DNA of 64,000 bases from Nitrosopumilus sp. (GCA_965218785.1 OZ244650.1:256001-320000); one strand, 5' to 3'. Positions 1 through 64,000 are shown, counted from the stretch's first letter. Notes: generated from the letters alone by a model not told the origin. Program-made: numbers and translations.

Positions 1-1
1 A

Positions 2-742
2 ACTGTAGTCGGCTCATCACTCATCAGATGGAATATCGGCGAGGTACAGTGGCTTGAGGCAAGCTATCCAGCTAGCGGAACAGGTGTTGTAAGAATAATT
101 GACCCAGATCTAAACTTGAATCCAGAAGCAGTCGACAACTTTAGCGTCGATGTGTGGTCTGACTCCGATGCGGGAGGTATTGACCTTACTGTAACTGAGA
201 CTAATGAGGCAACCGGAATCTTCGAAGGTACTGTAAACTTTACAGTTACCGACGAATCAACCGGTCACAGACTCAGAGTCGCAGAAGGTGACACAGTCAC
301 CGCAGAATACGAGGACAATACACTACCTGATCCATACTCAACTGCAGATGACCTTAATATTACTGCCACTTCACTAATCGGTACTGTCGTACCACCTCTC
401 GAGCGAGTCATAATGAATAACTTGAGAACGCTTAACGCATTTGGCAACAGCGTAGATTCTATTGCTGTTGATCAACAGGTGCAGATAAGTATCGATTTGT
501 CAAACGGTCAGGATAGAGAGCAACCATTTGCATACTTGGTACAGGTTCAGGACGCTAACGGTGTTACAGTCTCACTATCATGGACTGCAGGTACATTAGG
601 CGAAGGTCAATCATTTAGCCAGTCGGTATCATGGACTCCTCTTCAAAGTGGTAGCTACACAGCAACCGCATTTGCATGGGAAGCACTTGATAGTCCAACT
701 GCGCTAGCACCTCCAGTAAGTACAACAATAGACGTAAGCTAA
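2..742 (+). CDS. slaA: Main S-layer protein, 3' part (5' truncated by window edge)
   Basis: Frame is open from base 2 (TVVGSSLIRWNIGEVQWLEASYP...). Motifs DSDAGGIDLTVTET, EYEDNTLP and the C-terminal QPFAYLVQVQD..G...W domain are typical of thaumarchaeal S-layer proteins. T-rich terminator follows. Confidence 0.85.
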   Translation, partial: TVVGSSLIRWNIGEVQWLEASYPASGTGVVRIIDPDLNLNPEAVDNFSVDVWSDSDAGGIDLTVTETNEATGIFEGTVNFTVTDESTGHRLRVAEGDTVTAEYEDNTLPDPYSTADDLNITATSLIGTVVPPLERVIMNNLRTLNAFGNSVDSIAVDQQVQISIDLSNGQDREQPFAYLVQVQDANGVTVSLSWTAGTLGEGQSFSQSVSWTPLQSGSYTATAFAWEALDSPTALAPPVSTTIDVS

Positions 743-755
743 AACTAGTTCAAAT

Positions 756-774
756 TTCCCTTTTTTCTTTTTTT
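756..774 (+). terminator. Oligo-T archaeal terminator after slaA
   Basis: ttcccttttttcttttttt immediately after the stop codon. Confidence 0.6.
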
Positions 775-846
775 GAATCATACTTAACGGTAGTTATGCA
801 CGTTTTTTCCAGAAAATAATATCTAGTAGAAGATTAACGATTAATT

Positions 847-1827
847 ATGAAATCCATAATTTTATTCTCGATTTTGCCGTTGTTGTTGCTGTTATCCCTC
901 CTCTCCCCAGCCCAGGACTCCTTTGCAGAACTCGAACTCTCCACAAACAGCAAGGTCTACTCCCCGGATCATACCTTGCAGGTATATGGAACCGGCCTGC
1001 CAGGCGAGCATCTGATACTGAGGCTGTTTGCACCAGATGAATCAATCACAAAGTTTGAGCAGATACAGACCGAACCTGATGGAACCTTCAACCACCAGCT
1101 GCTAACCTGGCCCGAACCCTCCTCACAGACGCCTTTTGGAACCTATGTTGTCGAGGCCCTAAGTACTGAACAAAACGGACTATCAAAAAAAATAAATGTC
1201 CAATTCTCACTAACAACGGAGCTGGTATCTGTTTCAGTGGGGAGACACATTGACACCGTTGTCTTTGCGCCAGAATCAGGTGCGATAAACCAGTCGTTTC
1301 GTGTATTTGTTCAGACCACCCGTGACGGACTAAGCATTGGAAACAGCCCGGCAAAATTACTTGGAAATTCCCAGGTGTACCTGCCTGACGGGACATCCGT
1401 ACCGCTGAAAAACTCATTTAAGACGTTATATTCGGGTGTTTACTATCTTGACTTTACTCCAAAACAACAGGGAACCCACGTCTTTCAGATATCAGTATTC
1501 AGCGAGGGAATAACATCAAAGGGATTTGCTGCAACACACGTGCTAAGCCAGAATCTTGGCGGAATCAACGAACAGATAACCAAACTGAATTTAGTTTTAG
1601 ATGAGACTTCAAATGAGCTAAACATCCTAAAGTCTGAGATCGAGGGATTTGACGTCACGCTTGAACGCGCAAGCGTTCAAATCGAGGAGAACGTTGGTGC
1701 CCTCACACATTCGGTGAGGTTCATCAGTGAGGCATCCTCCCAGCTCAACGCGTTGTTACTGCCAATTATTGCATCAATCGGGCTTATTGTGGCATTGCAG
1801 ATTACAATCCTTGCACGAAGAAGATAG
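847..1827 (+). CDS. Secreted, membrane-anchored protein with coiled coil (SlaB-like S-layer stalk candidate)
   Basis: Signal peptide, beta-rich domains, heptad region (INEQITKLNLVLDETSNELNILKSEIE), C-terminal TM helix ending in ARRR; directly downstream of slaA. Confidence 0.7.
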   Translation: MKSIILFSILPLLLLLSLLSPAQDSFAELELSTNSKVYSPDHTLQVYGTGLPGEHLILRLFAPDESITKFEQIQTEPDGTFNHQLLTWPEPSSQTPFGTYVVEALSTEQNGLSKKINVQFSLTTELVSVSVGRHIDTVVFAPESGAINQSFRVFVQTTRDGLSIGNSPAKLLGNSQVYLPDGTSVPLKNSFKTLYSGVYYLDFTPKQQGTHVFQISVFSEGITSKGFAATHVLSQNLGGINEQITKLNLVLDETSNELNILKSEIEGFDVTLERASVQIEENVGALTHSVRFISEASSQLNALLLPIIASIGLIVALQITILARRR

Positions 1828-1858
1828 TTATAATAATGCTGTAAAAGAAAATTTAGTG

Positions 1859-4800
1859 ATGCCAAAAAAAGTGGCGATTCTCTTTTTCATGTTTCTTTTA
1901 GCTGTCACACTGACAAATTCCTATGCACAGCAGCAGCAGCAACTACAGCTTCCAGAAGACATCACTTTGGAGACGGCAGGCAGCAGCATCCCAAAACAGA
2001 TCGAGTTTGCCTCTGATATAATCAAAGTTGACCCGGACTTTTTCTCTGAGAACAGCTTTAAGCGATATCTGGTCTTTGGTACGGCCACTCAAAACGCCGG
2101 CCTGCCAGATGACAGATCCCTGTATGGTGTCAACTCTGATGGCGGATTTTTTTATGTGGCCGTACTTTCAGAGGGCGGTGCATCAGCTCTGGTCTCTGAG
2201 GGTTACAACGTAATTGAGGATTTCCGGCTGGATTTTCATTCTGCTGCAGGTGATCCCAGTGATGCGTCTCGAATTGCCCAGATAACACGCTCAGATACCG
2301 CACGGGAAAATTACGGCGTGACAGGAAACGGCACGAGGATTGCAATTGTAGATACGGGCGTTGATTTTTCCAATCCCGATATTCAGCACTCCCTTGCCCG
2401 GGATGAAAAAAACCACCCGGTGATGCTTGATCCCGACGGTCAGGGAATCATCCTGACAAACGCGACCTTTTTTGCATTTATTGATGAAAATGAAATCATC
2501 AAAAACTACAGCAAGCCCACCCCGCCTGATATGACCTCACTGGTGTATGTGACAGAGCAGGGGGTTTTTCTTGACGTATCCCAGGGCGGAAAAGGCAGCA
2601 AAATTCCAATTTACAATTCCTTTTTTCCACTGCTGGGCTCTTCTGTAATATTTGATGGGATTCTAGATCACGACATGAAGATCGGCGATAACAACAGGGA
2701 TTACATCAAATCAAAGAGCGGTGTATACCACCTTGGCGTAATTTATCAGGGTGCCACACAGGGGGCACTGGCACAGATACAGGCAGTACCGGTGCTAGTT
2801 GTTGATTCGTTTACTTCGGGGGTTTATGATACCATAATTCCGGATCTTAGCACATCGTGGGAGGATTACACCAGGTTTGATCTAAAGCCGGGTCAGGAAC
2901 CGGAATATGATTTTGACTTTACCGATGAAAAGCCGATTGTGCTGGGAAGCGGAAAGGAGTTTCTTGTGTATGACTCTAATAATGACGGAAAAAACGATTA
3001 CAGTGCCGGAACCTTTGGCGCGCAGGTCCTGGACGTTTACGGGGCAATACGGCAGAACAGGACTGCACACATTGACGGCTCGATACAGGCAGTAAACGGC
3101 ACCCTGCTTCCTGCACTGGATCCGGACGGTGAATTCTTCGGCCTGATGACGGATTTTGCAGGACACGGCACTGCTAGTGCCGCATCCATTGTCTCACGCG
3201 GACATGAAATTTATGACATCTATAACAACACCGGAAGACACACCATTACCGGCGTGGCACCTGATGCAAAGATAGTTCCCGTAAAGGCGTTATGGTTTGG
3301 TGATACCGTTTACGGGTGGCTGTGGTCTGCCGGATTTGACAACGAGGAGCACGACTGGGAGTTTAGCGGAGAGACCAGGGTTGATGTAATCTCCAACAGC
3401 TGGGGCGTGTCCACCTTTCCCACGTTTAATGCGTCTCCTGGCATGGATATTCTCTCGTTGATTCTCAGCGTGCTTGTAACACCGCACTCCCTTGATGATG
3501 ACTATCCCGGAATAACCATGGTCTCTAGTGCGGGAAATTCCGGGCATGGTTATGGGACGATGGGACTGCCAAACGCATCCCCCTATGGAATCTCAGTTGG
3601 TGCCACCACCAATAACGTGTTTGTAGGGTATGGTCCGTTCAAAGAACAGCCAAGATTTGGAAATACCACGTCACATTACAACCACGTAGTTGATTTTTCC
3701 AGCAGGGGTCCTAGTTCCATCGGGGATCCAAAACCCGATTTGATGGGTATTGGGGCGCATGGATTCACACCATCAAACGTCCTCAAAGTGAAGAAGGATT
3801 CAAAAGACGAGTCTTTTTCCCTGTTTGGGGGGACTAGCATGGCAGCGCCGATAGTAGCCGGCAGCATCGCAGTATTGATGGAGGGAATGAAGAAACAATC
3901 ACAGGATACAGACCCGTTTACAATCAAAAATATTCTAATGTCTACTGCGACTGATCTGAAAAATGATCCGTTCACACAGGGTGCCGGTCTAGTTGATGTC
4001 TCCTCGGCACTAGACTACGTGGCGGGAAAAAACGGCTCTTTTATCGTGCATAATGACGCATCATACCGGAACATCAAGAAGGTTTTAGAGCCTGCAATAG
4101 AGTCGGTAAATTCAACTGCGATCGGACTTGGACAGTTTGGGCTGCCTTCAAAGCCGCTTCCCATGACTAGCTGGTTTGCAGGACAGCTGCTGCCCGGAGA
4201 GCGCAGTGCTGCGACATTTACCATTGTTAATCCGTCTGAAAAAGAGATCACAGTGGATATAATCCCAAAAAAGGTGTCTTTGATTACAAAGACTGAGTTT
4301 AACGGCAAGACAACCGTACGCCAGCAGGACCCGCTGATTGAAAAGCCCCATGCGTATTCCCCCAACTATATCAAGCTCTCAGATGTGCGGCAGCCTGCCA
4401 CTTTAAATGAATTCTTTGATGAGGAGCAGCCAATTCCAGATGATGCGTCGCTGATGGTGCTGAATGTGAATTTTGCATTTGACGTATTTATGAACGAGAC
4501 TTCGGATGTTTATGCCGATGATATTAAAATCTCCTCCCTGTATCTTTATGACTGGATTGACGGCAACAACGATACAAAGATTGCCAGTGACGAGCTCTCC
4601 ATGATAAACAGGGCCGGATCCTGGGGGACTGTTCAGGAACTCAGGGTCACTGATCCGCACGAAAAATTCGAGGGAACACCGCTAGTTGGGGTGTATCCGG
4701 TTCCAACAAGACATTCGTACTGGCTCGGTGATACGAAAATGAACTCTACTTCCATGGATTATACATTGTCTGCAAGTTATTATCACAAGGAAAGATGGCC

Positions 4801-5767
4801 TGTCATCTGGACTGAATCTGGCAGGGTTACCGTGCCGCCAAACGGGGTGAGTGCTGTTGATGTGACGTTGGTTGCGCCCACAGGACTGCAAACGGGAGTA
4901 TACCAGGGATTTCTGAGTTTTGAGGGGGAGCAGCATACCGTAAATGCCCCGGTCTCTTTTGTGATAAAGCAGCTAGTGGATCAGAATGATTCGACTGTAA
5001 TTGTTAAGGGAGTACAAAGTGATGATGTTATGTATGGGAATGGATACATCAAGGGCGCATTTGATATGGTCAATCGGTATATGGCAGGGGATTGGAGGCA
5101 GTATTATTTTGACATACGGGACGAATCAGTCAGTTCTGCAACCATTGAACTTTCATGGCTGACTGATGATACCAACCTGGCAGTCTTTGTAATGGATCCG
5201 TCCGGACAGATTATCCAGACAAACGTCCCATCCGGGGTGTTTGGTCATTTTCTGGGATGGGCCTCACTTGACTGGCTGGGCAATTCAGTCTTTGGGCAGG
5301 GAGGAGGATTCTTTCCCGTAAAGAACAAGGATGATACCTCAACTGCTATTTATGTTCCAATCAATCAGACTGGAACATATACTCTTTTGACGCATTCAAC
5401 ATTGTTTGGGGGAAACTCCACGACAGAGCCAGTCACACTTGCCGCCAAATTTAGCAATATCTTATCTGATGGTGATGTTGTTGTTCCGGATTCAAATGAT
5501 CATGCCTTAAAAGACGGCAGTGATGCCGTCTCTGAGACAGAGACGATTCCAGGGGATTCCGTTGAGGATGTCAATTCTGATCTGTCATTTGATGCCGGAA
5601 TTGTTCTTGGAGTAGTTATTGGGATGGCGGTGGTGATCGGGGTTGTTTTCATATTCATTCTTAGACAGAAACAGACATCTAAAGAATCTACTATCCAAAA
5701 AGTAGTTCACTCCAGAGGGAGTCTTGCTTATAATAAAGAGAATCAAGCAAGATTACTTGGAAATTGA
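1859..5767 (+). CDS. Membrane-anchored S8 (subtilisin-like) serine protease
   Basis: Catalytic motifs IVDTG, GHGT, GGTSMA and oxyanion AGNSG; signal peptide from MPKKVAIL (ATG 1859); C-terminal TM helix. Confidence 0.92.
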   Translation: MPKKVAILFFMFLLAVTLTNSYAQQQQQLQLPEDITLETAGSSIPKQIEFASDIIKVDPDFFSENSFKRYLVFGTATQNAGLPDDRSLYGVNSDGGFFYVAVLSEGGASALVSEGYNVIEDFRLDFHSAAGDPSDASRIAQITRSDTARENYGVTGNGTRIAIVDTGVDFSNPDIQHSLARDEKNHPVMLDPDGQGIILTNATFFAFIDENEIIKNYSKPTPPDMTSLVYVTEQGVFLDVSQGGKGSKIPIYNSFFPLLGSSVIFDGILDHDMKIGDNNRDYIKSKSGVYHLGVIYQGATQGALAQIQAVPVLVVDSFTSGVYDTIIPDLSTSWEDYTRFDLKPGQEPEYDFDFTDEKPIVLGSGKEFLVYDSNNDGKNDYSAGTFGAQVLDVYGAIRQNRTAHIDGSIQAVNGTLLPALDPDGEFFGLMTDFAGHGTASAASIVSRGHEIYDIYNNTGRHTITGVAPDAKIVPVKALWFGDTVYGWLWSAGFDNEEHDWEFSGETRVDVISNSWGVSTFPTFNASPGMDILSLILSVLVTPHSLDDDYPGITMVSSAGNSGHGYGTMGLPNASPYGISVGATTNNVFVGYGPFKEQPRFGNTTSHYNHVVDFSSRGPSSIGDPKPDLMGIGAHGFTPSNVLKVKKDSKDESFSLFGGTSMAAPIVAGSIAVLMEGMKKQSQDTDPFTIKNILMSTATDLKNDPFTQGAGLVDVSSALDYVAGKNGSFIVHNDASYRNIKKVLEPAIESVNSTAIGLGQFGLPSKPLPMTSWFAGQLLPGERSAATFTIVNPSEKEITVDIIPKKVSLITKTEFNGKTTVRQQDPLIEKPHAYSPNYIKLSDVRQPATLNEFFDEEQPIPDDASLMVLNVNFAFDVFMNETSDVYADDIKISSLYLYDWIDGNNDTKIASDELSMINRAGSWGTVQELRVTDPHEKFEGTPLVGVYPVPTRHSYWLGDTKMNSTSMDYTLSASYYHKERWPVIWTESGRVTVPPNGVSAVDVTLVAPTGLQTGVYQGFLSFEGEQHTVNAPVSFVIKQLVDQNDSTVIVKGVQSDDVMYGNGYIKGAFDMVNRYMAGDWRQYYFDIRDESVSSATIELSWLTDDTNLAVFVMDPSGQIIQTNVPSGVFGHFLGWASLDWLGNSVFGQGGGFFPVKNKDDTSTAIYVPINQTGTYTLLTHSTLFGGNSTTEPVTLAAKFSNILSDGDVVVPDSNDHALKDGSDAVSETETIPGDSVEDVNSDLSFDAGIVLGVVIGMAVVIGVVFIFILRQKQTSKESTIQKVVHSRGSLAYNKENQARLLGN

Positions 5768-6394
5768 GGTAGGAATCAAAAGTTTCTCAAATTCCCAAAT
5801 TGGACAATTAGTATCACATTCCTGACCGCATACAGCCATCATTTTTACTTCATCTTTGAGATTGTTTACTGGAATGGACATGATGTTATCAGTTATTTCA
5901 TATTTTGTCATTCCTTTGGATGAGAGATTCTTTTGTTCCAAATATCGTTTTAGACATTTCTTTGGTAAAGAATCAACAGAATGACGAGAAGGTTCGTTGC
6001 TTATAGTTTGAGGATATTTCATGATTGTAACTTTATCTTTAATAAAAATCCAACCAGCTATTGGAGTAGGCAATTTTCGTGGTTTAAAATCAGTGGCAAT
6101 ATATGCAAAATCTACATAATCTTTGATATTTGAAATTTGTTTTTTTGCTCTTTTCAAATTATCATGAGACGATTTCACTTCAACGATTCCCACTTTATTT
6201 TCTTTAATTAATAACAAATCAATATCAGAAATAATATTGCCCCATGAAATATTCAGTCGTGCATGAGGAACAGCTTGAAAGCCTTGATTTTGAAAAAAAA
6301 GTGCTAATTTTTCTATAATTGGGGCTTCATACTTGCCGATTTTTTTACTTGATTTTAAGATATTTCGTTTTATCACGCTGTGAATTTCTCCCAA
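5753..6394 (-). CDS. PD-(D/E)XK nuclease-like protein (Sce7726/MmcB-like)
   Basis: SDIDLL...VEVKS..DNLKRAKKQI..YVDFAYI motif; C-terminal CGQECDTNC; AT-rich; TTG start. Confidence 0.6.
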   Translation of the reverse strand: MGEIHSVIKRNILKSSKKIGKYEAPIIEKLALFFQNQGFQAVPHARLNISWGNIISDIDLLLIKENKVGIVEVKSSHDNLKRAKKQISNIKDYVDFAYIATDFKPRKLPTPIAGWIFIKDKVTIMKYPQTISNEPSRHSVDSLPKKCLKRYLEQKNLSSKGMTKYEITDNIMSIPVNNLKDEVKMMAVCGQECDTNCPIWEFEKLLIPTSISK

Positions 6395-6663
6395 TTTTCA
6401 ATTATTTCTTGAGTTAAAGACTTGGATGATTTTCTATCTGACTTTCCTGTAAGTAAAATTGCACAATCAAAGCGTACAGAAATATTTCTTTTATCTTCAG
6501 TAAGGGGAATAAAGTACTCATTTTCTTATCTTTTACTTCAAAATATGTTTCAGGTGTTGGGATTACGGCGTATTTTACGTCTCATTTCCAATACCCGTAA
6601 AACTTTACACTAAAACAATAATATTTTACTAATTAAATGATAACTATACGAGTGAGCTAAATT

Positions 6664-7956
6664 ATGCAATATGATCTTAATAGAATATATGTTGAAAATT
6701 TTAAAAGTTTAAAAAATTTTGATATTGAATTTAATAAATTTAATGTTCTAATTGGATCTAATGGTTCAGGTAAAACAAACGTACTTGAATTATTTAAATT
6801 AATTAATTCCTGTATTAATCCTACACAAACTCCTGCTTATCCTTTTGCGCATTGGTGGGGATTTAATAATTTAGTATGGTCAGGTGATGAGCAATTACCA
6901 ATTTTATTCCGTATTGATTATAAAATAGATGAACAAAATATTAGTTATGAGACATTAATATCCGGTTTGCATGGAAAGTTATCATTTGTTGAGGAAAAGC
7001 TTTTCATTAAAGATTATGTCTCACTAAAGCGTGACTATGAGAATGTTGTGTACAAATTTGCATCTAGCTTTATAACTAAAAATCAATCAACAATAAAGGA
7101 AATTGTTTCTAGGTATCATGGTGATCTTAAATCTTATGAGAGTTTTACCTTAGATGCACCTAATGATACATCTATTTTAAAATCGATTAAAAATTGGTCT
7201 GCAGAACGTATTTTTCATTCAGAATTAACTACTATTATCCTTCCGCGTTTAATTGATGATAAATATGACCCCATTATATTTTTCTCCCCCATAATTCATT
7301 CTTCTGATAAACGTATGAAACCATTATACACTGCCGCCGTTGATTTTCTTACTGAGGGTAGTCGTATTATTTTACTTGGACAAATAAATTATAGTATATT
7401 ACGTCAACCCACACCTACAAATCAATCACGTGAATTACAAGAAGATGGTAGTGGATTAATTAATCTTTTATTTCATTGGTATATCAAAAATAAAAAATTA
7501 CCTGAGCGTTTTGAACTAGCACTTGAACAATTATTTCCTAAATGGCAGATCACTTTTACTGTGACTGATGATGGTAGAATTTTACTTAGAGTTCTAGATG
7601 GTAATATGACATTATCTCCGCCTTCCATTCCAGATGGTTTCTACAAATTATTTGTAATACTGGCAGCTATTGAATTAAATCCCAGAATATTACTAATTGA
7701 CGAAATGGAAACATCATTACATGCTGAAATTATTGAATTTATTGTAGATTCTCTCAAAACATGTGATGCAAATGTAATTGTCACTACTCACTCACCTACG
7801 GTTATAGATATTATTGATTTGGAAGATATTATCATACTTGAAAAAGATGGATATGAAACGACATCTCGCAGACTCGATAATGTAGACGAATTAAAACATA
7901 AATTAACAGAAAAAGACATTACAGTTAGTGACACATGGTTATATGGTGAATTATGA
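6664..7956 (+). CDS. ABC-type ATPase (AAA_21/AAA_15-like, often defence-associated)
   Basis: ENFKS, Walker A GSNGSGKT, signature-like SIPDG, Walker B LLIDEMETSLH, H-loop TTHSP, C-terminal WLYGEL; AT-rich. Confidence 0.85.
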   Translation: MQYDLNRIYVENFKSLKNFDIEFNKFNVLIGSNGSGKTNVLELFKLINSCINPTQTPAYPFAHWWGFNNLVWSGDEQLPILFRIDYKIDEQNISYETLISGLHGKLSFVEEKLFIKDYVSLKRDYENVVYKFASSFITKNQSTIKEIVSRYHGDLKSYESFTLDAPNDTSILKSIKNWSAERIFHSELTTIILPRLIDDKYDPIIFFSPIIHSSDKRMKPLYTAAVDFLTEGSRIILLGQINYSILRQPTPTNQSRELQEDGSGLINLLFHWYIKNKKLPERFELALEQLFPKWQITFTVTDDGRILLRVLDGNMTLSPPSIPDGFYKLFVILAAIELNPRILLIDEMETSLHAEIIEFIVDSLKTCDANVIVTTHSPTVIDIIDLEDIIILEKDGYETTSRRLDNVDELKHKLTEKDITVSDTWLYGEL

Positions 7957-8062
7957 GATTTTATTTTATTGAGAGGATTATCATCAGGGATTGTTTGTCT
8001 GTGAAATGATAACCAGAACTTGTTTCATCTTTGGATAAAACAGGACAAATAATTGAACAAGG

Positions 8063-8070
8063 TTTATAAG
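8063..8070 (+). promoter_or_regulatory. TATA box of complex III operon
   Basis: TTTATAAG about 25 nt upstream of ATG 8095, consistent with a leaderless transcript. Confidence 0.5.
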
Positions 8071-8094
8071 CAATTTGGCGAATACGCAGCTTGA

Positions 8095-8700
8095 ATGTCA
8101 GAACTTGGGACAAAAAAGTCTGGCGGGTTATCCAGAAGAGACTTTTTAAAGTTGATAGGAGCCGCAGGCACGGGATTAGCATTTGCTCCATTTGTCCCGT
8201 TTGGTAATTTCATGCCAAATCCAAGCCAGGCATCCCTTGAAAGAGTTCCAGTAATCTTACCTGATAATACCCACGCTAATATGAACACTTTTCCAATCAA
8301 TCATGCCGAAGTGATTACATATCCATCTACTGGTGATGCCGCACTTGATGCAGAGGCGTTTCGTAAATGGCAGTTCATCAGACTGCCTGAAGAGCTGGGC
8401 GGTGCAAAAAACGACATAACATCTATTCGAGCTTACAGCATGATCTGCCTCCATCTTTGGTGTCTGTGGAAATACTGGCCCGATGATGGAAGAAAGAGAG
8501 GCGAATGTCCATGTCATGGCAGCATATATGATCCATTGACCGGAAAGGCATTTCAGGGACCCGCATCGGTGCAAGCCGCACCGTCAGACACGTTACCTAG
8601 ATTGGATTTGGACGTTGATTCAGAAGGATTTGTATTTATCCTGCCGCCGAAATTTAATACAAATGATAATGGAGTAATTGGATATGGCCGTTTCGCTTGA
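8095..8700 (+). CDS. petC: Rieske 2Fe-2S protein, complex III
   Basis: Tat signal SRRDFLK; CLHLWC and CPCHGS Rieske boxes. Confidence 0.95.
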   Translation: MSELGTKKSGGLSRRDFLKLIGAAGTGLAFAPFVPFGNFMPNPSQASLERVPVILPDNTHANMNTFPINHAEVITYPSTGDAALDAEAFRKWQFIRLPEELGGAKNDITSIRAYSMICLHLWCLWKYWPDDGRKRGECPCHGSIYDPLTGKAFQGPASVQAAPSDTLPRLDLDVDSEGFVFILPPKFNTNDNGVIGYGRFA

Positions 8701-10282
8701 AAGAAGAAGAACCGGACTGGTAGCATTCCTTTACTGGCTTTGGGATGGAGTAGACAGGACGATATTTACTGCAATCAAATTTTCATTCCCTGCAAGATTT
8801 GTTAGTCCGTTTGGATTCCTGGGAATGCTTACATTTGTTGTATTTATCATTCTTGGGGTCTCAGGTGCACTGCTCATGTTTTACTATCAGCCGATACTAG
8901 ATAGGGCGTGGGACAGCGTCCAATTCATCAATGACGACGTTCCATTTGGCTTTCACATAAGAAACATCCACTACCACGGTTCCAACGCAATGGTGCTTCT
9001 GGCAGTTCTTCACATGTATTACCAGTACTTTAGCGGAAGATACAAAATTAGAAACGAGGTTTTGTGGATGACGGGAGTCATTCTGGGAGTCGTTACAATT
9101 CTTGAGGCATTTACAGGATATGATGTTATATTTAGCGAAAGAGCGGAACTTGCAATCAGTATTGCCGCATCGCTTACCACGTCGATTCCCGTGGTCGGAC
9201 CGACGATTCGTGATGCGGCGCTTGGCAGCGGATTTTCAGACTTTGTATTGAGGTTCTATGCACAACATGTGTTCCTGCTGCCTATCGTGATGCTCGGATT
9301 GATGGCAGTTCACTTTCCAAGATTTCTGGTATTTGATGTGCCCATGGTTATGGCCATTTCAGGTGCCATTCTCATCACCGGAGGAGTATTCCCGATTGAC
9401 CTGGGCTTCAAGTTTGAACCAGACGTGGCGCCGGGTGTGACGGTTCCAGAATGGTATCTTACGGGAATTTATGCATTCATGCGGACCCAGTATGACAAGT
9501 TTGTAACAGGGCTGTTGTGGCCCCTGCTGTTTATTGCCTCGATTCTATTAATTCCGTTCATTGACAGATACAAAAAATTCTCATGGAGGGAAAGACCGAT
9601 AATTACCGCATTTGGCATTACAAGCCTTGCCCAGATTATGGTCACCACGTACTTGGGATTTTATATCTCGCCTGACACGTCGCTTTCACTAGTGGAGCGT
9701 CTGGTAATTGATCCGATATTCTTCTACTCTATAATGATTTTGATGGTACCGCTGGGATTCGGATTTACCTACATGATGATAAAACTTGCAAATGAGGCTG
9801 AAAGAAAATCAAAGCTTGCAAAAAGCACTGGTCCAAAACAGGTCGCAACAATCAAGCTCTCTGAAAAATGGATTAACTGGCTGTTAATTGCCCTGCTGGC
9901 ATTCCAGGTGTTCTTAAATATTGCAGCGTATAATGCGGCCCTGACTGGAATGAAGAATGTCTCGTTGTTCTTTGTCGGATTAATCCTGCTGGTATTTGCG
10001 GCATTCTTCCATCTTTACAGATATGCTCTAAGTGAGCAAAAGAATGCACCTCCACCACCACCACCACCATCATCTGTTTCTGCATCCGAAGAAAAACCAA
10101 AGCTGGCAGAACCTGCCGCATCTGCTGATTCAGGCAAACTTTCACAAGACGATGCCACACCAAAGGAGAAACCAAAAGAGTTGGCCCAGGTTATCCCACC
10201 AAAAACCCAGGCAGACCCTGGGTTTGGTGCAAATAACAATCCAAATGTCGGTGATAATGATCTTGAGAGGCTGGACAAATGA
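8684..10282 (+). CDS. petB: Cytochrome b/b6, complex III
   Basis: IRNIHYHGSN..LHM haem ligands, PEWY motif, many TM helices, Pro-rich tail; overlaps the Rieske stop. Confidence 0.95.
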   Translation: MAVSLERRRTGLVAFLYWLWDGVDRTIFTAIKFSFPARFVSPFGFLGMLTFVVFIILGVSGALLMFYYQPILDRAWDSVQFINDDVPFGFHIRNIHYHGSNAMVLLAVLHMYYQYFSGRYKIRNEVLWMTGVILGVVTILEAFTGYDVIFSERAELAISIAASLTTSIPVVGPTIRDAALGSGFSDFVLRFYAQHVFLLPIVMLGLMAVHFPRFLVFDVPMVMAISGAILITGGVFPIDLGFKFEPDVAPGVTVPEWYLTGIYAFMRTQYDKFVTGLLWPLLFIASILLIPFIDRYKKFSWRERPIITAFGITSLAQIMVTTYLGFYISPDTSLSLVERLVIDPIFFYSIMILMVPLGFGFTYMMIKLANEAERKSKLAKSTGPKQVATIKLSEKWINWLLIALLAFQVFLNIAAYNAALTGMKNVSLFFVGLILLVFAAFFHLYRYALSEQKNAPPPPPPPSSVSASEEKPKLAEPAASADSGKLSQDDATPKEKPKELAQVIPPKTQADPGFGANNNPNVGDNDLERLDK

Positions 10283-10743
10283 GTATGCCTACATCAAGTC
10301 ATGCATATGGTATAGGAGTTCTCGCACTAATAGTTGGCATGTCTGCCGTACTGGTGTTTTACACCTCGTTTTATCTTCCCGAATCACTGGCAAAACCATT
10401 CGTGCCAGAATCCATCTTGAATCCTAAATCAGAATTAATCATTGAAATTGTTCCAGGTGCGGTGACTGAGGGAAATGATAGCTATGTTCCAAACTCCCCG
10501 AAGGCGATATTGGAAGATACCAACAAGGTAGTCTGGAAGAATAATGATGATACTGCCCATACTGTAACCCCGAATAAACCACATTCTGATAGTTATAGCG
10601 GCGAATTTGGTACCACCAGCGTTCTTAAACCAGGTGATACCTATGAATTTCTGTTTACCGTACCTCAGGAGTTTGGATACCACTGCACCCCACATCCATG
10701 GATGAAAGGTTCAATTATTGTTGAGAAAGGCAGGTTTCACTAG
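10279..10743 (+). CDS. Membrane-anchored blue-copper (plastocyanin-like) protein, proposed cytochrome c1 substitute
   Basis: N-terminal TM, AHTVT, type-1 copper motif CTPHPWM; ATGA overlap with cytochrome b. Confidence 0.9.
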   Translation: MSMPTSSHAYGIGVLALIVGMSAVLVFYTSFYLPESLAKPFVPESILNPKSELIIEIVPGAVTEGNDSYVPNSPKAILEDTNKVVWKNNDDTAHTVTPNKPHSDSYSGEFGTTSVLKPGDTYEFLFTVPQEFGYHCTPHPWMKGSIIVEKGRFH

Positions 10744-10795
10744 GACGATTTGCGAGCTAAAAATCATTCAAAAATAAAGTAGATGATTTAAGGTG

Positions 10796-10849
10796 GACAC
10801 GTAAATGTTCTTGGGATCAGTTTATCAAGTCAAAATTAGATCATCATGA
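10796..10849 (-). repeat. Left arm of ~55-bp inverted repeat (partner 16407-16463)
   Basis: 10796-10813 GACACGTAAATGTTCTTG is the exact reverse complement of 16446-16463; homology extends through ttttga.ttgataaa..gatc and tcatgat. Confidence 0.8.
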
Positions 10850-10878
10850 CTGGTTCAACTACTGTTGAGAAGAACAGT

Positions 10879-11232
10879 TCAAAAGGCAGAATATCTTGCA
10901 AAAATTATCTGGCTTTCAATCTCCTTGTGCTGCTCGATAATTGACGCTCTGAATTTTATTTCATGTTCCTGTTTTGGCTCAAATTCAATTAATGCAGTAA
11001 ACTCTGCCCTGTTTTCTGGCATTACATCCCTGCTGATAAATAATCTTGAGACATTCTGTGATATGTTCTTTCCATTGTATGATTTGTAGATTATGTGCTC
11101 ATTAGAATCCAAGATAAGAGTATTTATCACGACTCCATCATATCTTCCTGGATAAGAAACAGTGATTGTCCCCCTGATCTCCGAATCCGGATGAATATCT
11201 GTTGTGTCTAGTTTGAATTCGATGTCTTTCAT
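10879..11232 (-). CDS. Conserved hypothetical protein (beta-sandwich-like)
   Basis: 117-aa ORF with normal composition and an ATG start. Confidence 0.7.
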   Translation of the reverse strand: MKDIEFKLDTTDIHPDSEIRGTITVSYPGRYDGVVINTLILDSNEHIIYKSYNGKNISQNVSRLFISRDVMPENRAEFTALIEFEPKQEHEIKFRASIIEQHKEIESQIIFARYSAF

Positions 11233-11385
11233 AACATATCATCTTTTAATCAGAATAAATAATTTTGTTAGGCGTTCTTGATTGATACATACATGGTATT
11301 TCTTTAGTATGTCTGAAATTAGTATTACCTAATTTTCATACAATAGAATCATACGATAGTATAACAACTCTTAATACAAGACGAC

Positions 11386-14300
11386 ATGTTTTTTGTATAT
11401 ATGCGGTTGTTACTTTTGATTTTTGCCGTTGTATTCTCTTTTGTGATTGGCATGGACTATGCCAATGGAGCAAGCAGTGGCACTATCTCCCTTGATAGAT
11501 CAGAATATCCGATACCTTTTGGCACTCCAGATGACTTTGCTACAAATACCAGTAATTCTCCATCTGGCAGATCATTATTTCCGATTCACCCAGAGGGTTT
11601 GGATCTAACTGCCGGTTTTGGTATTGGTGAATATATTAACAACGGTGATCTAACTGTTCACATTAGAGTAAACGATCCGGATTTTAACATCAGCTCGTCT
11701 AGCGAAGATGCCCTTGCCCAAAATACTGTAGACGGCATAGGTCCAGTCAAGATCTCTGTTATCAGAGGCTCTGATGAGGTTGTACTCGGTTATGCCGGTG
11801 GTAGCTCAAGCAGCAACGGCTTGATTGACGTTGATGGTGATGATGCTATTACTGCCAGACAATTTGGTCCAATGACTGAAATTGCACGAGATGAAGGTAT
11901 CTTTGAATTTAGTCTTACAATCAGATTCACTGACGGTCCAGCATCTGATGTCTGTCCAACAAATGTTGTATATGAATCACTTAATGGTCAGAGAGGTGGT
12001 TCAGAATTAAACAGATTTGATGCAGCAAGTACGACAGGTGACTATTGTATCTTACAAGAAGATGTTCTCAAAGTCGAATACACAGATCCTGCTGATGCTT
12101 CCGGTAATACAAACACTGTTACTGATTCTGCAACCTTTGATCTGAAAGAAGGCGTACTGCAAACTGACAAAACCACATACGTTATCGGTTCCTATATGAT
12201 TCTAACCCTCATTGAGTTAGACTTTGATCTTGACAGTAACCGTGCAGAGAAATATGACTTGGACTTGATTGGCTGGGATTCTGATGCAGGAAATACTACC
12301 ATTGGTAACAGTGGTGTTGACGGTGATGATCCTTACCGTGATATATTCGATGCATACACATCAACCTTTAGAGAAACAGGTGAGAGCACCGGTATCTTCC
12401 AGAACACCATCAAAATTCCTTATGCACTAAACAATAACAGCCTTGGAAGAGGTGAAAGCATTATCTTAGAATATCTTGATTGGGGTCCACCCACAGCTGC
12501 TTATGTGGGTTATGATTATAATCCTGCAGATACTACAATCTTTACTTCAGACTTGGGAGCAACCGTAGAACTTGACCGACTAGTTTACACATGGACTGAC
12601 AAAGTCTACATTACCATAGAAGCACAAGATTACAACTTTGACCCCGAACTACTTGACTTGATCGGCGACGGATATGATGCTGATCCAATAAAGATCTCAA
12701 CTCGTAACCACGTTCTTAATAATTACCTGCTCGTTGAAACTGGAATCAATACAGGTCTCTTTACAGGTGAAGTGATCCTTACAGGATTTGCTGAGCATGA
12801 TGCAGACGGTGATGGCACTGATAATGACGCATCAGGTATTACACGCGGTAGGGGTTCAACAGATGGACTGCTAAGTGCTGAAGATGATGACGGACTCACA
12901 GTCTCCTTTGGATTTGCAGAGGATAGATTAGCCGTTGCTAGTGCAATTATCAGGTGGAATACAGGCGAGGTTCAATGGCTTGAATCAAGCCATCCTGCTA
13001 GCGGAACAGGTATTGTAAGAGTAATTGAGCCGGATCTGAATTTGGATCCGGACGCAATCGACACCCTTAATGTCAATGTGCGGTCAGACTCTAGTGTCCG
13101 GGGCATTGATCTTACCGTAACTGAGACTAACTGGTCAACTGCAATCTTCGAAGGCACTGTAAACTTTACAACTACCGGTGAATCATCTGGTACCACACTC
13201 AGAGTCACAGAAGGTGACACTATTACAGCAGAATATGAGGATCACACACTACCTGATCCATACACAACTGCAGACACACTTGGTATTACTGCCACTTCAC
13301 AAATCCAAGGAACAGCACCCACTACTACACAAAATGGGGTAACAGTGGAATTTGACCAACCAGTCTACACATGGACTGACAAAGTCGGCATTACCATAAC
13401 TGCTCCGGATTACAATTTGAATAGTAACGAAATTGATGAAATCGGCGGCAGTGGATCTGCTGCAGGTCAAATACAGATTGAAACCAACATCGCTGCTCTT
13501 AACAACTATAAACTCGTTGAAACCGGAACCAATACCGGCATCTTTTCTGGTAGCGTGTATCTTACAGGATTTGCCCCACATGATGCAGACGGTGATCGTG
13601 ATCCAAACGACGCATCAGGAACTACAAGCGGCAGCGGTCCAACTGACGGACTGCTAGCTGCAGATGGTGATGACGGACTTGAAATGACCTTTACGTTGGC
13701 AGACAATAGACATATCATCGCTAATGCAATCATCAGGTGGAATATCGGCGTGGTTCAATGGCTTGAGTCAGGCTATCCTGTTTACGGATCAGGTGTTATA
13801 AGAGTAATTGACTCTGATATGAACTTGAATCAAAATGCAGTCGACACCTTTGATATCGATGTGTGGTCTGACACTGATGCTGGAGGTATTGACCTTACTG
13901 TAACTGAGACTGATCTGGCAACCGGAATCTTCGAAGGCACTGCAAGATTTACAATTGACGACGATGGCTCTCCCTGGCTCAGAGTCGCAGAAGGTGACAC
14001 CGTCACCGCAGAATACGAGGACAATACACTACCTGAACCATATACAGTTAGCGATGACCTTGACATCACTGCCACCTCAATAATTGAAGTAACGTCATCA
14101 ACCCCAACTGATCCACCTCCACCCATCCTGCCAACACAGATTGGAGTGGTAATTACATCTGAGATAGCCCACGGCACCTCGACTAGTTCTGGTACCATCT
14201 CATATACTGTCACATTCGATGAGGGCATCACAGGATTTGATTCGTCTGATATATCCATCTCAGGAACATCCGATGCGTCAGACGCTGCAAACCTGCAGTG

Positions 14301-16185
14301 GACGGGAACTCAACACACCTTTGATGTAACTGCCACCACTGATGGTACCGTAATCGTATCGATTCCAGCAGCAGCTGTTACAGCTATCGGAAACAAGGAG
14401 AATGCCCAATCCAACGAATATTCAATAACAATTGATATGATGCCGCCCCTGGTCCAGTCTGCAGGGACCATATCTGGTAATGCTGCTGAGATAACCTTCT
14501 CAGAGCCGATTACCGGAACCGCAAGCAATTCTGACTTTACAGTATCAAACAATACAGTCTCTTCTGTCTCTGTTGCAGACAGCATCACAACCCTGACACT
14601 TGACAGTATGATCCTGTACGGTGATAGCATCACCGTATCATACACGGGTAATACCATCATGGATGCGGTAGGCAACATACTTGCCGCATTTACAGATAAA
14701 GTCATTACAAACAACATCGAAGAGCCTACCACGCCGTCTGTAATTATAACATCATCTACTGCAGGCAACGGCGAGACGACCGGTTATGGTACCATCTCAT
14801 ATACTGCCACCTTCAGCGAGGATGTCACAGGATTTGAAACATCTGATATTTACGCGTCCGGTGATGCCGGATTAAACACCCCGGCAGTTTCAAACTTTGC
14901 CGGATCAGGCACATCATATACCTTTGATATACAGGCAACATCTGATGGGAGCATCTCCGTTTTGATTCCACAAAACGCAGCAGACAGTGTTGCATCGATA
15001 GGAAGCACGGTCTCTGATACGTACACGGTAACAGTCAACACAACGGCACCGACTGTCTCATCGGTGAGTGCGACTAGCGGCGGTACCTACAAGGCAGGAG
15101 ATACGGTTCTAATTGCAGTGGAATTTAACCACTCTGTTACAGTCTCCGGTACACCGCATCTCAAGCTAGAGACTGGCGACAGGGATGCAGTAGCAAAATA
15201 TACTTCAGGCTCGCCTGGAACATCACTTGAATTCACACATGTCGTATCTGATGATGAAGAGACAGACGATCTGGATTATGCTGCGACTGACTCGCTTTCA
15301 TTAAACGGAGGTGCCATATCCTCTACTATCAATTCTGCCACATCTGCAATACTCAGTCTTCCACCTACGGGTTCAACACACGCGCTTGCATCCTCTGATA
15401 TCGTAATTGATACCATGGCTCCCCGCATCGTCTCCATTGAGACCACGTCTGACTCTGCAATCAGGATTACGGCATCCGAGCCACTTGCAGGAAACGCCAC
15501 AGCGTCTGATTATACCATATCCGGAATAACAGACAGCACCGTGTCTGATGTTGCCATATCTGGAAACAGCATAAATGTAAGAATAGATGGCAAGATTACA
15601 TCTGGCGATAAAGTCAAGATGTCCTATCTTGGCTCGTCTATAACTGATATTGCAGGAAACGCACTTGGCACGTTAGATGACCGCACAATTACAAACAACA
15701 TGGCATCAGATTCTCCGGCCTCTAATCCAAGGGAACCAGACAATAATGCGGTGAACACTTCAAAACAGTCAGACAACAGTCCGGTGAACACTCCAACACA
15801 GCCAGACAACAATGGTGCGGTGAACACTCCAACACAGCCAGACAACAGTCAGGTAAATACTCCAACACAGCCAGACAACAGTCCGGTAAATACTCCAACA
15901 CAGCCAGACAACAGTCCGGTAAATACTCCAACACAGCCAGATGGCAAATCAGCAGATCCAGAACCAACATGTGGTTCTGGCACATACCTACTTGACGGCA
16001 TATGCGTAGTTGGCAAACCTGATAATGTGAATCCGGATAATGTAGATCCGGCTACACCATCTGCACTGAATCCGGAACCCACATGTGATTCTGGCACGCA
16101 CCTACTTGACGGCATATGCGTAGTTGACAGTCAAGACGACATATTTTCAATTATTATCAACTTTTTTGCAAGAATGTTCGGCTAA
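11386..16185 (+). CDS. S-layer-derived surface protein fused to Ig-like/SwmB-type adhesin repeats (copy 1)
   Basis: Signal peptide; SlaA-like N-terminal ~900 aa with a duplicated YTWTDKV...EYED.TLP module; T/S-rich Ig-like repeats (FSEP...DA.GN; GTYKAGD..GTP.L.LETG); PT linker; two C.SGT.LLDGICVV motifs; amphipathic C-terminus. Confidence 0.85.
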   Translation: MFFVYMRLLLLIFAVVFSFVIGMDYANGASSGTISLDRSEYPIPFGTPDDFATNTSNSPSGRSLFPIHPEGLDLTAGFGIGEYINNGDLTVHIRVNDPDFNISSSSEDALAQNTVDGIGPVKISVIRGSDEVVLGYAGGSSSSNGLIDVDGDDAITARQFGPMTEIARDEGIFEFSLTIRFTDGPASDVCPTNVVYESLNGQRGGSELNRFDAASTTGDYCILQEDVLKVEYTDPADASGNTNTVTDSATFDLKEGVLQTDKTTYVIGSYMILTLIELDFDLDSNRAEKYDLDLIGWDSDAGNTTIGNSGVDGDDPYRDIFDAYTSTFRETGESTGIFQNTIKIPYALNNNSLGRGESIILEYLDWGPPTAAYVGYDYNPADTTIFTSDLGATVELDRLVYTWTDKVYITIEAQDYNFDPELLDLIGDGYDADPIKISTRNHVLNNYLLVETGINTGLFTGEVILTGFAEHDADGDGTDNDASGITRGRGSTDGLLSAEDDDGLTVSFGFAEDRLAVASAIIRWNTGEVQWLESSHPASGTGIVRVIEPDLNLDPDAIDTLNVNVRSDSSVRGIDLTVTETNWSTAIFEGTVNFTTTGESSGTTLRVTEGDTITAEYEDHTLPDPYTTADTLGITATSQIQGTAPTTTQNGVTVEFDQPVYTWTDKVGITITAPDYNLNSNEIDEIGGSGSAAGQIQIETNIAALNNYKLVETGTNTGIFSGSVYLTGFAPHDADGDRDPNDASGTTSGSGPTDGLLAADGDDGLEMTFTLADNRHIIANAIIRWNIGVVQWLESGYPVYGSGVIRVIDSDMNLNQNAVDTFDIDVWSDTDAGGIDLTVTETDLATGIFEGTARFTIDDDGSPWLRVAEGDTVTAEYEDNTLPEPYTVSDDLDITATSIIEVTSSTPTDPPPPILPTQIGVVITSEIAHGTSTSSGTISYTVTFDEGITGFDSSDISISGTSDASDAANLQWTGTQHTFDVTATTDGTVIVSIPAAAVTAIGNKENAQSNEYSITIDMMPPLVQSAGTISGNAAEITFSEPITGTASNSDFTVSNNTVSSVSVADSITTLTLDSMILYGDSITVSYTGNTIMDAVGNILAAFTDKVITNNIEEPTTPSVIITSSTAGNGETTGYGTISYTATFSEDVTGFETSDIYASGDAGLNTPAVSNFAGSGTSYTFDIQATSDGSISVLIPQNAADSVASIGSTVSDTYTVTVNTTAPTVSSVSATSGGTYKAGDTVLIAVEFNHSVTVSGTPHLKLETGDRDAVAKYTSGSPGTSLEFTHVVSDDEETDDLDYAATDSLSLNGGAISSTINSATSAILSLPPTGSTHALASSDIVIDTMAPRIVSIETTSDSAIRITASEPLAGNATASDYTISGITDSTVSDVAISGNSINVRIDGKITSGDKVKMSYLGSSITDIAGNALGTLDDRTITNNMASDSPASNPREPDNNAVNTSKQSDNSPVNTPTQPDNNGAVNTPTQPDNSQVNTPTQPDNSPVNTPTQPDNSPVNTPTQPDGKSADPEPTCGSGTYLLDGICVVGKPDNVNPDNVDPATPSALNPEPTCDSGTHLLDGICVVDSQDDIFSIIINFFARMFG
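15736..15936 (+). repeat. 33-bp coding tandem repeat (PDNSPVNTPTQ x6)
   Basis: Six units read directly; only two units at 20849-20917 in copy 2. Confidence 0.9.
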
Positions 16186-16369
16186 TCCCTTACTTATCGG
16201 GTTGATTACACATGTCACAGTTGTATGTCTGTAGTTGTTATACCACCCATCTACTTGGGAGCATATCCATGAATCCTACGTAGATAACTAAAGGGATTCC
16301 CAAACCATCTGAACACAAAGCCCGTCCCAAGACAGTATTTTCCTCTGTGAGTTGCATTTAGTTAGTGCT

Positions 16370-16389
16370 AAAACCCCCGAGGGTTTTTT
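16370..16389 (+). terminator. Hairpin plus T-tract between the duplicated units
   Basis: AAAACCC-CCGA-GGGTTTT followed by further Ts. Confidence 0.4.
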
Positions 16390-16406
16390 AAAAGAATAAT
16401 ATGGAA

Positions 16407-16463
16407 TCATGATCCTTGTAGTTTTTGATTTGATAAAATCGATCTCAAGAACATTTACGTGTC
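16407..16463 (+). repeat. Right arm of ~55-bp inverted repeat (partner 10796-10849)
   Basis: CAAGAACATTTACGTGTC at 16446-16463, ending 3 bp before duplication unit 2. Confidence 0.8.
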
Positions 16464-16505
16464 ACTAATCATACGATAGAACAACAACTCTTAATACAAG
16501 ACGAC

Positions 16506-19500
16506 ATGTTTTTTGTGTATATGCGGTTGTTACTTTTGACTTTTGCCGTTGTATTCTCTTTTGTGATCGGCATGGACTATGCCAATGGAGCAAACAGTGC
16601 CCGCATCTCCCTTGATAGATCAGAATATCCGATACCTTTTGGCACTCCGGATGACTTTGCTACAAATACCAGTAATTCCCCATCTGGCAGATCATTATTT
16701 CCGATTCACCCAGATGGTTTGGATCTAACTCCGGGTTTTGGTATTAGTGAATATATTAACAACGGTGATCTAACTGTTCACATTAGAGTAAACGATCGAG
16801 ACTTTGATGTCAGCTCATCTGATGAGGACGTCATGGCTCAAGATACAGCCACAGGTGTAGGTCCCGTCAAGATCTCCGTTATCAGAGGCTCTGATGAGGT
16901 TGTACTCGGTTATGCTGGCGGTATCACAAGCAACAACGGCTTGATTGACGTTGATGGTGATGATGCTATTACTGCCAGACAATTTGGTCCAATGACAGAA
17001 ATTGCACGAGATGAAGGTATCTTTGAATTTAATCTTACAATCAGATTCACTGACGGTCCGGCATCTGATGTCTGTCCGACAAATGTTGTATATGAACCAC
17101 TTAATGGTCGGACAGGTGGTTCAGAATTAAACAGATTTGATGCAGCAAGTACGGCAGGTGACTATTGTATATTACGGGGAGATATTCTCAAAGTCGAATA
17201 TACAGATCCTGCTGATGCTTCCGGTAATACAAACACTGTTACTGATTCTGCAACCTTTGATCTGAAAGAAGGCGTACTGCAAACTGACAAAGCCGTATAC
17301 GTTATCGGTTCCGATATGATTCTAACCCTCACTGAGCCAGACTTTGATCTTGACAATGACGGTGCAGAGACATATGATTTGGACTTGATTAAATGGGATT
17401 CTGATACAGCAACTACTACCATAGGCAACAGTGGCGGTCGTGATAATGCAGCAGCATTCGATCCAGAACCAACAGCGTTTAGGGAAACAGGTGACAGCAC
17501 TGGCATCTTCCAGGCTACCATCGAAATTCCTCAAGCACTAGGCAATGACAGCCTTGAAAGGGGCGAACTCATTATCTTAGAATATATTGATTGGAGTCCG
17601 CCCACAGCTGCTTATGTGGGTGGTGATTATAACTCTGTAAGTACTACAATCTTTACTTCAAACCTTGGTGCAACTGTTGAGCTTGACCAACGAATCTACA
17701 CATGGACTGACAAAGTCTACATTACCATAACCGCTCCAGATCACAACTTTCACGATGTTCTAGTTGACCGAATAGGTGACGGGGCAGATAATGATCCAAT
17801 AAAGATCTCAACCCGTAATCACGTTCTTAACTACTATAGACTCGTTGAAACCGGAACCGACACAGGCATCTTTTCTGGTAGCGTATCTCTTACAGGATTT
17901 GCATCACATGATGCAGACGGTGATGGCACTAATAATGATGTATCAGGTATTACACGCGGTGTCGGTCCAACTGATGGACTGCTAAGTGCTGAAGATGATG
18001 ACGGACTCACAGTCTCCTTTGAATTCGCAGAGAATGTATTAGCCGTTGCTAGTGCACTCATCAGGTGGAATACAGGCGAGGTTCAATGGCTTGAGTCAAG
18101 CCATCATGCTAGCGGAACAGGTGTTGTAAGAGTAACCGAATCGGATCTGAATTTGGATCCGGATGCAATCGACACCCTTAATGTCAATGTGCGGTCAGAC
18201 TCTAGTGTCCGTGGCATTGATCTTACCGTAACTGAGACTGATCAGGCGACCGGAATCTTCGAAGGCACTGTAAACTTTACAACTACCGGTGAATCATCTG
18301 GTACCACACTCAGAGTCACAGAAGGTGACACTATTACAGCAGAATATGAGGATCACACACTACCTGATCCATACACAACTGCAGACACACTTGGTATTAC
18401 TGCCACTTCACAAATCCAAGGAACTGCAACCACTACTATACAAAATGGGGTAACAGTGGAATTTGACCAGCCAGTCTACACGTGGACTGACAAAGTCGGC
18501 ATTACCATAACTGCTCCGGATTACAATTTGAATAGTAACCAAATTGATGAAATCGGCGGCGGCGGATCTGCTGCAGGTCAAATACAGATTGAAACCAATA
18601 TCGCTGCTCTTAACAACTATAAACTCGTTGAAACCGGAGCCGATACCGGCATCTTTTCTGGTAGCGTGTCTCTTACAGGATTTGCATCACATGATGCAGA
18701 CGGTGATGGCACTGGGGATGATGCATCAGGTATTACACGCGGTGTCGGTCCAACTGATGGACTGCTAAGTGCTGAAGATGATGACGACGGACTTGAAATA
18801 ACCTTCACATTGGCAGAAAATAGAAATATCACCGCTAATGCAATCATCAGGTGGAATATCGGCGTGGTTCAATGGCTTGAGTCAGGCTATCCTGTTTACG
18901 GATCAGGTGTTATAAGAGTAATTGACTCTGATATGAACTTGAATCAAAATGCAGTCGACACCTTTAATGTCGTTGTGTGGTCTGACACTGATGCTGGAGG
19001 TATTGACCTTACTGTAACTGAGACTGATCTGGCAACCGGAATCTTCGAAGGCACTGCAAGATTTACAATTGACGACGATGGCTCTCCCTGGCTCAGAGTC
19101 GCAGAAGGTGACACCGTCACCGCAGAATACAAGGATCATACATTACCTGTTCCATATACAGTTGGAGATGAACTTGACATCCATGCCACCACAATAATTG
19201 AAGAAACGTCATCAACTCCAACTGATTCTTCTCCACCGATCCTGCCACACAGATTGGAGTGGTAATTACATCTGACATAGCCCACGGTACCTCGACTAGT
19301 TCTGATACCATCTCATATACTGCCACATTTGATGAGGTCATTACAGGATTTGACTCGTCTGATATATCCATCTCAGGAACATCCGATACGTCAGGCGCTG
19401 CAAACCTGCATTGGACGGGAACCCGACACACCTTTTATGTAACTGCCACCAGTGATGGTACCGTAATCGTATCGATTCCAGCAGCAGCTGTCACAACTGC

Positions 19501-21052
19501 CGGAAACAAGGAGAATGTCCAATCCAACGAATATTCAATAACAATTGACACGATGCCGCCACAGGTCCAGTCGGCGGGGACCATATCTGGTAATGCTACT
19601 AAGATAACCTTCTCAGAGCCGATTACCGGAACTGCAAGCAACTCTGACTTTACAGTATCAAACAATACAATCTCTTCTGTCTCTGTTGCAGACAGCATCG
19701 CAACCCTGACACTTGGCAGTACGATTCTATATGGTGATAGCATCACCGTATCGTACACGGGTAATACCATCATGGATGCAACAGGCAACATACTTGCCGC
19801 ATTTACAGATAAAGTGATCACAAACAACATCGAAGAGTCTATCACGCCGTCTGTAATTATAACGTCGTCTACTGCAGGTAACGGCGAGACGACCGGTTAT
19901 GGTATCATCTCATATACTGCCACCTTCAGCGAGGATGTCACAGGATTTGAAACATCTGATATTTCCGCGTCCGGTGATGCCGGATTAAACACCCCGGCAG
20001 TTTCAAACTTTGCCGGATCAGGCACATCATATACCTTTGATATACAGGCAACATCTGATGGGACCATCTCCGTTTTGATTCCACAAAACGCAGCAGACAG
20101 TGTTGCATCGATAGGAAGCACGGTCTCTGATACGTACACGGTAACAGTCAGCACAACGGCACCGACTGTCTCATCGGTGAGTGCGACTAGCGGCGGTATC
20201 TACAAGGCAGGAGATACGGTTCTAATTGCAGTGGAATTTAGCCACTCTGTTACCGTCTCTGGTACACCGCATCTCAAGCTAGAGACTGGCGACAGGGATG
20301 CAGTAGCAAAATATACTTCAGGCTCGCCTGGAACATCACTTGAATTCACACATGTCGTATCTGATGAGGAAGAGACAGACGATCTGGATTATGCTGCGAC
20401 TGACTCGCTTTCATTAAACGGAGGTGCCATATCCTCTACTATCAATTCTGCCACATCTGCAATACTCAGCCTTCCACCTACGGGTTCAGCACACGCGCTT
20501 GCATCCTCTGATATCGTAATTGATACCGTTGCCCCACGTATCGTCTCCATTGAGACCACGTCTGACTCTGCAATCAGGATTACGGCATCCGAGCCACTTG
20601 CAGGAAACGCTACAGCGTCTGATTATACCATATCCGGAATAACAGACAGCACCGTGTCTGATGTTGCCATATCTGGAAACAGCATAAATGTAAGAATAGA
20701 TGGCGAGATTACATCTGGCGATAAAGTCAAGATGTCCTATCTTGGCTCGTCTATAACTGATATTGCAGGAAACGCACTTGGCACGTTAGATGACCGCACA
20801 ATTACAAACAACATGGCATCGGATTCTCCGGTCTCTAATCCAAGGGAGTCCGACAACAGTCAGGTGAACACTCCAACACAACCAGACAACAACAATGCGG
20901 TGAACACTCCAACACAGCCAGACGACAAATCAGCAGATCCGGAACCAATATGTGATTCTGGCACGCACCTACTTGACGGCATATGCGTAGTTGACAGTCA
21001 AGACGATATATTTTCAATTATTATCAACTTGTTTGCAGGATTATTTAGCTGA
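16506..21052 (+). pseudogene. S-layer/adhesin chimera copy 2, split by a 1-bp deletion near 19247 (ORFs 16506-19265 and 19259-21052)
   Basis: Copy 1 reads ctgccaacacagattggagtg and copy 2 reads ctgccacacagattggagtg. Both halves otherwise align with copy 1 without stops. Confidence 0.8.
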
Positions 21053-21243
21053 TCCTTTACTTATCGGTTTGATTACACATGTCACAGTTGTGTCTGATCT
21101 GTCATACCACCCAATCTACTTGGGAGCAGATCCATGAATCCTACGTGGATAACTAAATGGATTCCCAAACCATCTGAACACAAGGCCCGTCCCAAGACAG
21201 TATTTCCCTGGCATGAAATCAAATAATAATTCAAGGCATAAAA

Positions 21244-22529
21244 TCAGTTTTGAGATTGTTTTACCAGCTTGCGCTTTGACTTTGGTTTAATATCTGCACA
21301 ATCCTCACATAGAATCCTTTTAAAAAACAAAAATTTCCGAAACCAAAAAGTGCAGTTCTTGCAGATTGTTTTCTTGCAGTTCCCGCAGATAAAGCTGTGC
21401 GAGCCAAACGATTTTGGCAGGTGTGCGGTACTGCCGCATGCATTGCACAGCAGGACACTGCCCTCCGTGTCTTCCCCACATATCTTACAGCCATACAGAT
21501 CCGAATCAATCATCACGTCGTGGTTGTTTTGAATCAAAAGGCATGAATATTCGCTTTTGAGGAAGTTTAAAGACAGGTCATGCCTGGGTAAAAACACCTG
21601 TTTTATGTCGTTGATTTGTATGCTTCTAGGGCCGGGGGTGCAGGTTTTTGTATATGAGACGTTGTTTCGTCCCTTATAGGAGATCTTTGCTGTAAATTTC
21701 CGGATAATGTGATCAGTCGCCTTGGATTTTAGGGTGGTAACACCCAAAAGAAAACTGGTCCTCTTATTTTCACGTGTCATTGCGGGAATCTTTGTAGAAT
21801 CCGTCAGTACCGCGTCCCTTAAGAATTCAGATTCTCTGTCTTGCAGAATGTAGCCGTCTTGCGCATTAACGATAAAACGTATGTCATCCTCGTGAACTGA
21901 GTGAATTCTTCCAACACTTGTTGAAAAATCCTGGTGAATACTTGCGCTGACAACATACACGGCATCAAGTGTAAAATTATTTGGAATTATTTGAATCAGT
22001 TCCTGGGCGGTTCTTGGGTGACTCTTAAACGAGCCTATCTTGGCCGATATCCTGTCCCTTATTTCCACCATGTCAGATGCAGGAAAACAAAATATTGTCG
22101 AGTTGTGGGATCCGATTACGATCTTGATTCCTGCCTTTTGTGCAAGTGCAATCAGCCTGTATCTGTCAAACAGTTCTATCGGGGTCTTTTTGGATAAAAG
22201 TTTTGCATGCTGTATTGCCTCATCGGAATACTTTCCGGTGGTAATTATATTCCCCTGGCCGCATGCGATGAGATAACTGCAGAGTGGAGTTTCTGCACTA
22301 TTGGTCTTCCAATTGACGAGTTTGGCTGATGTTTGCATTCTACTACAATACTCTCTCCATCTGGCTGATTAATGATCAAGTCACGTCCGCCATCTGCCAC
22401 GTTGCCAATCCGCCGGACATCACCCCAGTTTGATCTGTGAAATATTCTCTCACAAAGCTGCTCAAATCCAAATCCGTCCATGTCATCAAGATAGGCAGTT
22501 TCAGTTTCCGGCATTATATTTTTTGACAT
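21244..22529 (-). pseudogene. mrr: Mrr-family restriction endonuclease with C-terminal Cys/His-rich Zn-binding domain, frameshifted near 22250
   Basis: FE.LC.RIF, ADGGRD, VVECKH, IGRPIVQKLHSA in ORF 22245-22529 continue as IITTGKYSDEA in ORF 21244-22338. Junction GGA ATA TAA TTA CC lacks one base. Several CxxC pairs at the C-terminus. Confidence 0.8.
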
Positions 22530-22788
22530 TAAGATACATGTAAATATATATGAACACAGGTAATCCGATTTTTTTGTACCCCCATGCTAATGGCGATGAG
22601 AATATCAAAGATGGATGCGTAACCACTCCCGGTGTAACTAATAAATGGTTAAACTTGAAGATACCAACATGGATGGGACATGGAACTTTGTTGCAGGCAG
22701 TACCTAGTTTGTTCTTACAATTACAGTCAGATTTGTGGGATTCAATGCTCTCAGGAGGTTTGAGCCCGGACATTGGGGTGAATCTGAT

Positions 22789-24003
22789 ATGTTGAAATAC
22801 ATTTTACTGTCTTTACTTGTGGTACTTGTCACATATACAACCGAAGAAGCAGATGCACAAGATCTTGTTGTTTCTACAGATTATGCCAAGTATGAGTTAG
22901 GCGATATCATACAGGTTAACATTGCAAACACAGGAAACTCTACTGCCATATTTAACTATGAAATAATTAATGAACAAGAAAATATTTTTCCAAAAAAGTG
23001 CATCTCATCTAATGATACATCAAATATTCTTGCAGGACAAACTAGAACCCTCTTGCTTGATACCAAATGTGTTGGATCTCACGCACACGGAAATTGGACT
23101 GTGGTGAGCAAATTAACACATGATGGCAAACCAAGTGAACTTTTTAGCTCTGCCAGTTTTGATATCGTAATGAAGATTTTTTCATGTGGCTCAGATGACT
23201 GTACGATTTCAACAGGTTTTCTTGATCGAAATAACACATCAGAATATCTCCAAAATAATACTGGATGGAATCAAAAAAAATTCTTACGATCTGCACTGTA
23301 TTTATTTTCAGACAGCTTTGGAAATATAGTCATACCGATTACAACGGATGGATCTTACTCGTTAGATATTAAAACTAAAAAAATATCTTTTTTAGACATT
23401 GTTGAGAATCATGAGCGTTTGTATATGTATATTTCAGGAATCAACAAAAATGATCCCACATATTCGAAAACATTTGACATGAGCTATTTAGAAATTTTTC
23501 CAGAGGAAAAAAATATGATAACAATCTCATTTCCAAATATGTTTAATCTGGATGGTTTTTCTTCTGATTTAAGGAAATCAGATTTAGGATTTGATCGTGA
23601 CACATATGATAATACTGTACTCATAGATGGTCCTGTCATACCTGATTTTGGTAATTCTCAGATGTTTACATATGACTTTTTTTTCATTAAACAGTTAGAA
23701 TATTCAACGATTGTAGATAACACACATACGCATACGACAATTCCAAAAGATCGTCCACATCTTTCAATATTTTCTAGTTTTAATGGAACATTTGCTGATG
23801 GTGTTCACACCATGCCTCAACGATTCAGTCATTATGACTACATATTCCCCCCATTAAAGCAAACACAAAACGGGGTGGAACCACAAGATATTCTCTGCAA
23901 GGAACATCTAAAACTAGTATTGCACCCTGATGGTTCACCATCCTGCGTAAAGCCCGAATCAATCTCAAAGTTGATACAGTATGGATGGACAACTACAAAT
24001 TGA
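22789..24003 (+). CDS. Secreted hypothetical protein with thaumarchaeal PLKQ...CVKP...GW C-terminal domain
   Basis: Signal peptide from MLKYILLS (ATG 22789); C-terminus PPLKQ..GV...DILC...L.L....DGSPSCVKP....KL...GW; AT-rich. Confidence 0.75.
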   Translation: MLKYILLSLLVVLVTYTTEEADAQDLVVSTDYAKYELGDIIQVNIANTGNSTAIFNYEIINEQENIFPKKCISSNDTSNILAGQTRTLLLDTKCVGSHAHGNWTVVSKLTHDGKPSELFSSASFDIVMKIFSCGSDDCTISTGFLDRNNTSEYLQNNTGWNQKKFLRSALYLFSDSFGNIVIPITTDGSYSLDIKTKKISFLDIVENHERLYMYISGINKNDPTYSKTFDMSYLEIFPEEKNMITISFPNMFNLDGFSSDLRKSDLGFDRDTYDNTVLIDGPVIPDFGNSQMFTYDFFFIKQLEYSTIVDNTHTHTTIPKDRPHLSIFSSFNGTFADGVHTMPQRFSHYDYIFPPLKQTQNGVEPQDILCKEHLKLVLHPDGSPSCVKPESISKLIQYGWTTTN

Positions 24004-24836
24004 AATTAATCTGTGTTAGTCAGGACAATACAAACATTGGAAATTCAGATGGTATAGTATTAATGTCAAGCAGATGATTAGATTAGATCAAAGTAATGTT
24101 AGTAGGAACATCAAATATTTGGAGCCTGTAATTTTTGTAATGAGTAAAACCTTACGAGTGGATACTAGGATCATCAAAAGAACCAATACAGTGAGGTTTA
24201 ATGTGTATTCAATATTGTTTGACCAAAGTTATTGAGACTTGAAAGTATGGATGTCTAGGATTATGTGAGATCTTGAGAGAAGGACCGTTAAGAGAAGAGA
24301 CATGTGCCTTGGATATGAGCCTTACATGAGACATGAGCGCCTTGATTCTTCTGGAGAGTTTATTTCTTCTGGAGTGCCTACATGAAAATCTGAAATGAGG
24401 TGGGTTTGATTCAAAAAATTTCTGGAGAAAATTTTGAGAGGCTGATCGTCGGGCTTTTCTCAAAGTCTGAGACGGTTGGGATATGTCTACCAGAATTTGT
24501 TGCAAATTGAGGTTGTCATATAGATCCGTCAAAATGGTAAAACATTATTTTGGTCATCTTTACATCTGGAAATGTATTTGGGAATATTCTCGTACGGCTT
24601 TACAGCTGCGATACTTTTTGCATGCAATGCGCAGCATTGGATACGGCATAGATTGCTTTCTCCCGATTATTCTTTTTTTGTTGCGTGATCTCTTGAAGCT
24701 ATCCCCAGAACTTATTTTTGCAGGATTTATGGATCTTGCTTTCTCCCGGCACGGTATTTTTGTATCTGCGTTTTGCAGGGATTTTTTGCCGGGCTTTATG
24801 CAGTTTTCAGAAACAGGGTTCTGCATGAAAAACCTA

Positions 24837-24911
24837 CGGGCCCAAAGGGCTTCGATCCCTTGACCATTGGATTAGAAGTCCAACACTCTATCCATGCTGA
24901 GCTATGGGCCC
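24837..24911 (-). tRNA. tRNA-Arg (anticodon UCU), no intron, CCA not encoded
   Basis: Minus strand GGGCCCATAGCTCAGCATGGATAGAGTGTTGGACTTCTAATCCAATGGTCAAGGGATCGAAGCCCTTTGGGCCCG folds as a cloverleaf; anticodon arm TTGGA-CT TCT AA-TCCAA. Confidence 0.95.
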
Positions 24912-24944
24912 AAAAACCTAGCAATCAATTACCATTTTAAGGGT

Positions 24945-25787
24945 TTACAGCCACTTTTTTTGATAATTCTCCCTTTCCATCTTGAAGAGAAATTGTTGCG
25001 CATATCCTGCATAAGGACCAAAATGATTCACGATTCTCCCATGAAGAACATCGTACTGCTTTTCCGTAATTGTTTTTGTATTTAATTCAAACTCATCAAA
25101 ATAATATCTTTTTAAAATTTTGATCATCCATCTATCTAGCGGGAATGCCTCTAATTTGTTCAATGAAAATAACATTACACAGTCTGCAACCTTGTTTCCC
25201 ACACCGGGAATCAAACGGATATTTTTTTTAGCCTCAAAATAATCTGTTTTTTCCATCTCCTCTAGGTCAACCTCCCTGGAATCAATCATCCTTGCTGCCT
25301 GTTTGATGAATTTCGCACGATATCCGACCCCGCATTTTAGAATTTCGCCTGCAGGGGCACATGCCAGTTTTTCCGGCCCTGGAAACAAAGAAAACTCTTG
25401 TTCTTCAAATTCAATTTTTTCTCCAAATTTTTCGGTCATTTTCTCCAAACTAGTCTTGATTTTTTGTATGTTGGAGTTTGAAGATACGATAAAGGAGATC
25501 AGGCATTGGAAGGGATCCTGCCTGAGCAGTCTGAGTCCCGGATACTTTTTTATGGCTTTTTTTGTGGTTTTATCCCTCGAAATTGACTTTATTATCCTCT
25601 CCACATCGTCGTTTTTCCTGAAAAAATCCGTCCTGATGTTCTGATATGATTTGAGGTTTCCCCGGCTATTAACTCTCAGAACGTTTTGACCATTTACTCC
25701 ATACCAGAAATTCCCGTTTTTTCTCCATAGGAACACCTGGCCACTATTAATCGAATCATCAACATTTATGGAATAATTATTTTGCAT
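24945..25787 (-). CDS. ogg: 8-oxoguanine DNA glycosylase (OGG1/AlkA, HhH-GPD family)
   Basis: SGQVFLW, LRLLRQDPFQCLISFI.SSNSNI, GYRAK, HhH motif IPGVGNKVADCV, FPLD, YAGYAQQFLF. Confidence 0.9.
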   Translation of the reverse strand: MQNNYSINVDDSINSGQVFLWRKNGNFWYGVNGQNVLRVNSRGNLKSYQNIRTDFFRKNDDVERIIKSISRDKTTKKAIKKYPGLRLLRQDPFQCLISFIVSSNSNIQKIKTSLEKMTEKFGEKIEFEEQEFSLFPGPEKLACAPAGEILKCGVGYRAKFIKQAARMIDSREVDLEEMEKTDYFEAKKNIRLIPGVGNKVADCVMLFSLNKLEAFPLDRWMIKILKRYYFDEFELNTKTITEKQYDVLHGRIVNHFGPYAGYAQQFLFKMERENYQKKWL

Positions 25788-25788
25788 T

Positions 25789-27054
25789 TCAGGCAGTTAC
25801 TTTCTCATTAACTGCAGGAGCGTGCGCATCCAAACCAAATTTTTCATGAATCTCCCTGGCAAACATATCACATGATTCAGAATCCCCGTGAACTGTCAGC
25901 ACCTTGGGGTTTCCCTTGATTTTTTTGATCATTGCAAATAATTCATTTCTGTCTGCATGTCCTGAAAACTCGAACTGTTTTACCTCTGCTGTAACGTTGA
26001 GATCCTTTCCTCTAGTTGAAACCTTTCCCGTATCCAGTAATTTTTTACCCGGAGTGCCTTCACCCTGATAAGATACCAGGGCAATGCCGTTTTTATCATC
26101 AAATGCCAGCTGTTGTAGATAGTATACCGCATTACCGCCGACTAGCATTCCGGCCGGTGATATCACAACACACGGCTCACCCATCGCCTGTTCCCGCTCG
26201 GCATGTCTTCTAATTGCAGTTGCGCTGCTGATGACCTCTGAAAACATTTTTGGATCCCTTAGGTATTCCGGATGTTTAAGCATTATTTCATTTACCTTCA
26301 GTGCCATTCCGTCCATTATGATTCTATGTTTGAAATTCACACTCTTTAGAATGCAGGCAATTTCTTGGGAGCGTTCCACTGAAAACGACGGAATAAACAA
26401 TATTCCCTTTCTATCCATTACCTCGTTTGCAAATTCCACTAGTTCCTTCTCGGATTCCCTTCTTGGCTTTTGCTCTGTCTTGGCATACGTGCACTCTGTA
26501 ATCAACAGATCAATCTCCCCCACATCCAAATCCATCTCACGCAACATTCTTGAACCGTTTGTTTTGACATCCCCTGTATAGAAAAGACGCTTTTTCTCAG
26601 ATTCCACCAAGACGGCGCCTCCGCCGATTACATGACCTGATTCTCTTAACTCAAAAGTCGCATTTCCCTTTGTGATTTTTTGTTTGAATCCGATCTGCTT
26701 GGCATTTTTCATCATGTTGTTTAATTCAGGCAGATCAAACGGATGTGCATTCTTTTCAATCTTTAGCATGTCTTTTATCAACAGACTTGATAGATCAAAG
26801 GTTGGAGGTGTGGCATAAACATCGGTATTTCCGCTGACAAAAAGGGATGGAACATTTCCGGAATGATCCAGGTGAGCATGGGTTATTATGATGGCATCCA
26901 AATCCTTTGGTTTGACATGAAGCGGATATTTCGGAGGTGTTCCCCTTCTACCAAACATTACTCCATAATCAAGCAGGAGATTTGTTCCATTGCAATTGAC
27001 CAGAAAACCAGACCTGCCAACCTCGTTTGCAGCTCCTAAAACTTTAACATCCAA
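25789..27054 (-). CDS. Beta-CASP metallo-beta-lactamase ribonuclease (aCPSF family)
   Basis: LGAANEVGRS, THAHLDHSG, GHVIG, YTGD, ECTY, FSGHAD, VHGD. Confidence 0.92.
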   Translation of the reverse strand: MDVKVLGAANEVGRSGFLVNCNGTNLLLDYGVMFGRRGTPPKYPLHVKPKDLDAIIITHAHLDHSGNVPSLFVSGNTDVYATPPTFDLSSLLIKDMLKIEKNAHPFDLPELNNMMKNAKQIGFKQKITKGNATFELRESGHVIGGGAVLVESEKKRLFYTGDVKTNGSRMLREMDLDVGEIDLLITECTYAKTEQKPRRESEKELVEFANEVMDRKGILFIPSFSVERSQEIACILKSVNFKHRIIMDGMALKVNEIMLKHPEYLRDPKMFSEVISSATAIRRHAEREQAMGEPCVVISPAGMLVGGNAVYYLQQLAFDDKNGIALVSYQGEGTPGKKLLDTGKVSTRGKDLNVTAEVKQFEFSGHADRNELFAMIKKIKGNPKVLTVHGDSESCDMFAREIHEKFGLDAHAPAVNEKVTA

Positions 27055-27166
27055 GAATTAAAATGAATTTTTATCTTACGTTAAAACCTTCGGAGTGGGT
27101 TCGATCATTATGCATATTATAGAATCTACAAAAGCTTTAATTAGTGCAAGCTAAGATACGATCCTC

Positions 27167-27379
27167 ATGGGAAGAAGCTTCCAAGAATGGTTAGGACAGC
27201 AAGATCAAGCAGTCGTCGCTAAAACACGTGCCGGTGACGAAGCAAACAAACCGCTCCTAAACCAAATTAACTGGATTTGGGTTAACAATCTGATGAATAA
27301 GAAAGCGGATCTAAATCCTTCTTCTGCTGAATTACTTGACTGGGTTACTTCTGGTCAAATAGACGCAATGAGAAAATAA
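27167..27379 (+). CDS. Small conserved hypothetical protein
   Basis: 70-aa Trp-rich ORF with upstream TATA-like tttaatta and a T-rich terminator. Confidence 0.75.
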   Translation: MGRSFQEWLGQQDQAVVAKTRAGDEANKPLLNQINWIWVNNLMNKKADLNPSSAELLDWVTSGQIDAMRK

Positions 27380-27516
27380 ACGTACAAAACGTCATCTTTT
27401 TGTTTTTTAATTTTTTACTCCATCTTTGTGCGTGTCTTTTGATTCGATCAATTTCATAACAGGGTTATGAATTTCAATCATGGTTTAAATAGTCATCATG
27501 AGGTATGGAAACTATA

Positions 27517-27819
27517 ATGCCAATAGCAATACTTCCAGACATTGACGAACAAAGATGTATCGGATGTGCACTATGTGTAGAAATCTGTACAACTCTTGGT
27601 CCCGATGTCCTTAGAGTAAAACCAGTTGAAGGTTGGAAGAGAGGTAAAGCATTTGTATTTTATCCAGAAAGATGTATTTCTGATGGTGCATGCATAGGTG
27701 TATGTCCAACAAAATCAATCTTTTGGATGAGACCAATGAATTACACAGCTGGACAACCAGTACCTCTTCACAAAAACGGTGTCTTCATCAAAGGTTGGGC
27801 AGAAGACGCGGCACTATAA
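27517..27819 (+). CDS. 4Fe-4S dicluster ferredoxin
   Basis: CIGCALCVEIC and CISDGACIGVCP motifs. Confidence 0.92.
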   Translation: MPIAILPDIDEQRCIGCALCVEICTTLGPDVLRVKPVEGWKRGKAFVFYPERCISDGACIGVCPTKSIFWMRPMNYTAGQPVPLHKNGVFIKGWAEDAAL

Positions 27820-27857
27820 GCCGAATCTTTTAGCACATTCTTTTTTCTTATTTTTAA

Positions 27858-29369
27858 CTAGACGAAAGATTTTTTCCGAATGTCTTTTGGCAGCATTTTT
27901 ATAAAATGCTTCAGGAACATGTCTTTTCTATCATAATGAACTTCTGAAAATTTGTTGTTATCAAAGAAATGTTTCCATGTCTTTTCAAAGGCGGGAAACT
28001 CGCCTGGATCAAAGTCTATCCTAGAAGTTTCATGATGTGCTGCAGGGTAGATGTCTGAAATTTCAATTGGAATCAACCCCAGATGCGGATTATACTGACA
28101 TATCTGCATGGAATCAAAATCTTTTAATTTTTTTCCAAGTTCAACATATTCACGTGACAGATACCCAGGTTTTGTATTTGATTCCTTAGTGATGAGGATC
28201 TTTTTTTTCTTTGATTTGAATCTTCGAATCATGCTGTGATATCCCTGAACCTCCGGACGGAATTGGTCTTCCTTGTCATAGAGAAAAATGGCCCTTTCTT
28301 TGAATTTGGGTGTAGAGATACTGAAAAACTCGTGGTTGTCTGTCATGACTTTGATCATCTCAAATAATTTGGGATGTGCTCTTGCCTTTTTTATTACATA
28401 CTCCCACAACCTTCCTTCGTGGATTGATTGTTTTACCCTGTCCACTTCTAGCTTGATTGCATGCAGATTATGAACTGCCAGCTGATTGATTTTTTCAGTC
28501 ATCTCAAGCTGGCGCAGTTCGTCTGGCGTATATTTTGAACACACCTCGCAATTACATGGAAATACGGCAATATCAGCCAAATAACGCGTACCGTCATCTG
28601 TAATGTATCTCAGATGTTTGGCATAAAGCATGTAGGATGCCGAGTCAAACGTATCACACCCCAGGGCCACTGCAAACGGTATCGTTAGGGGGTGTCCTGC
28701 CCCAAAGAGATGCAAAGGAATGGAATGGGGCATCTGTTTTTTTGCGGCAACTATCATCTGTGCCAGCAGTCTGTATTCATATGATTCCATGAATTCAACC
28801 GGACTCCCCAGAGCCAGCATCTTAAAGCCAATATCCACCAATTTCTTTGTCGATTTTGCGACAAGTTCAAAATGCTCGCCACCCTGAATCGGACCAATCC
28901 AAATCTGGCCATTGTCCTTGCTATTATCAAGTGTCTGTTTTGAAACTCGAAGTGTGTGGTTAACGTATGCCTCTGCCTTTTTTAACGGCAATCCAAATCC
29001 GGTTGGCTTGTCAAGTGGAATCGCAAAGTCAGTCAGAATCCCCCCCTCAAAGTCTGCCATCTCCGGCGGTGATACCTTGAGATCCCCGTATTCCAGAACT
29101 TGATAACCTCCAGAATCCGTCATGATTGCACCATCAAAATCTATAATTTTATGAATTCCTTTTTCTACGGCTGTATTGCCGAAATTGTTTCTTGTGATGT
29201 ATGCGTTTGTAATTACTAGATCAAAACCGATGGATTGGATTTTCTTTGATGGTATTGTCTGCTTTACCGGATGAATAACAGGTACGTATGCAGGCGTCTC
29301 AATTTTTCCATGATTGGTGTGTAGAATGCCGATTCTTCCTGCCAAGTCCGTTTTGGAAATTTCAAACAA
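27858..29369 (-). CDS. tgtA: Archaeosine tRNA-guanine(15) transglycosylase
   Basis: ETPAYVPV, MTDSGGYQ, HLFGAGHP, GCDTFDSASY, Zn site CNCEVC..HN. Confidence 0.93.
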   Translation of the reverse strand: MFEISKTDLAGRIGILHTNHGKIETPAYVPVIHPVKQTIPSKKIQSIGFDLVITNAYITRNNFGNTAVEKGIHKIIDFDGAIMTDSGGYQVLEYGDLKVSPPEMADFEGGILTDFAIPLDKPTGFGLPLKKAEAYVNHTLRVSKQTLDNSKDNGQIWIGPIQGGEHFELVAKSTKKLVDIGFKMLALGSPVEFMESYEYRLLAQMIVAAKKQMPHSIPLHLFGAGHPLTIPFAVALGCDTFDSASYMLYAKHLRYITDDGTRYLADIAVFPCNCEVCSKYTPDELRQLEMTEKINQLAVHNLHAIKLEVDRVKQSIHEGRLWEYVIKKARAHPKLFEMIKVMTDNHEFFSISTPKFKERAIFLYDKEDQFRPEVQGYHSMIRRFKSKKKKILITKESNTKPGYLSREYVELGKKLKDFDSMQICQYNPHLGLIPIEISDIYPAAHHETSRIDFDPGEFPAFEKTWKHFFDNNKFSEVHYDRKDMFLKHFIKMLPKDIRKKSFV

Positions 29370-29400
29370 CAGTAACTACCTAACCAGAGGCGTTATTTAA

Positions 29401-29955
29401 TCAATCAGCAAAAAATTTTTTCAAATCACTGTTTTTTGCAACCAAGTCAAGCCAATCAACTTCCTCACCGCCTTCATGGCTGGAAATTACAGTCATCACC
29501 CTTTCCACCGTTTCTAGAATGCTTTTTCCGCTTGTGTTAACCTGGAATACCTTTTCCTGAAATTTACTTGTTGCATCATGTGCAATTATGCCCAGTATCT
29601 CACTGCCTGTATTTTCTCTGATTTTTTCAGCCGTGTACTTTCTCTCCTCATAAATGGGGATCAAATCATAAGGACTTTTTCTCAAGACGATCATTATTTT
29701 TATTCTGTTTTTGGCCAGAACGTAGGGTGCTAAATGACCCACAACCACATTTTTTCCTGAAATTTTTTCTCCAAGAATCTTTTCTAGTTTTGAGGCATCA
29801 ACCTCGTTTGCATTATCATCATTATCTTCAAACAGTCCTGCGTCTTTTGCCGTGTTGTTGATATCTATTATGGACAGGCCGAGCTTTTCGGCAATTTCCT
29901 GTGTTATGGTGTGTTTTCCCACCCCCGGACTACCTGTAATCACTACTACTGACAT
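29401..29955 (-). CDS. Adenylate kinase, Fap7/hCINAP (AK6) type
   Basis: ITGSPGVGK P-loop, VVGHLA, R.Y...KI.EN..SE. Confidence 0.8.
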   Translation of the reverse strand: MSVVVITGSPGVGKHTITQEIAEKLGLSIIDINNTAKDAGLFEDNDDNANEVDASKLEKILGEKISGKNVVVGHLAPYVLAKNRIKIMIVLRKSPYDLIPIYEERKYTAEKIRENTGSEILGIIAHDATSKFQEKVFQVNTSGKSILETVERVMTVISSHEGGEEVDWLDLVAKNSDLKKFFAD

Positions 29956-30018
29956 GATATAACATCATGAATACTGCATTAAACGATTTCTGCAATACTA
30001 ATAAGTAGAATCAGCTTT

Positions 30019-31215
30019 TTGAGAATAATGCAGATTGGATTGCTAGGAAAGGCAAATGTCGGAAAATCCACATTTTTCTCGGCTGCAACGGAAACCCCCG
30101 TGGCATCTGGTAATTTCCCTTTTACGACGATCAAACCAAATATTGGCGTGGCTTATCTCAGAGCAGATTGTGCCTGCAAGCATTTTGAGATGGAGCATGA
30201 AAATGTATTATGCGTTGATGGGATCCGTTTTATCCCCGTTAATCTCATTGATGTTGCAGGACTGGTTCCCGGTGCACATGAGGGAAAAGGACTGGGAAAC
30301 CAGTTTCTTGATGATGCACGACAGGCCGAAGTCCTGATTCACGTGCTTGACATTTCTGGAAGTACTGACATTCAAGGACAGCCTGTTCCAATTGGAACAC
30401 ATGATCCTCTGCAGGATATGGTGTTTGTACAGGATGAATTTGATCAATGGTTTGCAGACATTCTCAAGAGAGAATGGGATAAAATTACCCGTGAAATTGA
30501 TCAGAAAAGGGCAAAACTCACTGATGGTATTGCAAAACGATTCACAGGATTGGGCATCAAAGATTACCAAGTACATAAAGTATTACAAAAACTAGGTCTC
30601 ATCTCCAAAAATCCAAAAGAATGGGCGGATTCTGATATCCAAACCTTTGTTAAAGAATTAAGGAAGGATACCAAACCGATGGTCATTGCTGCAAACAAGG
30701 CAGATCTCTGCCAGAGTCTTGATATTCTTAAAAAAATTTCTGATCCCGTGATTCCCTGCAGTGCCGAAACAGAATTACTTTTGCGCAAGGCATCAAAAGC
30801 CGGAATTGTGACTTACTCTCCCGGAGACGAAGGCTTTGAAATAATTAAAGGAAAAGAGATTCTGCCTCCCCAACAAAAGGCACTAGATCTGGTAAAGTCT
30901 GTATTTGATAAAATTCCATCCACTGGAATTCAAAAAATCTTAAACAGTGCCGTCTTTGACTCCCTAAAGTTCATCGTTGTATATCCGGTGGAAGATGAGA
31001 CCAAACTAACTAACAAGGACGGTGTTATTTTACCTGACACAAAACTACTTCCTCAAAACTCCACTGCAAGGGATTTGGCAGGTTTAATCCACGCCGATAT
31101 TGCCAAGGGATTCTTGCACGCAATTGACTGCAAAACCAAACAACGAATCAGCGGTGAACAGGAACTAAAAAATGGCGATGTGATCAAGGTTGTGTCCACA
31201 TTGAGTAGGGGATGA
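30019..31215 (+). CDS. ychF: YchF/Obg-family translation-associated NTPase
   Basis: GKANVGKST, FPFTTI.PN, DVAGLVPGA..GKGLGNQFL, NKAD, C-terminal TGS domain. Confidence 0.92.
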   Translation: MRIMQIGLLGKANVGKSTFFSAATETPVASGNFPFTTIKPNIGVAYLRADCACKHFEMEHENVLCVDGIRFIPVNLIDVAGLVPGAHEGKGLGNQFLDDARQAEVLIHVLDISGSTDIQGQPVPIGTHDPLQDMVFVQDEFDQWFADILKREWDKITREIDQKRAKLTDGIAKRFTGLGIKDYQVHKVLQKLGLISKNPKEWADSDIQTFVKELRKDTKPMVIAANKADLCQSLDILKKISDPVIPCSAETELLLRKASKAGIVTYSPGDEGFEIIKGKEILPPQQKALDLVKSVFDKIPSTGIQKILNSAVFDSLKFIVVYPVEDETKLTNKDGVILPDTKLLPQNSTARDLAGLIHADIAKGFLHAIDCKTKQRISGEQELKNGDVIKVVSTLSRG

Positions 31216-31216
31216 C

Positions 31217-32200
31217 ATGCTGGGTCTGGGAATCGAGAGTACTGCCCATACGTTCTCTTGTGCCATACTTGAAAAAAAAGGAAAGCAGGGCAGGATTCTC
31301 TCTGATGTGAGAAGGATTTATCGTCCCAAAGACGGGGAGGGAATTCATCCAAGGGAGGCATCACGTCATCACATTGAAAACAGTTCTCTGGTGCTGGCAG
31401 ACTGCCTTGGGGAGGCAGGTATCTCCATACGTGATTTGGATCTAATTTCTTATGCCGCAGGACCTGGACTAGGCCCGTGTCTGCGGGTAGGCGCAGTTGT
31501 TGCCAGATCTCTGGCCTCTTTTTATAAAATTCCAATCTATCCCGTAAATCATGCCATCGGCCATATTGAATTAGGAAAACTCCTTACAGGTGCAACCAAT
31601 CCCTTGGTGCTTTTAGTATCAGGCGGTCATACCATGATTCTTGCATTTCTCAACAAGCAGTGGAGGGTTTTTGGCGAGACTCTAGATATTACGCTGGGTC
31701 AACTGCTTGATCAATTCGGAAGATCCATCGGATTTGCCTCGCCATGTGGAAAAAATATAGAGGAACTGGCATTCAAATCTTCCAACTATGTTCCGTTACC
31801 ATACTCCGTCAAAGGCAACGATGTTTCCTTTTCTGGCTTGCTGTCTGCGACAAAATCCGCTGCAAGGAAAAACCAGATTGATGCATGTTACTCCCTTCAG
31901 GAGACTGCCTTTGCTATGATTAGTGAAGTCGTAGAACGTGCTTTGTCATTTACAGGTAAAAAGGAACTGATGATAGTCGGCGGTGTTGCAGCCAACAAAA
32001 GATTATCTGAAATGCTTCAAGATGCATGCAGGCGACACGGATGCAAATTCTTTGTAGTTCCACTGCAGTATGCGGGGGACTGTGGAAGTCAGATATGCTG
32101 GACCGGACTATTGGAATCACAGGTAAAACAGGGCACCCTGCTAAAAGATACGCTGATCACCCAATCTTGGAGATTAGATTCGGTAAAAATTGATTACTGA
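31217..32200 (+). CDS. kae1: KEOPS t6A threonylcarbamoyltransferase Kae1
   Basis: GIESTAH, GIHPREA..HH, GPGLGPCL, VNHAIGHIE, SGGHT, GETLDI. Confidence 0.95.
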   Translation: MLGLGIESTAHTFSCAILEKKGKQGRILSDVRRIYRPKDGEGIHPREASRHHIENSSLVLADCLGEAGISIRDLDLISYAAGPGLGPCLRVGAVVARSLASFYKIPIYPVNHAIGHIELGKLLTGATNPLVLLVSGGHTMILAFLNKQWRVFGETLDITLGQLLDQFGRSIGFASPCGKNIEELAFKSSNYVPLPYSVKGNDVSFSGLLSATKSAARKNQIDACYSLQETAFAMISEVVERALSFTGKKELMIVGGVAANKRLSEMLQDACRRHGCKFFVVPLQYAGDCGSQICWTGLLESQVKQGTLLKDTLITQSWRLDSVKIDY

Positions 32201-32526
32201 TTCTTGCCGCTGCTCTTTACTGCGTCTACAATACTGTTAACCCAACTTCCCGTATTGAGAACTCCAAACCTGTAGGTTTGTTCCCCCCCCTCCACTGTCT
32301 TGACAGAAAAACATGCCTTCCTCATCAGCAGCCCCTCTTTCCAGACTTTAATCACATCGCCTAATGAAATGTCCAATATCGTATCCCCCATATGTTTAGA
32401 AAAATCCAGCATTCGTGATCTAGTTTTGTCAAATGCCAATCTCTTGTTTGTCAACGTCAGAATTCCAGAGCCTAGATTATCCTCACTACAATCCTCTTGT
32501 TTTATCTTCCTTTCATCATCTTTCAT
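32194..32526 (-). CDS. Hypothetical protein (PH/GRAM-like fold possible)
   Basis: G.L.LTNKRL.F pattern and C-terminal W...I helix. Confidence 0.7.
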   Translation of the reverse strand: MKDDERKIKQEDCSEDNLGSGILTLTNKRLAFDKTRSRMLDFSKHMGDTILDISLGDVIKVWKEGLLMRKACFSVKTVEGGEQTYRFGVLNTGSWVNSIVDAVKSSGKNQ

Positions 32527-32563
32527 GATTAATTTTTATTGAATTCCTTTGGATATAATGTTA

Positions 32564-33187
32564 ATGAAATTAAGAAAAAAAGGAGCAGAGGCCGACATAT
32601 ATCAAACCAAATGGCAGGATTCTAACGCAATTCTCAAAATTCGAAAAATAAAAAATTATCGCAATCCCGCCCTTGATTTAAAAATACGCAGACAAAGAAC
32701 GATCAAGGAATCTCAAATGTTATCCCATGTAAGATCATTGGGAATTCCCACGCCGCTTGTTTATTTTGTAAATTTGAAAAAATCGTCAATTACCATGCAG
32801 GAAATTCCTGGAACACCGGTTCATGATCTCCCTGAATCCAAAATTATTGCACTATCCAGACAAATTGGAAAACTAGTTGGAGTACTACATAAAAACGGGG
32901 TAATGCATGGAGACCTGACTACATCTAATTTCATACTATTCAAAAATACTACTGTTTTCGTCATTGATTTTGGGCTATCTCAAAATACGGTAAAACCCGA
33001 AGATCATGCAGTTGATCTTAGATTGATCAAAGAAATTCTTAACAGCGCTCATGCAAAAATCATGGCTCCTGCCTGGAAAAACTTTCTGATTGGCTACAAA
33101 TCCGTGGTTGGATACTCGAATTATGTCAAAATTACAAAACTAGTTTTAGATATAGAAAGTCGTGGTAGATATGCAACAGTCGTTTGA
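32564..33187 (+). CDS. bud32: KEOPS kinase/ATPase Bud32
   Basis: KGAEA, K.R..K.YR...LD, HGDLTTSN, IDFGLS, AVDL, RGRY. Confidence 0.93.
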   Translation: MKLRKKGAEADIYQTKWQDSNAILKIRKIKNYRNPALDLKIRRQRTIKESQMLSHVRSLGIPTPLVYFVNLKKSSITMQEIPGTPVHDLPESKIIALSRQIGKLVGVLHKNGVMHGDLTTSNFILFKNTTVFVIDFGLSQNTVKPEDHAVDLRLIKEILNSAHAKIMAPAWKNFLIGYKSVVGYSNYVKITKLVLDIESRGRYATVV

Positions 33188-33737
33188 CCTGCTTTTTGCG
33201 TCTTCAAATCGCCACAAATATCAGGAGGCAAAAAAAATTTTAGATCCCTTTGGAATAAATCTCGGTTTTTTTAAATCCGAGCTCGAAGAAATCCAGTCAA
33301 ATTCATTAAAAGACATAGCATCAAAAAAAGCAAAAGAGGCATTTTCCAAATGTAAACAACCAGTCATAATTGAAGACGACGGCCTGTTCATTGATTCACT
33401 TGGTGGGTTTCCAGGCCCATACTCGTCATATGTCTTCAAGACGATTGGAAACAAGGGAATTCTCAATCTTCTCAAAGATAACAGATCAGCAAAATTTGTC
33501 TCTGTTATTAGTTACTGTGATGGAAAAACGCTGCAATCATTTGATGCAAAACTTGACGGCACCATATCATGTTCGGAAAAAGCAAAAGGCTGGGGATATG
33601 ATCCGATCTTTATTCCAAAAGGTACAAAGAAAACATTTGCCCAATTAAATAACAAAAATGATCTGTCACACAGATACAAGGCATTAAAATTTTTTTCTAA
33701 CTGGTATCTACACAAGCAGGAATCCAGCGATCGATGA
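33171..33737 (+). CDS. rdgB: Non-canonical purine NTP pyrophosphatase (RdgB/HAM1)
   Basis: SSNRHK, EEIQ, EDDGL, FPGPYS, GWGYDPIF, SHR. Confidence 0.93.
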   Translation: MQQSFDLLFASSNRHKYQEAKKILDPFGINLGFFKSELEEIQSNSLKDIASKKAKEAFSKCKQPVIIEDDGLFIDSLGGFPGPYSSYVFKTIGNKGILNLLKDNRSAKFVSVISYCDGKTLQSFDAKLDGTISCSEKAKGWGYDPIFIPKGTKKTFAQLNNKNDLSHRYKALKFFSNWYLHKQESSDR

Positions 33738-34731
33738 ATCGCTGACTGTTCTGCAAAATTGAAATTCTTGAAATAGTGCTTTCATCCATTATTGAAAATA
33801 TCTTGCTATGTTCTGATATCTGTTCGCTGAAACTCCTTACTTCGTCCATTTCCAGCATATCTGAATGTTCTAGTCTGTTAGTTGAACGGCCAATATGCAT
33901 GTATGATTTTATTTCAATAAAGTGCGGACTTGCTTTTCTAAACATTTCTGCAAACGCTGGAATCATTTCCTTTTTGTCATTATAGCCTCTAATCAAAGTA
34001 ATTCTTAACACCGTCCTTGTTTTCAAATGCTTTAACATGTCAAGGGTTCTGTTCCATCTTTCCCAGGAATCATCATATTTTGGTTTGTTTATTCTCACAA
34101 ATGATTCATAGTCTGCCGCATTAGTTGATAAATACAGCTGTGTAGGCAGCGCATCCTCGTCTTGCAGTCTTTGAATCATGTCCGGTTCCTGTCCGTTAGT
34201 TACAAGAAAGATTGATTTTGTTGTCTCAAGTGACTTTAGATATTTGATCAGTTCTGGCAGTTTTGGATACATCGTCGGTTCGCCAGAAAGTGAAATTGAA
34301 TAATGACTTGGCAGTAATGACTCGTCTAATCTCTGTTTATCATTTCTTGAATCCCCATAATATCCATTGATTAATTTTTTTCTTTCAGCCATCAATTTTG
34401 TCAATATCTCTTCAGGTTCTGCAACCTGTTCTGGTTTCATTTCTAATAACTCATAAAACTCCATTGGCCTCCAACAGTATACACAGCGATTTTCACAGTA
34501 CATACCGGCCGGAGAAAATTCCATACATCTGTGGGTAGAAATTCCATAAAACTTGTGCTTGTAACAGCTTCCCTCGTGCTTGAAGGATTTTTTTGTCCAA
34601 TGACACAGTTCCACTGTGGAATGATCAGCAACACCATACTTTGCCTTTTTTAACTGCGCAGATATTGCCGGTCTTATCTGGATCAGATGGTCATCTTCTT
34701 CCTCAACTGTCTCCCCTGAACAACTCATCAA
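33697..34731 (-). CDS. taw1: 4-demethylwyosine synthase TYW1/Taw1 (radical SAM)
   Basis: CHWTK, CYK.KFYGI..HRC, CENRCVYCWR, ISLSGEPT, IEIKSY. Confidence 0.95.
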   Translation of the reverse strand: MMSCSGETVEEEDDHLIQIRPAISAQLKKAKYGVADHSTVELCHWTKKSFKHEGSCYKHKFYGISTHRCMEFSPAGMYCENRCVYCWRPMEFYELLEMKPEQVAEPEEILTKLMAERKKLINGYYGDSRNDKQRLDESLLPSHYSISLSGEPTMYPKLPELIKYLKSLETTKSIFLVTNGQEPDMIQRLQDEDALPTQLYLSTNAADYESFVRINKPKYDDSWERWNRTLDMLKHLKTRTVLRITLIRGYNDKKEMIPAFAEMFRKASPHFIEIKSYMHIGRSTNRLEHSDMLEMDEVRSFSEQISEHSKIFSIMDESTISRISILQNSQRFIDRWIPACVDTS

Positions 34732-35068
34732 TTCAAATCTTCTTCTGTCTTACTTAAATTGATCGAGTTTTTTCCGTTTAACTGGAATTTCTCAAATCTG
34801 TTATAATTGAGAAGATTTCAGTCTATCTCATGATTCCTACGACAGCACACATCAGGCAGAGATTCAGATTCGGGCTGATCACTGGGCAATACCTCAAATC
34901 TCATACTAAAGCCGCCCCGTTGGCAGTCCATCCGGGGCTTTCTGGGGTTAATCCTAATTGATCTGTTGGCATAGATCTGAGGATATTTTGCTCAATTTTT
35001 GAACACATTTTGGAATACTAATTTTAGAGTGAGGTTTAATAACTGGATCCTCGGGGTAATTTTAGATA

Positions 35069-37504
35069 TTGAAACGAATACATATTTTGCCATTCCTAGT
35101 TCTGCTTTTAACCACATTAACAAGTATGCCTGTAAACTATAGTTTTGCCGCTGATGATTTGGATAATGATGGCGTTGAAGATTCAATAGATGCCTGTCCA
35201 AATTTACAAGAAGACAATGTTGGCCCAATTGACGGGTGCCCATCAGACTTTGTTCCATGGTATGATGAAGATTTTGATGGCATAGAAGATCATGTTGATC
35301 AGTGCCCAGATCTTAGAGAAAATTACAACAAGTTCCAGGATGAAGACGGCTGTCCTGATTCGTCTTCCGGAGATGGATCAGGTGAAGCTCCCGATGCTGA
35401 TGATGACGGGTTTAATGATTATGTGGATAACTGTCCAAACCAGCCAGAAACATTCAACGGGGTTGATGATGCCGACGGCTGCCCTGATGATTTTAACTCA
35501 GATGACAGGGATGGAGATGGTGTACCTGATGCAACTGATGCGTGTCCATTAAGTATGGAGACTTATAATAAATTTCAAGACGACGACGGCTGTCCTGATA
35601 CTGTAAACGAATCCACTTATACTGATGTTGATAATGACGGCGTTCCAGATACAATTGATATGTGTTTGACTGAACCCGAAGTGTATAATGGCTATCTTGA
35701 CACCGACGGATGTCCGGACACCTCATTAGGTTCTTCATTTATTGATACTGACAATGATGGAATAGCAGACCAATTTGATGTATGTGTTACTGACGCGGAA
35801 ACTTACAACAGATTTGCCGATTACGACGGCTGCCCTGATGTTCCTCCATCATTTACAGGCACATTAAATGATACAGATGGTGATAAAATTATGGGCTCTG
35901 ATGATGCATGTCCACTACAACCTGAAAGATACAACGGATTCCAGGATGATGACGGCTGCCCTGATATTCCTCCTTATTCTAGTGATTCTGATTCAGATCT
36001 TGATGGAATAATAAATAGTGTTGATCAATGTCCCGAAGTAAAAGAAACCTACAACAAGTTCCAGGATGATGACGGCTGCCCTGACTTTGTTAGTAATAAT
36101 AAAGAAATTCCAGATACTGATGATGACAAAATCAATGATTATGTAGACCTGTGTCCAACACAGCCAGAAACATACAATGGTATTTTTGACATCGACGGCT
36201 GTCCTGATACTGTAAATACAACGGACAGAGATTCGGATGGAATTCCTGATAATTTAGATCAGTGTCAAACTGCCAAAGAAACTTACAACGGATTACAAGA
36301 TTATGACGGCTGTCCGGATAGCATATCTGGATATTCTGCAATAGACTTTGACGGTGATAGAATTTCTGACTTGAGTGATAATTGCCCACTTGAAGCAGAA
36401 GTGTATAATGGATATCTTGACAACGACGGCTGCCCTGATATTCTAGTTGCAGATACTGATGATGATGGAATTAGAGATACGTTAGATCAATGTCCTGAAA
36501 CTGCAGAAACTTGGAACAGGTATCTTGACAACGACGGCTGTCCGGATAATCCCTCTGAATTTGATTCAGACTTTGATGGCATTGTGGATTCAGTAGATCA
36601 ATGCCCTTTTACTGGGGAACGTTACAACAACTTTGAAGATGATGACGGCTGCCCAGATTACCCAGATTACACTACCAGCTTAGATTCCGACTTTGACGGA
36701 CTCGCCGATGAATTAGATCAATGTCCTAAAGTAAAAGAAACCTACAACAAGTTCCAGGATGAAGACGGCTGTCCGGACTCTGTAGCAGACAACAAGGAAA
36801 CTCCGGATTCAGATAATGATGGAATTAATGATTACAATGATAACTGTCCAACACAGCCAGAAACCTATGATGGAATTCTTGATACTGATGGCTGCCCTGA
36901 TAATTATATTTCAAATAATGATCGTGACCTAGATGGAATTTTAGACGAAGTTGATGCATGTCCGAGTGCCAAAGAAACCTACAACAAGTTCCAGGATAGT
37001 GACGGCTGTCCGGACTCTGTAACAGAGTCATTTGTTGTTGATACTGATAATGACGGCATCGATGATGTTGATGATAATTGCCCACTAGTTGCTGAAAATT
37101 ACAACGGATTACAAGATGAAGACGGCTGTCCGGATGTTGATGACACCCAGCCTGACAGTGACGGTGACGGTGTTACAGATGCAATGGATCTGTGTCCAGA
37201 CCTAGATGAAGTCTGGAATAGATATGTTGACTATGACGGCTGTCCCGATTCCCTCCCAACTGTAGATGCTACATATGACAGTGACGGGGATGAAATAAAT
37301 GACGATATTGATTTATGTCCAAATGAAAAAGAAGTCTGGAATAAATACAATGATCATGACGGCTGCCCAGATGCTGTCCCAGAACAGTCAAGATACAAAC
37401 ATGATGCTGATTTAGATGATATTATCAATGACTACGATCTATGTCCCCTTGAACCAGAAGATTATGACGGAGATAGAGATGCCGATGGATGCCCCGACCA
37501 ATAG
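35069..37504 (+). CDS. Secreted thrombospondin type-3 repeat (Ca2+-binding) protein 1
   Basis: Signal peptide followed almost wholly by DxDxDGxxDxxDxCP...N...DxDGCPD repeats. Confidence 0.9.
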   Translation: MKRIHILPFLVLLLTTLTSMPVNYSFAADDLDNDGVEDSIDACPNLQEDNVGPIDGCPSDFVPWYDEDFDGIEDHVDQCPDLRENYNKFQDEDGCPDSSSGDGSGEAPDADDDGFNDYVDNCPNQPETFNGVDDADGCPDDFNSDDRDGDGVPDATDACPLSMETYNKFQDDDGCPDTVNESTYTDVDNDGVPDTIDMCLTEPEVYNGYLDTDGCPDTSLGSSFIDTDNDGIADQFDVCVTDAETYNRFADYDGCPDVPPSFTGTLNDTDGDKIMGSDDACPLQPERYNGFQDDDGCPDIPPYSSDSDSDLDGIINSVDQCPEVKETYNKFQDDDGCPDFVSNNKEIPDTDDDKINDYVDLCPTQPETYNGIFDIDGCPDTVNTTDRDSDGIPDNLDQCQTAKETYNGLQDYDGCPDSISGYSAIDFDGDRISDLSDNCPLEAEVYNGYLDNDGCPDILVADTDDDGIRDTLDQCPETAETWNRYLDNDGCPDNPSEFDSDFDGIVDSVDQCPFTGERYNNFEDDDGCPDYPDYTTSLDSDFDGLADELDQCPKVKETYNKFQDEDGCPDSVADNKETPDSDNDGINDYNDNCPTQPETYDGILDTDGCPDNYISNNDRDLDGILDEVDACPSAKETYNKFQDSDGCPDSVTESFVVDTDNDGIDDVDDNCPLVAENYNGLQDEDGCPDVDDTQPDSDGDGVTDAMDLCPDLDEVWNRYVDYDGCPDSLPTVDATYDSDGDEINDDIDLCPNEKEVWNKYNDHDGCPDAVPEQSRYKHDADLDDIINDYDLCPLEPEDYDGDRDADGCPDQ

Positions 37505-37516
37505 CAGTATCTCAAA

Positions 37517-40500
37517 ATGAAAAAACATCATCTTGCAGGATTTTTGCTTTTACTCATCTCTACCATTGGTATGACGCAAAGTGGTGTTTATGCAAATGAA
37601 TCAATTGACAATGACGGTGATGGCGTTCCAAATAATGTTGATCAATGCCCAAACCTTCTAGAGGATTATGATCCGCAATACGGCGGCAACATTGACGGCT
37701 GTCCGGCGGACTTTGTTCCGTGGTATGACACTGATAGTGACGGAATACAGGATCATATTGACAACTGTCCAACCGTAAAAGAAACCTATAACCAGGTTCA
37801 GGATGAAGACGGCTGCCCTGATTTATCATCTTATGATGCAAAGAAGACCGCAGATTCTGACGGTGACGGCTTTCCAGATTATCTGGATTTGTGTCCAAAC
37901 CAGCCAGAAACATTCAATGGAATTGATGACAAGGACGGATGTCCTGATGATTCACTGACATCAAGGGATGGCGACAATGACGGACTTTCAGATACTGTGG
38001 ATGCATGTCCGCTGGAGCCTGAAACATACAACAGATTCCAAGACAGTGACGGCTGCCCTGATACTGTTGATGCAACTGCACCCCAGTACCAGTTCCCTGA
38101 CGCTGACGGCGACAGAATAGATGACAGGTGGGACGCATGCACAGACGAGCAGGAGAACTATAACGGATATCTGGACTGGGACGGCTGCCCGGACGTACCT
38201 GGAGCAGATTCTCCTAAAATATCTGATGGTGATTATGACGGCATTCCAGATTCTGATGATGCATGTCCGTTAGAGCGCGAGAATTACAATAAATTCCAAG
38301 ATGACGACGGCTGTCCGGACATCATTGATTATCAAATAGTAGGTGATGCTGATTATGATGCCATTTTGGATCCAAATGATTCCTGCCCATTTAGTCCTGA
38401 AACATACAACCTGTTTGAAGATCTAGACGGCTGTCCTGATTCCATAATAGACAACAAACGAACCGCCGATTCTGACGGCGACGGCTTTCCAGATTATCTG
38501 GATTTGTGTCCAAACCAGCCAGAAACATTCAATGGAACTGATGACAAGGACGGATGTCCTGATGATTCACTGACATCAAGGGATGGCGACAGTGACGGTA
38601 TAATCGATACCTCCGATGCATGTCCGCTGGAACCTGAAACTTACAACGGATTCCAGGATGGCGACGGCTGCCCTGATGTTGTTGATGCAACTGCACCCCA
38701 GTACCAGTTCCCTGACGCTGACGGCGACAGAATAGATGACAGGTGGGACGCATGCACAGACGAGCAGGAGAACTATAACGGATACCTGGACTGGGACGGC
38801 TGCCCGGACGTTGAGGGCACGACTGCAGGCGACGTATCTGACGTTGATTATGACGGTATTCCAGATCACTCAGATCAGTGTCCGAGACTAGCTGAAAGAC
38901 ACAACGGATTCCAAGACGACGACGGCTGCCCGGATATTGTTGATTTCCGAACAATCAGTGACACCGATTCTGACGGCATTTATGATGATCTAGATTACTG
39001 TCCAAATTCCAAGGAAACTTACAACTTTTATTTGGATGAAGACGGCTGCCCTGATTACGTGGCAGAGAACAAAAAAACCGCAGATTCTGACGGTGACGGC
39101 TTTCCAGATTATCTGGATTTGTGCCCAACACAGCCAGAAACATTCAATGGAATTGATGACAAGGACGGATGTCCGGATAATTCACTGACATCAAAGGATG
39201 GCGATGATGACGGACTTTTAGATACTGTGGATGCATGTCCGCTGGAACCTGAAACATACAACGGATTCCAGGACGGTGACGGATGTCCTGATGATGTAGA
39301 TGCAACTATACCCCAGTACTATTTCCCCGACAATGACGATGACAGAATAGATGACAGGTGGGACGCATGCGCAGACGAGCAGGAGAACTATAACGGATAC
39401 CTGGACTGGGACGGCTGCCCGGACGTACCTGGAGCAGATTCTCCTAAAATATCTGACGGTGATTATGACGGCATTCCAGATTCTGATGATGCATGTCCGT
39501 TAGAGCGCGAGAATTACAACAGATTCCAAGATGACGACGGCTGTCCTGACATCATTGATTATCAAATAGTAGGTGATGCTGATTATGATGCCATTTTGGA
39601 TCCAAATGATTCCTGCCCATTTAGTCCTGAAACATACAACCTGTTTGAAGATCTAGACGGCTGCCCTGATTACGTGGCAGACAACAAAAAAACCGCCGAT
39701 TCTGACGGTGACGGCTTTCCAGATCATCTGGACCTGTGCCCAACACAGCCAGAAACATTCAATGGAATTGATGACAAGGACGGATGTCCGGATAATTCAC
39801 TGACATCAAAGGATGGCGATGATGACGGACTTTTAGATACTGTGGATGCATGTCCGCTGGAACCTGAAACATACAACGGATTCCAAGATGGCGATGGCTG
39901 TCCGGATACTGTTGATGCAACTGCACCCCAGTACCAGTTTCCTGACGCTGACGGTGACAGAGTAGATGACAGGTGGGACGCATGCGCAGACGAGCAGGAA
40001 AACTATAACGGATACCTGGACTGGGATGGCTGCCCGGACTTTGAGGGTACAACTATCGGCGACGTACTTGACGGTGATTATGACGGCATTCCAGATTCCT
40101 CAGATCAATGTCCGATGCTAGCTGAAAGATACAACGGATTCCAAGACGACGACGGCTGTCCGGACAGCGTTTATTTCCAGACAGTCGGCGACACTGATTC
40201 TGACGGCATTTATGATGATATAGATGAATGCCCAACTTCCAAGGAAATTTACAACAAATATCTTGATTATGACGGCTGTCCAGATTATGTAGTAGAAAAC
40301 AAGGGAATTGCAGATTCTGACGGTGACAGCCTTCCAGATCATCTGGACCTGTGCCCAACACAGCCAGAAACATTCAATGGAATTGATGACAAGGACGGAT
40401 GTCCGGATAATTCACTGACATCAAGGGATGGCGATGATGACGGACTTTTAGATACTGTAGATGCATGTCCACTGGAACCTGAAACATACAACGGATTCCA

Positions 40501-40918
40501 AGATGGCGATGGCTGCCCGGATACTGTTGATGCAACTGCACCCCAGTACCAGTTCCCTGACGCTGACGGTGACAGAGTAGATGACAGGTGGGATTCCTGC
40601 ATTGACGAGCAGGAGAACTATAACGGATACCTGGACTGGGACGGCTGCCCGGACGTATTTGCAGCAGAATCTACGGTTCCTGCATACTCTGACTCTGACG
40701 GTGATGGATATCAGGATGATGCTGATTCCTGCCCGATAAATCCTGAAACTTGGAATAAATATCTGGACTGGGATGGCTGCCCTGATACTGCCCCGGAACA
40801 AAAGAGATTTCTCCAAGATGATGACCTAGATGGAATCCACAATGATGTGGATCAGTGTCCTCTTAGCCCTGAAGATTATGACGGGGACAGGGACGAAGAC
40901 GGCTGTCCTGACCAATAA
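37517..40918 (+). CDS. Secreted thrombospondin type-3 repeat protein 2
   Basis: Signal peptide; TSP3-like repeats; 615-bp period. Confidence 0.9.
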   Translation: MKKHHLAGFLLLLISTIGMTQSGVYANESIDNDGDGVPNNVDQCPNLLEDYDPQYGGNIDGCPADFVPWYDTDSDGIQDHIDNCPTVKETYNQVQDEDGCPDLSSYDAKKTADSDGDGFPDYLDLCPNQPETFNGIDDKDGCPDDSLTSRDGDNDGLSDTVDACPLEPETYNRFQDSDGCPDTVDATAPQYQFPDADGDRIDDRWDACTDEQENYNGYLDWDGCPDVPGADSPKISDGDYDGIPDSDDACPLERENYNKFQDDDGCPDIIDYQIVGDADYDAILDPNDSCPFSPETYNLFEDLDGCPDSIIDNKRTADSDGDGFPDYLDLCPNQPETFNGTDDKDGCPDDSLTSRDGDSDGIIDTSDACPLEPETYNGFQDGDGCPDVVDATAPQYQFPDADGDRIDDRWDACTDEQENYNGYLDWDGCPDVEGTTAGDVSDVDYDGIPDHSDQCPRLAERHNGFQDDDGCPDIVDFRTISDTDSDGIYDDLDYCPNSKETYNFYLDEDGCPDYVAENKKTADSDGDGFPDYLDLCPTQPETFNGIDDKDGCPDNSLTSKDGDDDGLLDTVDACPLEPETYNGFQDGDGCPDDVDATIPQYYFPDNDDDRIDDRWDACADEQENYNGYLDWDGCPDVPGADSPKISDGDYDGIPDSDDACPLERENYNRFQDDDGCPDIIDYQIVGDADYDAILDPNDSCPFSPETYNLFEDLDGCPDYVADNKKTADSDGDGFPDHLDLCPTQPETFNGIDDKDGCPDNSLTSKDGDDDGLLDTVDACPLEPETYNGFQDGDGCPDTVDATAPQYQFPDADGDRVDDRWDACADEQENYNGYLDWDGCPDFEGTTIGDVLDGDYDGIPDSSDQCPMLAERYNGFQDDDGCPDSVYFQTVGDTDSDGIYDDIDECPTSKEIYNKYLDYDGCPDYVVENKGIADSDGDSLPDHLDLCPTQPETFNGIDDKDGCPDNSLTSRDGDDDGLLDTVDACPLEPETYNGFQDGDGCPDTVDATAPQYQFPDADGDRVDDRWDSCIDEQENYNGYLDWDGCPDVFAAESTVPAYSDSDGDGYQDDADSCPINPETWNKYLDWDGCPDTAPEQKRFLQDDDLDGIHNDVDQCPLSPEDYDGDRDEDGCPDQ
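37853..40660 (+). repeat. 615-bp coding super-repeat, about 4.5 units
   Basis: gattctgacgg anchor at 37853, 38468, 39083, 39698 and 40313. Confidence 0.92.
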
Positions 40919-41006
40919 ACCAACTTTTAATGATTTTTAGTTTGATTAAAAGAAACTATTTAGCGTGAGACTTAATAAATACTTGATAATAGCGGAGTCA
41001 GGAATA

Positions 41007-43178
41007 ATGAAAAAACAGTATATTTTAGGATTTTTGCTTTTACTTGCCTCTACCATTGGTATGATGCAAAGCGGTGTTTATGCAGAGGAATTCCCAGACT
41101 CTGACGGTGATGGGGTTCCAAATGATATTGATTTTTGCCCTCATCTATTAGAAGACTATGATCCACAATATGGCAACGATATTGACGGCTGTCCGACGGA
41201 CTTTGTTCCGTGGTATGATACTGATAGTGACGGAATACAGGATCATATTGACAACTGTCCAACCGTAAAAGAAACCTATAACCAGATTCAGGATGAAGAT
41301 GGCTGCCCTGATTTATCATCTTATGATACAAATAACATTGTCGATTCTGACGGCGACGGCTTTCCAGACAATCTGGACCTGTGCCCAACACAGCCAGAAA
41401 CATTCAATGGAATTGATGACAAGGACGGCTGCCCTGATGATTCACTGACATCAAGGGATGCCGACAATGACGGACTTTCAGATACTGTAGATGCATGTCC
41501 GCTGGAGCCTGAAACATACAACAGATTCCAAGATGGCGACGGCTGCCCTGATGTTGTTGATGCAACTGCACCCCAGTACCAGTTTCCTGATACTGACGAT
41601 GACAAAATAGATGACAGGTGGGATTCCTGCATTGACGAGCAGGAGAACTATAATGGATACCTGGACTGGGACGGCTGCCCGGACGTACCTGGCATAATAT
41701 CTTTTAGTTCAATTGATTCTGATTACGACAGCATTCCCGATTTTATTGATGCATGTCCGTCAGAGCGCGAGAATTTCAACAAATTCCAAGACGGTGATGG
41801 CTGCCCAGATAACGTTGAACATGTAAGTACTGCAGATTCTGATGGTGACGGCATTTCAGACAAGTTCGACATGTGTCCTAATTCCAGAGAAACCTATAAT
41901 AAATTCCAGGATCTAGACGGATGCCCTGATTCCATAACAGAGGACAAAAAAACCGCCGATTCTGACGGTGACGGCTTTACAGACGATCTGGACCTGTGCC
42001 CAACACAGCCAGAAACATTCAATGGAACTGATGACGATGACGGCTGTCCGGATAATTCACCGACATCAAAGGATGGCGACAGTGACGGTATAATCGATAC
42101 CTCCGATGCATGTCCGCTAGAGCCTGAAGCATACAACGGATTCCAGGATGATGACGGCTGTCCGGATACTGTTGATGCAACTGCACCCCAGTACCAGTTC
42201 CCTGACGCTGACGGTGACAGAGTAGATGACAGGTGGGATTCCTGCATTGACGAGCAGGAGAACTATAACGGATACCTGGACTGGGACGGCTGTCCTGATG
42301 TTCCAGGAACATCCACAACTGCATTACCTGACATTGATTATGATGAGATTCCAGATCATTTAGATAAATGCCCAACAATATCTGAAAGATACAACGGATT
42401 CCAAGATGAAGACGGATGCCCTGATTCCGTAATTTATGATTCCTTTGGAGATGCAGACCTTGATGGTGTTATAGATAATGTTGATGAATGTACTGATGCC
42501 CGAGAAACTTACAATAAATATCTTGATCATGACGGCTGCCCTGATTTCATATCAGAGAACAAACGAACCGCCGATTCTGACGGTGACGGCTTTCCAGATT
42601 ATCTGGACCTGTGCCCAACACAGCCAGAAACATTCAATGGAACTGATGACGATGACGGCTGCCCTGATGATTCACTGATATCAAAGGATGGCGACAGTGA
42701 CGGTATAATCGATACCTCCGATGCATGTCCGCTGGAGCCTGAAACATACAACGGATTCCAGGATGATGACGGCTGTCCGGATGTAACCGTCTCTGCTACG
42801 TCGTCTTATAATTTCCCGGATGTTGACGGTGACAGAGTAGATGACAGGTGGGATTCCTGCATTGACGAGCAGGAGAACTATAACGGATACCTGGACTGGG
42901 ACGGCTGCCCTGACGTACTTGGAGCAGAATCTACTGCCCCAACTACTTTTGACTCTGATGATGACGGATATTCAGATACCGTGGATTCCTGTCCAACTAG
43001 CCCCGAAACTTGGAATAAATACAATGATCATGACGGCTGCCCTGATACTGTCCCTGAACAACAGAGATTTGTCCATGATCATGACCTAGATGGAATCCTC
43101 AATAATACAGATCAGTGCCCCCTTGACCCTGAAGATTATGACGGGGACAGGGACGAAGACGGCTGCCCAGATAACTGA
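41007..43178 (+). CDS. Secreted thrombospondin type-3 repeat protein 3
   Basis: Signal peptide from MKKQYIL (ATG 41007); N-terminus nearly identical to protein 2; TSP3-like repeats. Confidence 0.9.
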   Translation: MKKQYILGFLLLLASTIGMMQSGVYAEEFPDSDGDGVPNDIDFCPHLLEDYDPQYGNDIDGCPTDFVPWYDTDSDGIQDHIDNCPTVKETYNQIQDEDGCPDLSSYDTNNIVDSDGDGFPDNLDLCPTQPETFNGIDDKDGCPDDSLTSRDADNDGLSDTVDACPLEPETYNRFQDGDGCPDVVDATAPQYQFPDTDDDKIDDRWDSCIDEQENYNGYLDWDGCPDVPGIISFSSIDSDYDSIPDFIDACPSERENFNKFQDGDGCPDNVEHVSTADSDGDGISDKFDMCPNSRETYNKFQDLDGCPDSITEDKKTADSDGDGFTDDLDLCPTQPETFNGTDDDDGCPDNSPTSKDGDSDGIIDTSDACPLEPEAYNGFQDDDGCPDTVDATAPQYQFPDADGDRVDDRWDSCIDEQENYNGYLDWDGCPDVPGTSTTALPDIDYDEIPDHLDKCPTISERYNGFQDEDGCPDSVIYDSFGDADLDGVIDNVDECTDARETYNKYLDHDGCPDFISENKRTADSDGDGFPDYLDLCPTQPETFNGTDDDDGCPDDSLISKDGDSDGIIDTSDACPLEPETYNGFQDDDGCPDVTVSATSSYNFPDVDGDRVDDRWDSCIDEQENYNGYLDWDGCPDVLGAESTAPTTFDSDDDGYSDTVDSCPTSPETWNKYNDHDGCPDTVPEQQRFVHDHDLDGILNNTDQCPLDPEDYDGDRDEDGCPDN
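41343..42920 (+). repeat. 615-bp coding super-repeat, about 2.5 units
   Basis: Same anchor at 41343, 41958 and 42573. Confidence 0.9.
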
Positions 43179-43225
43179 TATCGATTTTTGGCATAGTAAA
43201 TATATTCCAATCATGGATTCTTCAC

Positions 43226-44188
43226 ATGCTTCCAAAATTTTCTAGTAGGGCATTTTTAGCGCCCATGGCCGGAGTTAGTGATCCTGCCCTTCGTCTGCAA
43301 TGTAAACAAAAAGGAGCAGGTCTTGTTGTTACTGAATTTACAAATATTCATAGTATTATTGCCAAAGAAAGACAACTCAAGGAAAACGCCAAAACAATCC
43401 AGGAATTTATCGAGTATTCTGAAGAAGAACGCCCCCTCTCAATTCAGTTATTTGGTTCTGATCTTCCTGCATTAGAGATGGCAGCAAAGATTGTAGAACC
43501 GTATTTTGATATTATTGACTATAACATGGGATGTCCTGCACCACACATTACCCGGCAAATGGCAGGCGGTGCTCTTTTACAGGAAGTTAACCTAACTCAA
43601 CAAATCTTCAACACACTAGTCAATGCCGTAAAAAAACCCGTAACATTAAAAATCCGTTCCGGAGTAACAGATGCCAGCAAATTCCTTTTTAGAGAAATTG
43701 CTGAAATTGCAGAAGATGAAGGAATTAAAATGATTACTTTTCATCCTAGAACTGTCAGCCAGGGTTATTCTGGAAGTGCGGATTGGAATCAGATCAAGGA
43801 ACTAAAAGAAATATCTAATATTCCAGTTGTTGGAAACGGTGACATTACAACTCCTGAGGATGCTAAAACCATGATTGATGAAACCGGCTGTGACTATGTA
43901 ATGATAGGCCGTGGTGCGATGGGAAACCCGTTTTTGTTTGAACAAATAAATGATTATCTCAAAACCGGTTCTTACAACGAGTATTCCTTCAAAGATCGTC
44001 TGAATTCTTTTTTTGATTATTTACATCTAACAAATCAATATAAAATCAAATTTGCCAATATCAAGAGTCAGGCAATCCGATTTACAAAGGGTATGACGGG
44101 AGGCTCCAAACTGCGTTCAAAAATTACTTTTTCCAAAAATACTGAGGAATTGGAAAAAATTATGAACGATGCCCATACTTTATCCTAA
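43226..44188 (+). CDS. dusB: tRNA-dihydrouridine synthase (DusB-like)
   Basis: LAPMAG, QLFGSD, NMGCP, KIRSG, HPRT..QGYSG.ADW, GNGDI, MIGRG..GNP. Confidence 0.93.
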   Translation: MLPKFSSRAFLAPMAGVSDPALRLQCKQKGAGLVVTEFTNIHSIIAKERQLKENAKTIQEFIEYSEEERPLSIQLFGSDLPALEMAAKIVEPYFDIIDYNMGCPAPHITRQMAGGALLQEVNLTQQIFNTLVNAVKKPVTLKIRSGVTDASKFLFREIAEIAEDEGIKMITFHPRTVSQGYSGSADWNQIKELKEISNIPVVGNGDITTPEDAKTMIDETGCDYVMIGRGAMGNPFLFEQINDYLKTGSYNEYSFKDRLNSFFDYLHLTNQYKIKFANIKSQAIRFTKGMTGGSKLRSKITFSKNTEELEKIMNDAHTLS

Positions 44189-44326
44189 ATTTGCCAAATT
44201 ATTGGGTGTCTCTTTATGTTTGTTTAATATTTAATCAGAATTTACGTCAAGTTTTTAAGTAAATCGGACTATTCTTATATAATTCAAGATGCCATTCTAT
44301 GTATGAAAATAGGAGTCAGATCATAA

Positions 44327-44566
44327 TTGGCAACAGCTTATGTTCTCATTAATTGTGAGCTGGGTTCTGAAGAAGCCGTAATATCAGAACTAAAATCAAT
44401 TGAGGGCGTAGTTGAAGTACATGGCACATTTGGCGCATATGATGTTCTAGTCAAAGTAGAGTCCGGTCAGGTTGAGGCACTGCGTGAAACTATCACCTGG
44501 AAAATAAGAAAAATCCCAAAAATCAGATCAACTCTGACATTGATGGGCATTGAAGGACAACAGTAA
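44327..44566 (+). CDS. Lrp/AsnC ligand-binding domain protein
   Basis: AYVLIN...G, V.EVHGTFGAYDV.VKV, IRKI..IRSTLTL. Confidence 0.9.
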   Translation: MATAYVLINCELGSEEAVISELKSIEGVVEVHGTFGAYDVLVKVESGQVEALRETITWKIRKIPKIRSTLTLMGIEGQQ

Positions 44567-44698
44567 CTATTACAAATCCCGTTTTTATTCGGATTGTAAT
44601 GTCAACCCTTCAAAAAAAACATGTACCCCAAGGATCCACTGAGTGGTGTTACTTTTCTCGGTGGTATTTTCATTAGATTGTTTTACTGGATTCAGTGA

Positions 44699-45046
44699 TT
44701 AGAGGGCTTTAGAATCAGTCTTTTTTGATGTGATATTTAGAACACTATCCACATTAGATACCGCTATAATTCCATCCCCGCTCTCTCCCGTATATGCCGC
44801 ATCTGCAATTGCCTTTGAAATCTTTTCCACTTTTGAATCATCGACAATCGTGATTATGGTTGCAACCTTGTTGTATTTTGCAACAACCGTATTCGTTCCT
44901 CTCTCTGCCCCGATGGTCTGTCTTGTCCCAGAACCTCTTCCATTTCCTTCCAGAACTGTAAATCCACCAACCAAGTCATTAATTGCCTCAGAAACAACCC
45001 CTATCTTGTTTATTTGAATAGTTGCTTCAATTCGTTTCATCTTCAT
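44699..45046 (-). CDS. glnB: P-II family nitrogen regulatory protein
   Basis: MKRIEATI, G.GRG T-loop start, AYTGESGDGII B-loop. Confidence 0.9.
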   Translation of the reverse strand: MKMKRIEATIQINKIGVVSEAINDLVGGFTVLEGNGRGSGTRQTIGAERGTNTVVAKYNKVATIITIVDDSKVEKISKAIADAAYTGESGDGIIAVSNVDSVLNITSKKTDSKAL

Positions 45047-45167
45047 TATTCTTCAGTACCGCTTAAAAGGAATCACATGTTTTTAATCCGTTTTTATGAT
45101 ACCATGGGGAGGAGGAGGTTATTTCATAATCCTGTGGCCTTTTTTAGTATTAAAACAAGGTAAAATT

Positions 45168-45344
45168 ATGAAAAGCGATGAAAAAAGGTCCCACAGATTA
45201 AACTATCTTTTAAAGTATTATCTGATAAATCCCAGGGAACACGATCTATATCAAAGAGCCAAACAAATGGGCGTATCTGATTCAACTGCAAAGGATTACA
45301 TTCGAACAGTCATTATACAAGCCCAAAAAATACGCTCAAAATAG
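45168..45344 (+). CDS. Small hypothetical protein (HTH-like)
   Basis: MKSDEKRSHRLNYLL...AKQMGVSDSTAKDYI; start moved to ATG 45168. Confidence 0.7.
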   Translation: MKSDEKRSHRLNYLLKYYLINPREHDLYQRAKQMGVSDSTAKDYIRTVIIQAQKIRSK

Positions 45345-45450
45345 ATTTTTGTAATTTTTTTTATGTAATTAATTACTTTTTCAGTCAAAAATAGACCATT
45401 AGAAATCTTAAACAAGGTATTCATAAATAATCATAGGGGAATAAAACACT

Positions 45451-46122
45451 ATGACTAACTCACTACTCGATGATGTAAACGCTCTTTTAGAGAAGGGTTT
45501 TGGAGACGATCGAATTTTAAGGCAGATTTGCAGGGCATGTAAGAATGATGAAATTATCAGTAATTATGAGAGAAATTATGTTAAAAAACTGGCAGAAGAA
45601 CATCTGGGAAAAAAACCAGAAATTATTCAAACTCTGCCTATTGAGAAACCACTAGTTCCAGATGTAGTGCTGCCCCAACTGCCAACTGTTCAAAAAACAC
45701 AGAAAATCCGGCCCAAACTGTCACGAATCATCCCTTTCAAATTAAAAAAATCAAAAATGACGTTGGGTATTGGCAGTCTTGTCTTGATAGTAATTATCGC
45801 ACTTGCCGTATCTAGTGTCGACATACCGTCACCTCCTATAATTCCAGACGGATTATCAATTCAAACTGATTTATCATCTTATGCTACAAAAAACATAATC
45901 TCAATTAGTGGCATATCTGATACTACCGGAACTGTGAATCTATCAATTGAAAATCAAAATAATGAATCTGTATGGTCAGAACAGGTTTCCTTAAAAAATG
46001 ATGGAAGATATTCCACACTAGTAATAGCTGGCGGGCTGGGCTGGGATGGTTCTGGTACTTATACAATTACAGCAGATAACGGGGTGGAAGAAAAATCAAG
46101 CACGTTTTCATTTACTGCGTGA
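45451..46122 (+). CDS. Hypothetical single-pass membrane protein
   Basis: N-terminal GD..IL.QI domain, central TM, C-terminal Ig-like segment (GTYTITA). Confidence 0.75.
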   Translation: MTNSLLDDVNALLEKGFGDDRILRQICRACKNDEIISNYERNYVKKLAEEHLGKKPEIIQTLPIEKPLVPDVVLPQLPTVQKTQKIRPKLSRIIPFKLKKSKMTLGIGSLVLIVIIALAVSSVDIPSPPIIPDGLSIQTDLSSYATKNIISISGISDTTGTVNLSIENQNNESVWSEQVSLKNDGRYSTLVIAGGLGWDGSGTYTITADNGVEEKSSTFSFTA

Positions 46123-46718
46123 TTTTCCCAAATTCCATCCGGTGAGAATCAACTACTTTTCAAGTTTTCCTGCACTGATCTCTTGGTGCATTGATGTATA
46201 CTACTAGAATTTTGTCTGCCCGAATCACTGCATAACTGTCGCCGGTGTTTTTTGGGATTGTACCTGATCTGCATTGACTCATTTCAAATATCCATAGTTG
46301 ATTCTGGTTTGAAAAATCAGCATCATTAGCCAGCCACATAAGCAAAACATTGCTGATTGGTTTAATTTCATGCGGTTTTTCACATGTAATGATCCGTCTT
46401 TTGAAATGTTATCTCATTAAATCCCCTGAATTAAGATAACAAAACCACTCTGTTTAACAGGCCAATCTGTTTTCCACTGAAGGTATCATTCCATGTACAA
46501 TCGGATTTCATAAAACTTTTTTTACGAGAATCTGATTCATCAGAAATCTGATATTTTGCCTCTGGATTTACGAATAATTTGTTCAGAATTATGATCTGAC
46601 TGGATCTGATTTTCTTTTCATATGGTGTATCAATTAATTTATCTGTTCTAATTCCTACAATGGACTTTCACCTTTGATAGAACAGTCCAAAATTTAGCAA
46701 AGTCACGGTCTTTCTGCC

Positions 46719-46940
46719 TTATCTGCAGAAAAACTCCCCTCCTGCCCCCTTGTACAAAACAAAGTATTCTTCTGGATTTTTTCTATCTTTTTTGGCATTT
46801 AAGGCATCCTGATACATTTCAAAATGCTCAACTACGTACAGTCTGTTTCCCAGCTGAGCAAAATAATCTATTCCGACCAGATCAAAGCCCATTTCAGGAG
46901 TCAGATTCATCTTCTCTTCTTTAAAAACGTCTTGAGTCAA
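46719..46940 (-). CDS. Small conserved hypothetical protein
   Basis: 73-aa ORF directly downstream of tbp on the same strand. Confidence 0.65.
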   Translation of the reverse strand: MTQDVFKEEKMNLTPEMGFDLVGIDYFAQLGNRLYVVEHFEMYQDALNAKKDRKNPEEYFVLYKGAGGEFFCR

Positions 46941-46969
46941 TTCTATTTTTTTGAAATATCGTAATTAAA

Positions 46970-47533
46970 TCACTGATCATAAATCATCAGATTTTTTTCT
47001 TCCAGCAACGAATGCAAGTTATGTACAGAACGATACACATCTGATTCTTTTTTTGCCCCGGTACATACTAGTTTTCCTGACGCAAATAACAATATCACGG
47101 TTTTTGGATCAAGCATTCTATGTATGAGTCCTGGAAACTGTTCTGGTTCGTACATACTTCGTGGCAGTGTTCTTGCCGCTTTTTCCAAATGAATCTTTCC
47201 ACCAAGATTGATTGCAGCTACTATATTTTGAACTGTAATTACCGCATCGTTTTTTATTCTGATCTTCCCTTTTCTTAGTTTTTGAACAACGGTGTTCACA
47301 GCTTTGATTGCCATCTCTTCTGATTTTGCCCCGGTACAAACCATCTTTCCTGTTCTAAAAATCAGGGTTGCAGTTCTAGGTGTCTTTAATCTGAAAACAA
47401 GTCCTGGAAACTGTTCAGGATGATATTCCGTATCTGGAAATTTTTCTGTAATCTTATTCAAGTCAATTTTCTGTTCAACTGATGCAGAGGCTACCACATT
47501 TTCAACGCTAACAATGGGCTTGGTTTGAGGCAT
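46970..47533 (-). CDS. tbp: TATA-box-binding protein
   Basis: Two repeats of NVVAS/NIVAA, Y.PEQFPGL and LIF..GK.VCTGAK. Confidence 0.97.
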   Translation of the reverse strand: MPQTKPIVSVENVVASASVEQKIDLNKITEKFPDTEYHPEQFPGLVFRLKTPRTATLIFRTGKMVCTGAKSEEMAIKAVNTVVQKLRKGKIRIKNDAVITVQNIVAAINLGGKIHLEKAARTLPRSMYEPEQFPGLIHRMLDPKTVILLFASGKLVCTGAKKESDVYRSVHNLHSLLEEKNLMIYDQ

Positions 47534-47598
47534 AACATGGGACTTTAAATAGCCCTTTATATATACTAGACCAGGTTTTTTCTAAAAATCACAACGAG

Positions 47599-48075
47599 CT
47601 AATGATGGCCAATCCATTGATAACGATACTCTTCATCAATAATGTCTGCAACTATCTCACTGTCTTTGATTTTTGGCATATCAATCTCAAAAAATCCCAA
47701 CTTGCCCTTGCATGGAATTGGAACTCTGAATGCCTTTTGATTTTTTAGCATAAATCCACAAGTGTTATCATGAAAATCTTTTGATGCCAGATGAAATTTT
47801 TGATCCGCCTTGATCTCCTTAATCGAATTGTATTTTTTTACTTTGTAAATCTCGGCTTTTCCAATTATTCTGCCTGTAACAAATTTTTTGCTAATTCCTA
47901 GCCTTTTACAGTCCTTAGTCTTTATTTTTAGCGGGGCATGAACTAGAAATTCCCCGCGGAAATTTGTGTTCCATTTTCTTAGTTCAATGGTTTTTTTGCC
48001 TGAAATAATTAAATCCGCAAATGGCTGAGAAACTGAGAGACATTTCAAGACATTATTCTCTGGCTGTCTGAACAT
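47599..48075 (-). CDS. ASCH-domain protein
   Basis: LSVSQPFA.LI..GKKTIELR.W.T.FRG..L.HA; KGKLGFF. True start may be a few codons downstream. Confidence 0.88.
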   Translation of the reverse strand: MFRQPENNVLKCLSVSQPFADLIISGKKTIELRKWNTNFRGEFLVHAPLKIKTKDCKRLGISKKFVTGRIIGKAEIYKVKKYNSIKEIKADQKFHLASKDFHDNTCGFMLKNQKAFRVPIPCKGKLGFFEIDMPKIKDSEIVADIIDEEYRYQWIGHH

Positions 48076-49594
48076 ATTCTCCGGGATCTTTACCCTGTCC
48101 CTCAGGCAGGCTGGTTATTCCACCATTGAGACTTTCAGTAACTATGCCCTTACCTGCAAGTACCTTGGTTGCCATAAGCGATGTGTTTCCTGCCATACAA
48201 ATTAACAGTGCCTTGCCCTTGGCTCCGTTCAGCTCTTTTGTAAGCTCTTCAGGAACCTGCTGTGTTGATAATAGCTGATTTATGGTACTTGCCTTTGGAA
48301 TTACAATTTTTTCTTTGTCCACTCCTAAAGATTTGGCGATAATTTCAATCCCCTTCTCCTTTGGAGCATACTGTGGATGGACCCATATTATTTTATCATA
48401 TTCTTCAACACTTGATGCTGCCTCCTCTAAGGAGACTTGAATGCGTTGATTAGATGAGATTGATTCCAGATTTTTTCTATACTTTTCTATACCGTCAGCA
48501 ACTACAACTATGAATTTCCCTTTTTCTCCATTACCTGTCATTTCTAATATGGAATAAAGCGCAAGTGCGGTGCTTTCACCAATATTGTGACCCTTATCTA
48601 CGAAGAATTTTAGTAAATGCTTTGCTTGTCCAAAATCAACCTCGTGCTGGGCCGCGTATGCGTCCGGATTGTATAGTCTTAGCCCGTCTGCCTTGGCCTT
48701 GGTTCTAATTCCTGCAACATCCTGGCCTGCGGGTGGAAATACCACATGCACGGCCTTTTTTCCATATTTTTCATTCATGTATTTACTTAATCCGCCAGAT
48801 GTGCCGCCTGTTCCAAAAGAACAAAGTATCCTATAATCTTCTAACGAATCCCCCTTTTCATGTAGCTGCTGATCAATTTCTACTGCGGTAATCGTTCTGT
48901 GGGCCTCGATGTTTAATTCATTGTCGTATTGTTCCGGACAGAAACAGCCATAAATTTTTGAGATTAGTTTTGCCAGATTAATGATATCTTCTGCAGTCAA
49001 TAGTTTTTCAATCTCCTCAACTGATTCGTCAAATTTTGCAGGCTCAAAACCCAATTCAGCTAGTTGGGAGCGTATGTTTGCAGCAGTCGCCTTTGTTTTT
49101 AACGCATCAGCATCGGCATCTTTCATTCCTGGGGCAGGACAGATATCCATATCAAGATCCATGATGCGGATGTTCTCGTTTCTTAGTTCTTTGAAGACTC
49201 CCTCCTGTAATTTTCTTGAAACAAGTGAAACCACGGTTAATCCGAGTTTTGACATTTGTCCAAGAGCAATTCCAAAATTACCTGATGTCGCCTCGATAAT
49301 TGCCTGATTGCTCTGCAATTTTCCGGTCTTAATTGCATCATGTATGATGTGAATGGCAGGCCTGATTTTGATCGAGCCTGATATCAAGTCGGCATCAAAT
49401 TTCCCATACACTTTCAAGTCCAAATTCGAAATATCTAGTTTGTAAAGATTTTTTGCACATTCTTTTAGCTCTGATGTAAGATCAGTAAGGGGCGTTGCAT
49501 TAACTACTTTGTCTCCTTTTAGATGTGGGATTTTACTCCAAATTTCCCGTTCAAATTTCTCAAGCAGTGGCCTGTCAACATCATTTTCTGGCAT
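48053..49594 (-). CDS. PLP-dependent cysteine-synthase-like enzyme with C-terminal rhodanese-like domain
   Basis: SGSIKIR (PLP lysine), EATSGNFG, QY.N..N..AH, GTGGT; C-terminal LICMAGNTS...SLNGGI. Confidence 0.85.
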   Translation of the reverse strand: MPENDVDRPLLEKFEREIWSKIPHLKGDKVVNATPLTDLTSELKECAKNLYKLDISNLDLKVYGKFDADLISGSIKIRPAIHIIHDAIKTGKLQSNQAIIEATSGNFGIALGQMSKLGLTVVSLVSRKLQEGVFKELRNENIRIMDLDMDICPAPGMKDADADALKTKATAANIRSQLAELGFEPAKFDESVEEIEKLLTAEDIINLAKLISKIYGCFCPEQYDNELNIEAHRTITAVEIDQQLHEKGDSLEDYRILCSFGTGGTSGGLSKYMNEKYGKKAVHVVFPPAGQDVAGIRTKAKADGLRLYNPDAYAAQHEVDFGQAKHLLKFFVDKGHNIGESTALALYSILEMTGNGEKGKFIVVVADGIEKYRKNLESISSNQRIQVSLEEAASSVEEYDKIIWVHPQYAPKEKGIEIIAKSLGVDKEKIVIPKASTINQLLSTQQVPEELTKELNGAKGKALLICMAGNTSLMATKVLAGKGIVTESLNGGITSLPEGQGKDPGEYVQTARE

Positions 49595-49663
49595 TCTTTC
49601 TCTCTCTTCCTACCGTCAATTTTCTGCTCATATAAAATATCCTGATGGCATACTGCTGAAGAC

Positions 49664-51226
49664 CTATCTTTCTAAAATATGAATTACCTTGCTTGGAATA
49701 TCATTTAATCTGCTCACTGCCACGGTCTTTTCATATCCCAAATGTTTCAGATTATTTGCTATGGTGATGGCCCTTACCGTATTTGGACCCAAACCCAAGG
49801 CCGCCATGCTGATTCCAAGTCTTTTGAGGGCCTTGGTCATGTTTCTGACCGCGTCTGGATCTGATGGCTCGCCATCTGTCAGCGTCAAAAAAATATCGGG
49901 TCTTTTTGATTGTAAAATTGGAAACATTCTGTCATATACTTCTGCTAGCGGGGTTGAACCATTGGCAATCACATGTGCCAATCTTTTTGCAGTAATGCGG
50001 TTCCATTTTACGTTGTCTGGTTTTATAGACCAGCATACCACTGATCTGTCTTGTGTACTAAACGCATATACTGCAAATTTTACTTTAAGATAAGATAAAA
50101 CTTCACAAAGTGCCAGAGTTGCCTTTTTGTATTCAAGAGCATCTGATGCAATACTTGATGAATGATCCAACAGTATTACAATTTTGGTCTTGATGGATTT
50201 TTTTATATCTGTAAAAAACGGCTCTTGGCCTTCCATGTAACTTTCCTCATCAAATTCGTCTCCGGATCTCATGTGCTGTTCTTTCCAGCCTGACTTCCAT
50301 TCCTTGAATTTCATTTTTAATCCGTTGATCAAACTCATGTCATAGATTGCCGTTTCATTAACATTTTTTGTAGAAGGAATCTGTATTCCTATTGCTTCTG
50401 GAGTCAGTCCCTGATTCTCCATTTTTTCATTTTCATCAAGCAATACCTTGTATTCGTCATAGACATCCTCTCCCCTTGATATGGCATCAGGATCAACTGA
50501 ACCAAAATCCCCTTCCTTATTTTTAGAGATTACTTTTAAAATTTTCAACAACTCTTCTTCTGACATTGCCATTCCAGCTTTCATAAAAGGCAGGGATACC
50601 GGTATTGTAAGAAGTGAGTCAATATCTAGAATTTTAACTATCTCACTTACATTTTTTTCAAGCCAGTTAGTATCGTGATTTTCCTCAATTGCCTTACTGA
50701 CACTTTTTTTTGCAAACAAGGTTGCTTTTTTTATTTTTTCAAAATGACTGGACTGGATTTCCCCCTTTATTGCGCCAAACATGAAATATTGATAAAACGC
50801 CTCTACGATTCTGGTCTTTCCATATACTGTGTGAAGCTGCGGTCTTGCAACAAGCATATAGGCATAATTGAAGATGATTTCATCATCCATTCCCTTCCAT
50901 ATCTTCCTGCCCAGCTGTTCAACTCTCTGTGTTTCCATGGTGTTAAGAATGAATCCAAACGCATGATCATTGCTGAGAATCTTTTCACAGAATTTCACCC
51001 TCATTGCCTCATACCACAGTGACGTCCTGAATTGACGGTATTTTTGAAAATTATTTCCGATTCTTTTTTCAAGTGGTGTTAGAATGACTTTATTTTCATT
51101 CAGTCTTGTCTTTGTTTCCATCCTGTCTGAAATCTCAACAATCATCCCGTCTCTTTCAGACCATCTTCTTACAAGAAAAGTCGCAATTTCTACCAATGAT
51201 TCGTTTTGAAGTTGAATTGATTGCAT
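49664..51226 (-). CDS. von Willebrand factor A domain protein (NorD/CbbO-like partner)
   Basis: MIDAS LLDHSSS, GSTP, TDGEP; directly follows an AAA+ ATPase. Confidence 0.85.
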   Translation of the reverse strand: MQSIQLQNESLVEIATFLVRRWSERDGMIVEISDRMETKTRLNENKVILTPLEKRIGNNFQKYRQFRTSLWYEAMRVKFCEKILSNDHAFGFILNTMETQRVEQLGRKIWKGMDDEIIFNYAYMLVARPQLHTVYGKTRIVEAFYQYFMFGAIKGEIQSSHFEKIKKATLFAKKSVSKAIEENHDTNWLEKNVSEIVKILDIDSLLTIPVSLPFMKAGMAMSEEELLKILKVISKNKEGDFGSVDPDAISRGEDVYDEYKVLLDENEKMENQGLTPEAIGIQIPSTKNVNETAIYDMSLINGLKMKFKEWKSGWKEQHMRSGDEFDEESYMEGQEPFFTDIKKSIKTKIVILLDHSSSIASDALEYKKATLALCEVLSYLKVKFAVYAFSTQDRSVVCWSIKPDNVKWNRITAKRLAHVIANGSTPLAEVYDRMFPILQSKRPDIFLTLTDGEPSDPDAVRNMTKALKRLGISMAALGLGPNTVRAITIANNLKHLGYEKTVAVSRLNDIPSKVIHILER

Positions 51227-52021
51227 CTAGCTACCAAACATGGATGTTATGATGTCACTTACTTTTTGATATTCTATGTCTCCCCACTGTGTGTAGACAT
51301 TTCCAAAGACAAACTTTGCGGCATCTTTTGCATCCATTCCCTTATCTAGTAATTTTCCAAATGCAATAGTCTCCCTTAAACTGGGGGAATAAAATAATTC
51401 TTCAACTGCGGCTGCCTGCCTTAATACATTTGCTAGTTTTATTGCTTGAATGATCTCTGATTCGTGTTCCCCGATAACGTGTTTTTTCACAATTTCCAGC
51501 TCTATGCCTTCCGGAGGATATTCAAGTCTGATTCGTATTGGGAATCTGCTTAGTATCTGTGGTGGAAGTTCCTTTGTGCCACTATGTGTTAATGGGTTTA
51601 TCGTTGCAACTACAAACCAACCTTCTTTTGCATTGATCATCTCTCCTGCCGATTCCTTTAGTGCAATCTGCCGTCTGTCATCTAATGCCTCATCTAGTCT
51701 AAGTAAGACATCTGCCTCTGCCGAATTGATTTCATCCAAGTAAAGCATGTCCCCCTCCCTCATCGATTTTATCAACAGCCCCTCATCAAAACTCACGGTT
51801 CCATTCTTCATCGTCTTTGTTCCCACCAGGTGGCTCTCTCTGGTTCTAAGGCTAAAATTAATGGACTCTAGATTCACATTCTTGCTTTTGGCAAAATCCC
51901 TGACCAGGGACGTCTTTCCGGTTCCCTTTGGTCCTATAATGAGCACAAAAAGATCTGCCTCATATGCCTTGTTTAGAATTTCAATTGAATTGTTCCAGTC
52001 CAGATACCGTATTTCTTCCAA
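51227..52021 (-). CDS. MoxR-type AAA+ ATPase (CbbQ/NirQ/NorQ family)
   Basis: GPKGTGKT, LYLDEIN, ATINP...GTKELP..ILSRF, SPSLRE. Confidence 0.9.
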   Translation of the reverse strand: MEEIRYLDWNNSIEILNKAYEADLFVLIIGPKGTGKTSLVRDFAKSKNVNLESINFSLRTRESHLVGTKTMKNGTVSFDEGLLIKSMREGDMLYLDEINSAEADVLLRLDEALDDRRQIALKESAGEMINAKEGWFVVATINPLTHSGTKELPPQILSRFPIRIRLEYPPEGIELEIVKKHVIGEHESEIIQAIKLANVLRQAAAVEELFYSPSLRETIAFGKLLDKGMDAKDAAKFVFGNVYTQWGDIEYQKVSDIITSMFGS

Positions 52022-52059
52022 AGCATGTTTTCATGGGTTTCAACAATATTTAATTAGAT

Positions 52060-53517
52060 CTAATTTCCAAATGCCTCTACTTTTGCAAACGCCGCATCCA
52101 TTCTCTGGTGTAATATCTCATGCCATTTATCAAAACCGGCAGGAGTCTTTGGATAACTGTTGTAATGCTCTACCAACCATTGATTTTCTTTTGATGTAAA
52201 TCTGAGGCCATCTGCTACAGTCTTGTTCATTGCGCCTCTGATGATCATCCCAATCTTGCCCAAGCCAGAAAAGTCAGGATGCTCACCCTTGCTGATTGAT
52301 TCAACATCAAGATTTCCCAGAAAATGCTTCATGCCATAACTAATCTGCTCGTTACTCATTTGCTGTACGAGTCTTCTAAAAAGTTCAAGACCCGCGGTTT
52401 TGTATCCGTACTCTTTGATAAAATCAAGGTTGTATTGCCAGAGGCCTGCCTCTGAAACATCATCTGCTTCAAATGCCTGGGCTATATTGTTTCCAATAAG
52501 CGTTCCTGCAATTAATGCCGGCCCAATTCCGCCTGCGTCAATTGGTTTTGGCATCCATGCAGAATCCCCGACTAGCATGTATCCTCCTGATACCATGCAA
52601 TCATTTTGTCTTCTTACTGAAACCTGGAAGATTCCGGAATTGTTGTTGGCATCCTCCGGATCTTCTGATAATCTTGCATTCTTGATTGCCTTATTTCTAA
52701 CAAGATACTCTTCCATTAATGACTGCACGTTGTCTTTCTTACCCAGTCTTTTGTTTCGTCTTTCTAAAAATGATTTTTCAACCCCCAAGCCGATGTTGAC
52801 TTTGTTGTCTGCTTTAGGAAATACCCATCCATATCCGCCAGGTGCAATGTCCTGATCTAAATGGATTATACAATAATCAGAATCAAACTCTGAAAGATCT
52901 TTTTGGTCTTGATCAAAATACATGATGTACCTGCCGGTGGATTCCAAATCCTGCCTGTCTATTCTTTTTTCTACCTTGGTGGAGTTTTGTAGTCCGTTTC
53001 TAAGCACCGATGTTACCCCTGTTGCATCAACAACAAGCTTTGCCGTTTTTTTGAAGGGCTGTTTTATCTTGTTGTCAATTCCTTTAACGCCAACTGTTTG
53101 CAGTCCCTCGTAAATCAAACCTGTAAGATTTATCTCAAATTCAAACTCAATTCCTGCCTTTCTGCATCTCTCATTTTGAATCTCTGGAAGTTTTTGACGA
53201 TTCAGCATGTATCCTGCCCCGTCAAAGGGAATTGCAGTCTCTCTATCTGGCGAAAATGCCATGACCCCCTTTACATCATGTTCGATTTCCGGCCTGGTCC
53301 ATTCAACTTTGATTCCCTTTGACATGAAATCCACTGCCTCCTTGGAGCATGCATCACCGCACACCCAGCCTGCCAATGATTTTCTACCAGGCAAAAACTC
53401 TGAATTTCTATCAACAATTAATATCTTCAAATTTTGATTTGAATAGTGGGAGATTGCCTGAGCCGTGATGGTACCTGCAAGACCTCCTCCTGCAACTATA
53501 ACGTCATAATCTGCCAC
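52060..53517 (-). CDS. Geranylgeranyl reductase family FAD oxidoreductase
   Basis: GGGLAG, CGDA, DATG, PGGYGWVFPK, GDSA...P..AGGI. Confidence 0.88.
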   Translation of the reverse strand: MADYDVIVAGGGLAGTITAQAISHYSNQNLKILIVDRNSEFLPGRKSLAGWVCGDACSKEAVDFMSKGIKVEWTRPEIEHDVKGVMAFSPDRETAIPFDGAGYMLNRQKLPEIQNERCRKAGIEFEFEINLTGLIYEGLQTVGVKGIDNKIKQPFKKTAKLVVDATGVTSVLRNGLQNSTKVEKRIDRQDLESTGRYIMYFDQDQKDLSEFDSDYCIIHLDQDIAPGGYGWVFPKADNKVNIGLGVEKSFLERRNKRLGKKDNVQSLMEEYLVRNKAIKNARLSEDPEDANNNSGIFQVSVRRQNDCMVSGGYMLVGDSAWMPKPIDAGGIGPALIAGTLIGNNIAQAFEADDVSEAGLWQYNLDFIKEYGYKTAGLELFRRLVQQMSNEQISYGMKHFLGNLDVESISKGEHPDFSGLGKIGMIIRGAMNKTVADGLRFTSKENQWLVEHYNSYPKTPAGFDKWHEILHQRMDAAFAKVEAFGN

Positions 53518-53594
53518 GATAGTCAGGTTTGTCCATCCGTATTTAAAATAATACTATGACAAGACGGATTTCGTGACAAACTAGTTGATTCAAA

Positions 53595-53665
53595 TGGGGT
53601 CGGTTCGTCGCGGCGTCTTCATGGCTTTCGCTCAGACTGGAGCGGCTATTATTTCCTCATTCCCA
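53595..53665 (-). ncRNA. Probable box C/D methylation-guide sRNA
   Basis: Minus strand: TGGG-A-ATGAGGA (C)-AATAATAGCCGCTCCAGT-CTGA (D')-GCGAAAGC-C-ATGAAGA (C')-CGCCGCGACGAA-CCGA (D)-C-CCCA. Terminal stem, GNRA loop, and box variants that preserve pairing. Confidence 0.72.
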
Positions 53666-53692
53666 ATGAATAAACCTGTCATTCCTATTTAA

Positions 53693-54118
53693 TTAGTTGG
53701 AAATTTGAAAAATTTCTGTAAATATTCTGACCGTATCTTTTTTGTTGTAAATCGGGGTGTGAATTCTTAATTTTATTGCGTCTTTTTCTCCAAATACGAG
53801 GTTTCCCCTGATTAGTTCTTGCTTGTCTAATCTCATATGAAATCTGGAATCTACGGTCCGCTCATCAATTTCTTCAATTAATTGACTGATTTGCTCGTCT
53901 GATAACAACTCGAGGAGTCTTCTCATAAAATTCTGGGCATCTTTTTTTACAATTTTTGCATTTAGCATGATTATCGGGTTCTCAAAATGTCCTGCAGTCT
54001 CCTCAACTGTGAAAACCTTCCCTTCAAGATTTAATGCCTCAAAAGATTGGAATATCTTTGAAATATCTTCAGTTGCATGAATGATTACATCAACTTCTAC
54101 TTTTATCTTCCCAACCAT
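53693..54118 (-). CDS. RNA-binding protein (DUF54-like)
   Basis: HATED..K, GHFENPI, F.MRLDKQ. Confidence 0.85.
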   Translation of the reverse strand: MVGKIKVEVDVIIHATEDISKIFQSFEALNLEGKVFTVEETAGHFENPIIMLNAKIVKKDAQNFMRRLLELLSDEQISQLIEEIDERTVDSRFHMRLDKQELIRGNLVFGEKDAIKLRIHTPIYNKKDTVRIFTEIFQISN

Positions 54119-54142
54119 GATTGTAAAACAATAATCTTTTGT

Positions 54143-54754
54143 TTATGCTTCTAGCAGTATTGTTTCTTTCTCTGCGGTTCTGATGAGCTTGACTTTCTCA
54201 AGACCTACATGTCTTACTCTGATAACCTTCTTGAATGCTGCCATGATATCCGAATTAATCTTGCTATAACAGGTAGCTTGTACGAATTGTTCGACTGTCA
54301 TATCCGGAATCGTCTTGTTAATCACATCTTTTGCAATTAACCTAAGAGCATGTTTTCTAGATGTGTTTAACGGTCTATGGGTTAGAGCGATTATCTTGAT
54401 TCTAAAGATATACCCATCCTTGGTTTTGATATCGATAATAAAATTGATTTTTGATGAGCCACGTCTAACCAGGCTACGCAGAAATTCTTTTGAATATTCA
54501 AATCTCTTGAAAATTGTTGTCGCCTTTTCCCCATCAACATTGTTAATTTGGAAGTAAATTTTGTATTGATGCTGTGAAGGATCGCCCTTTAGAATGTCGT
54601 AAAGTGTTACCTCGATAATTCTACCCTTTGCATTTTCATCACTGGTAATTGGAACATAACCGATTGGAACATTGTTAAAAGAGTCCGGGGCATTTACTGT
54701 AATCCAGCGTTTCTCCCTCCACTTGTCCTTTACTCGACCTTTTCTACGTGCCAA
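54143..54754 (-). CDS. rps3ae: 30S ribosomal protein S3Ae (eS1)
   Basis: VKDKWREKRW...AP..F, GRI.EVTL.D, RSLVRRG.SKI. Confidence 0.95.
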   Translation of the reverse strand: MARRKGRVKDKWREKRWITVNAPDSFNNVPIGYVPITSDENAKGRIIEVTLYDILKGDPSQHQYKIYFQINNVDGEKATTIFKRFEYSKEFLRSLVRRGSSKINFIIDIKTKDGYIFRIKIIALTHRPLNTSRKHALRLIAKDVINKTIPDMTVEQFVQATCYSKINSDIMAAFKKVIRVRHVGLEKVKLIRTAEKETILLEA

Positions 54755-54792
54755 TTATTATCGACCTTTGAACCCAAAATATAAGGGTGTTG

Positions 54793-56058
54793 CTAGATCT
54801 CTTTCTGATCTCCCATGTAACTCTGTAAAACCCGGGGAATTCTGATGTGACCGTCTTTTGTTTGGAAATTTTCCATCATGGAGACTAGAACTCTGGTTGT
54901 GGCAACAAGAGTGCTGTTTAGCGTATGCAAATACTGCGTATCCTCATTTGTCTTGTCCCTGAATCTTATCTTCAGCCTCCTTGCCTGAAAATCCAAACAA
55001 TTTGAACAGGACACAATTTCCCTGTAGGCATTTTGTCCTGCCATCCACGCCTCAATATCGTACGTCTTTGCTGAAACTTTTCCCATATCCCCCGAGGAGA
55101 GAAGCATCACTTTGTGTGCAATGCCCAAGTTCTGATAAAATTCTTCGGCAACTGATAGCATCTTTTCATGCTCGTTCCAAGAATCCTCCGGTCTTGAGAA
55201 TACAAACTGTTCAATTTTGTCAAATTGATGTACTCTGAAAATCCCCTTTTGGTCCCTGCCGTGCGCACCTGCCTCCTTTCTAAAACACGGACTGACACCG
55301 GCATACCTGATTGGCAGATCCCTGCCATCGATGATCTCTTTTGAATGCATGGCTGCCATGGCATGTTCGGATGTTCCAATCATGTATAGATCCTCGTCCT
55401 CAACTTTGTAGATGACTTCTTCAAAATCATCTGCGATGACTGCCCCCTGCATTGATTCCTGATTGATCATGTATGGCGGCTGAACAAGCGAGTATCTTTT
55501 TTCTGCCAAAAAGTCTAGCGCGTAGTGAATTAGTGATTGATTCAGTCTTACCAGATCATTTTTTAGATAATAGAATCTGGCACCTGCTACTTTTGCAGCT
55601 CGCCGCAGATCTACTAGATCCAAATTTTCAGCAATATCAATGTGATCATTTATTTTAAAATCAAAATCCGGGACGGTCCCCCATTTTCTTATTTCCTTGT
55701 TGGCAGTTTCATCTACCCCAACTGGAACTGATTTGTGGAGAAGATTTGGAATTGTCAATGCCAGTTTGGAATATTTACTTTCTACGGTTTCTTGTTCTGC
55801 TTCTAATTTTACAAGCTCATCTCCGGTTTTTTTCATCTCTCCTAAAATTAATGATGCATCTTGGCCTGCCTTCTTTTTTTGTGAAATCTCCAAAGCTACG
55901 TGATTTTTCTTTTTTCTTAATTCATCGGTTTTGATGATGAGTTCGCGCCTTTTTTGATCAAACCGCACCAGTCCGTCCAAATCAAAGTCTACAGATCTTG
56001 CCTTGAGCATGTCTCGAATAATCTGTGGTTTTTCTTTGATTAATTTTGGATCCAGCAT
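54793..56058 (-). CDS. serS: Serine--tRNA ligase
   Basis: N-terminal coiled coil, GTSE, FRKEAG..GRD.KGIFRVHQF.K.E, EIVSCSNC, HTLNST. Confidence 0.97.
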   Translation of the reverse strand: MLDPKLIKEKPQIIRDMLKARSVDFDLDGLVRFDQKRRELIIKTDELRKKKNHVALEISQKKKAGQDASLILGEMKKTGDELVKLEAEQETVESKYSKLALTIPNLLHKSVPVGVDETANKEIRKWGTVPDFDFKINDHIDIAENLDLVDLRRAAKVAGARFYYLKNDLVRLNQSLIHYALDFLAEKRYSLVQPPYMINQESMQGAVIADDFEEVIYKVEDEDLYMIGTSEHAMAAMHSKEIIDGRDLPIRYAGVSPCFRKEAGAHGRDQKGIFRVHQFDKIEQFVFSRPEDSWNEHEKMLSVAEEFYQNLGIAHKVMLLSSGDMGKVSAKTYDIEAWMAGQNAYREIVSCSNCLDFQARRLKIRFRDKTNEDTQYLHTLNSTLVATTRVLVSMMENFQTKDGHIRIPRVLQSYMGDQKEI

Positions 56059-56301
56059 TTATTCAATCACCTTTAATGCGACCTGGATGTGTTCTAATAC
56101 TTCATCAATGGTTCCAATAAGCTGCTTCATATTCTCCTCACATTCAAAATTAAAAACTAGCTTGTTATCAATATTTTCAACATAAAGACTCAGTCCCTGT
56201 GGAAAATTTACATTATCAGGCTCTAATGCCTTTTTGACAGTTTCTGCCTTTTCTCTTGGTAAGTTATTGAGAACTACCTGTACTTGACACGTTAACGACA
56301 T
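56059..56301 (-). CDS. pcc1: KEOPS subunit Pcc1
   Basis: 80 aa, AL.PDN motif; usual position between the DHH gene and serS. Confidence 0.75.
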   Translation of the reverse strand: MSLTCQVQVVLNNLPREKAETVKKALEPDNVNFPQGLSLYVENIDNKLVFNFECEENMKQLIGTIDEVLEHIQVALKVIE

Positions 56302-57685
56302 TTACTTCTAGATAGTTCAAAAAGTCATCTAATTTGTCTTTAGTTATTTTTGCCCCGGCCGCTGCGTTATGACCTCCTCCGATGCCGTCAAACTTTTCAG
56401 CCCCCACCCTCATTAGATCGCTTAGATTGATCTCAGATTTACAGCCAAACGATTTTCTTGATGAGAATTTTATCGTGTTTTCTTCGGCCTTGGTTCTAAG
56501 AATTACAATTTTTCCAGCATTTTTTGGCGCCCCGGCAATCAGTGATGAAATCGTTCCAGTCATCGTTTCTGGAACTATATCCTCGCCATTTACCATGACA
56601 CATGTCTCACTTTCAGAGATCCTCCACCGTTCATTTGATAAAATACTCATGTATTCACGAATCATCTTTCTATACTGTGTCAGAATGGTTTCTCCTTCTC
56701 TTAGGATCTTGTTTCTGTCTCCCATGCATATTGCCATTCCAACACCTGAACGATTGATTCTCCCACACGAGTTTAGCATGGTTGAAAATTCCCTTCCATC
56801 TCTTAGGAAACTTCTTTTGTCCTCTTTTGGAAATGTGTAGGTATACCCAATTAATTCTGACATTATTTCGGTGGCATTTTTTCCAGAAGCAAACTTTGTG
56901 ATTGATTCAATTACCAGTCTTTTTTCCTCCTCATCTAATTCTGCAGGAACCCTCCATCTCCCTTCGTCCTTTAATTGAATTCCCGATGAATCTAGTAGCG
57001 CAAGACATGCATCCCGGTTCCAAGTCAGACCCTCGATAAATGGCTGCGAAGTAAATCCAAGGGCGTCTGGAAGCGGCCTTGTCTCTCTTCCGACTAGTAA
57101 TAAATCCAAATCAATATCTACCAGACCCAGTTCTTTGGCAGTGTTTGCAATCTCAAAGTTCTTGCCCGTAAATGATTTTCTTTCTCCCTGGTCTTGTCTG
57201 TCTCCTAATGCAGAAACAACTGCTATTGCTGATAAATCAGAATTTCTTTCATCAAGTGCAGTTGATGCAAGGTATGCCATCCCACCGGCGCAAATCTCAG
57301 TTCCTCCATCCATCCCATATTTCCAGGCATTGATTACATTTTGATTATCCAACTCCTCATCTGGAATCTGATGATGGTCCAAGACAACCCAGTTATCTCC
57401 CAGGACTTCGTTTAGATTCCTTGCAAATCCTCCTCCCAAATCTGTCACTATGTGAAAATCCCTGGAATCTGTCTTGAAAGACTCTGCTACATTTTTACTA
57501 AATTCTTTTGATGTTCTAACGGTACATTTTGCTCCTGCCCTGATTAGGGCCTTGGTGATGATACTTCCGGATGTAAGCCCATCACAATCAATATGGGTGG
57601 TCACAAAAATTGATTTTCTGGATTTTATACAATCTGAAATTCTATCCTTGAAAAATGAAAGCGACTCATCAAGTGATTTTGCCAT
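56264..57685 (-). CDS. DHH-family phosphoesterase (RecJ-like)
   Basis: HIDCDG, TDLG, LDHH, GDRQD, GGGHNAAAG (DHHA1). Confidence 0.92.
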   Translation of the reverse strand: MAKSLDESLSFFKDRISDCIKSRKSIFVTTHIDCDGLTSGSIITKALIRAGAKCTVRTSKEFSKNVAESFKTDSRDFHIVTDLGGGFARNLNEVLGDNWVVLDHHQIPDEELDNQNVINAWKYGMDGGTEICAGGMAYLASTALDERNSDLSAIAVVSALGDRQDQGERKSFTGKNFEIANTAKELGLVDIDLDLLLVGRETRPLPDALGFTSQPFIEGLTWNRDACLALLDSSGIQLKDEGRWRVPAELDEEEKRLVIESITKFASGKNATEIMSELIGYTYTFPKEDKRSFLRDGREFSTMLNSCGRINRSGVGMAICMGDRNKILREGETILTQYRKMIREYMSILSNERWRISESETCVMVNGEDIVPETMTGTISSLIAGAPKNAGKIVILRTKAEENTIKFSSRKSFGCKSEINLSDLMRVGAEKFDGIGGGHNAAAGAKITKDKLDDFLNYLEVNVVNVSSTGSSQ

Positions 57686-58134
57686 TACTCTAGTTGAGCA
57701 ACTACTGATTTATATTTCCAGTTTTTAGGAATTCTTTGAATTCTTTTATAGTATACTGATAACCTGTGAACTTTGGCCTCAATCAATTCCAGGGATCTTA
57801 CGTTTCTTCTGTCTCCTTTGTTTGCCTTTAGATGTTTTTGGAGACCCACTGCTTTTTTGACAATATTTTCAAGATCTTCTGGCATTTCTGGTTTCAAATC
57901 ATTTTCTTCTAAAACCTCACCGATGCTTTTTTTGATAATTGGTTTGATTAGGGGAATCGAGTGTTGATCTCTTAATTTAATTCCAATCTGACTGGGAGTC
58001 AACCCTTCTTTAGAATACTTTATCACCAGTTCTTCAATTTCTTTGGGGCTCTGGGTTATCCAGGAAGGCACACGCAGCGTAGCTGGTCTGATAGAGTGTG
58101 ACTTTCCATGTCTGTGCGTATGCATTCGACCCAT
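57685..58134 (-). CDS. rps15: 30S ribosomal protein S15 (uS15/S13e)
   Basis: MGRMH....GKSHS.RP, PSQIG..LRDQH, PEDL.N, LIEAKVHRL..YYK. Confidence 0.97.
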   Translation of the reverse strand: MGRMHTHRHGKSHSIRPATLRVPSWITQSPKEIEELVIKYSKEGLTPSQIGIKLRDQHSIPLIKPIIKKSIGEVLEENDLKPEMPEDLENIVKKAVGLQKHLKANKGDRRNVRSLELIEAKVHRLSVYYKRIQRIPKNWKYKSVVAQLE

Positions 58135-58277
58135 GATTTGGCTGATTTTAGAACAGAATTAAATGTTACTTTGAGCATTCACTCTTGTGCATTATACTAG
58201 CAATCCAACTGATCCGGTACAAAAATGTCTGACTTTTCTCTCTCATGATTAATCTAATCGATCCTGTTTATACAAAA

Positions 58278-59084
58278 TTACCTTCGCTTTAGATAATTAG
58301 ACAAAATCTCATCTGCCATCTCTGGGGCCTCGATATCCTTTTTCATGGCCATACTGCGCAATTTCCTGGCATTGCTCTTGTTTAATGAAATGGTAACTTT
58401 TTGCTGTAACAGTCCTGCCCTTGCTCTTTTGAGCAGTTTGGGATGTGATGACTTTGGACTCCTAGACAAACAACGAAGATACTCTTTTCTTAGTTTCTGT
58501 TCTAGTGGAATTACCCTTTCTGCTATTTTTACAGCCTTTGGAATATTTGAAACTATTTGATATAGCCTGCTTACATCATCACGGGACAGCTCCTTTGGCA
58601 CGTACTGCCTTAGCTTGTCTGGAACTGCGGCAAACCCGAGATATTTCTTGAGGGTTTGTGATGAGATTCCCAAAGATTTTGCAGCCTTTGCCTTGCCGAG
58701 TGATTCTGTCAGGAACACGCAAGCTCCAGTCATGTCCTTTGTATTCATCTTGTTGCGGTGCAAATTCTCAACTACTGATGCTGCCTTTGCATCCTCCAGG
58801 TCATATCTTGTATTTTGAGTCAACAGTAATACGGGAATTTTTTTCGCACCCAGTCTTTTTAGTGCCGCAAGCCTTCTCTGACCGGACATCAGCAGGTACG
58901 AGTTTTTTGATTCCTTTTGGACCATGGGAGGATTCTGCAGTCCATCGTTTTTGATGGATTTTGCAAGCTCTGCTATTCCGTCCCTGTCTAACTTTCTTGC
59001 TTGGGCATCACGCCACACCTTGATATGCTTTATCGGGATCTCTTTTAGACGGTAGGATATTGGAGAAGAATAGCGTCTTGCCAC
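58278..59084 (-). CDS. ParB/Spo0J-family protein without adjacent ParA
   Basis: ELAKSIK..GL.NP..V, SGQRR, ENLHR, HTH AAKSLGISSQTL; GTG start. Confidence 0.88.
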   Translation of the reverse strand: MARRYSSPISYRLKEIPIKHIKVWRDAQARKLDRDGIAELAKSIKNDGLQNPPMVQKESKNSYLLMSGQRRLAALKRLGAKKIPVLLLTQNTRYDLEDAKAASVVENLHRNKMNTKDMTGACVFLTESLGKAKAAKSLGISSQTLKKYLGFAAVPDKLRQYVPKELSRDDVSRLYQIVSNIPKAVKIAERVIPLEQKLRKEYLRCLSRSPKSSHPKLLKRARAGLLQQKVTISLNKSNARKLRSMAMKKDIEAPEMADEILSNYLKRR

Positions 59085-59451
59085 AAATTTGTGATGGTGG
59101 CATTAATGTTAAATGAGAGTGATATGACATAGTTGACAAAATGAAAAATTCATTTTATTTTATCTGACCTGCATTTCTTGTCAACGGGTTTTACCTGATG
59201 ATCCCCACCCTCTCTTTTTGAACTTGCTTTACAGCTGTAATTTTAGTACTTTTTGGAATTAATTGCAGACAAACAAAGATTATCTGCTTTGTCGTTTCCA
59301 GTATTATGATGGTCTGCATTAAGGTCAATTATGCGAAAAACGGATCGGTCTGGGATGAAGGACCAATAACTGATTATTATTAGATCACCAAAAAAGATGG
59401 TCGCATTTAATGGCAGGACTCAAGCCTCTGATAGTTTTCCAACAAATAATC

Positions 59452-59540
59452 GCAAAACCGGCTGAAAATCGTATCTTGAGCGCTTTATGGATAAAATTGG
59501 GGCAAATACCTCTTTTAGTTGCAAAACCGGCTGAAAATCG
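59452..59540 (+). repeat. Perfect 20-bp direct repeat pair
   Basis: GCAAAACCGGCTGAAAATCG at 59452-59471 and 59521-59540. Confidence 0.9.
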
Positions 59541-59637
59541 GTGCCTCGCGCCCCTCTGATCTCGTATAATGTCGAAATTCGGGGTTAGAATAAAAGTTAA
59601 ATAAGTCTCTGCATCCAAAATGAACAGGTAAATCGAT

Positions 59638-59970
59638 ATGAATACAAAAATACTTTTGACAACAACCATGTTGGCTGTATTTTTCTTCGGCGCTATCGGT
59701 GCAGCATCAATTGCATTTGCCCAATACATGGGCAACGTTGGTGGCGCGGGAGAAACCGGATCTTACACATTAGAAGAAGCACTCGAGATTCAACGTAGAA
59801 GAATCGAGGCTGTTCAAGAATATCCAAACACTGGATCTGGAACCCCATATCTTGATGCAGATGGTGTAGGCGGCGCTGCCGCTATTTCAGCTGTAGTCTT
59901 TGGTGGTATTGCAGGTGCTTTACTACTTAAAGGAAGATCGGGCAAATACGCAGCAATGGGTAGAGGATAA
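59638..59970 (+). CDS. amoZ: Conserved AOA membrane protein, probable AMO subunit AmoZ
   Basis: Signal peptide, short soluble part, C-terminal TM; lies next to the amo cluster. The Y/Z assignment is from recall and could be swapped. Confidence 0.5.
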   Translation: MNTKILLTTTMLAVFFFGAIGAASIAFAQYMGNVGGAGETGSYTLEEALEIQRRRIEAVQEYPNTGSGTPYLDADGVGGAAAISAVVFGGIAGALLLKGRSGKYAAMGRG

Positions 59971-60078
59971 AACCCCACTTTTCTCTTATTTTATTAATCG
60001 CCTCTAGTGTATACTGATCTCGTCTTTTTTAATAATAAAGGAAATGTATATATCGCACAAATAGAGCCAAAATATACA

Positions 60079-60348
60079 ATGACTCCTATCATAGGAACTT
60101 TCCTTAGCATCCTGTCATCAATTACAGGACAACTGGGACCAAACTATGATCCATTATTCTACGATGTAATGATTTACATCTTCGGAACCATCATGTTCAC
60201 AGTATTCCTTCTTGGAATCATCTCATTCTGGTTGCGTGTACACGGATGGGCTTACAAAGACAATCGTGAGAGATGGGTTGATGAATTGGACAGACATTTT
60301 GAAAGAGAAGGTATTGGCCTGATTCCAGACAACGGCAAATACTGGTAA
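60079..60348 (+). CDS. amoY: Conserved AOA single-TM protein, probable AMO subunit AmoY
   Basis: ATG 60079 preceded by a tatata box; one TM helix followed by HGWAY; next to the amo cluster. The Y/Z assignment is from recall. Confidence 0.5.
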   Translation: MTPIIGTFLSILSSITGQLGPNYDPLFYDVMIYIFGTIMFTVFLLGIISFWLRVHGWAYKDNRERWVDELDRHFEREGIGLIPDNGKYW

Positions 60349-60440
60349 ACTTTCTTCTTCTTTTCATTATTTTTAAAATTCCGTGCTACTGAAAGTAGTT
60401 TCAGTAATTGAGCAAACTTTATTTTTTTTATCTGGAAACT

Positions 60441-61043
60441 CTAATTTTCAGGTGGAAGAAAATCGCTGTCTTGTGATGCATCATAGTCCTGTTTGGGTGG
60501 AAGAAAATCTTGGTCTTTTGATGTATCATAATCCTTTGAAGTAAACACTCCCTTGTAGTGATATCCCTCCTGTAATGGATGATTGATGAAATGGGGCGAC
60601 TCTTTACCATTGACGTACATTGTTGATTTGCTCTGCTCCATATCTCTTAGAGGAAAGTCCCACATCCACAAAAAGTGGCCTATCTGAAATTGATATTCTT
60701 CTATCCATTCCACATAAATCGTTCCGTCATTAGTCAGGGTGTACATGGTCCTGTGACAATTCCCATCGTTTAATCCTATGTTGGCTGGAATGTCTGCTTT
60801 TTCACCATCAATTATGATTTCTAGTGTTGCCTTGATCTTGTATGGCGTCTCCTTGTCATTTATGCAAACTTTCAGAGGATCATTTTGGCTAAACTGGCCT
60901 TGAATTAGACTGCTTGTTGCACCTACCGAAATTGCGATAACTGCAGTGATCACTAGGAATTTTATTGTTTTCTTGCGTTTTGTTGGATCTCCCATTCCAG
61001 GCCAAATCATTGTGATGACTTTGATTATGTCCCTTAAAGTCAT
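60441..61043 (-). CDS. Conserved hypothetical membrane-anchored protein downstream of amoB
   Basis: N-terminal TM, IPANIG...C...YT...DG.IY motif; short duplicated acidic tail (DFLPP x2). Confidence 0.75.
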   Translation of the reverse strand: MTLRDIIKVITMIWPGMGDPTKRKKTIKFLVITAVIAISVGATSSLIQGQFSQNDPLKVCINDKETPYKIKATLEIIIDGEKADIPANIGLNDGNCHRTMYTLTNDGTIYVEWIEEYQFQIGHFLWMWDFPLRDMEQSKSTMYVNGKESPHFINHPLQEGYHYKGVFTSKDYDTSKDQDFLPPKQDYDASQDSDFLPPEN

Positions 61044-61397
61044 TTCTCCTAGCCATATTATCTATGATTCTGATGATGGGCTAGAAACAGATTATTTTGT
61101 CTGAATCAACCATCTGCTGATTCCTTTGATTGGTCTTTAACAAAAAGTCATCTGGGCATTCATTCTGATCATATTTTCTCATTTTTTTGGTTTTATTTCA
61201 AAAGGCAATTTGAGAACTTGACTCATCTGTATACCACTTTATTTATCAGAACCAAATGATACTTTTTTGCCAAAAAAAACAACCCTGAAAAATATCTGAT
61301 TTCATCATTTTGGAACTATCTTTCATTACTTTTTCTTCATTAAAATTGATCATACGAAACCGTAATGACTAGTTAGAAAATGAAAAAGATGGGTAGT

Positions 61398-61967
61398 TTA
61401 GATTACTTGCCAGGGTCGTGTAGCAAACGTGATTACATATCCAACACCAATTATGATTGACTGGTATGCGATGTTGGTATATGGGATTGGTTTGATAATT
61501 GGTTCCCCTTCAACGACAACTGTTTGACCTGGAGCGAGTCCTGGACCTACTTGTGCTACATTGAGCTGAGTGTGTACGTGGTAGACACCTGCTTCAAGTG
61601 CTTTTGCAGACAGTGAATATTCTATGTTGGTGTTTCCTGAAATGTCAAAGACATTACCTGGTGGATCTCTTGCCAACATCTCCCATCTGTTTCCTGCATT
61701 AGTAGATTCTGAGAAAATGGATAACCATCCTCTTAGGTCTCTTTCTACAAGACTGATTAGTGTCCCTTTAACTGTCAGGGTTTCACCTGTTTGTAGAGAT
61801 TGTCTGTTAAAGGTCTCATCTTCTATTTTGATGAAACGACTCTGAAGTTGTGCTTGGACACCGTGTGCATCTGCACTTGGAAGAATTGTTTCAACCCAGT
61901 TGAAACCCAACGTTCCTAGCGCGAGTACGACAGCTAGTCCGAATACGAAAATCTTTTTTTCGATCAT
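61398..61967 (-). CDS. amoB: Ammonia monooxygenase subunit B
   Basis: ADAHGVQAQLQSRF, YHVHTQLNV, ATRPWQVI. Confidence 0.97.
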   Translation of the reverse strand: MIEKKIFVFGLAVVLALGTLGFNWVETILPSADAHGVQAQLQSRFIKIEDETFNRQSLQTGETLTVKGTLISLVERDLRGWLSIFSESTNAGNRWEMLARDPPGNVFDISGNTNIEYSLSAKALEAGVYHVHTQLNVAQVGPGLAPGQTVVVEGEPIIKPIPYTNIAYQSIIIGVGYVITFATRPWQVI

Positions 61968-62222
61968 AGATATCCCTAATATTTTGAATGAACATACACA
62001 TCGTTATATGTTTTACCTTCATAACGAGGATCGATACTTGGCACAATGATAATCATTGATGATAGACGATGAATCTAGTCAAAAAATATTATAATTCCTA
62101 TATTTAAAATCAGAAAAAATCCATTATTTTCATGATTTTCTTGAAACTATATGAAATTTTTGCTAAAAATTTGCTGCTTCAAAAACTCTTACTTTATATT
62201 CCGAATATACATGATAGTTACT

Positions 62223-62786
62223 ATGGCACAGATGCCCGCATTAATCCCAAAAGAAGTTGAGATTCAGAGACTAAAAAAAGTCTGGCTCATCGTTATTGCT
62301 ATGGGATCCACTGCAGCATCAGTCGAAGTAGACAACTTCGTTGATGGTTCTCTACATCAGACTTCTATCAGAGATAGTGCATTTACTCCCGCACACTGGT
62401 GGTTATACTCCCACTTCATCACATTACCACTTGGTTGGGGAGCAGCAGCAATCTATGATAGAAAGATACCTATTCTCAGAGGTCCAAATAATTCAATGAA
62501 CACCGGTTTGAAGATGACCATCCTTGGTTACCTTGCAACTATGTTCACAATTGGCGTTAATGAGATGTGGCATTTCTGGTTTGTAGAGGAAATCTTTGCG
62601 GTTCCAAATCACTGGATGTTTAACATGGGTGTAGTAGTTGCATTCATGGGCGCACTTGCATACGTAGTCAGAGTATATGCTAGACTCGTAGAACTAGGCG
62701 CAGAGACTCCTGGAGAGAACCCATATGTTGCAGAAATGTACAAGATGGCCTTGGAAGGCAAATTGTACAGTAGATCAATTCCATAG
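62223..62786 (+). CDS. amoC: Ammonia monooxygenase subunit C
   Basis: MAQMPALIPKEVEIQRLKK, DGSLHQ..IRD..FTPAH, NEMWHFWFVEEIF..PNHW; TATA box at 62193. Confidence 0.97.
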   Translation: MAQMPALIPKEVEIQRLKKVWLIVIAMGSTAASVEVDNFVDGSLHQTSIRDSAFTPAHWWLYSHFITLPLGWGAAAIYDRKIPILRGPNNSMNTGLKMTILGYLATMFTIGVNEMWHFWFVEEIFAVPNHWMFNMGVVVAFMGALAYVVRVYARLVELGAETPGENPYVAEMYKMALEGKLYSRSIP

Positions 62787-62904
62787 AAAAACACGTGCAA
62801 AAGCACACCTTTTTTCCTTTTATATCCTGATCATGACGTAGATCGTACTATATTCGCCAGTTTAAGAAAGATTTAAAAGGATTCTGAATCAGAATAAATC
62901 CATA

Positions 62905-63267
62905 ATGACTCTTCCTAAAGGATTCGGTTCAGGCGGTGGCGGTGGATCATCTAGCGCTGACGTAGAACGAATGATTGGCAGACGCGTTGAAAACATGACT
63001 GGAATGATCACAGTTTCATTCATAGCCGCATGGCTAGCAACTTTTGGTGGTACTGCAGCAGGATACTTTTATTATCCATGGGCATATCCAACACCTAGTG
63101 GTCACTATGCATTCATCGTACTTACAATCATTGAGGCAATAGGCTACATCTTCTGTGTCAAAGTCATGGAAGAAGGTTCCAACAAGAATAGTAATGGTCT
63201 AGTCGCTGGTGTTATAGCCGGTGTTACAGTCGGTACAATTCTTATATCATTATACGTTGGTAACTAA
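62905..63267 (+). CDS. amoX: Ammonia monooxygenase subunit X
   Basis: Membrane protein between amoC and amoA; MIGRRVENM, YYPWAYP. Confidence 0.9.
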   Translation: MTLPKGFGSGGGGGSSSADVERMIGRRVENMTGMITVSFIAAWLATFGGTAAGYFYYPWAYPTPSGHYAFIVLTIIEAIGYIFCVKVMEEGSNKNSNGLVAGVIAGVTVGTILISLYVGN

Positions 63268-63336
63268 AAAGACCCCTTCAGACACTTCTTTTTCATTTTT
63301 AGGTTCAAAATAACGATCTTCATAGCTACTCTAAAA

Positions 63337-63344
63337 TTTATATA
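63337..63344 (+). promoter_or_regulatory. TATA box of amoA
   Basis: TTTATATA with an A-rich BRE-like element, about 23 nt upstream of ATG 63367. Confidence 0.6.
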
Positions 63345-63366
63345 CTAACCCATTATTCTACAACAC

Positions 63367-64000
63367 ATGGTCTGGTTAAGACGATGTACTCACTATTTGT
63401 TCATAATAGTAGTCGCAGTTAACTCAACACTGTTAACAATTAATGCAGGAGATTACATCTTCTACACTGACTGGGCTTGGACTTCATTTACGGTATTTTC
63501 AATATCGCAAACGTTGATGCTTGTAGTAGGTGCAACATATTACCTAACATTTACAGGCGTTCCAGGTACCGCAACGTACTACGCTCTAATAATGACAGTA
63601 TACACATGGATTGCAAAAGGTGCATGGTTTGCACTCGGATATCCATATGACTTCATTGTAACTCCAGTTTGGCTGCCATCAGCAATGCTGTTGGACTTGG
63701 TTTACTGGGCAACAAAGAAGAACAAACACTCTTTGATACTGTTTGGCGGCGTACTAGTAGGAATGTCATTACCATTGTTCAATATGGTAAACCTGATAAC
63801 AGTAGCAGACCCACTTGAAACGGCATTCAAGTATCCAAGACCCACATTGCCACCATACATGACACCGATAGAGCCGCAGGTTGGAAAGTTCTATAACAGT
63901 CCAGTTGCTCTAGGTGCAGGTGCAGGTGCAGTGTTGTCAGTCACTATGGCTGCGTTGGGTGTTAAACTCAACACTTGGACTTACAGATGGATGGCCGCCT
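63367..64000 (+). CDS. amoA: Ammonia monooxygenase subunit A (3' truncated by window edge; absent from the ORF track)
   Basis: Manual translation: MVWLRRCTHYLFIIVVAVNSTLLTINAGDYIFYTDWAWTSF...KYPRPTLPPYMTPIEPQVGKFYNSP...KLNTWTYRWMAA. Confidence 0.98.
   Translation, partial: MVWLRRCTHYLFIIVVAVNSTLLTINAGDYIFYTDWAWTSFTVFSISQTLMLVVGATYYLTFTGVPGTATYYALIMTVYTWIAKGAWFALGYPYDFIVTPVWLPSAMLLDLVYWATKKNKHSLILFGGVLVGMSLPLFNMVNLITVADPLETAFKYPRPTLPPYMTPIEPQVGKFYNSPVALGAGAGAVLSVTMAALGVKLNTWTYRWMAA

Follow-up and report, generated by a model that had tools for sequence, protein, structure and literature searches.

A mosaic S-layer paralog with an adhesin-type C-terminal cassette in Nitrosopumilus and its possible role as a membrane-to-lattice tether

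The gene at 11386..16185 (+ strand) is copy 1 of a mosaic S-layer paralog (P0001) of Nitrosopumilus sp.; positions refer to the window, the whole 64,000-nucleotide stretch of DNA that was analysed, and all features described below lie on the + strand. The open reading frame claimed there by the sequence-only reading was intact, contained no interrupting stop codons and encodes 1599 aa. The orthologue in genome G151 has 79% identity at 100% coverage. Residues 1-28 (11386..11469) were recognised by eye as a predicted Sec signal peptide, with a hydrophobic core and the end ...YANG/ASSG; the matching position in the G151 orthologue reads ...GSANA/ASSG. The mature N-terminus probably lies after the residue 28 region. 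The main S-layer gene of the genome ends at 742 and is adjoined by a SlaB-like anchor gene (847-1827), the product of which matched NCBIfam NF040788 with an E-value of 8.3e-8 and 31.5 bits, far under the cut-off of 700. Copy 2 lies in tandem at 16506..21052. In the assembly it consists of two ORFs of 919 aa (16506-19265) and 597 aa (19259-21052), with 84% and 81% identity to copy 1, which are split by one base missing after 19246. The contigs of runs X1 and X2, from one sample, show an extra A behind 19246, so they have no frameshift. In copy 2, the linker is shorter than that of copy 1, and one Cys hairpin is present instead of two.

Residues 27-645 of P0001 were matched by phmmer in the PDB to residues 1009-1619 of NmSLP (8c8k_A), with an E-value of 2.8e-224 and approximately 61% identity. 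Of 177,635 distinct sequences with solved structures, NmSLP 8c8k alone matched at E ≤ 1. This part had been labelled SlaA-like, but no SlaA chain in the PDB matched at E ≤ 1 and no SlaA match was obtained with NCBIfam or Pfam; the part is of the NmSLP type instead. Residues 29-389 (11470..12552) are homologous to NmSLP ~1011-1354 and correspond, by our own estimate, to D6-D7, so the mature chain begins at the NmSLP equivalent of ~1011. Residues 390-645 (12553..13320) match NmSLP ~1355-1619 and form the first D8-D9-like unit, with domain limits that follow PMC11153153. Residues 646-900 (13321..14085) form the second. No significant counterpart of NmSLP 1-1008 and 1620-1734 was found in P0001, and the ten-domain architecture is therefore incomplete. 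The module is approximately D6-D9 with the D8-D9 unit doubled; it contains neither the outer pore-forming D1-D5 nor D10, the last domain. The earlier idea that adhesin repeats stand in place of a SlaA C-terminal domain did not hold, since P0001, compared with NmSLP, lacks the N-terminal 1008 residues and D10, and the adhesin-type cassette is placed after the duplicated D8-D9-like unit.

The internal duplication of a ~260-aa module was confirmed: residues 390-645 and 646-900 share 59% identity over 251 aa, and the alignment scored 273 bits, whereas none of 200 shuffles exceeded 21 bits. The unit tree placed this duplication before the G000/G151 split. The main S-layer protein of the same genome has 66% identity to residues 29-645 and was the nearest relative of the N-terminal 900 residues among the rows compared. 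In a FastTree phylogeny of the S-layer region (117 rows), the three chimera copies formed one clade (support 100), which was sister to the main S-layer protein and one other row (99). The chimeras and the main S-layer protein nested within a 39-row clade containing NmSLP (97). The three S-layer-derived segments are acidic (Asp 10.9-12.2%, Lys 0.8-1.7%, Arg 2.4-3.9%; residues 29-389, Asp 11.4% and Lys 1.7%), like NmSLP, for which PMC11153153 gives Asp 10.9%, Lys 1.7% and Arg 2.2%. Residues 1-900 derive from the S-layer protein of the NmSLP type that the genus has, and specifically from its membrane-proximal part.

Most of the columns that do not vary among 25 full-length S-layer proteins of the genus were kept in the three S-layer-derived segments, namely 133/163 (82%), 128/162 (79%) and 111/160 (69%). 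That is, 18-21% of these positions were altered in the first part and the first unit and 31% in the second unit, a loss well above that of any of the 25 S-layer proteins. Because these positions are altered, the constraints on the module probably differ from those on a lattice subunit.

The S-layer-derived part meets the cassette at a Pro/Thr hinge, residues 901-920 (14086..14145), and GC3 changes across this seam from 0.338 to 0.412. Residues 921-1445 (14146..15720) comprise five Ig-like beta-sandwich domains (~921-1010, 1012-1108, 1119-1217, 1223-1341 and 1348-1436), as indicated by AlphaFold2, Foldseek and Pfam. The AlphaFold2 model, built on a 22-row alignment, is all-beta with a mean pLDDT of 86.4. 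Foldseek returned generic tandem Ig arrays with E-values down to 6e-14, and the matches include SbsC, SbsB, Sap and GhpA. Domains 2 and 5 are of the SWM_repeat/Big_12 type. SWM_repeat (PF13753, residues 1017-1089) scored 31.5 bits in the whole protein and 37.2 bits in the C-half alone against a cut-off of 27, which bears out the Ig-like/SwmB-type repeats noticed earlier; Big_12 (PF19078) scored 22.2 and 27.3 bits, respectively, against a Pfam gathering cut-off of 27. The GTYKAGD...GTPHLKLETG...YTSGS element is present, with a single occurrence in domain 4 (residues 1232-1275).

The remaining elements of the sequence-only reading, a Pro/Thr linker, Cys motifs and an amphipathic tail, were all recovered. 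The Pro/Thr/Asn-rich linker (residues 1446-1524, 15721..15957) repeats the 11-aa unit PDNSPVNTPTQ, encoded by a 33-nt tandem repeat of 6.2 copies (15736-15941), and is unstructured in the predicted model. Residues 1525-1583 (15958..16134) carry two Cys-bracketed segments, EPTCxSGTxLLDGICVV, with the pairs C1529-C1540 and C1567-C1578. They were modelled as beta-hairpins (block pLDDT ~74-75), and the C, G, T, G and C of the hairpin were invariant across 9 aligned cassettes. Residues 1584-1599 (16135..16182) consist of an acidic pair and a putative amphipathic C-terminal helix, DDIFSIIINFFARMFG. The 14-residue tail IFSIIINFFARMFG, ending in ...FFARMFG, has a hydrophobic moment of 0.51, the 95th percentile of random 14-mers of the proteome. 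The helix (1586-1598) appears in a low-confidence model (mean pLDDT 57). The tail lacks both a transmembrane span and a basic cluster, and the 16 residues that end the protein do not suffice to cross the membrane.

The best multi-domain match of the cassette was a 13,066-aa ORF of the same genome, with 41.6% identity over 536 columns. The same linker-plus-tail cassette closes giant ORFs of this genome, up to that length. The tail motif occurred within the last 60 residues of 15/6080 ORFs, 12 of which we judged credible, including those of 13066, 5374, 4913, 4311, 4301 and 3564 aa; beyond those ORF ends, it was not found elsewhere in 567,656 residues. By sequence comparison, the C-terminal 680 aa are the end cassette of the giant surface proteins of the clade, and P0001 is, as proposed earlier, a true mosaic, in which an S-layer-derived part is joined to Ig repeats of the adhesin type. 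The description of these repeats as bacterial-type stood at the level of Pfam families. By our count among the 120 matches listed, all 32 organism-named matches to residues 916-1445 were bacterial, and those covering more than 60% of the query had 28-34% identity among the matches listed. The description did not extend to the closest multi-domain relatives, which are archaeal ORFs, encoded in this genome and in G151.

Parts of the cassette occur in other proteins. A 296-aa protein of the same genome has three hairpins followed by a true transmembrane helix, and in ~320-aa proteins of three congeners (L068-L070) the hairpin is flanked by a Pro/Glu linker and a membrane domain at the C-terminus. 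The Cys-hairpin motif was found in 73/151 genomes of the genus, and most of the other matches lie in open frames of a size similar to ~320 aa. The hairpin-plus-tail form was read in 5 further congeners beyond the G151 orthologue. A second S-layer-derived chimera of 908 aa, matching S-layer residues 15-481, has the same hairpins and tail at its end.

The end cassette shared with the giant ORFs is also what would be expected of a free-standing fibril, held by its tail at the membrane, as the giant proteins would be, and passing through or beyond the lattice at defects. Its acidic, S-layer-like tip would bind cations, or else S-layers on adjacent cells, and so serve cell-to-cell cohesion. The folded segments of P0001 are strongly acidic throughout (Asp 8-12%, Lys plus Arg 2.5-5.3% in each), which agrees with such a tip. 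The D8-D9 unit was also independently duplicated in P0004, P0005, P0006, P0007, P0086 and P0241, which suggests that the unit is usable outside the lattice. However, the NmSLP lattice pores are given as ~5 angstroms in PMC11153153, and Ig domains are too big to pass them. We consider a fibril quite improbable.

The full architecture was found in 2/151 genomes of the genus, and any match to the C-terminal repeats at E ≤ 1e-10 in 16/151, so that neither the architecture nor the repeats are common. Among the best 120 of 1284 matches in a search of 5.8 billion proteins, one other cluster matched over the full coverage. The dN/dS between copy 1 and the G151 orthologue, which is intact in this sister species, was calculated with our own Nei-Gojobori script and was 0.52 overall, 0.33 in the Ig rod and a high 0.55-0.65 in the S-layer-derived module. 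No synteny between the two species was found within 20 kb on either side of the gene. The gene could be a by-product of evolution: in this view, an S-layer gene copy recently recombined with a giant gene's end, and the result is drifting to loss with no specific role. Confinement to two sister species, dN/dS of 0.5-0.65 in most parts, the missing synteny, the loss of S-layer-invariant residues and the frameshift of one of two copies in the assembly all fit. On the other hand, frames of 1599 aa (copy 1) and 1616 aa (the single copy of G151) are both open at a dS of 0.22, and dN/dS stays under 1 in all segments. Contigs of the two runs of one sample lack the copy 2 frameshift, and the internal duplication predates speciation with both units retained. 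A by-product without function was regarded as highly improbable.

We believe, tentatively and at somewhat less than even confidence, that the gene encodes a lineage-specific accessory S-layer protein assembled from two parts of the organism's own surface repertoire, acting as a tether or spacer. The protein would be exported via the Sec pathway. Its C-terminal helix and hairpins would remain on the outer surface of the cytoplasmic membrane. The pseudoperiplasm would be spanned by the linker and the rod of five domains, and the S-layer-derived module would lie at the inner face of the lattice. There the module may dock by Ig-to-Ig, cation-bridged contacts, as the same domains do in the main S-layer protein. 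P0001 would then be a sub-stoichiometric tether or spacer from membrane to lattice, beside the SlaB-like anchor encoded near the main S-layer gene. We counted against a tether that a canonical SlaB-like anchor is already encoded at 847-1827, that the short tail, in a low-confidence model, lacks a transmembrane span or basic cluster, and that the module has a high dN/dS and altered invariant positions. Counted for it were the hairpins adjoining membrane anchors in other proteins, the 908-aa chimera with the same end, and the gene being intact in the sister species.

The sequence-only reading had offered two functions, tethering by the repeats and display of adhesion domains. For outward display, the module would occupy a lattice position, with the five Ig domains projecting out as an adhesin towards surfaces, hosts or the biofilm matrix. 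SWM_repeat and Big_12 are families typical of adhesins, and the giant ORFs of the genome are made up of the same repeats. S-layer-bearing ammonia-oxidising archaea induce large adhesion proteins of irregular distribution in biofilm, and the authors suppose that these are seated within the S-layer (PMC12448741). The genus also has S-layer proteins of 2845-3611 aa with a ~1300-aa insert of FN3, Big_9 and He_PIG domains, which makes outward display plausible in this genus. The polarity of NmSLP argues against it. According to PMC11153153, the N-terminus lies at the hexamer centre, D9 is the membrane-proximal base from which the chain exits towards the membrane, and D10 is flexible in the pseudoperiplasm. 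Since the cassette of P0001 comes after a D9-like domain, it should face the membrane. In addition, the module lacks D1-D5 and is thus unable to fill a hexamer position, and the order of linker, hairpins and hydrophobic end is a pattern of C-terminal anchoring. We regard outward display as unlikely. From the domain order and the NmSLP polarity, together with the anchor-like cassette, we infer and favour a membrane-to-lattice tether, so that the tethering function fits better and display less well.

A broader reading is rather doubtful. It holds that the S-layer-derived module, as a copy of the inner domains of the lattice protein, may be a self-recognising adaptor by which other proteins are plugged into the S-layer, and that the linker, Cys hairpin and aromatic amphipathic helix may form an undescribed archaeal membrane-retention signal for surface proteins. 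The cassette is present on varied surface proteins across the genus. If the reading is true, module and cassette would provide a modular way of mounting adhesins and tethers on the lattice, the pores of which do not allow them to be threaded through.

Among known systems, NmSLP (Nmar_1547; PDB 8c8k and related) resembles P0001 in homology, acidic Ig-like array and chain polarity. P0001 differs in lacking residues 1-1008 (hexamer centre and outer canopy) and D10, in the doubled D8-D9 and in the foreign 680-aa cassette. PMC11153153 describes Nmar_1201 as a full-length NmSLP paralog with 91% identity, whereas P0001 is a truncated mosaic. With the SlaB anchors (SlaB of Sulfolobales and the Nitrososphaerota 'SlaB homologue' in PMC11153153), P0001 shares the proposed role of a minor lattice-membrane linker. 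No SlaB match was obtained in P0001 with NCBIfam models, and it has no coiled coil or transmembrane helix; its lattice-binding part would instead be a copy of the lattice protein. The S-layer glycoprotein csg of Haloferax volcanii has a Thr-rich linker and then a C-terminal PGF-CTERM lipid anchor. The order is the same as in P0001, namely an Ig array, a Pro/Thr-rich linker and a C-terminal hydrophobic element. No NCBIfam match to PGF-CTERM or another archaeosortase signal was found in P0001, which ends in a 14-residue amphipathic helix instead. Giant bacterial Ig-repeat adhesins and S-layer proteins (SwmB-type SWM_repeat, Big_12/Big_13, DUF4347) have Pfam families in common with P0001, and SbsC, SbsB and Sap resemble its Ig rod by fold. 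Pfam and NCBIfam detected no RTX/T1SS, T9SS or LPXTG signal in P0001, which has a signal-peptide-like N-terminus instead. The long S-layer variants of the genus (P0246-P0256, 2845-3611 aa) likewise combine NmSLP-type domains with adhesin-like Ig/FN3 arrays. They are full S-layer proteins with the insert between ~640 and 685, whereas P0001 is a truncated C-terminal part, extended at its C-terminus by a stretch that has an anchor-like end of its own.

The chimera gene at window positions 11386-16185 (+ strand) is a single open frame that encodes a protein of 1599 aa. Residues 27-645 were matched by phmmer to residues 1009-1619 of NmSLP, the S-layer protein of N. maritimus (PDB 8c8k_A), with an E value of 2.8e-224. 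This chain was the one matched sequence among the 177,635 distinct sequences of all PDB chains at E <= 1, and the BLASTP identity between the chimera and NmSLP was approximately 61%. The sequence-only reading had called this part SlaA-like. The name has to be dropped: no SlaA chain in the PDB (phmmer, E <= 1) and no SlaA or SlaB model of NCBIfam matched the chimera. In NCBIfam the anammox S-layer glycoprotein family aligned only locally, at 39.8 bits, far short of its cut-off of 1400. The chimera belongs to neither SlaA nor SlaB; it is an NmSLP paralog that has been truncated and extended and that lacks the complete ten-domain architecture of the family. The available portion of PMC11153153 describes NmSLP as ten Ig-like domains, of which D1-D8 comprise residues 37-1499. 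D9, with a C-terminal limit at 1616, forms the base of the lattice and adjoins the membrane, D10 is flexible and lies in the pseudoperiplasm, and the N-terminus is at the hexamer centre. Therefore, the match to 1009-1619 indicates that the chimera retains the membrane-facing part only, which by our own estimate of the boundary would be D6-D9. The internally duplicated module that had been proposed was recovered as residues 390-645 and 646-900, a tandem duplication of the D8-D9 unit; the two units are 59% identical and align at 273 bits, where the best of 200 shuffles reached 21 bits. The acidity of the S-layer module equals that of NmSLP.

Pfam assigned SWM_repeat and Big_12 domains to the C-terminal part. 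Residues 916-1445 were modelled by AlphaFold2 from a 22-row alignment as five all-beta domains (mean pLDDT 86.4). The Foldseek search of this model against the PDB retrieved generic tandem Ig arrays (FMG1B, titin, SbsC, SbsB, GhpA, and Sap) and no specific family. The Ig domains are followed by a linker coded by a 33-nt repeat in 6.2 copies, two Cys-bracketed hairpins, and a 14-residue amphipathic end; a low-confidence model (pLDDT 57) contains two beta-hairpins and a helix at 1586-1598.

Comparison of the chimera with its own genome (G000, 1.99 Mb, 40.6% GC; the window is G000:C1:256001-320000) gave 156 matches, most of them to repeats in giant ORFs whose open frames span 13079, 6504, 5374, 4927, 4313, and 4301 aa. 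The best match was colinear across all five Ig domains, with 41.6% identity over 536 columns. The ends of the giant ORFs have in common the motif hydrophobic-F-(E/S)-x4-(W/F)(F/L)-xx-(L/M)F. Of 6080 ORFs, 15 carried it within their final 60 residues, and it was absent from the rest of the 567,656 residues. We judged 12 of these ORFs to be credible and three (109, 89, and 61 aa) to be spurious. Seven or more ORFs on the contig, 3500-13000 aa long, are built from chimera-type Ig repeats, among them one of 13066 aa at G000:C1:1227890-1267090, and others at 926715-946187, 1318075-1334199, 950077-964818, 642630-655565, 1460729-1473634, and 841460-852154. Most of them terminate in a Pro/Glu-rich linker and the tail motif ...IFEQIIRWFQSLFG.

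The repeats had earlier been described as bacterial-type. Among the best 120 matches to residues 916-1445 in a collection of 5.8 billion proteins, all 32 that carried an organism name were bacterial by our count, with 28-34% identity at coverage >60% or 46-50% over approximately one domain. Together with the closer match to the organism's own giant ORFs, this indicates that the domain families are common to bacteria and that the immediate source was the organism's own repertoire; the earlier description is right for the families and wrong for the source. Of 10 clusters checked among the best nameless relatives of the repeats, one carried an organism name (Neomarinimicrobiota), and one included a 4735-aa member from the contig of the sister species (G151). 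GC3 was uninformative on horizontal transfer as a test of foreign origin, since the values of the giant ORFs (0.41-0.50) were within approximately one standard deviation of the genome ORFs (0.387 ± 0.098).

Three chimera copies were compared: the one described here, a tandem copy 2 at 16506-21052, and a single copy in G151, whose neighbourhood is unrelated to that of G000. In the D6-D9 tree (FastTree, 117 rows) they formed one clade (support 100), which was sister to the main S-layer protein of G000 and one other row, P0015 (99); all of these fell, together with NmSLP, inside a clade of 39 rows (97). In the quick IQ-TREE tree of D8-D9 units (n = 42), the six chimera units were monophyletic (98) and divided into first units (97) and second units (100), with the two G000 copies paired within the first (83) and within the second (99). 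Therefore, the internal duplication predates the split of G000 and G151, and the tandem gene duplication postdates it. The unit was duplicated independently in the other proteins P0004, P0005, P0006, P0007, P0086, and P0241. Our own Nei-Gojobori script gave an overall dN/dS of 0.52 against G151 (dS 0.22). The Ig rod had the lowest value, 0.33, against 0.63 for the linker and tail and 0.55-0.65 for the S-layer parts. Between the two species, identity is only 62% for the main S-layer protein (G151:C1:1581360-1586489 in the sister) but 79% for the chimera; one lineage may have had its lattice gene replaced, or its lattice gene may be evolving faster.

Copy 2 is split in the assembly, with one base missing after 19246. 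Sequencing runs X1 and X2 derive from a single sample. Among their Logan contigs, the sole one across 19246 has an extra A there, and in X2 it is otherwise identical to copy 2 over 167 bases; no contig of run X3 covers this position. As X1 and X2 may be the source sample, this evidence on the frame is not independent. An assembly error or a polymorphism or strain difference at 19246 is more likely than a dead gene, and the pseudogene reading was rejected because the X1 and X2 contigs restore the frame.

Residues 916-1599 were matched (E <= 1e-10) in two of 41 sampled relatives, G000 included, and in 16 of 151 genus genomes (9 of the 98 high-quality ones), with at most seven candidates scored per genome in the genus run. 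Besides G000, the full chimera was found among the 151 genus genomes in G151 only (81% identity, open frame 1618 aa). The same G151 protein, P0002, was the one match with 100% query coverage among the best 120 of 1284 in the protein collection, where the next-best coverage, 57%, belonged to the first ORF of copy 2. No longer protein spanning the S-layer/cassette seam was found among those searched. A DNA pattern encoding FExxxxWFxSLFG occurred in two of 151 genus genomes (seven sites in G000, three in G151, and none in reversed controls), and a stricter tail pattern hit the G151 record only in 185,579 species genomes, a scan from which G000 itself may be missing. A regular expression search among the retrieved proteins matched the chimera alone. 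The Cys hairpin is far broader (73/151 genus genomes), and the hairpin with the aromatic tail occurs in five more congeners (G018, G075, G145, G157, and G161). The literature listings searched contained no report of a truncated S-layer mosaic or of the C-terminal tail; Supplementary Table 1 of PMC11153153 is a list of S-layer and SlaB homologues and may bear on the paralogs.

The main S-layer gene (G000:C1:251520-256742) encodes 1740 aa with the full NmSLP architecture. It reaches into the window as far as position 742 (window 2-742) and forms a pair there with a SlaB-like gene at 847-1827. The 326-aa product of the latter has a signal peptide, a coiled-coil-like stretch, and a C-terminal membrane helix, and matches the SlaB model NF040788 weakly (E 8.3e-8). 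Downstream, 1727-5767 encodes a membrane-anchored subtilase of 1346 aa. Three products at 8095-10743 have Rieske, cytochrome b, and plastocyanin-type domains, and the named homologues of the chimera S-layer part in the protein-collection search were from Nitrosopumilus and Nitrosarchaeum; G000 was therefore placed among ammonia-oxidising archaea. A low-GC islet (6001-8000, 29% against approximately 44% on both flanks) separates the S-layer locus from the complex III genes and contains an AAA_21/AbiEii-type ATPase gene (6664-7956). Three tandem genes at 35069-43178 (811, 1133, and 737 aa) abound in thrombospondin type 3 calcium-binding repeats (Pfam TSP_3, E 1e-26, 1.8e-32, and 2.7e-19).

G000 has a family of partial S-layer paralogs. 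The 908-aa member (G000:C1:1610024-1612750) joins S-layer residues 15-481 to Big_9, three Cys hairpins, and an amphipathic tail. Further members are at 460615-463980 (1121 aa), 484355-485440, and 1777831-1778484; one matches S-layer 17-982 only, and others are small and D8-D10-like or D9-D10-like. Counterparts of the 17-982 paralog and the D8-D10-like protein occur in G151, as does a small D10-like ORF. A conserved protein of approximately 320 aa at L067-L070 (G144, G043, G137, and G024) and in many other genus genomes consists of a signal peptide, one Ig-like domain, a (Pro-Glu)n linker, a Cys hairpin (EPTCGAGTELVNGICQV), GGGCLIATAAYGTELAPQVQFLREIRD..., and a C-terminal membrane helix. In most of the 73 genomes with a hairpin match, the matching open frame is of similar length. 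Other genomes encode S-layer proteins (P0246-P0256, 2845-3611 aa) with an insert of approximately 1300 aa (FN3, Big_9, and He_PIG) between S-layer-equivalent residues ~640 and 685; these may be outward-displaying variants.

With the mosaic make-up, origins, and rarity of the chimera established, we tentatively propose that it could be a membrane-to-lattice tether, in an orientation that we infer. The chain exits from a D9-like domain; as D9 of NmSLP faces the membrane, the cassette would point to the membrane. The Ig rod might otherwise be displayed outwards from the lattice, which, with this exit, we consider unlikely. The rod, Pro/Thr linker, hairpins, and hydrophobic end follow the order of genus proteins that end in true membrane anchors, for example a 296-aa protein of G000 and the ~320-aa proteins from three congeners, and the same end is carried by the 908-aa mosaic. 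A free fibril with an S-layer-like tip is less probable again. The tether is favoured because of the D9 exit, the anchor-like order, and the shared end. Against it stand the 18-31% of S-layer-invariant positions altered in the chimera module, the high dN/dS, the short tail, and the SlaB-like anchor already encoded at 847-1827. A drifting evolutionary by-product could also carry such changes; with the open frame kept in both species, we regard it as quite improbable. Complex prediction for main S-layer residues 1350-1726 (25-row alignment) and chimera residues 390-900 (4-row) gave a score of 0.00 and a mark of 0.32 without controls, which is uninformative either way. The width of the pseudoperiplasm was not found in the available portion of PMC11082331.

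How the S-layer attaches to the cell, and how large adhesion proteins fit a lattice with 5-angstrom pores, are open questions in ammonia-oxidising archaea. D10 and a low-abundance SlaB homologue have been the subjects of speculation in PMC11153153. Because the chimera joins the membrane-facing domains of the lattice protein to the end cassette of the adhesin-like giants, it offers a concrete candidate for a link between lattice and cell, testable by tomography and proteomics. The common C-terminal cassette may represent a novel kind of signal for surface anchoring in the genus. According to the available text of PMC12448741, adhesins and an alternative S-layer protein are co-induced when comparable S-layer-bearing archaea grow as biofilms, and its authors suppose that the adhesins sit within the S-layer. 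This induction may offer a context for the chimera.
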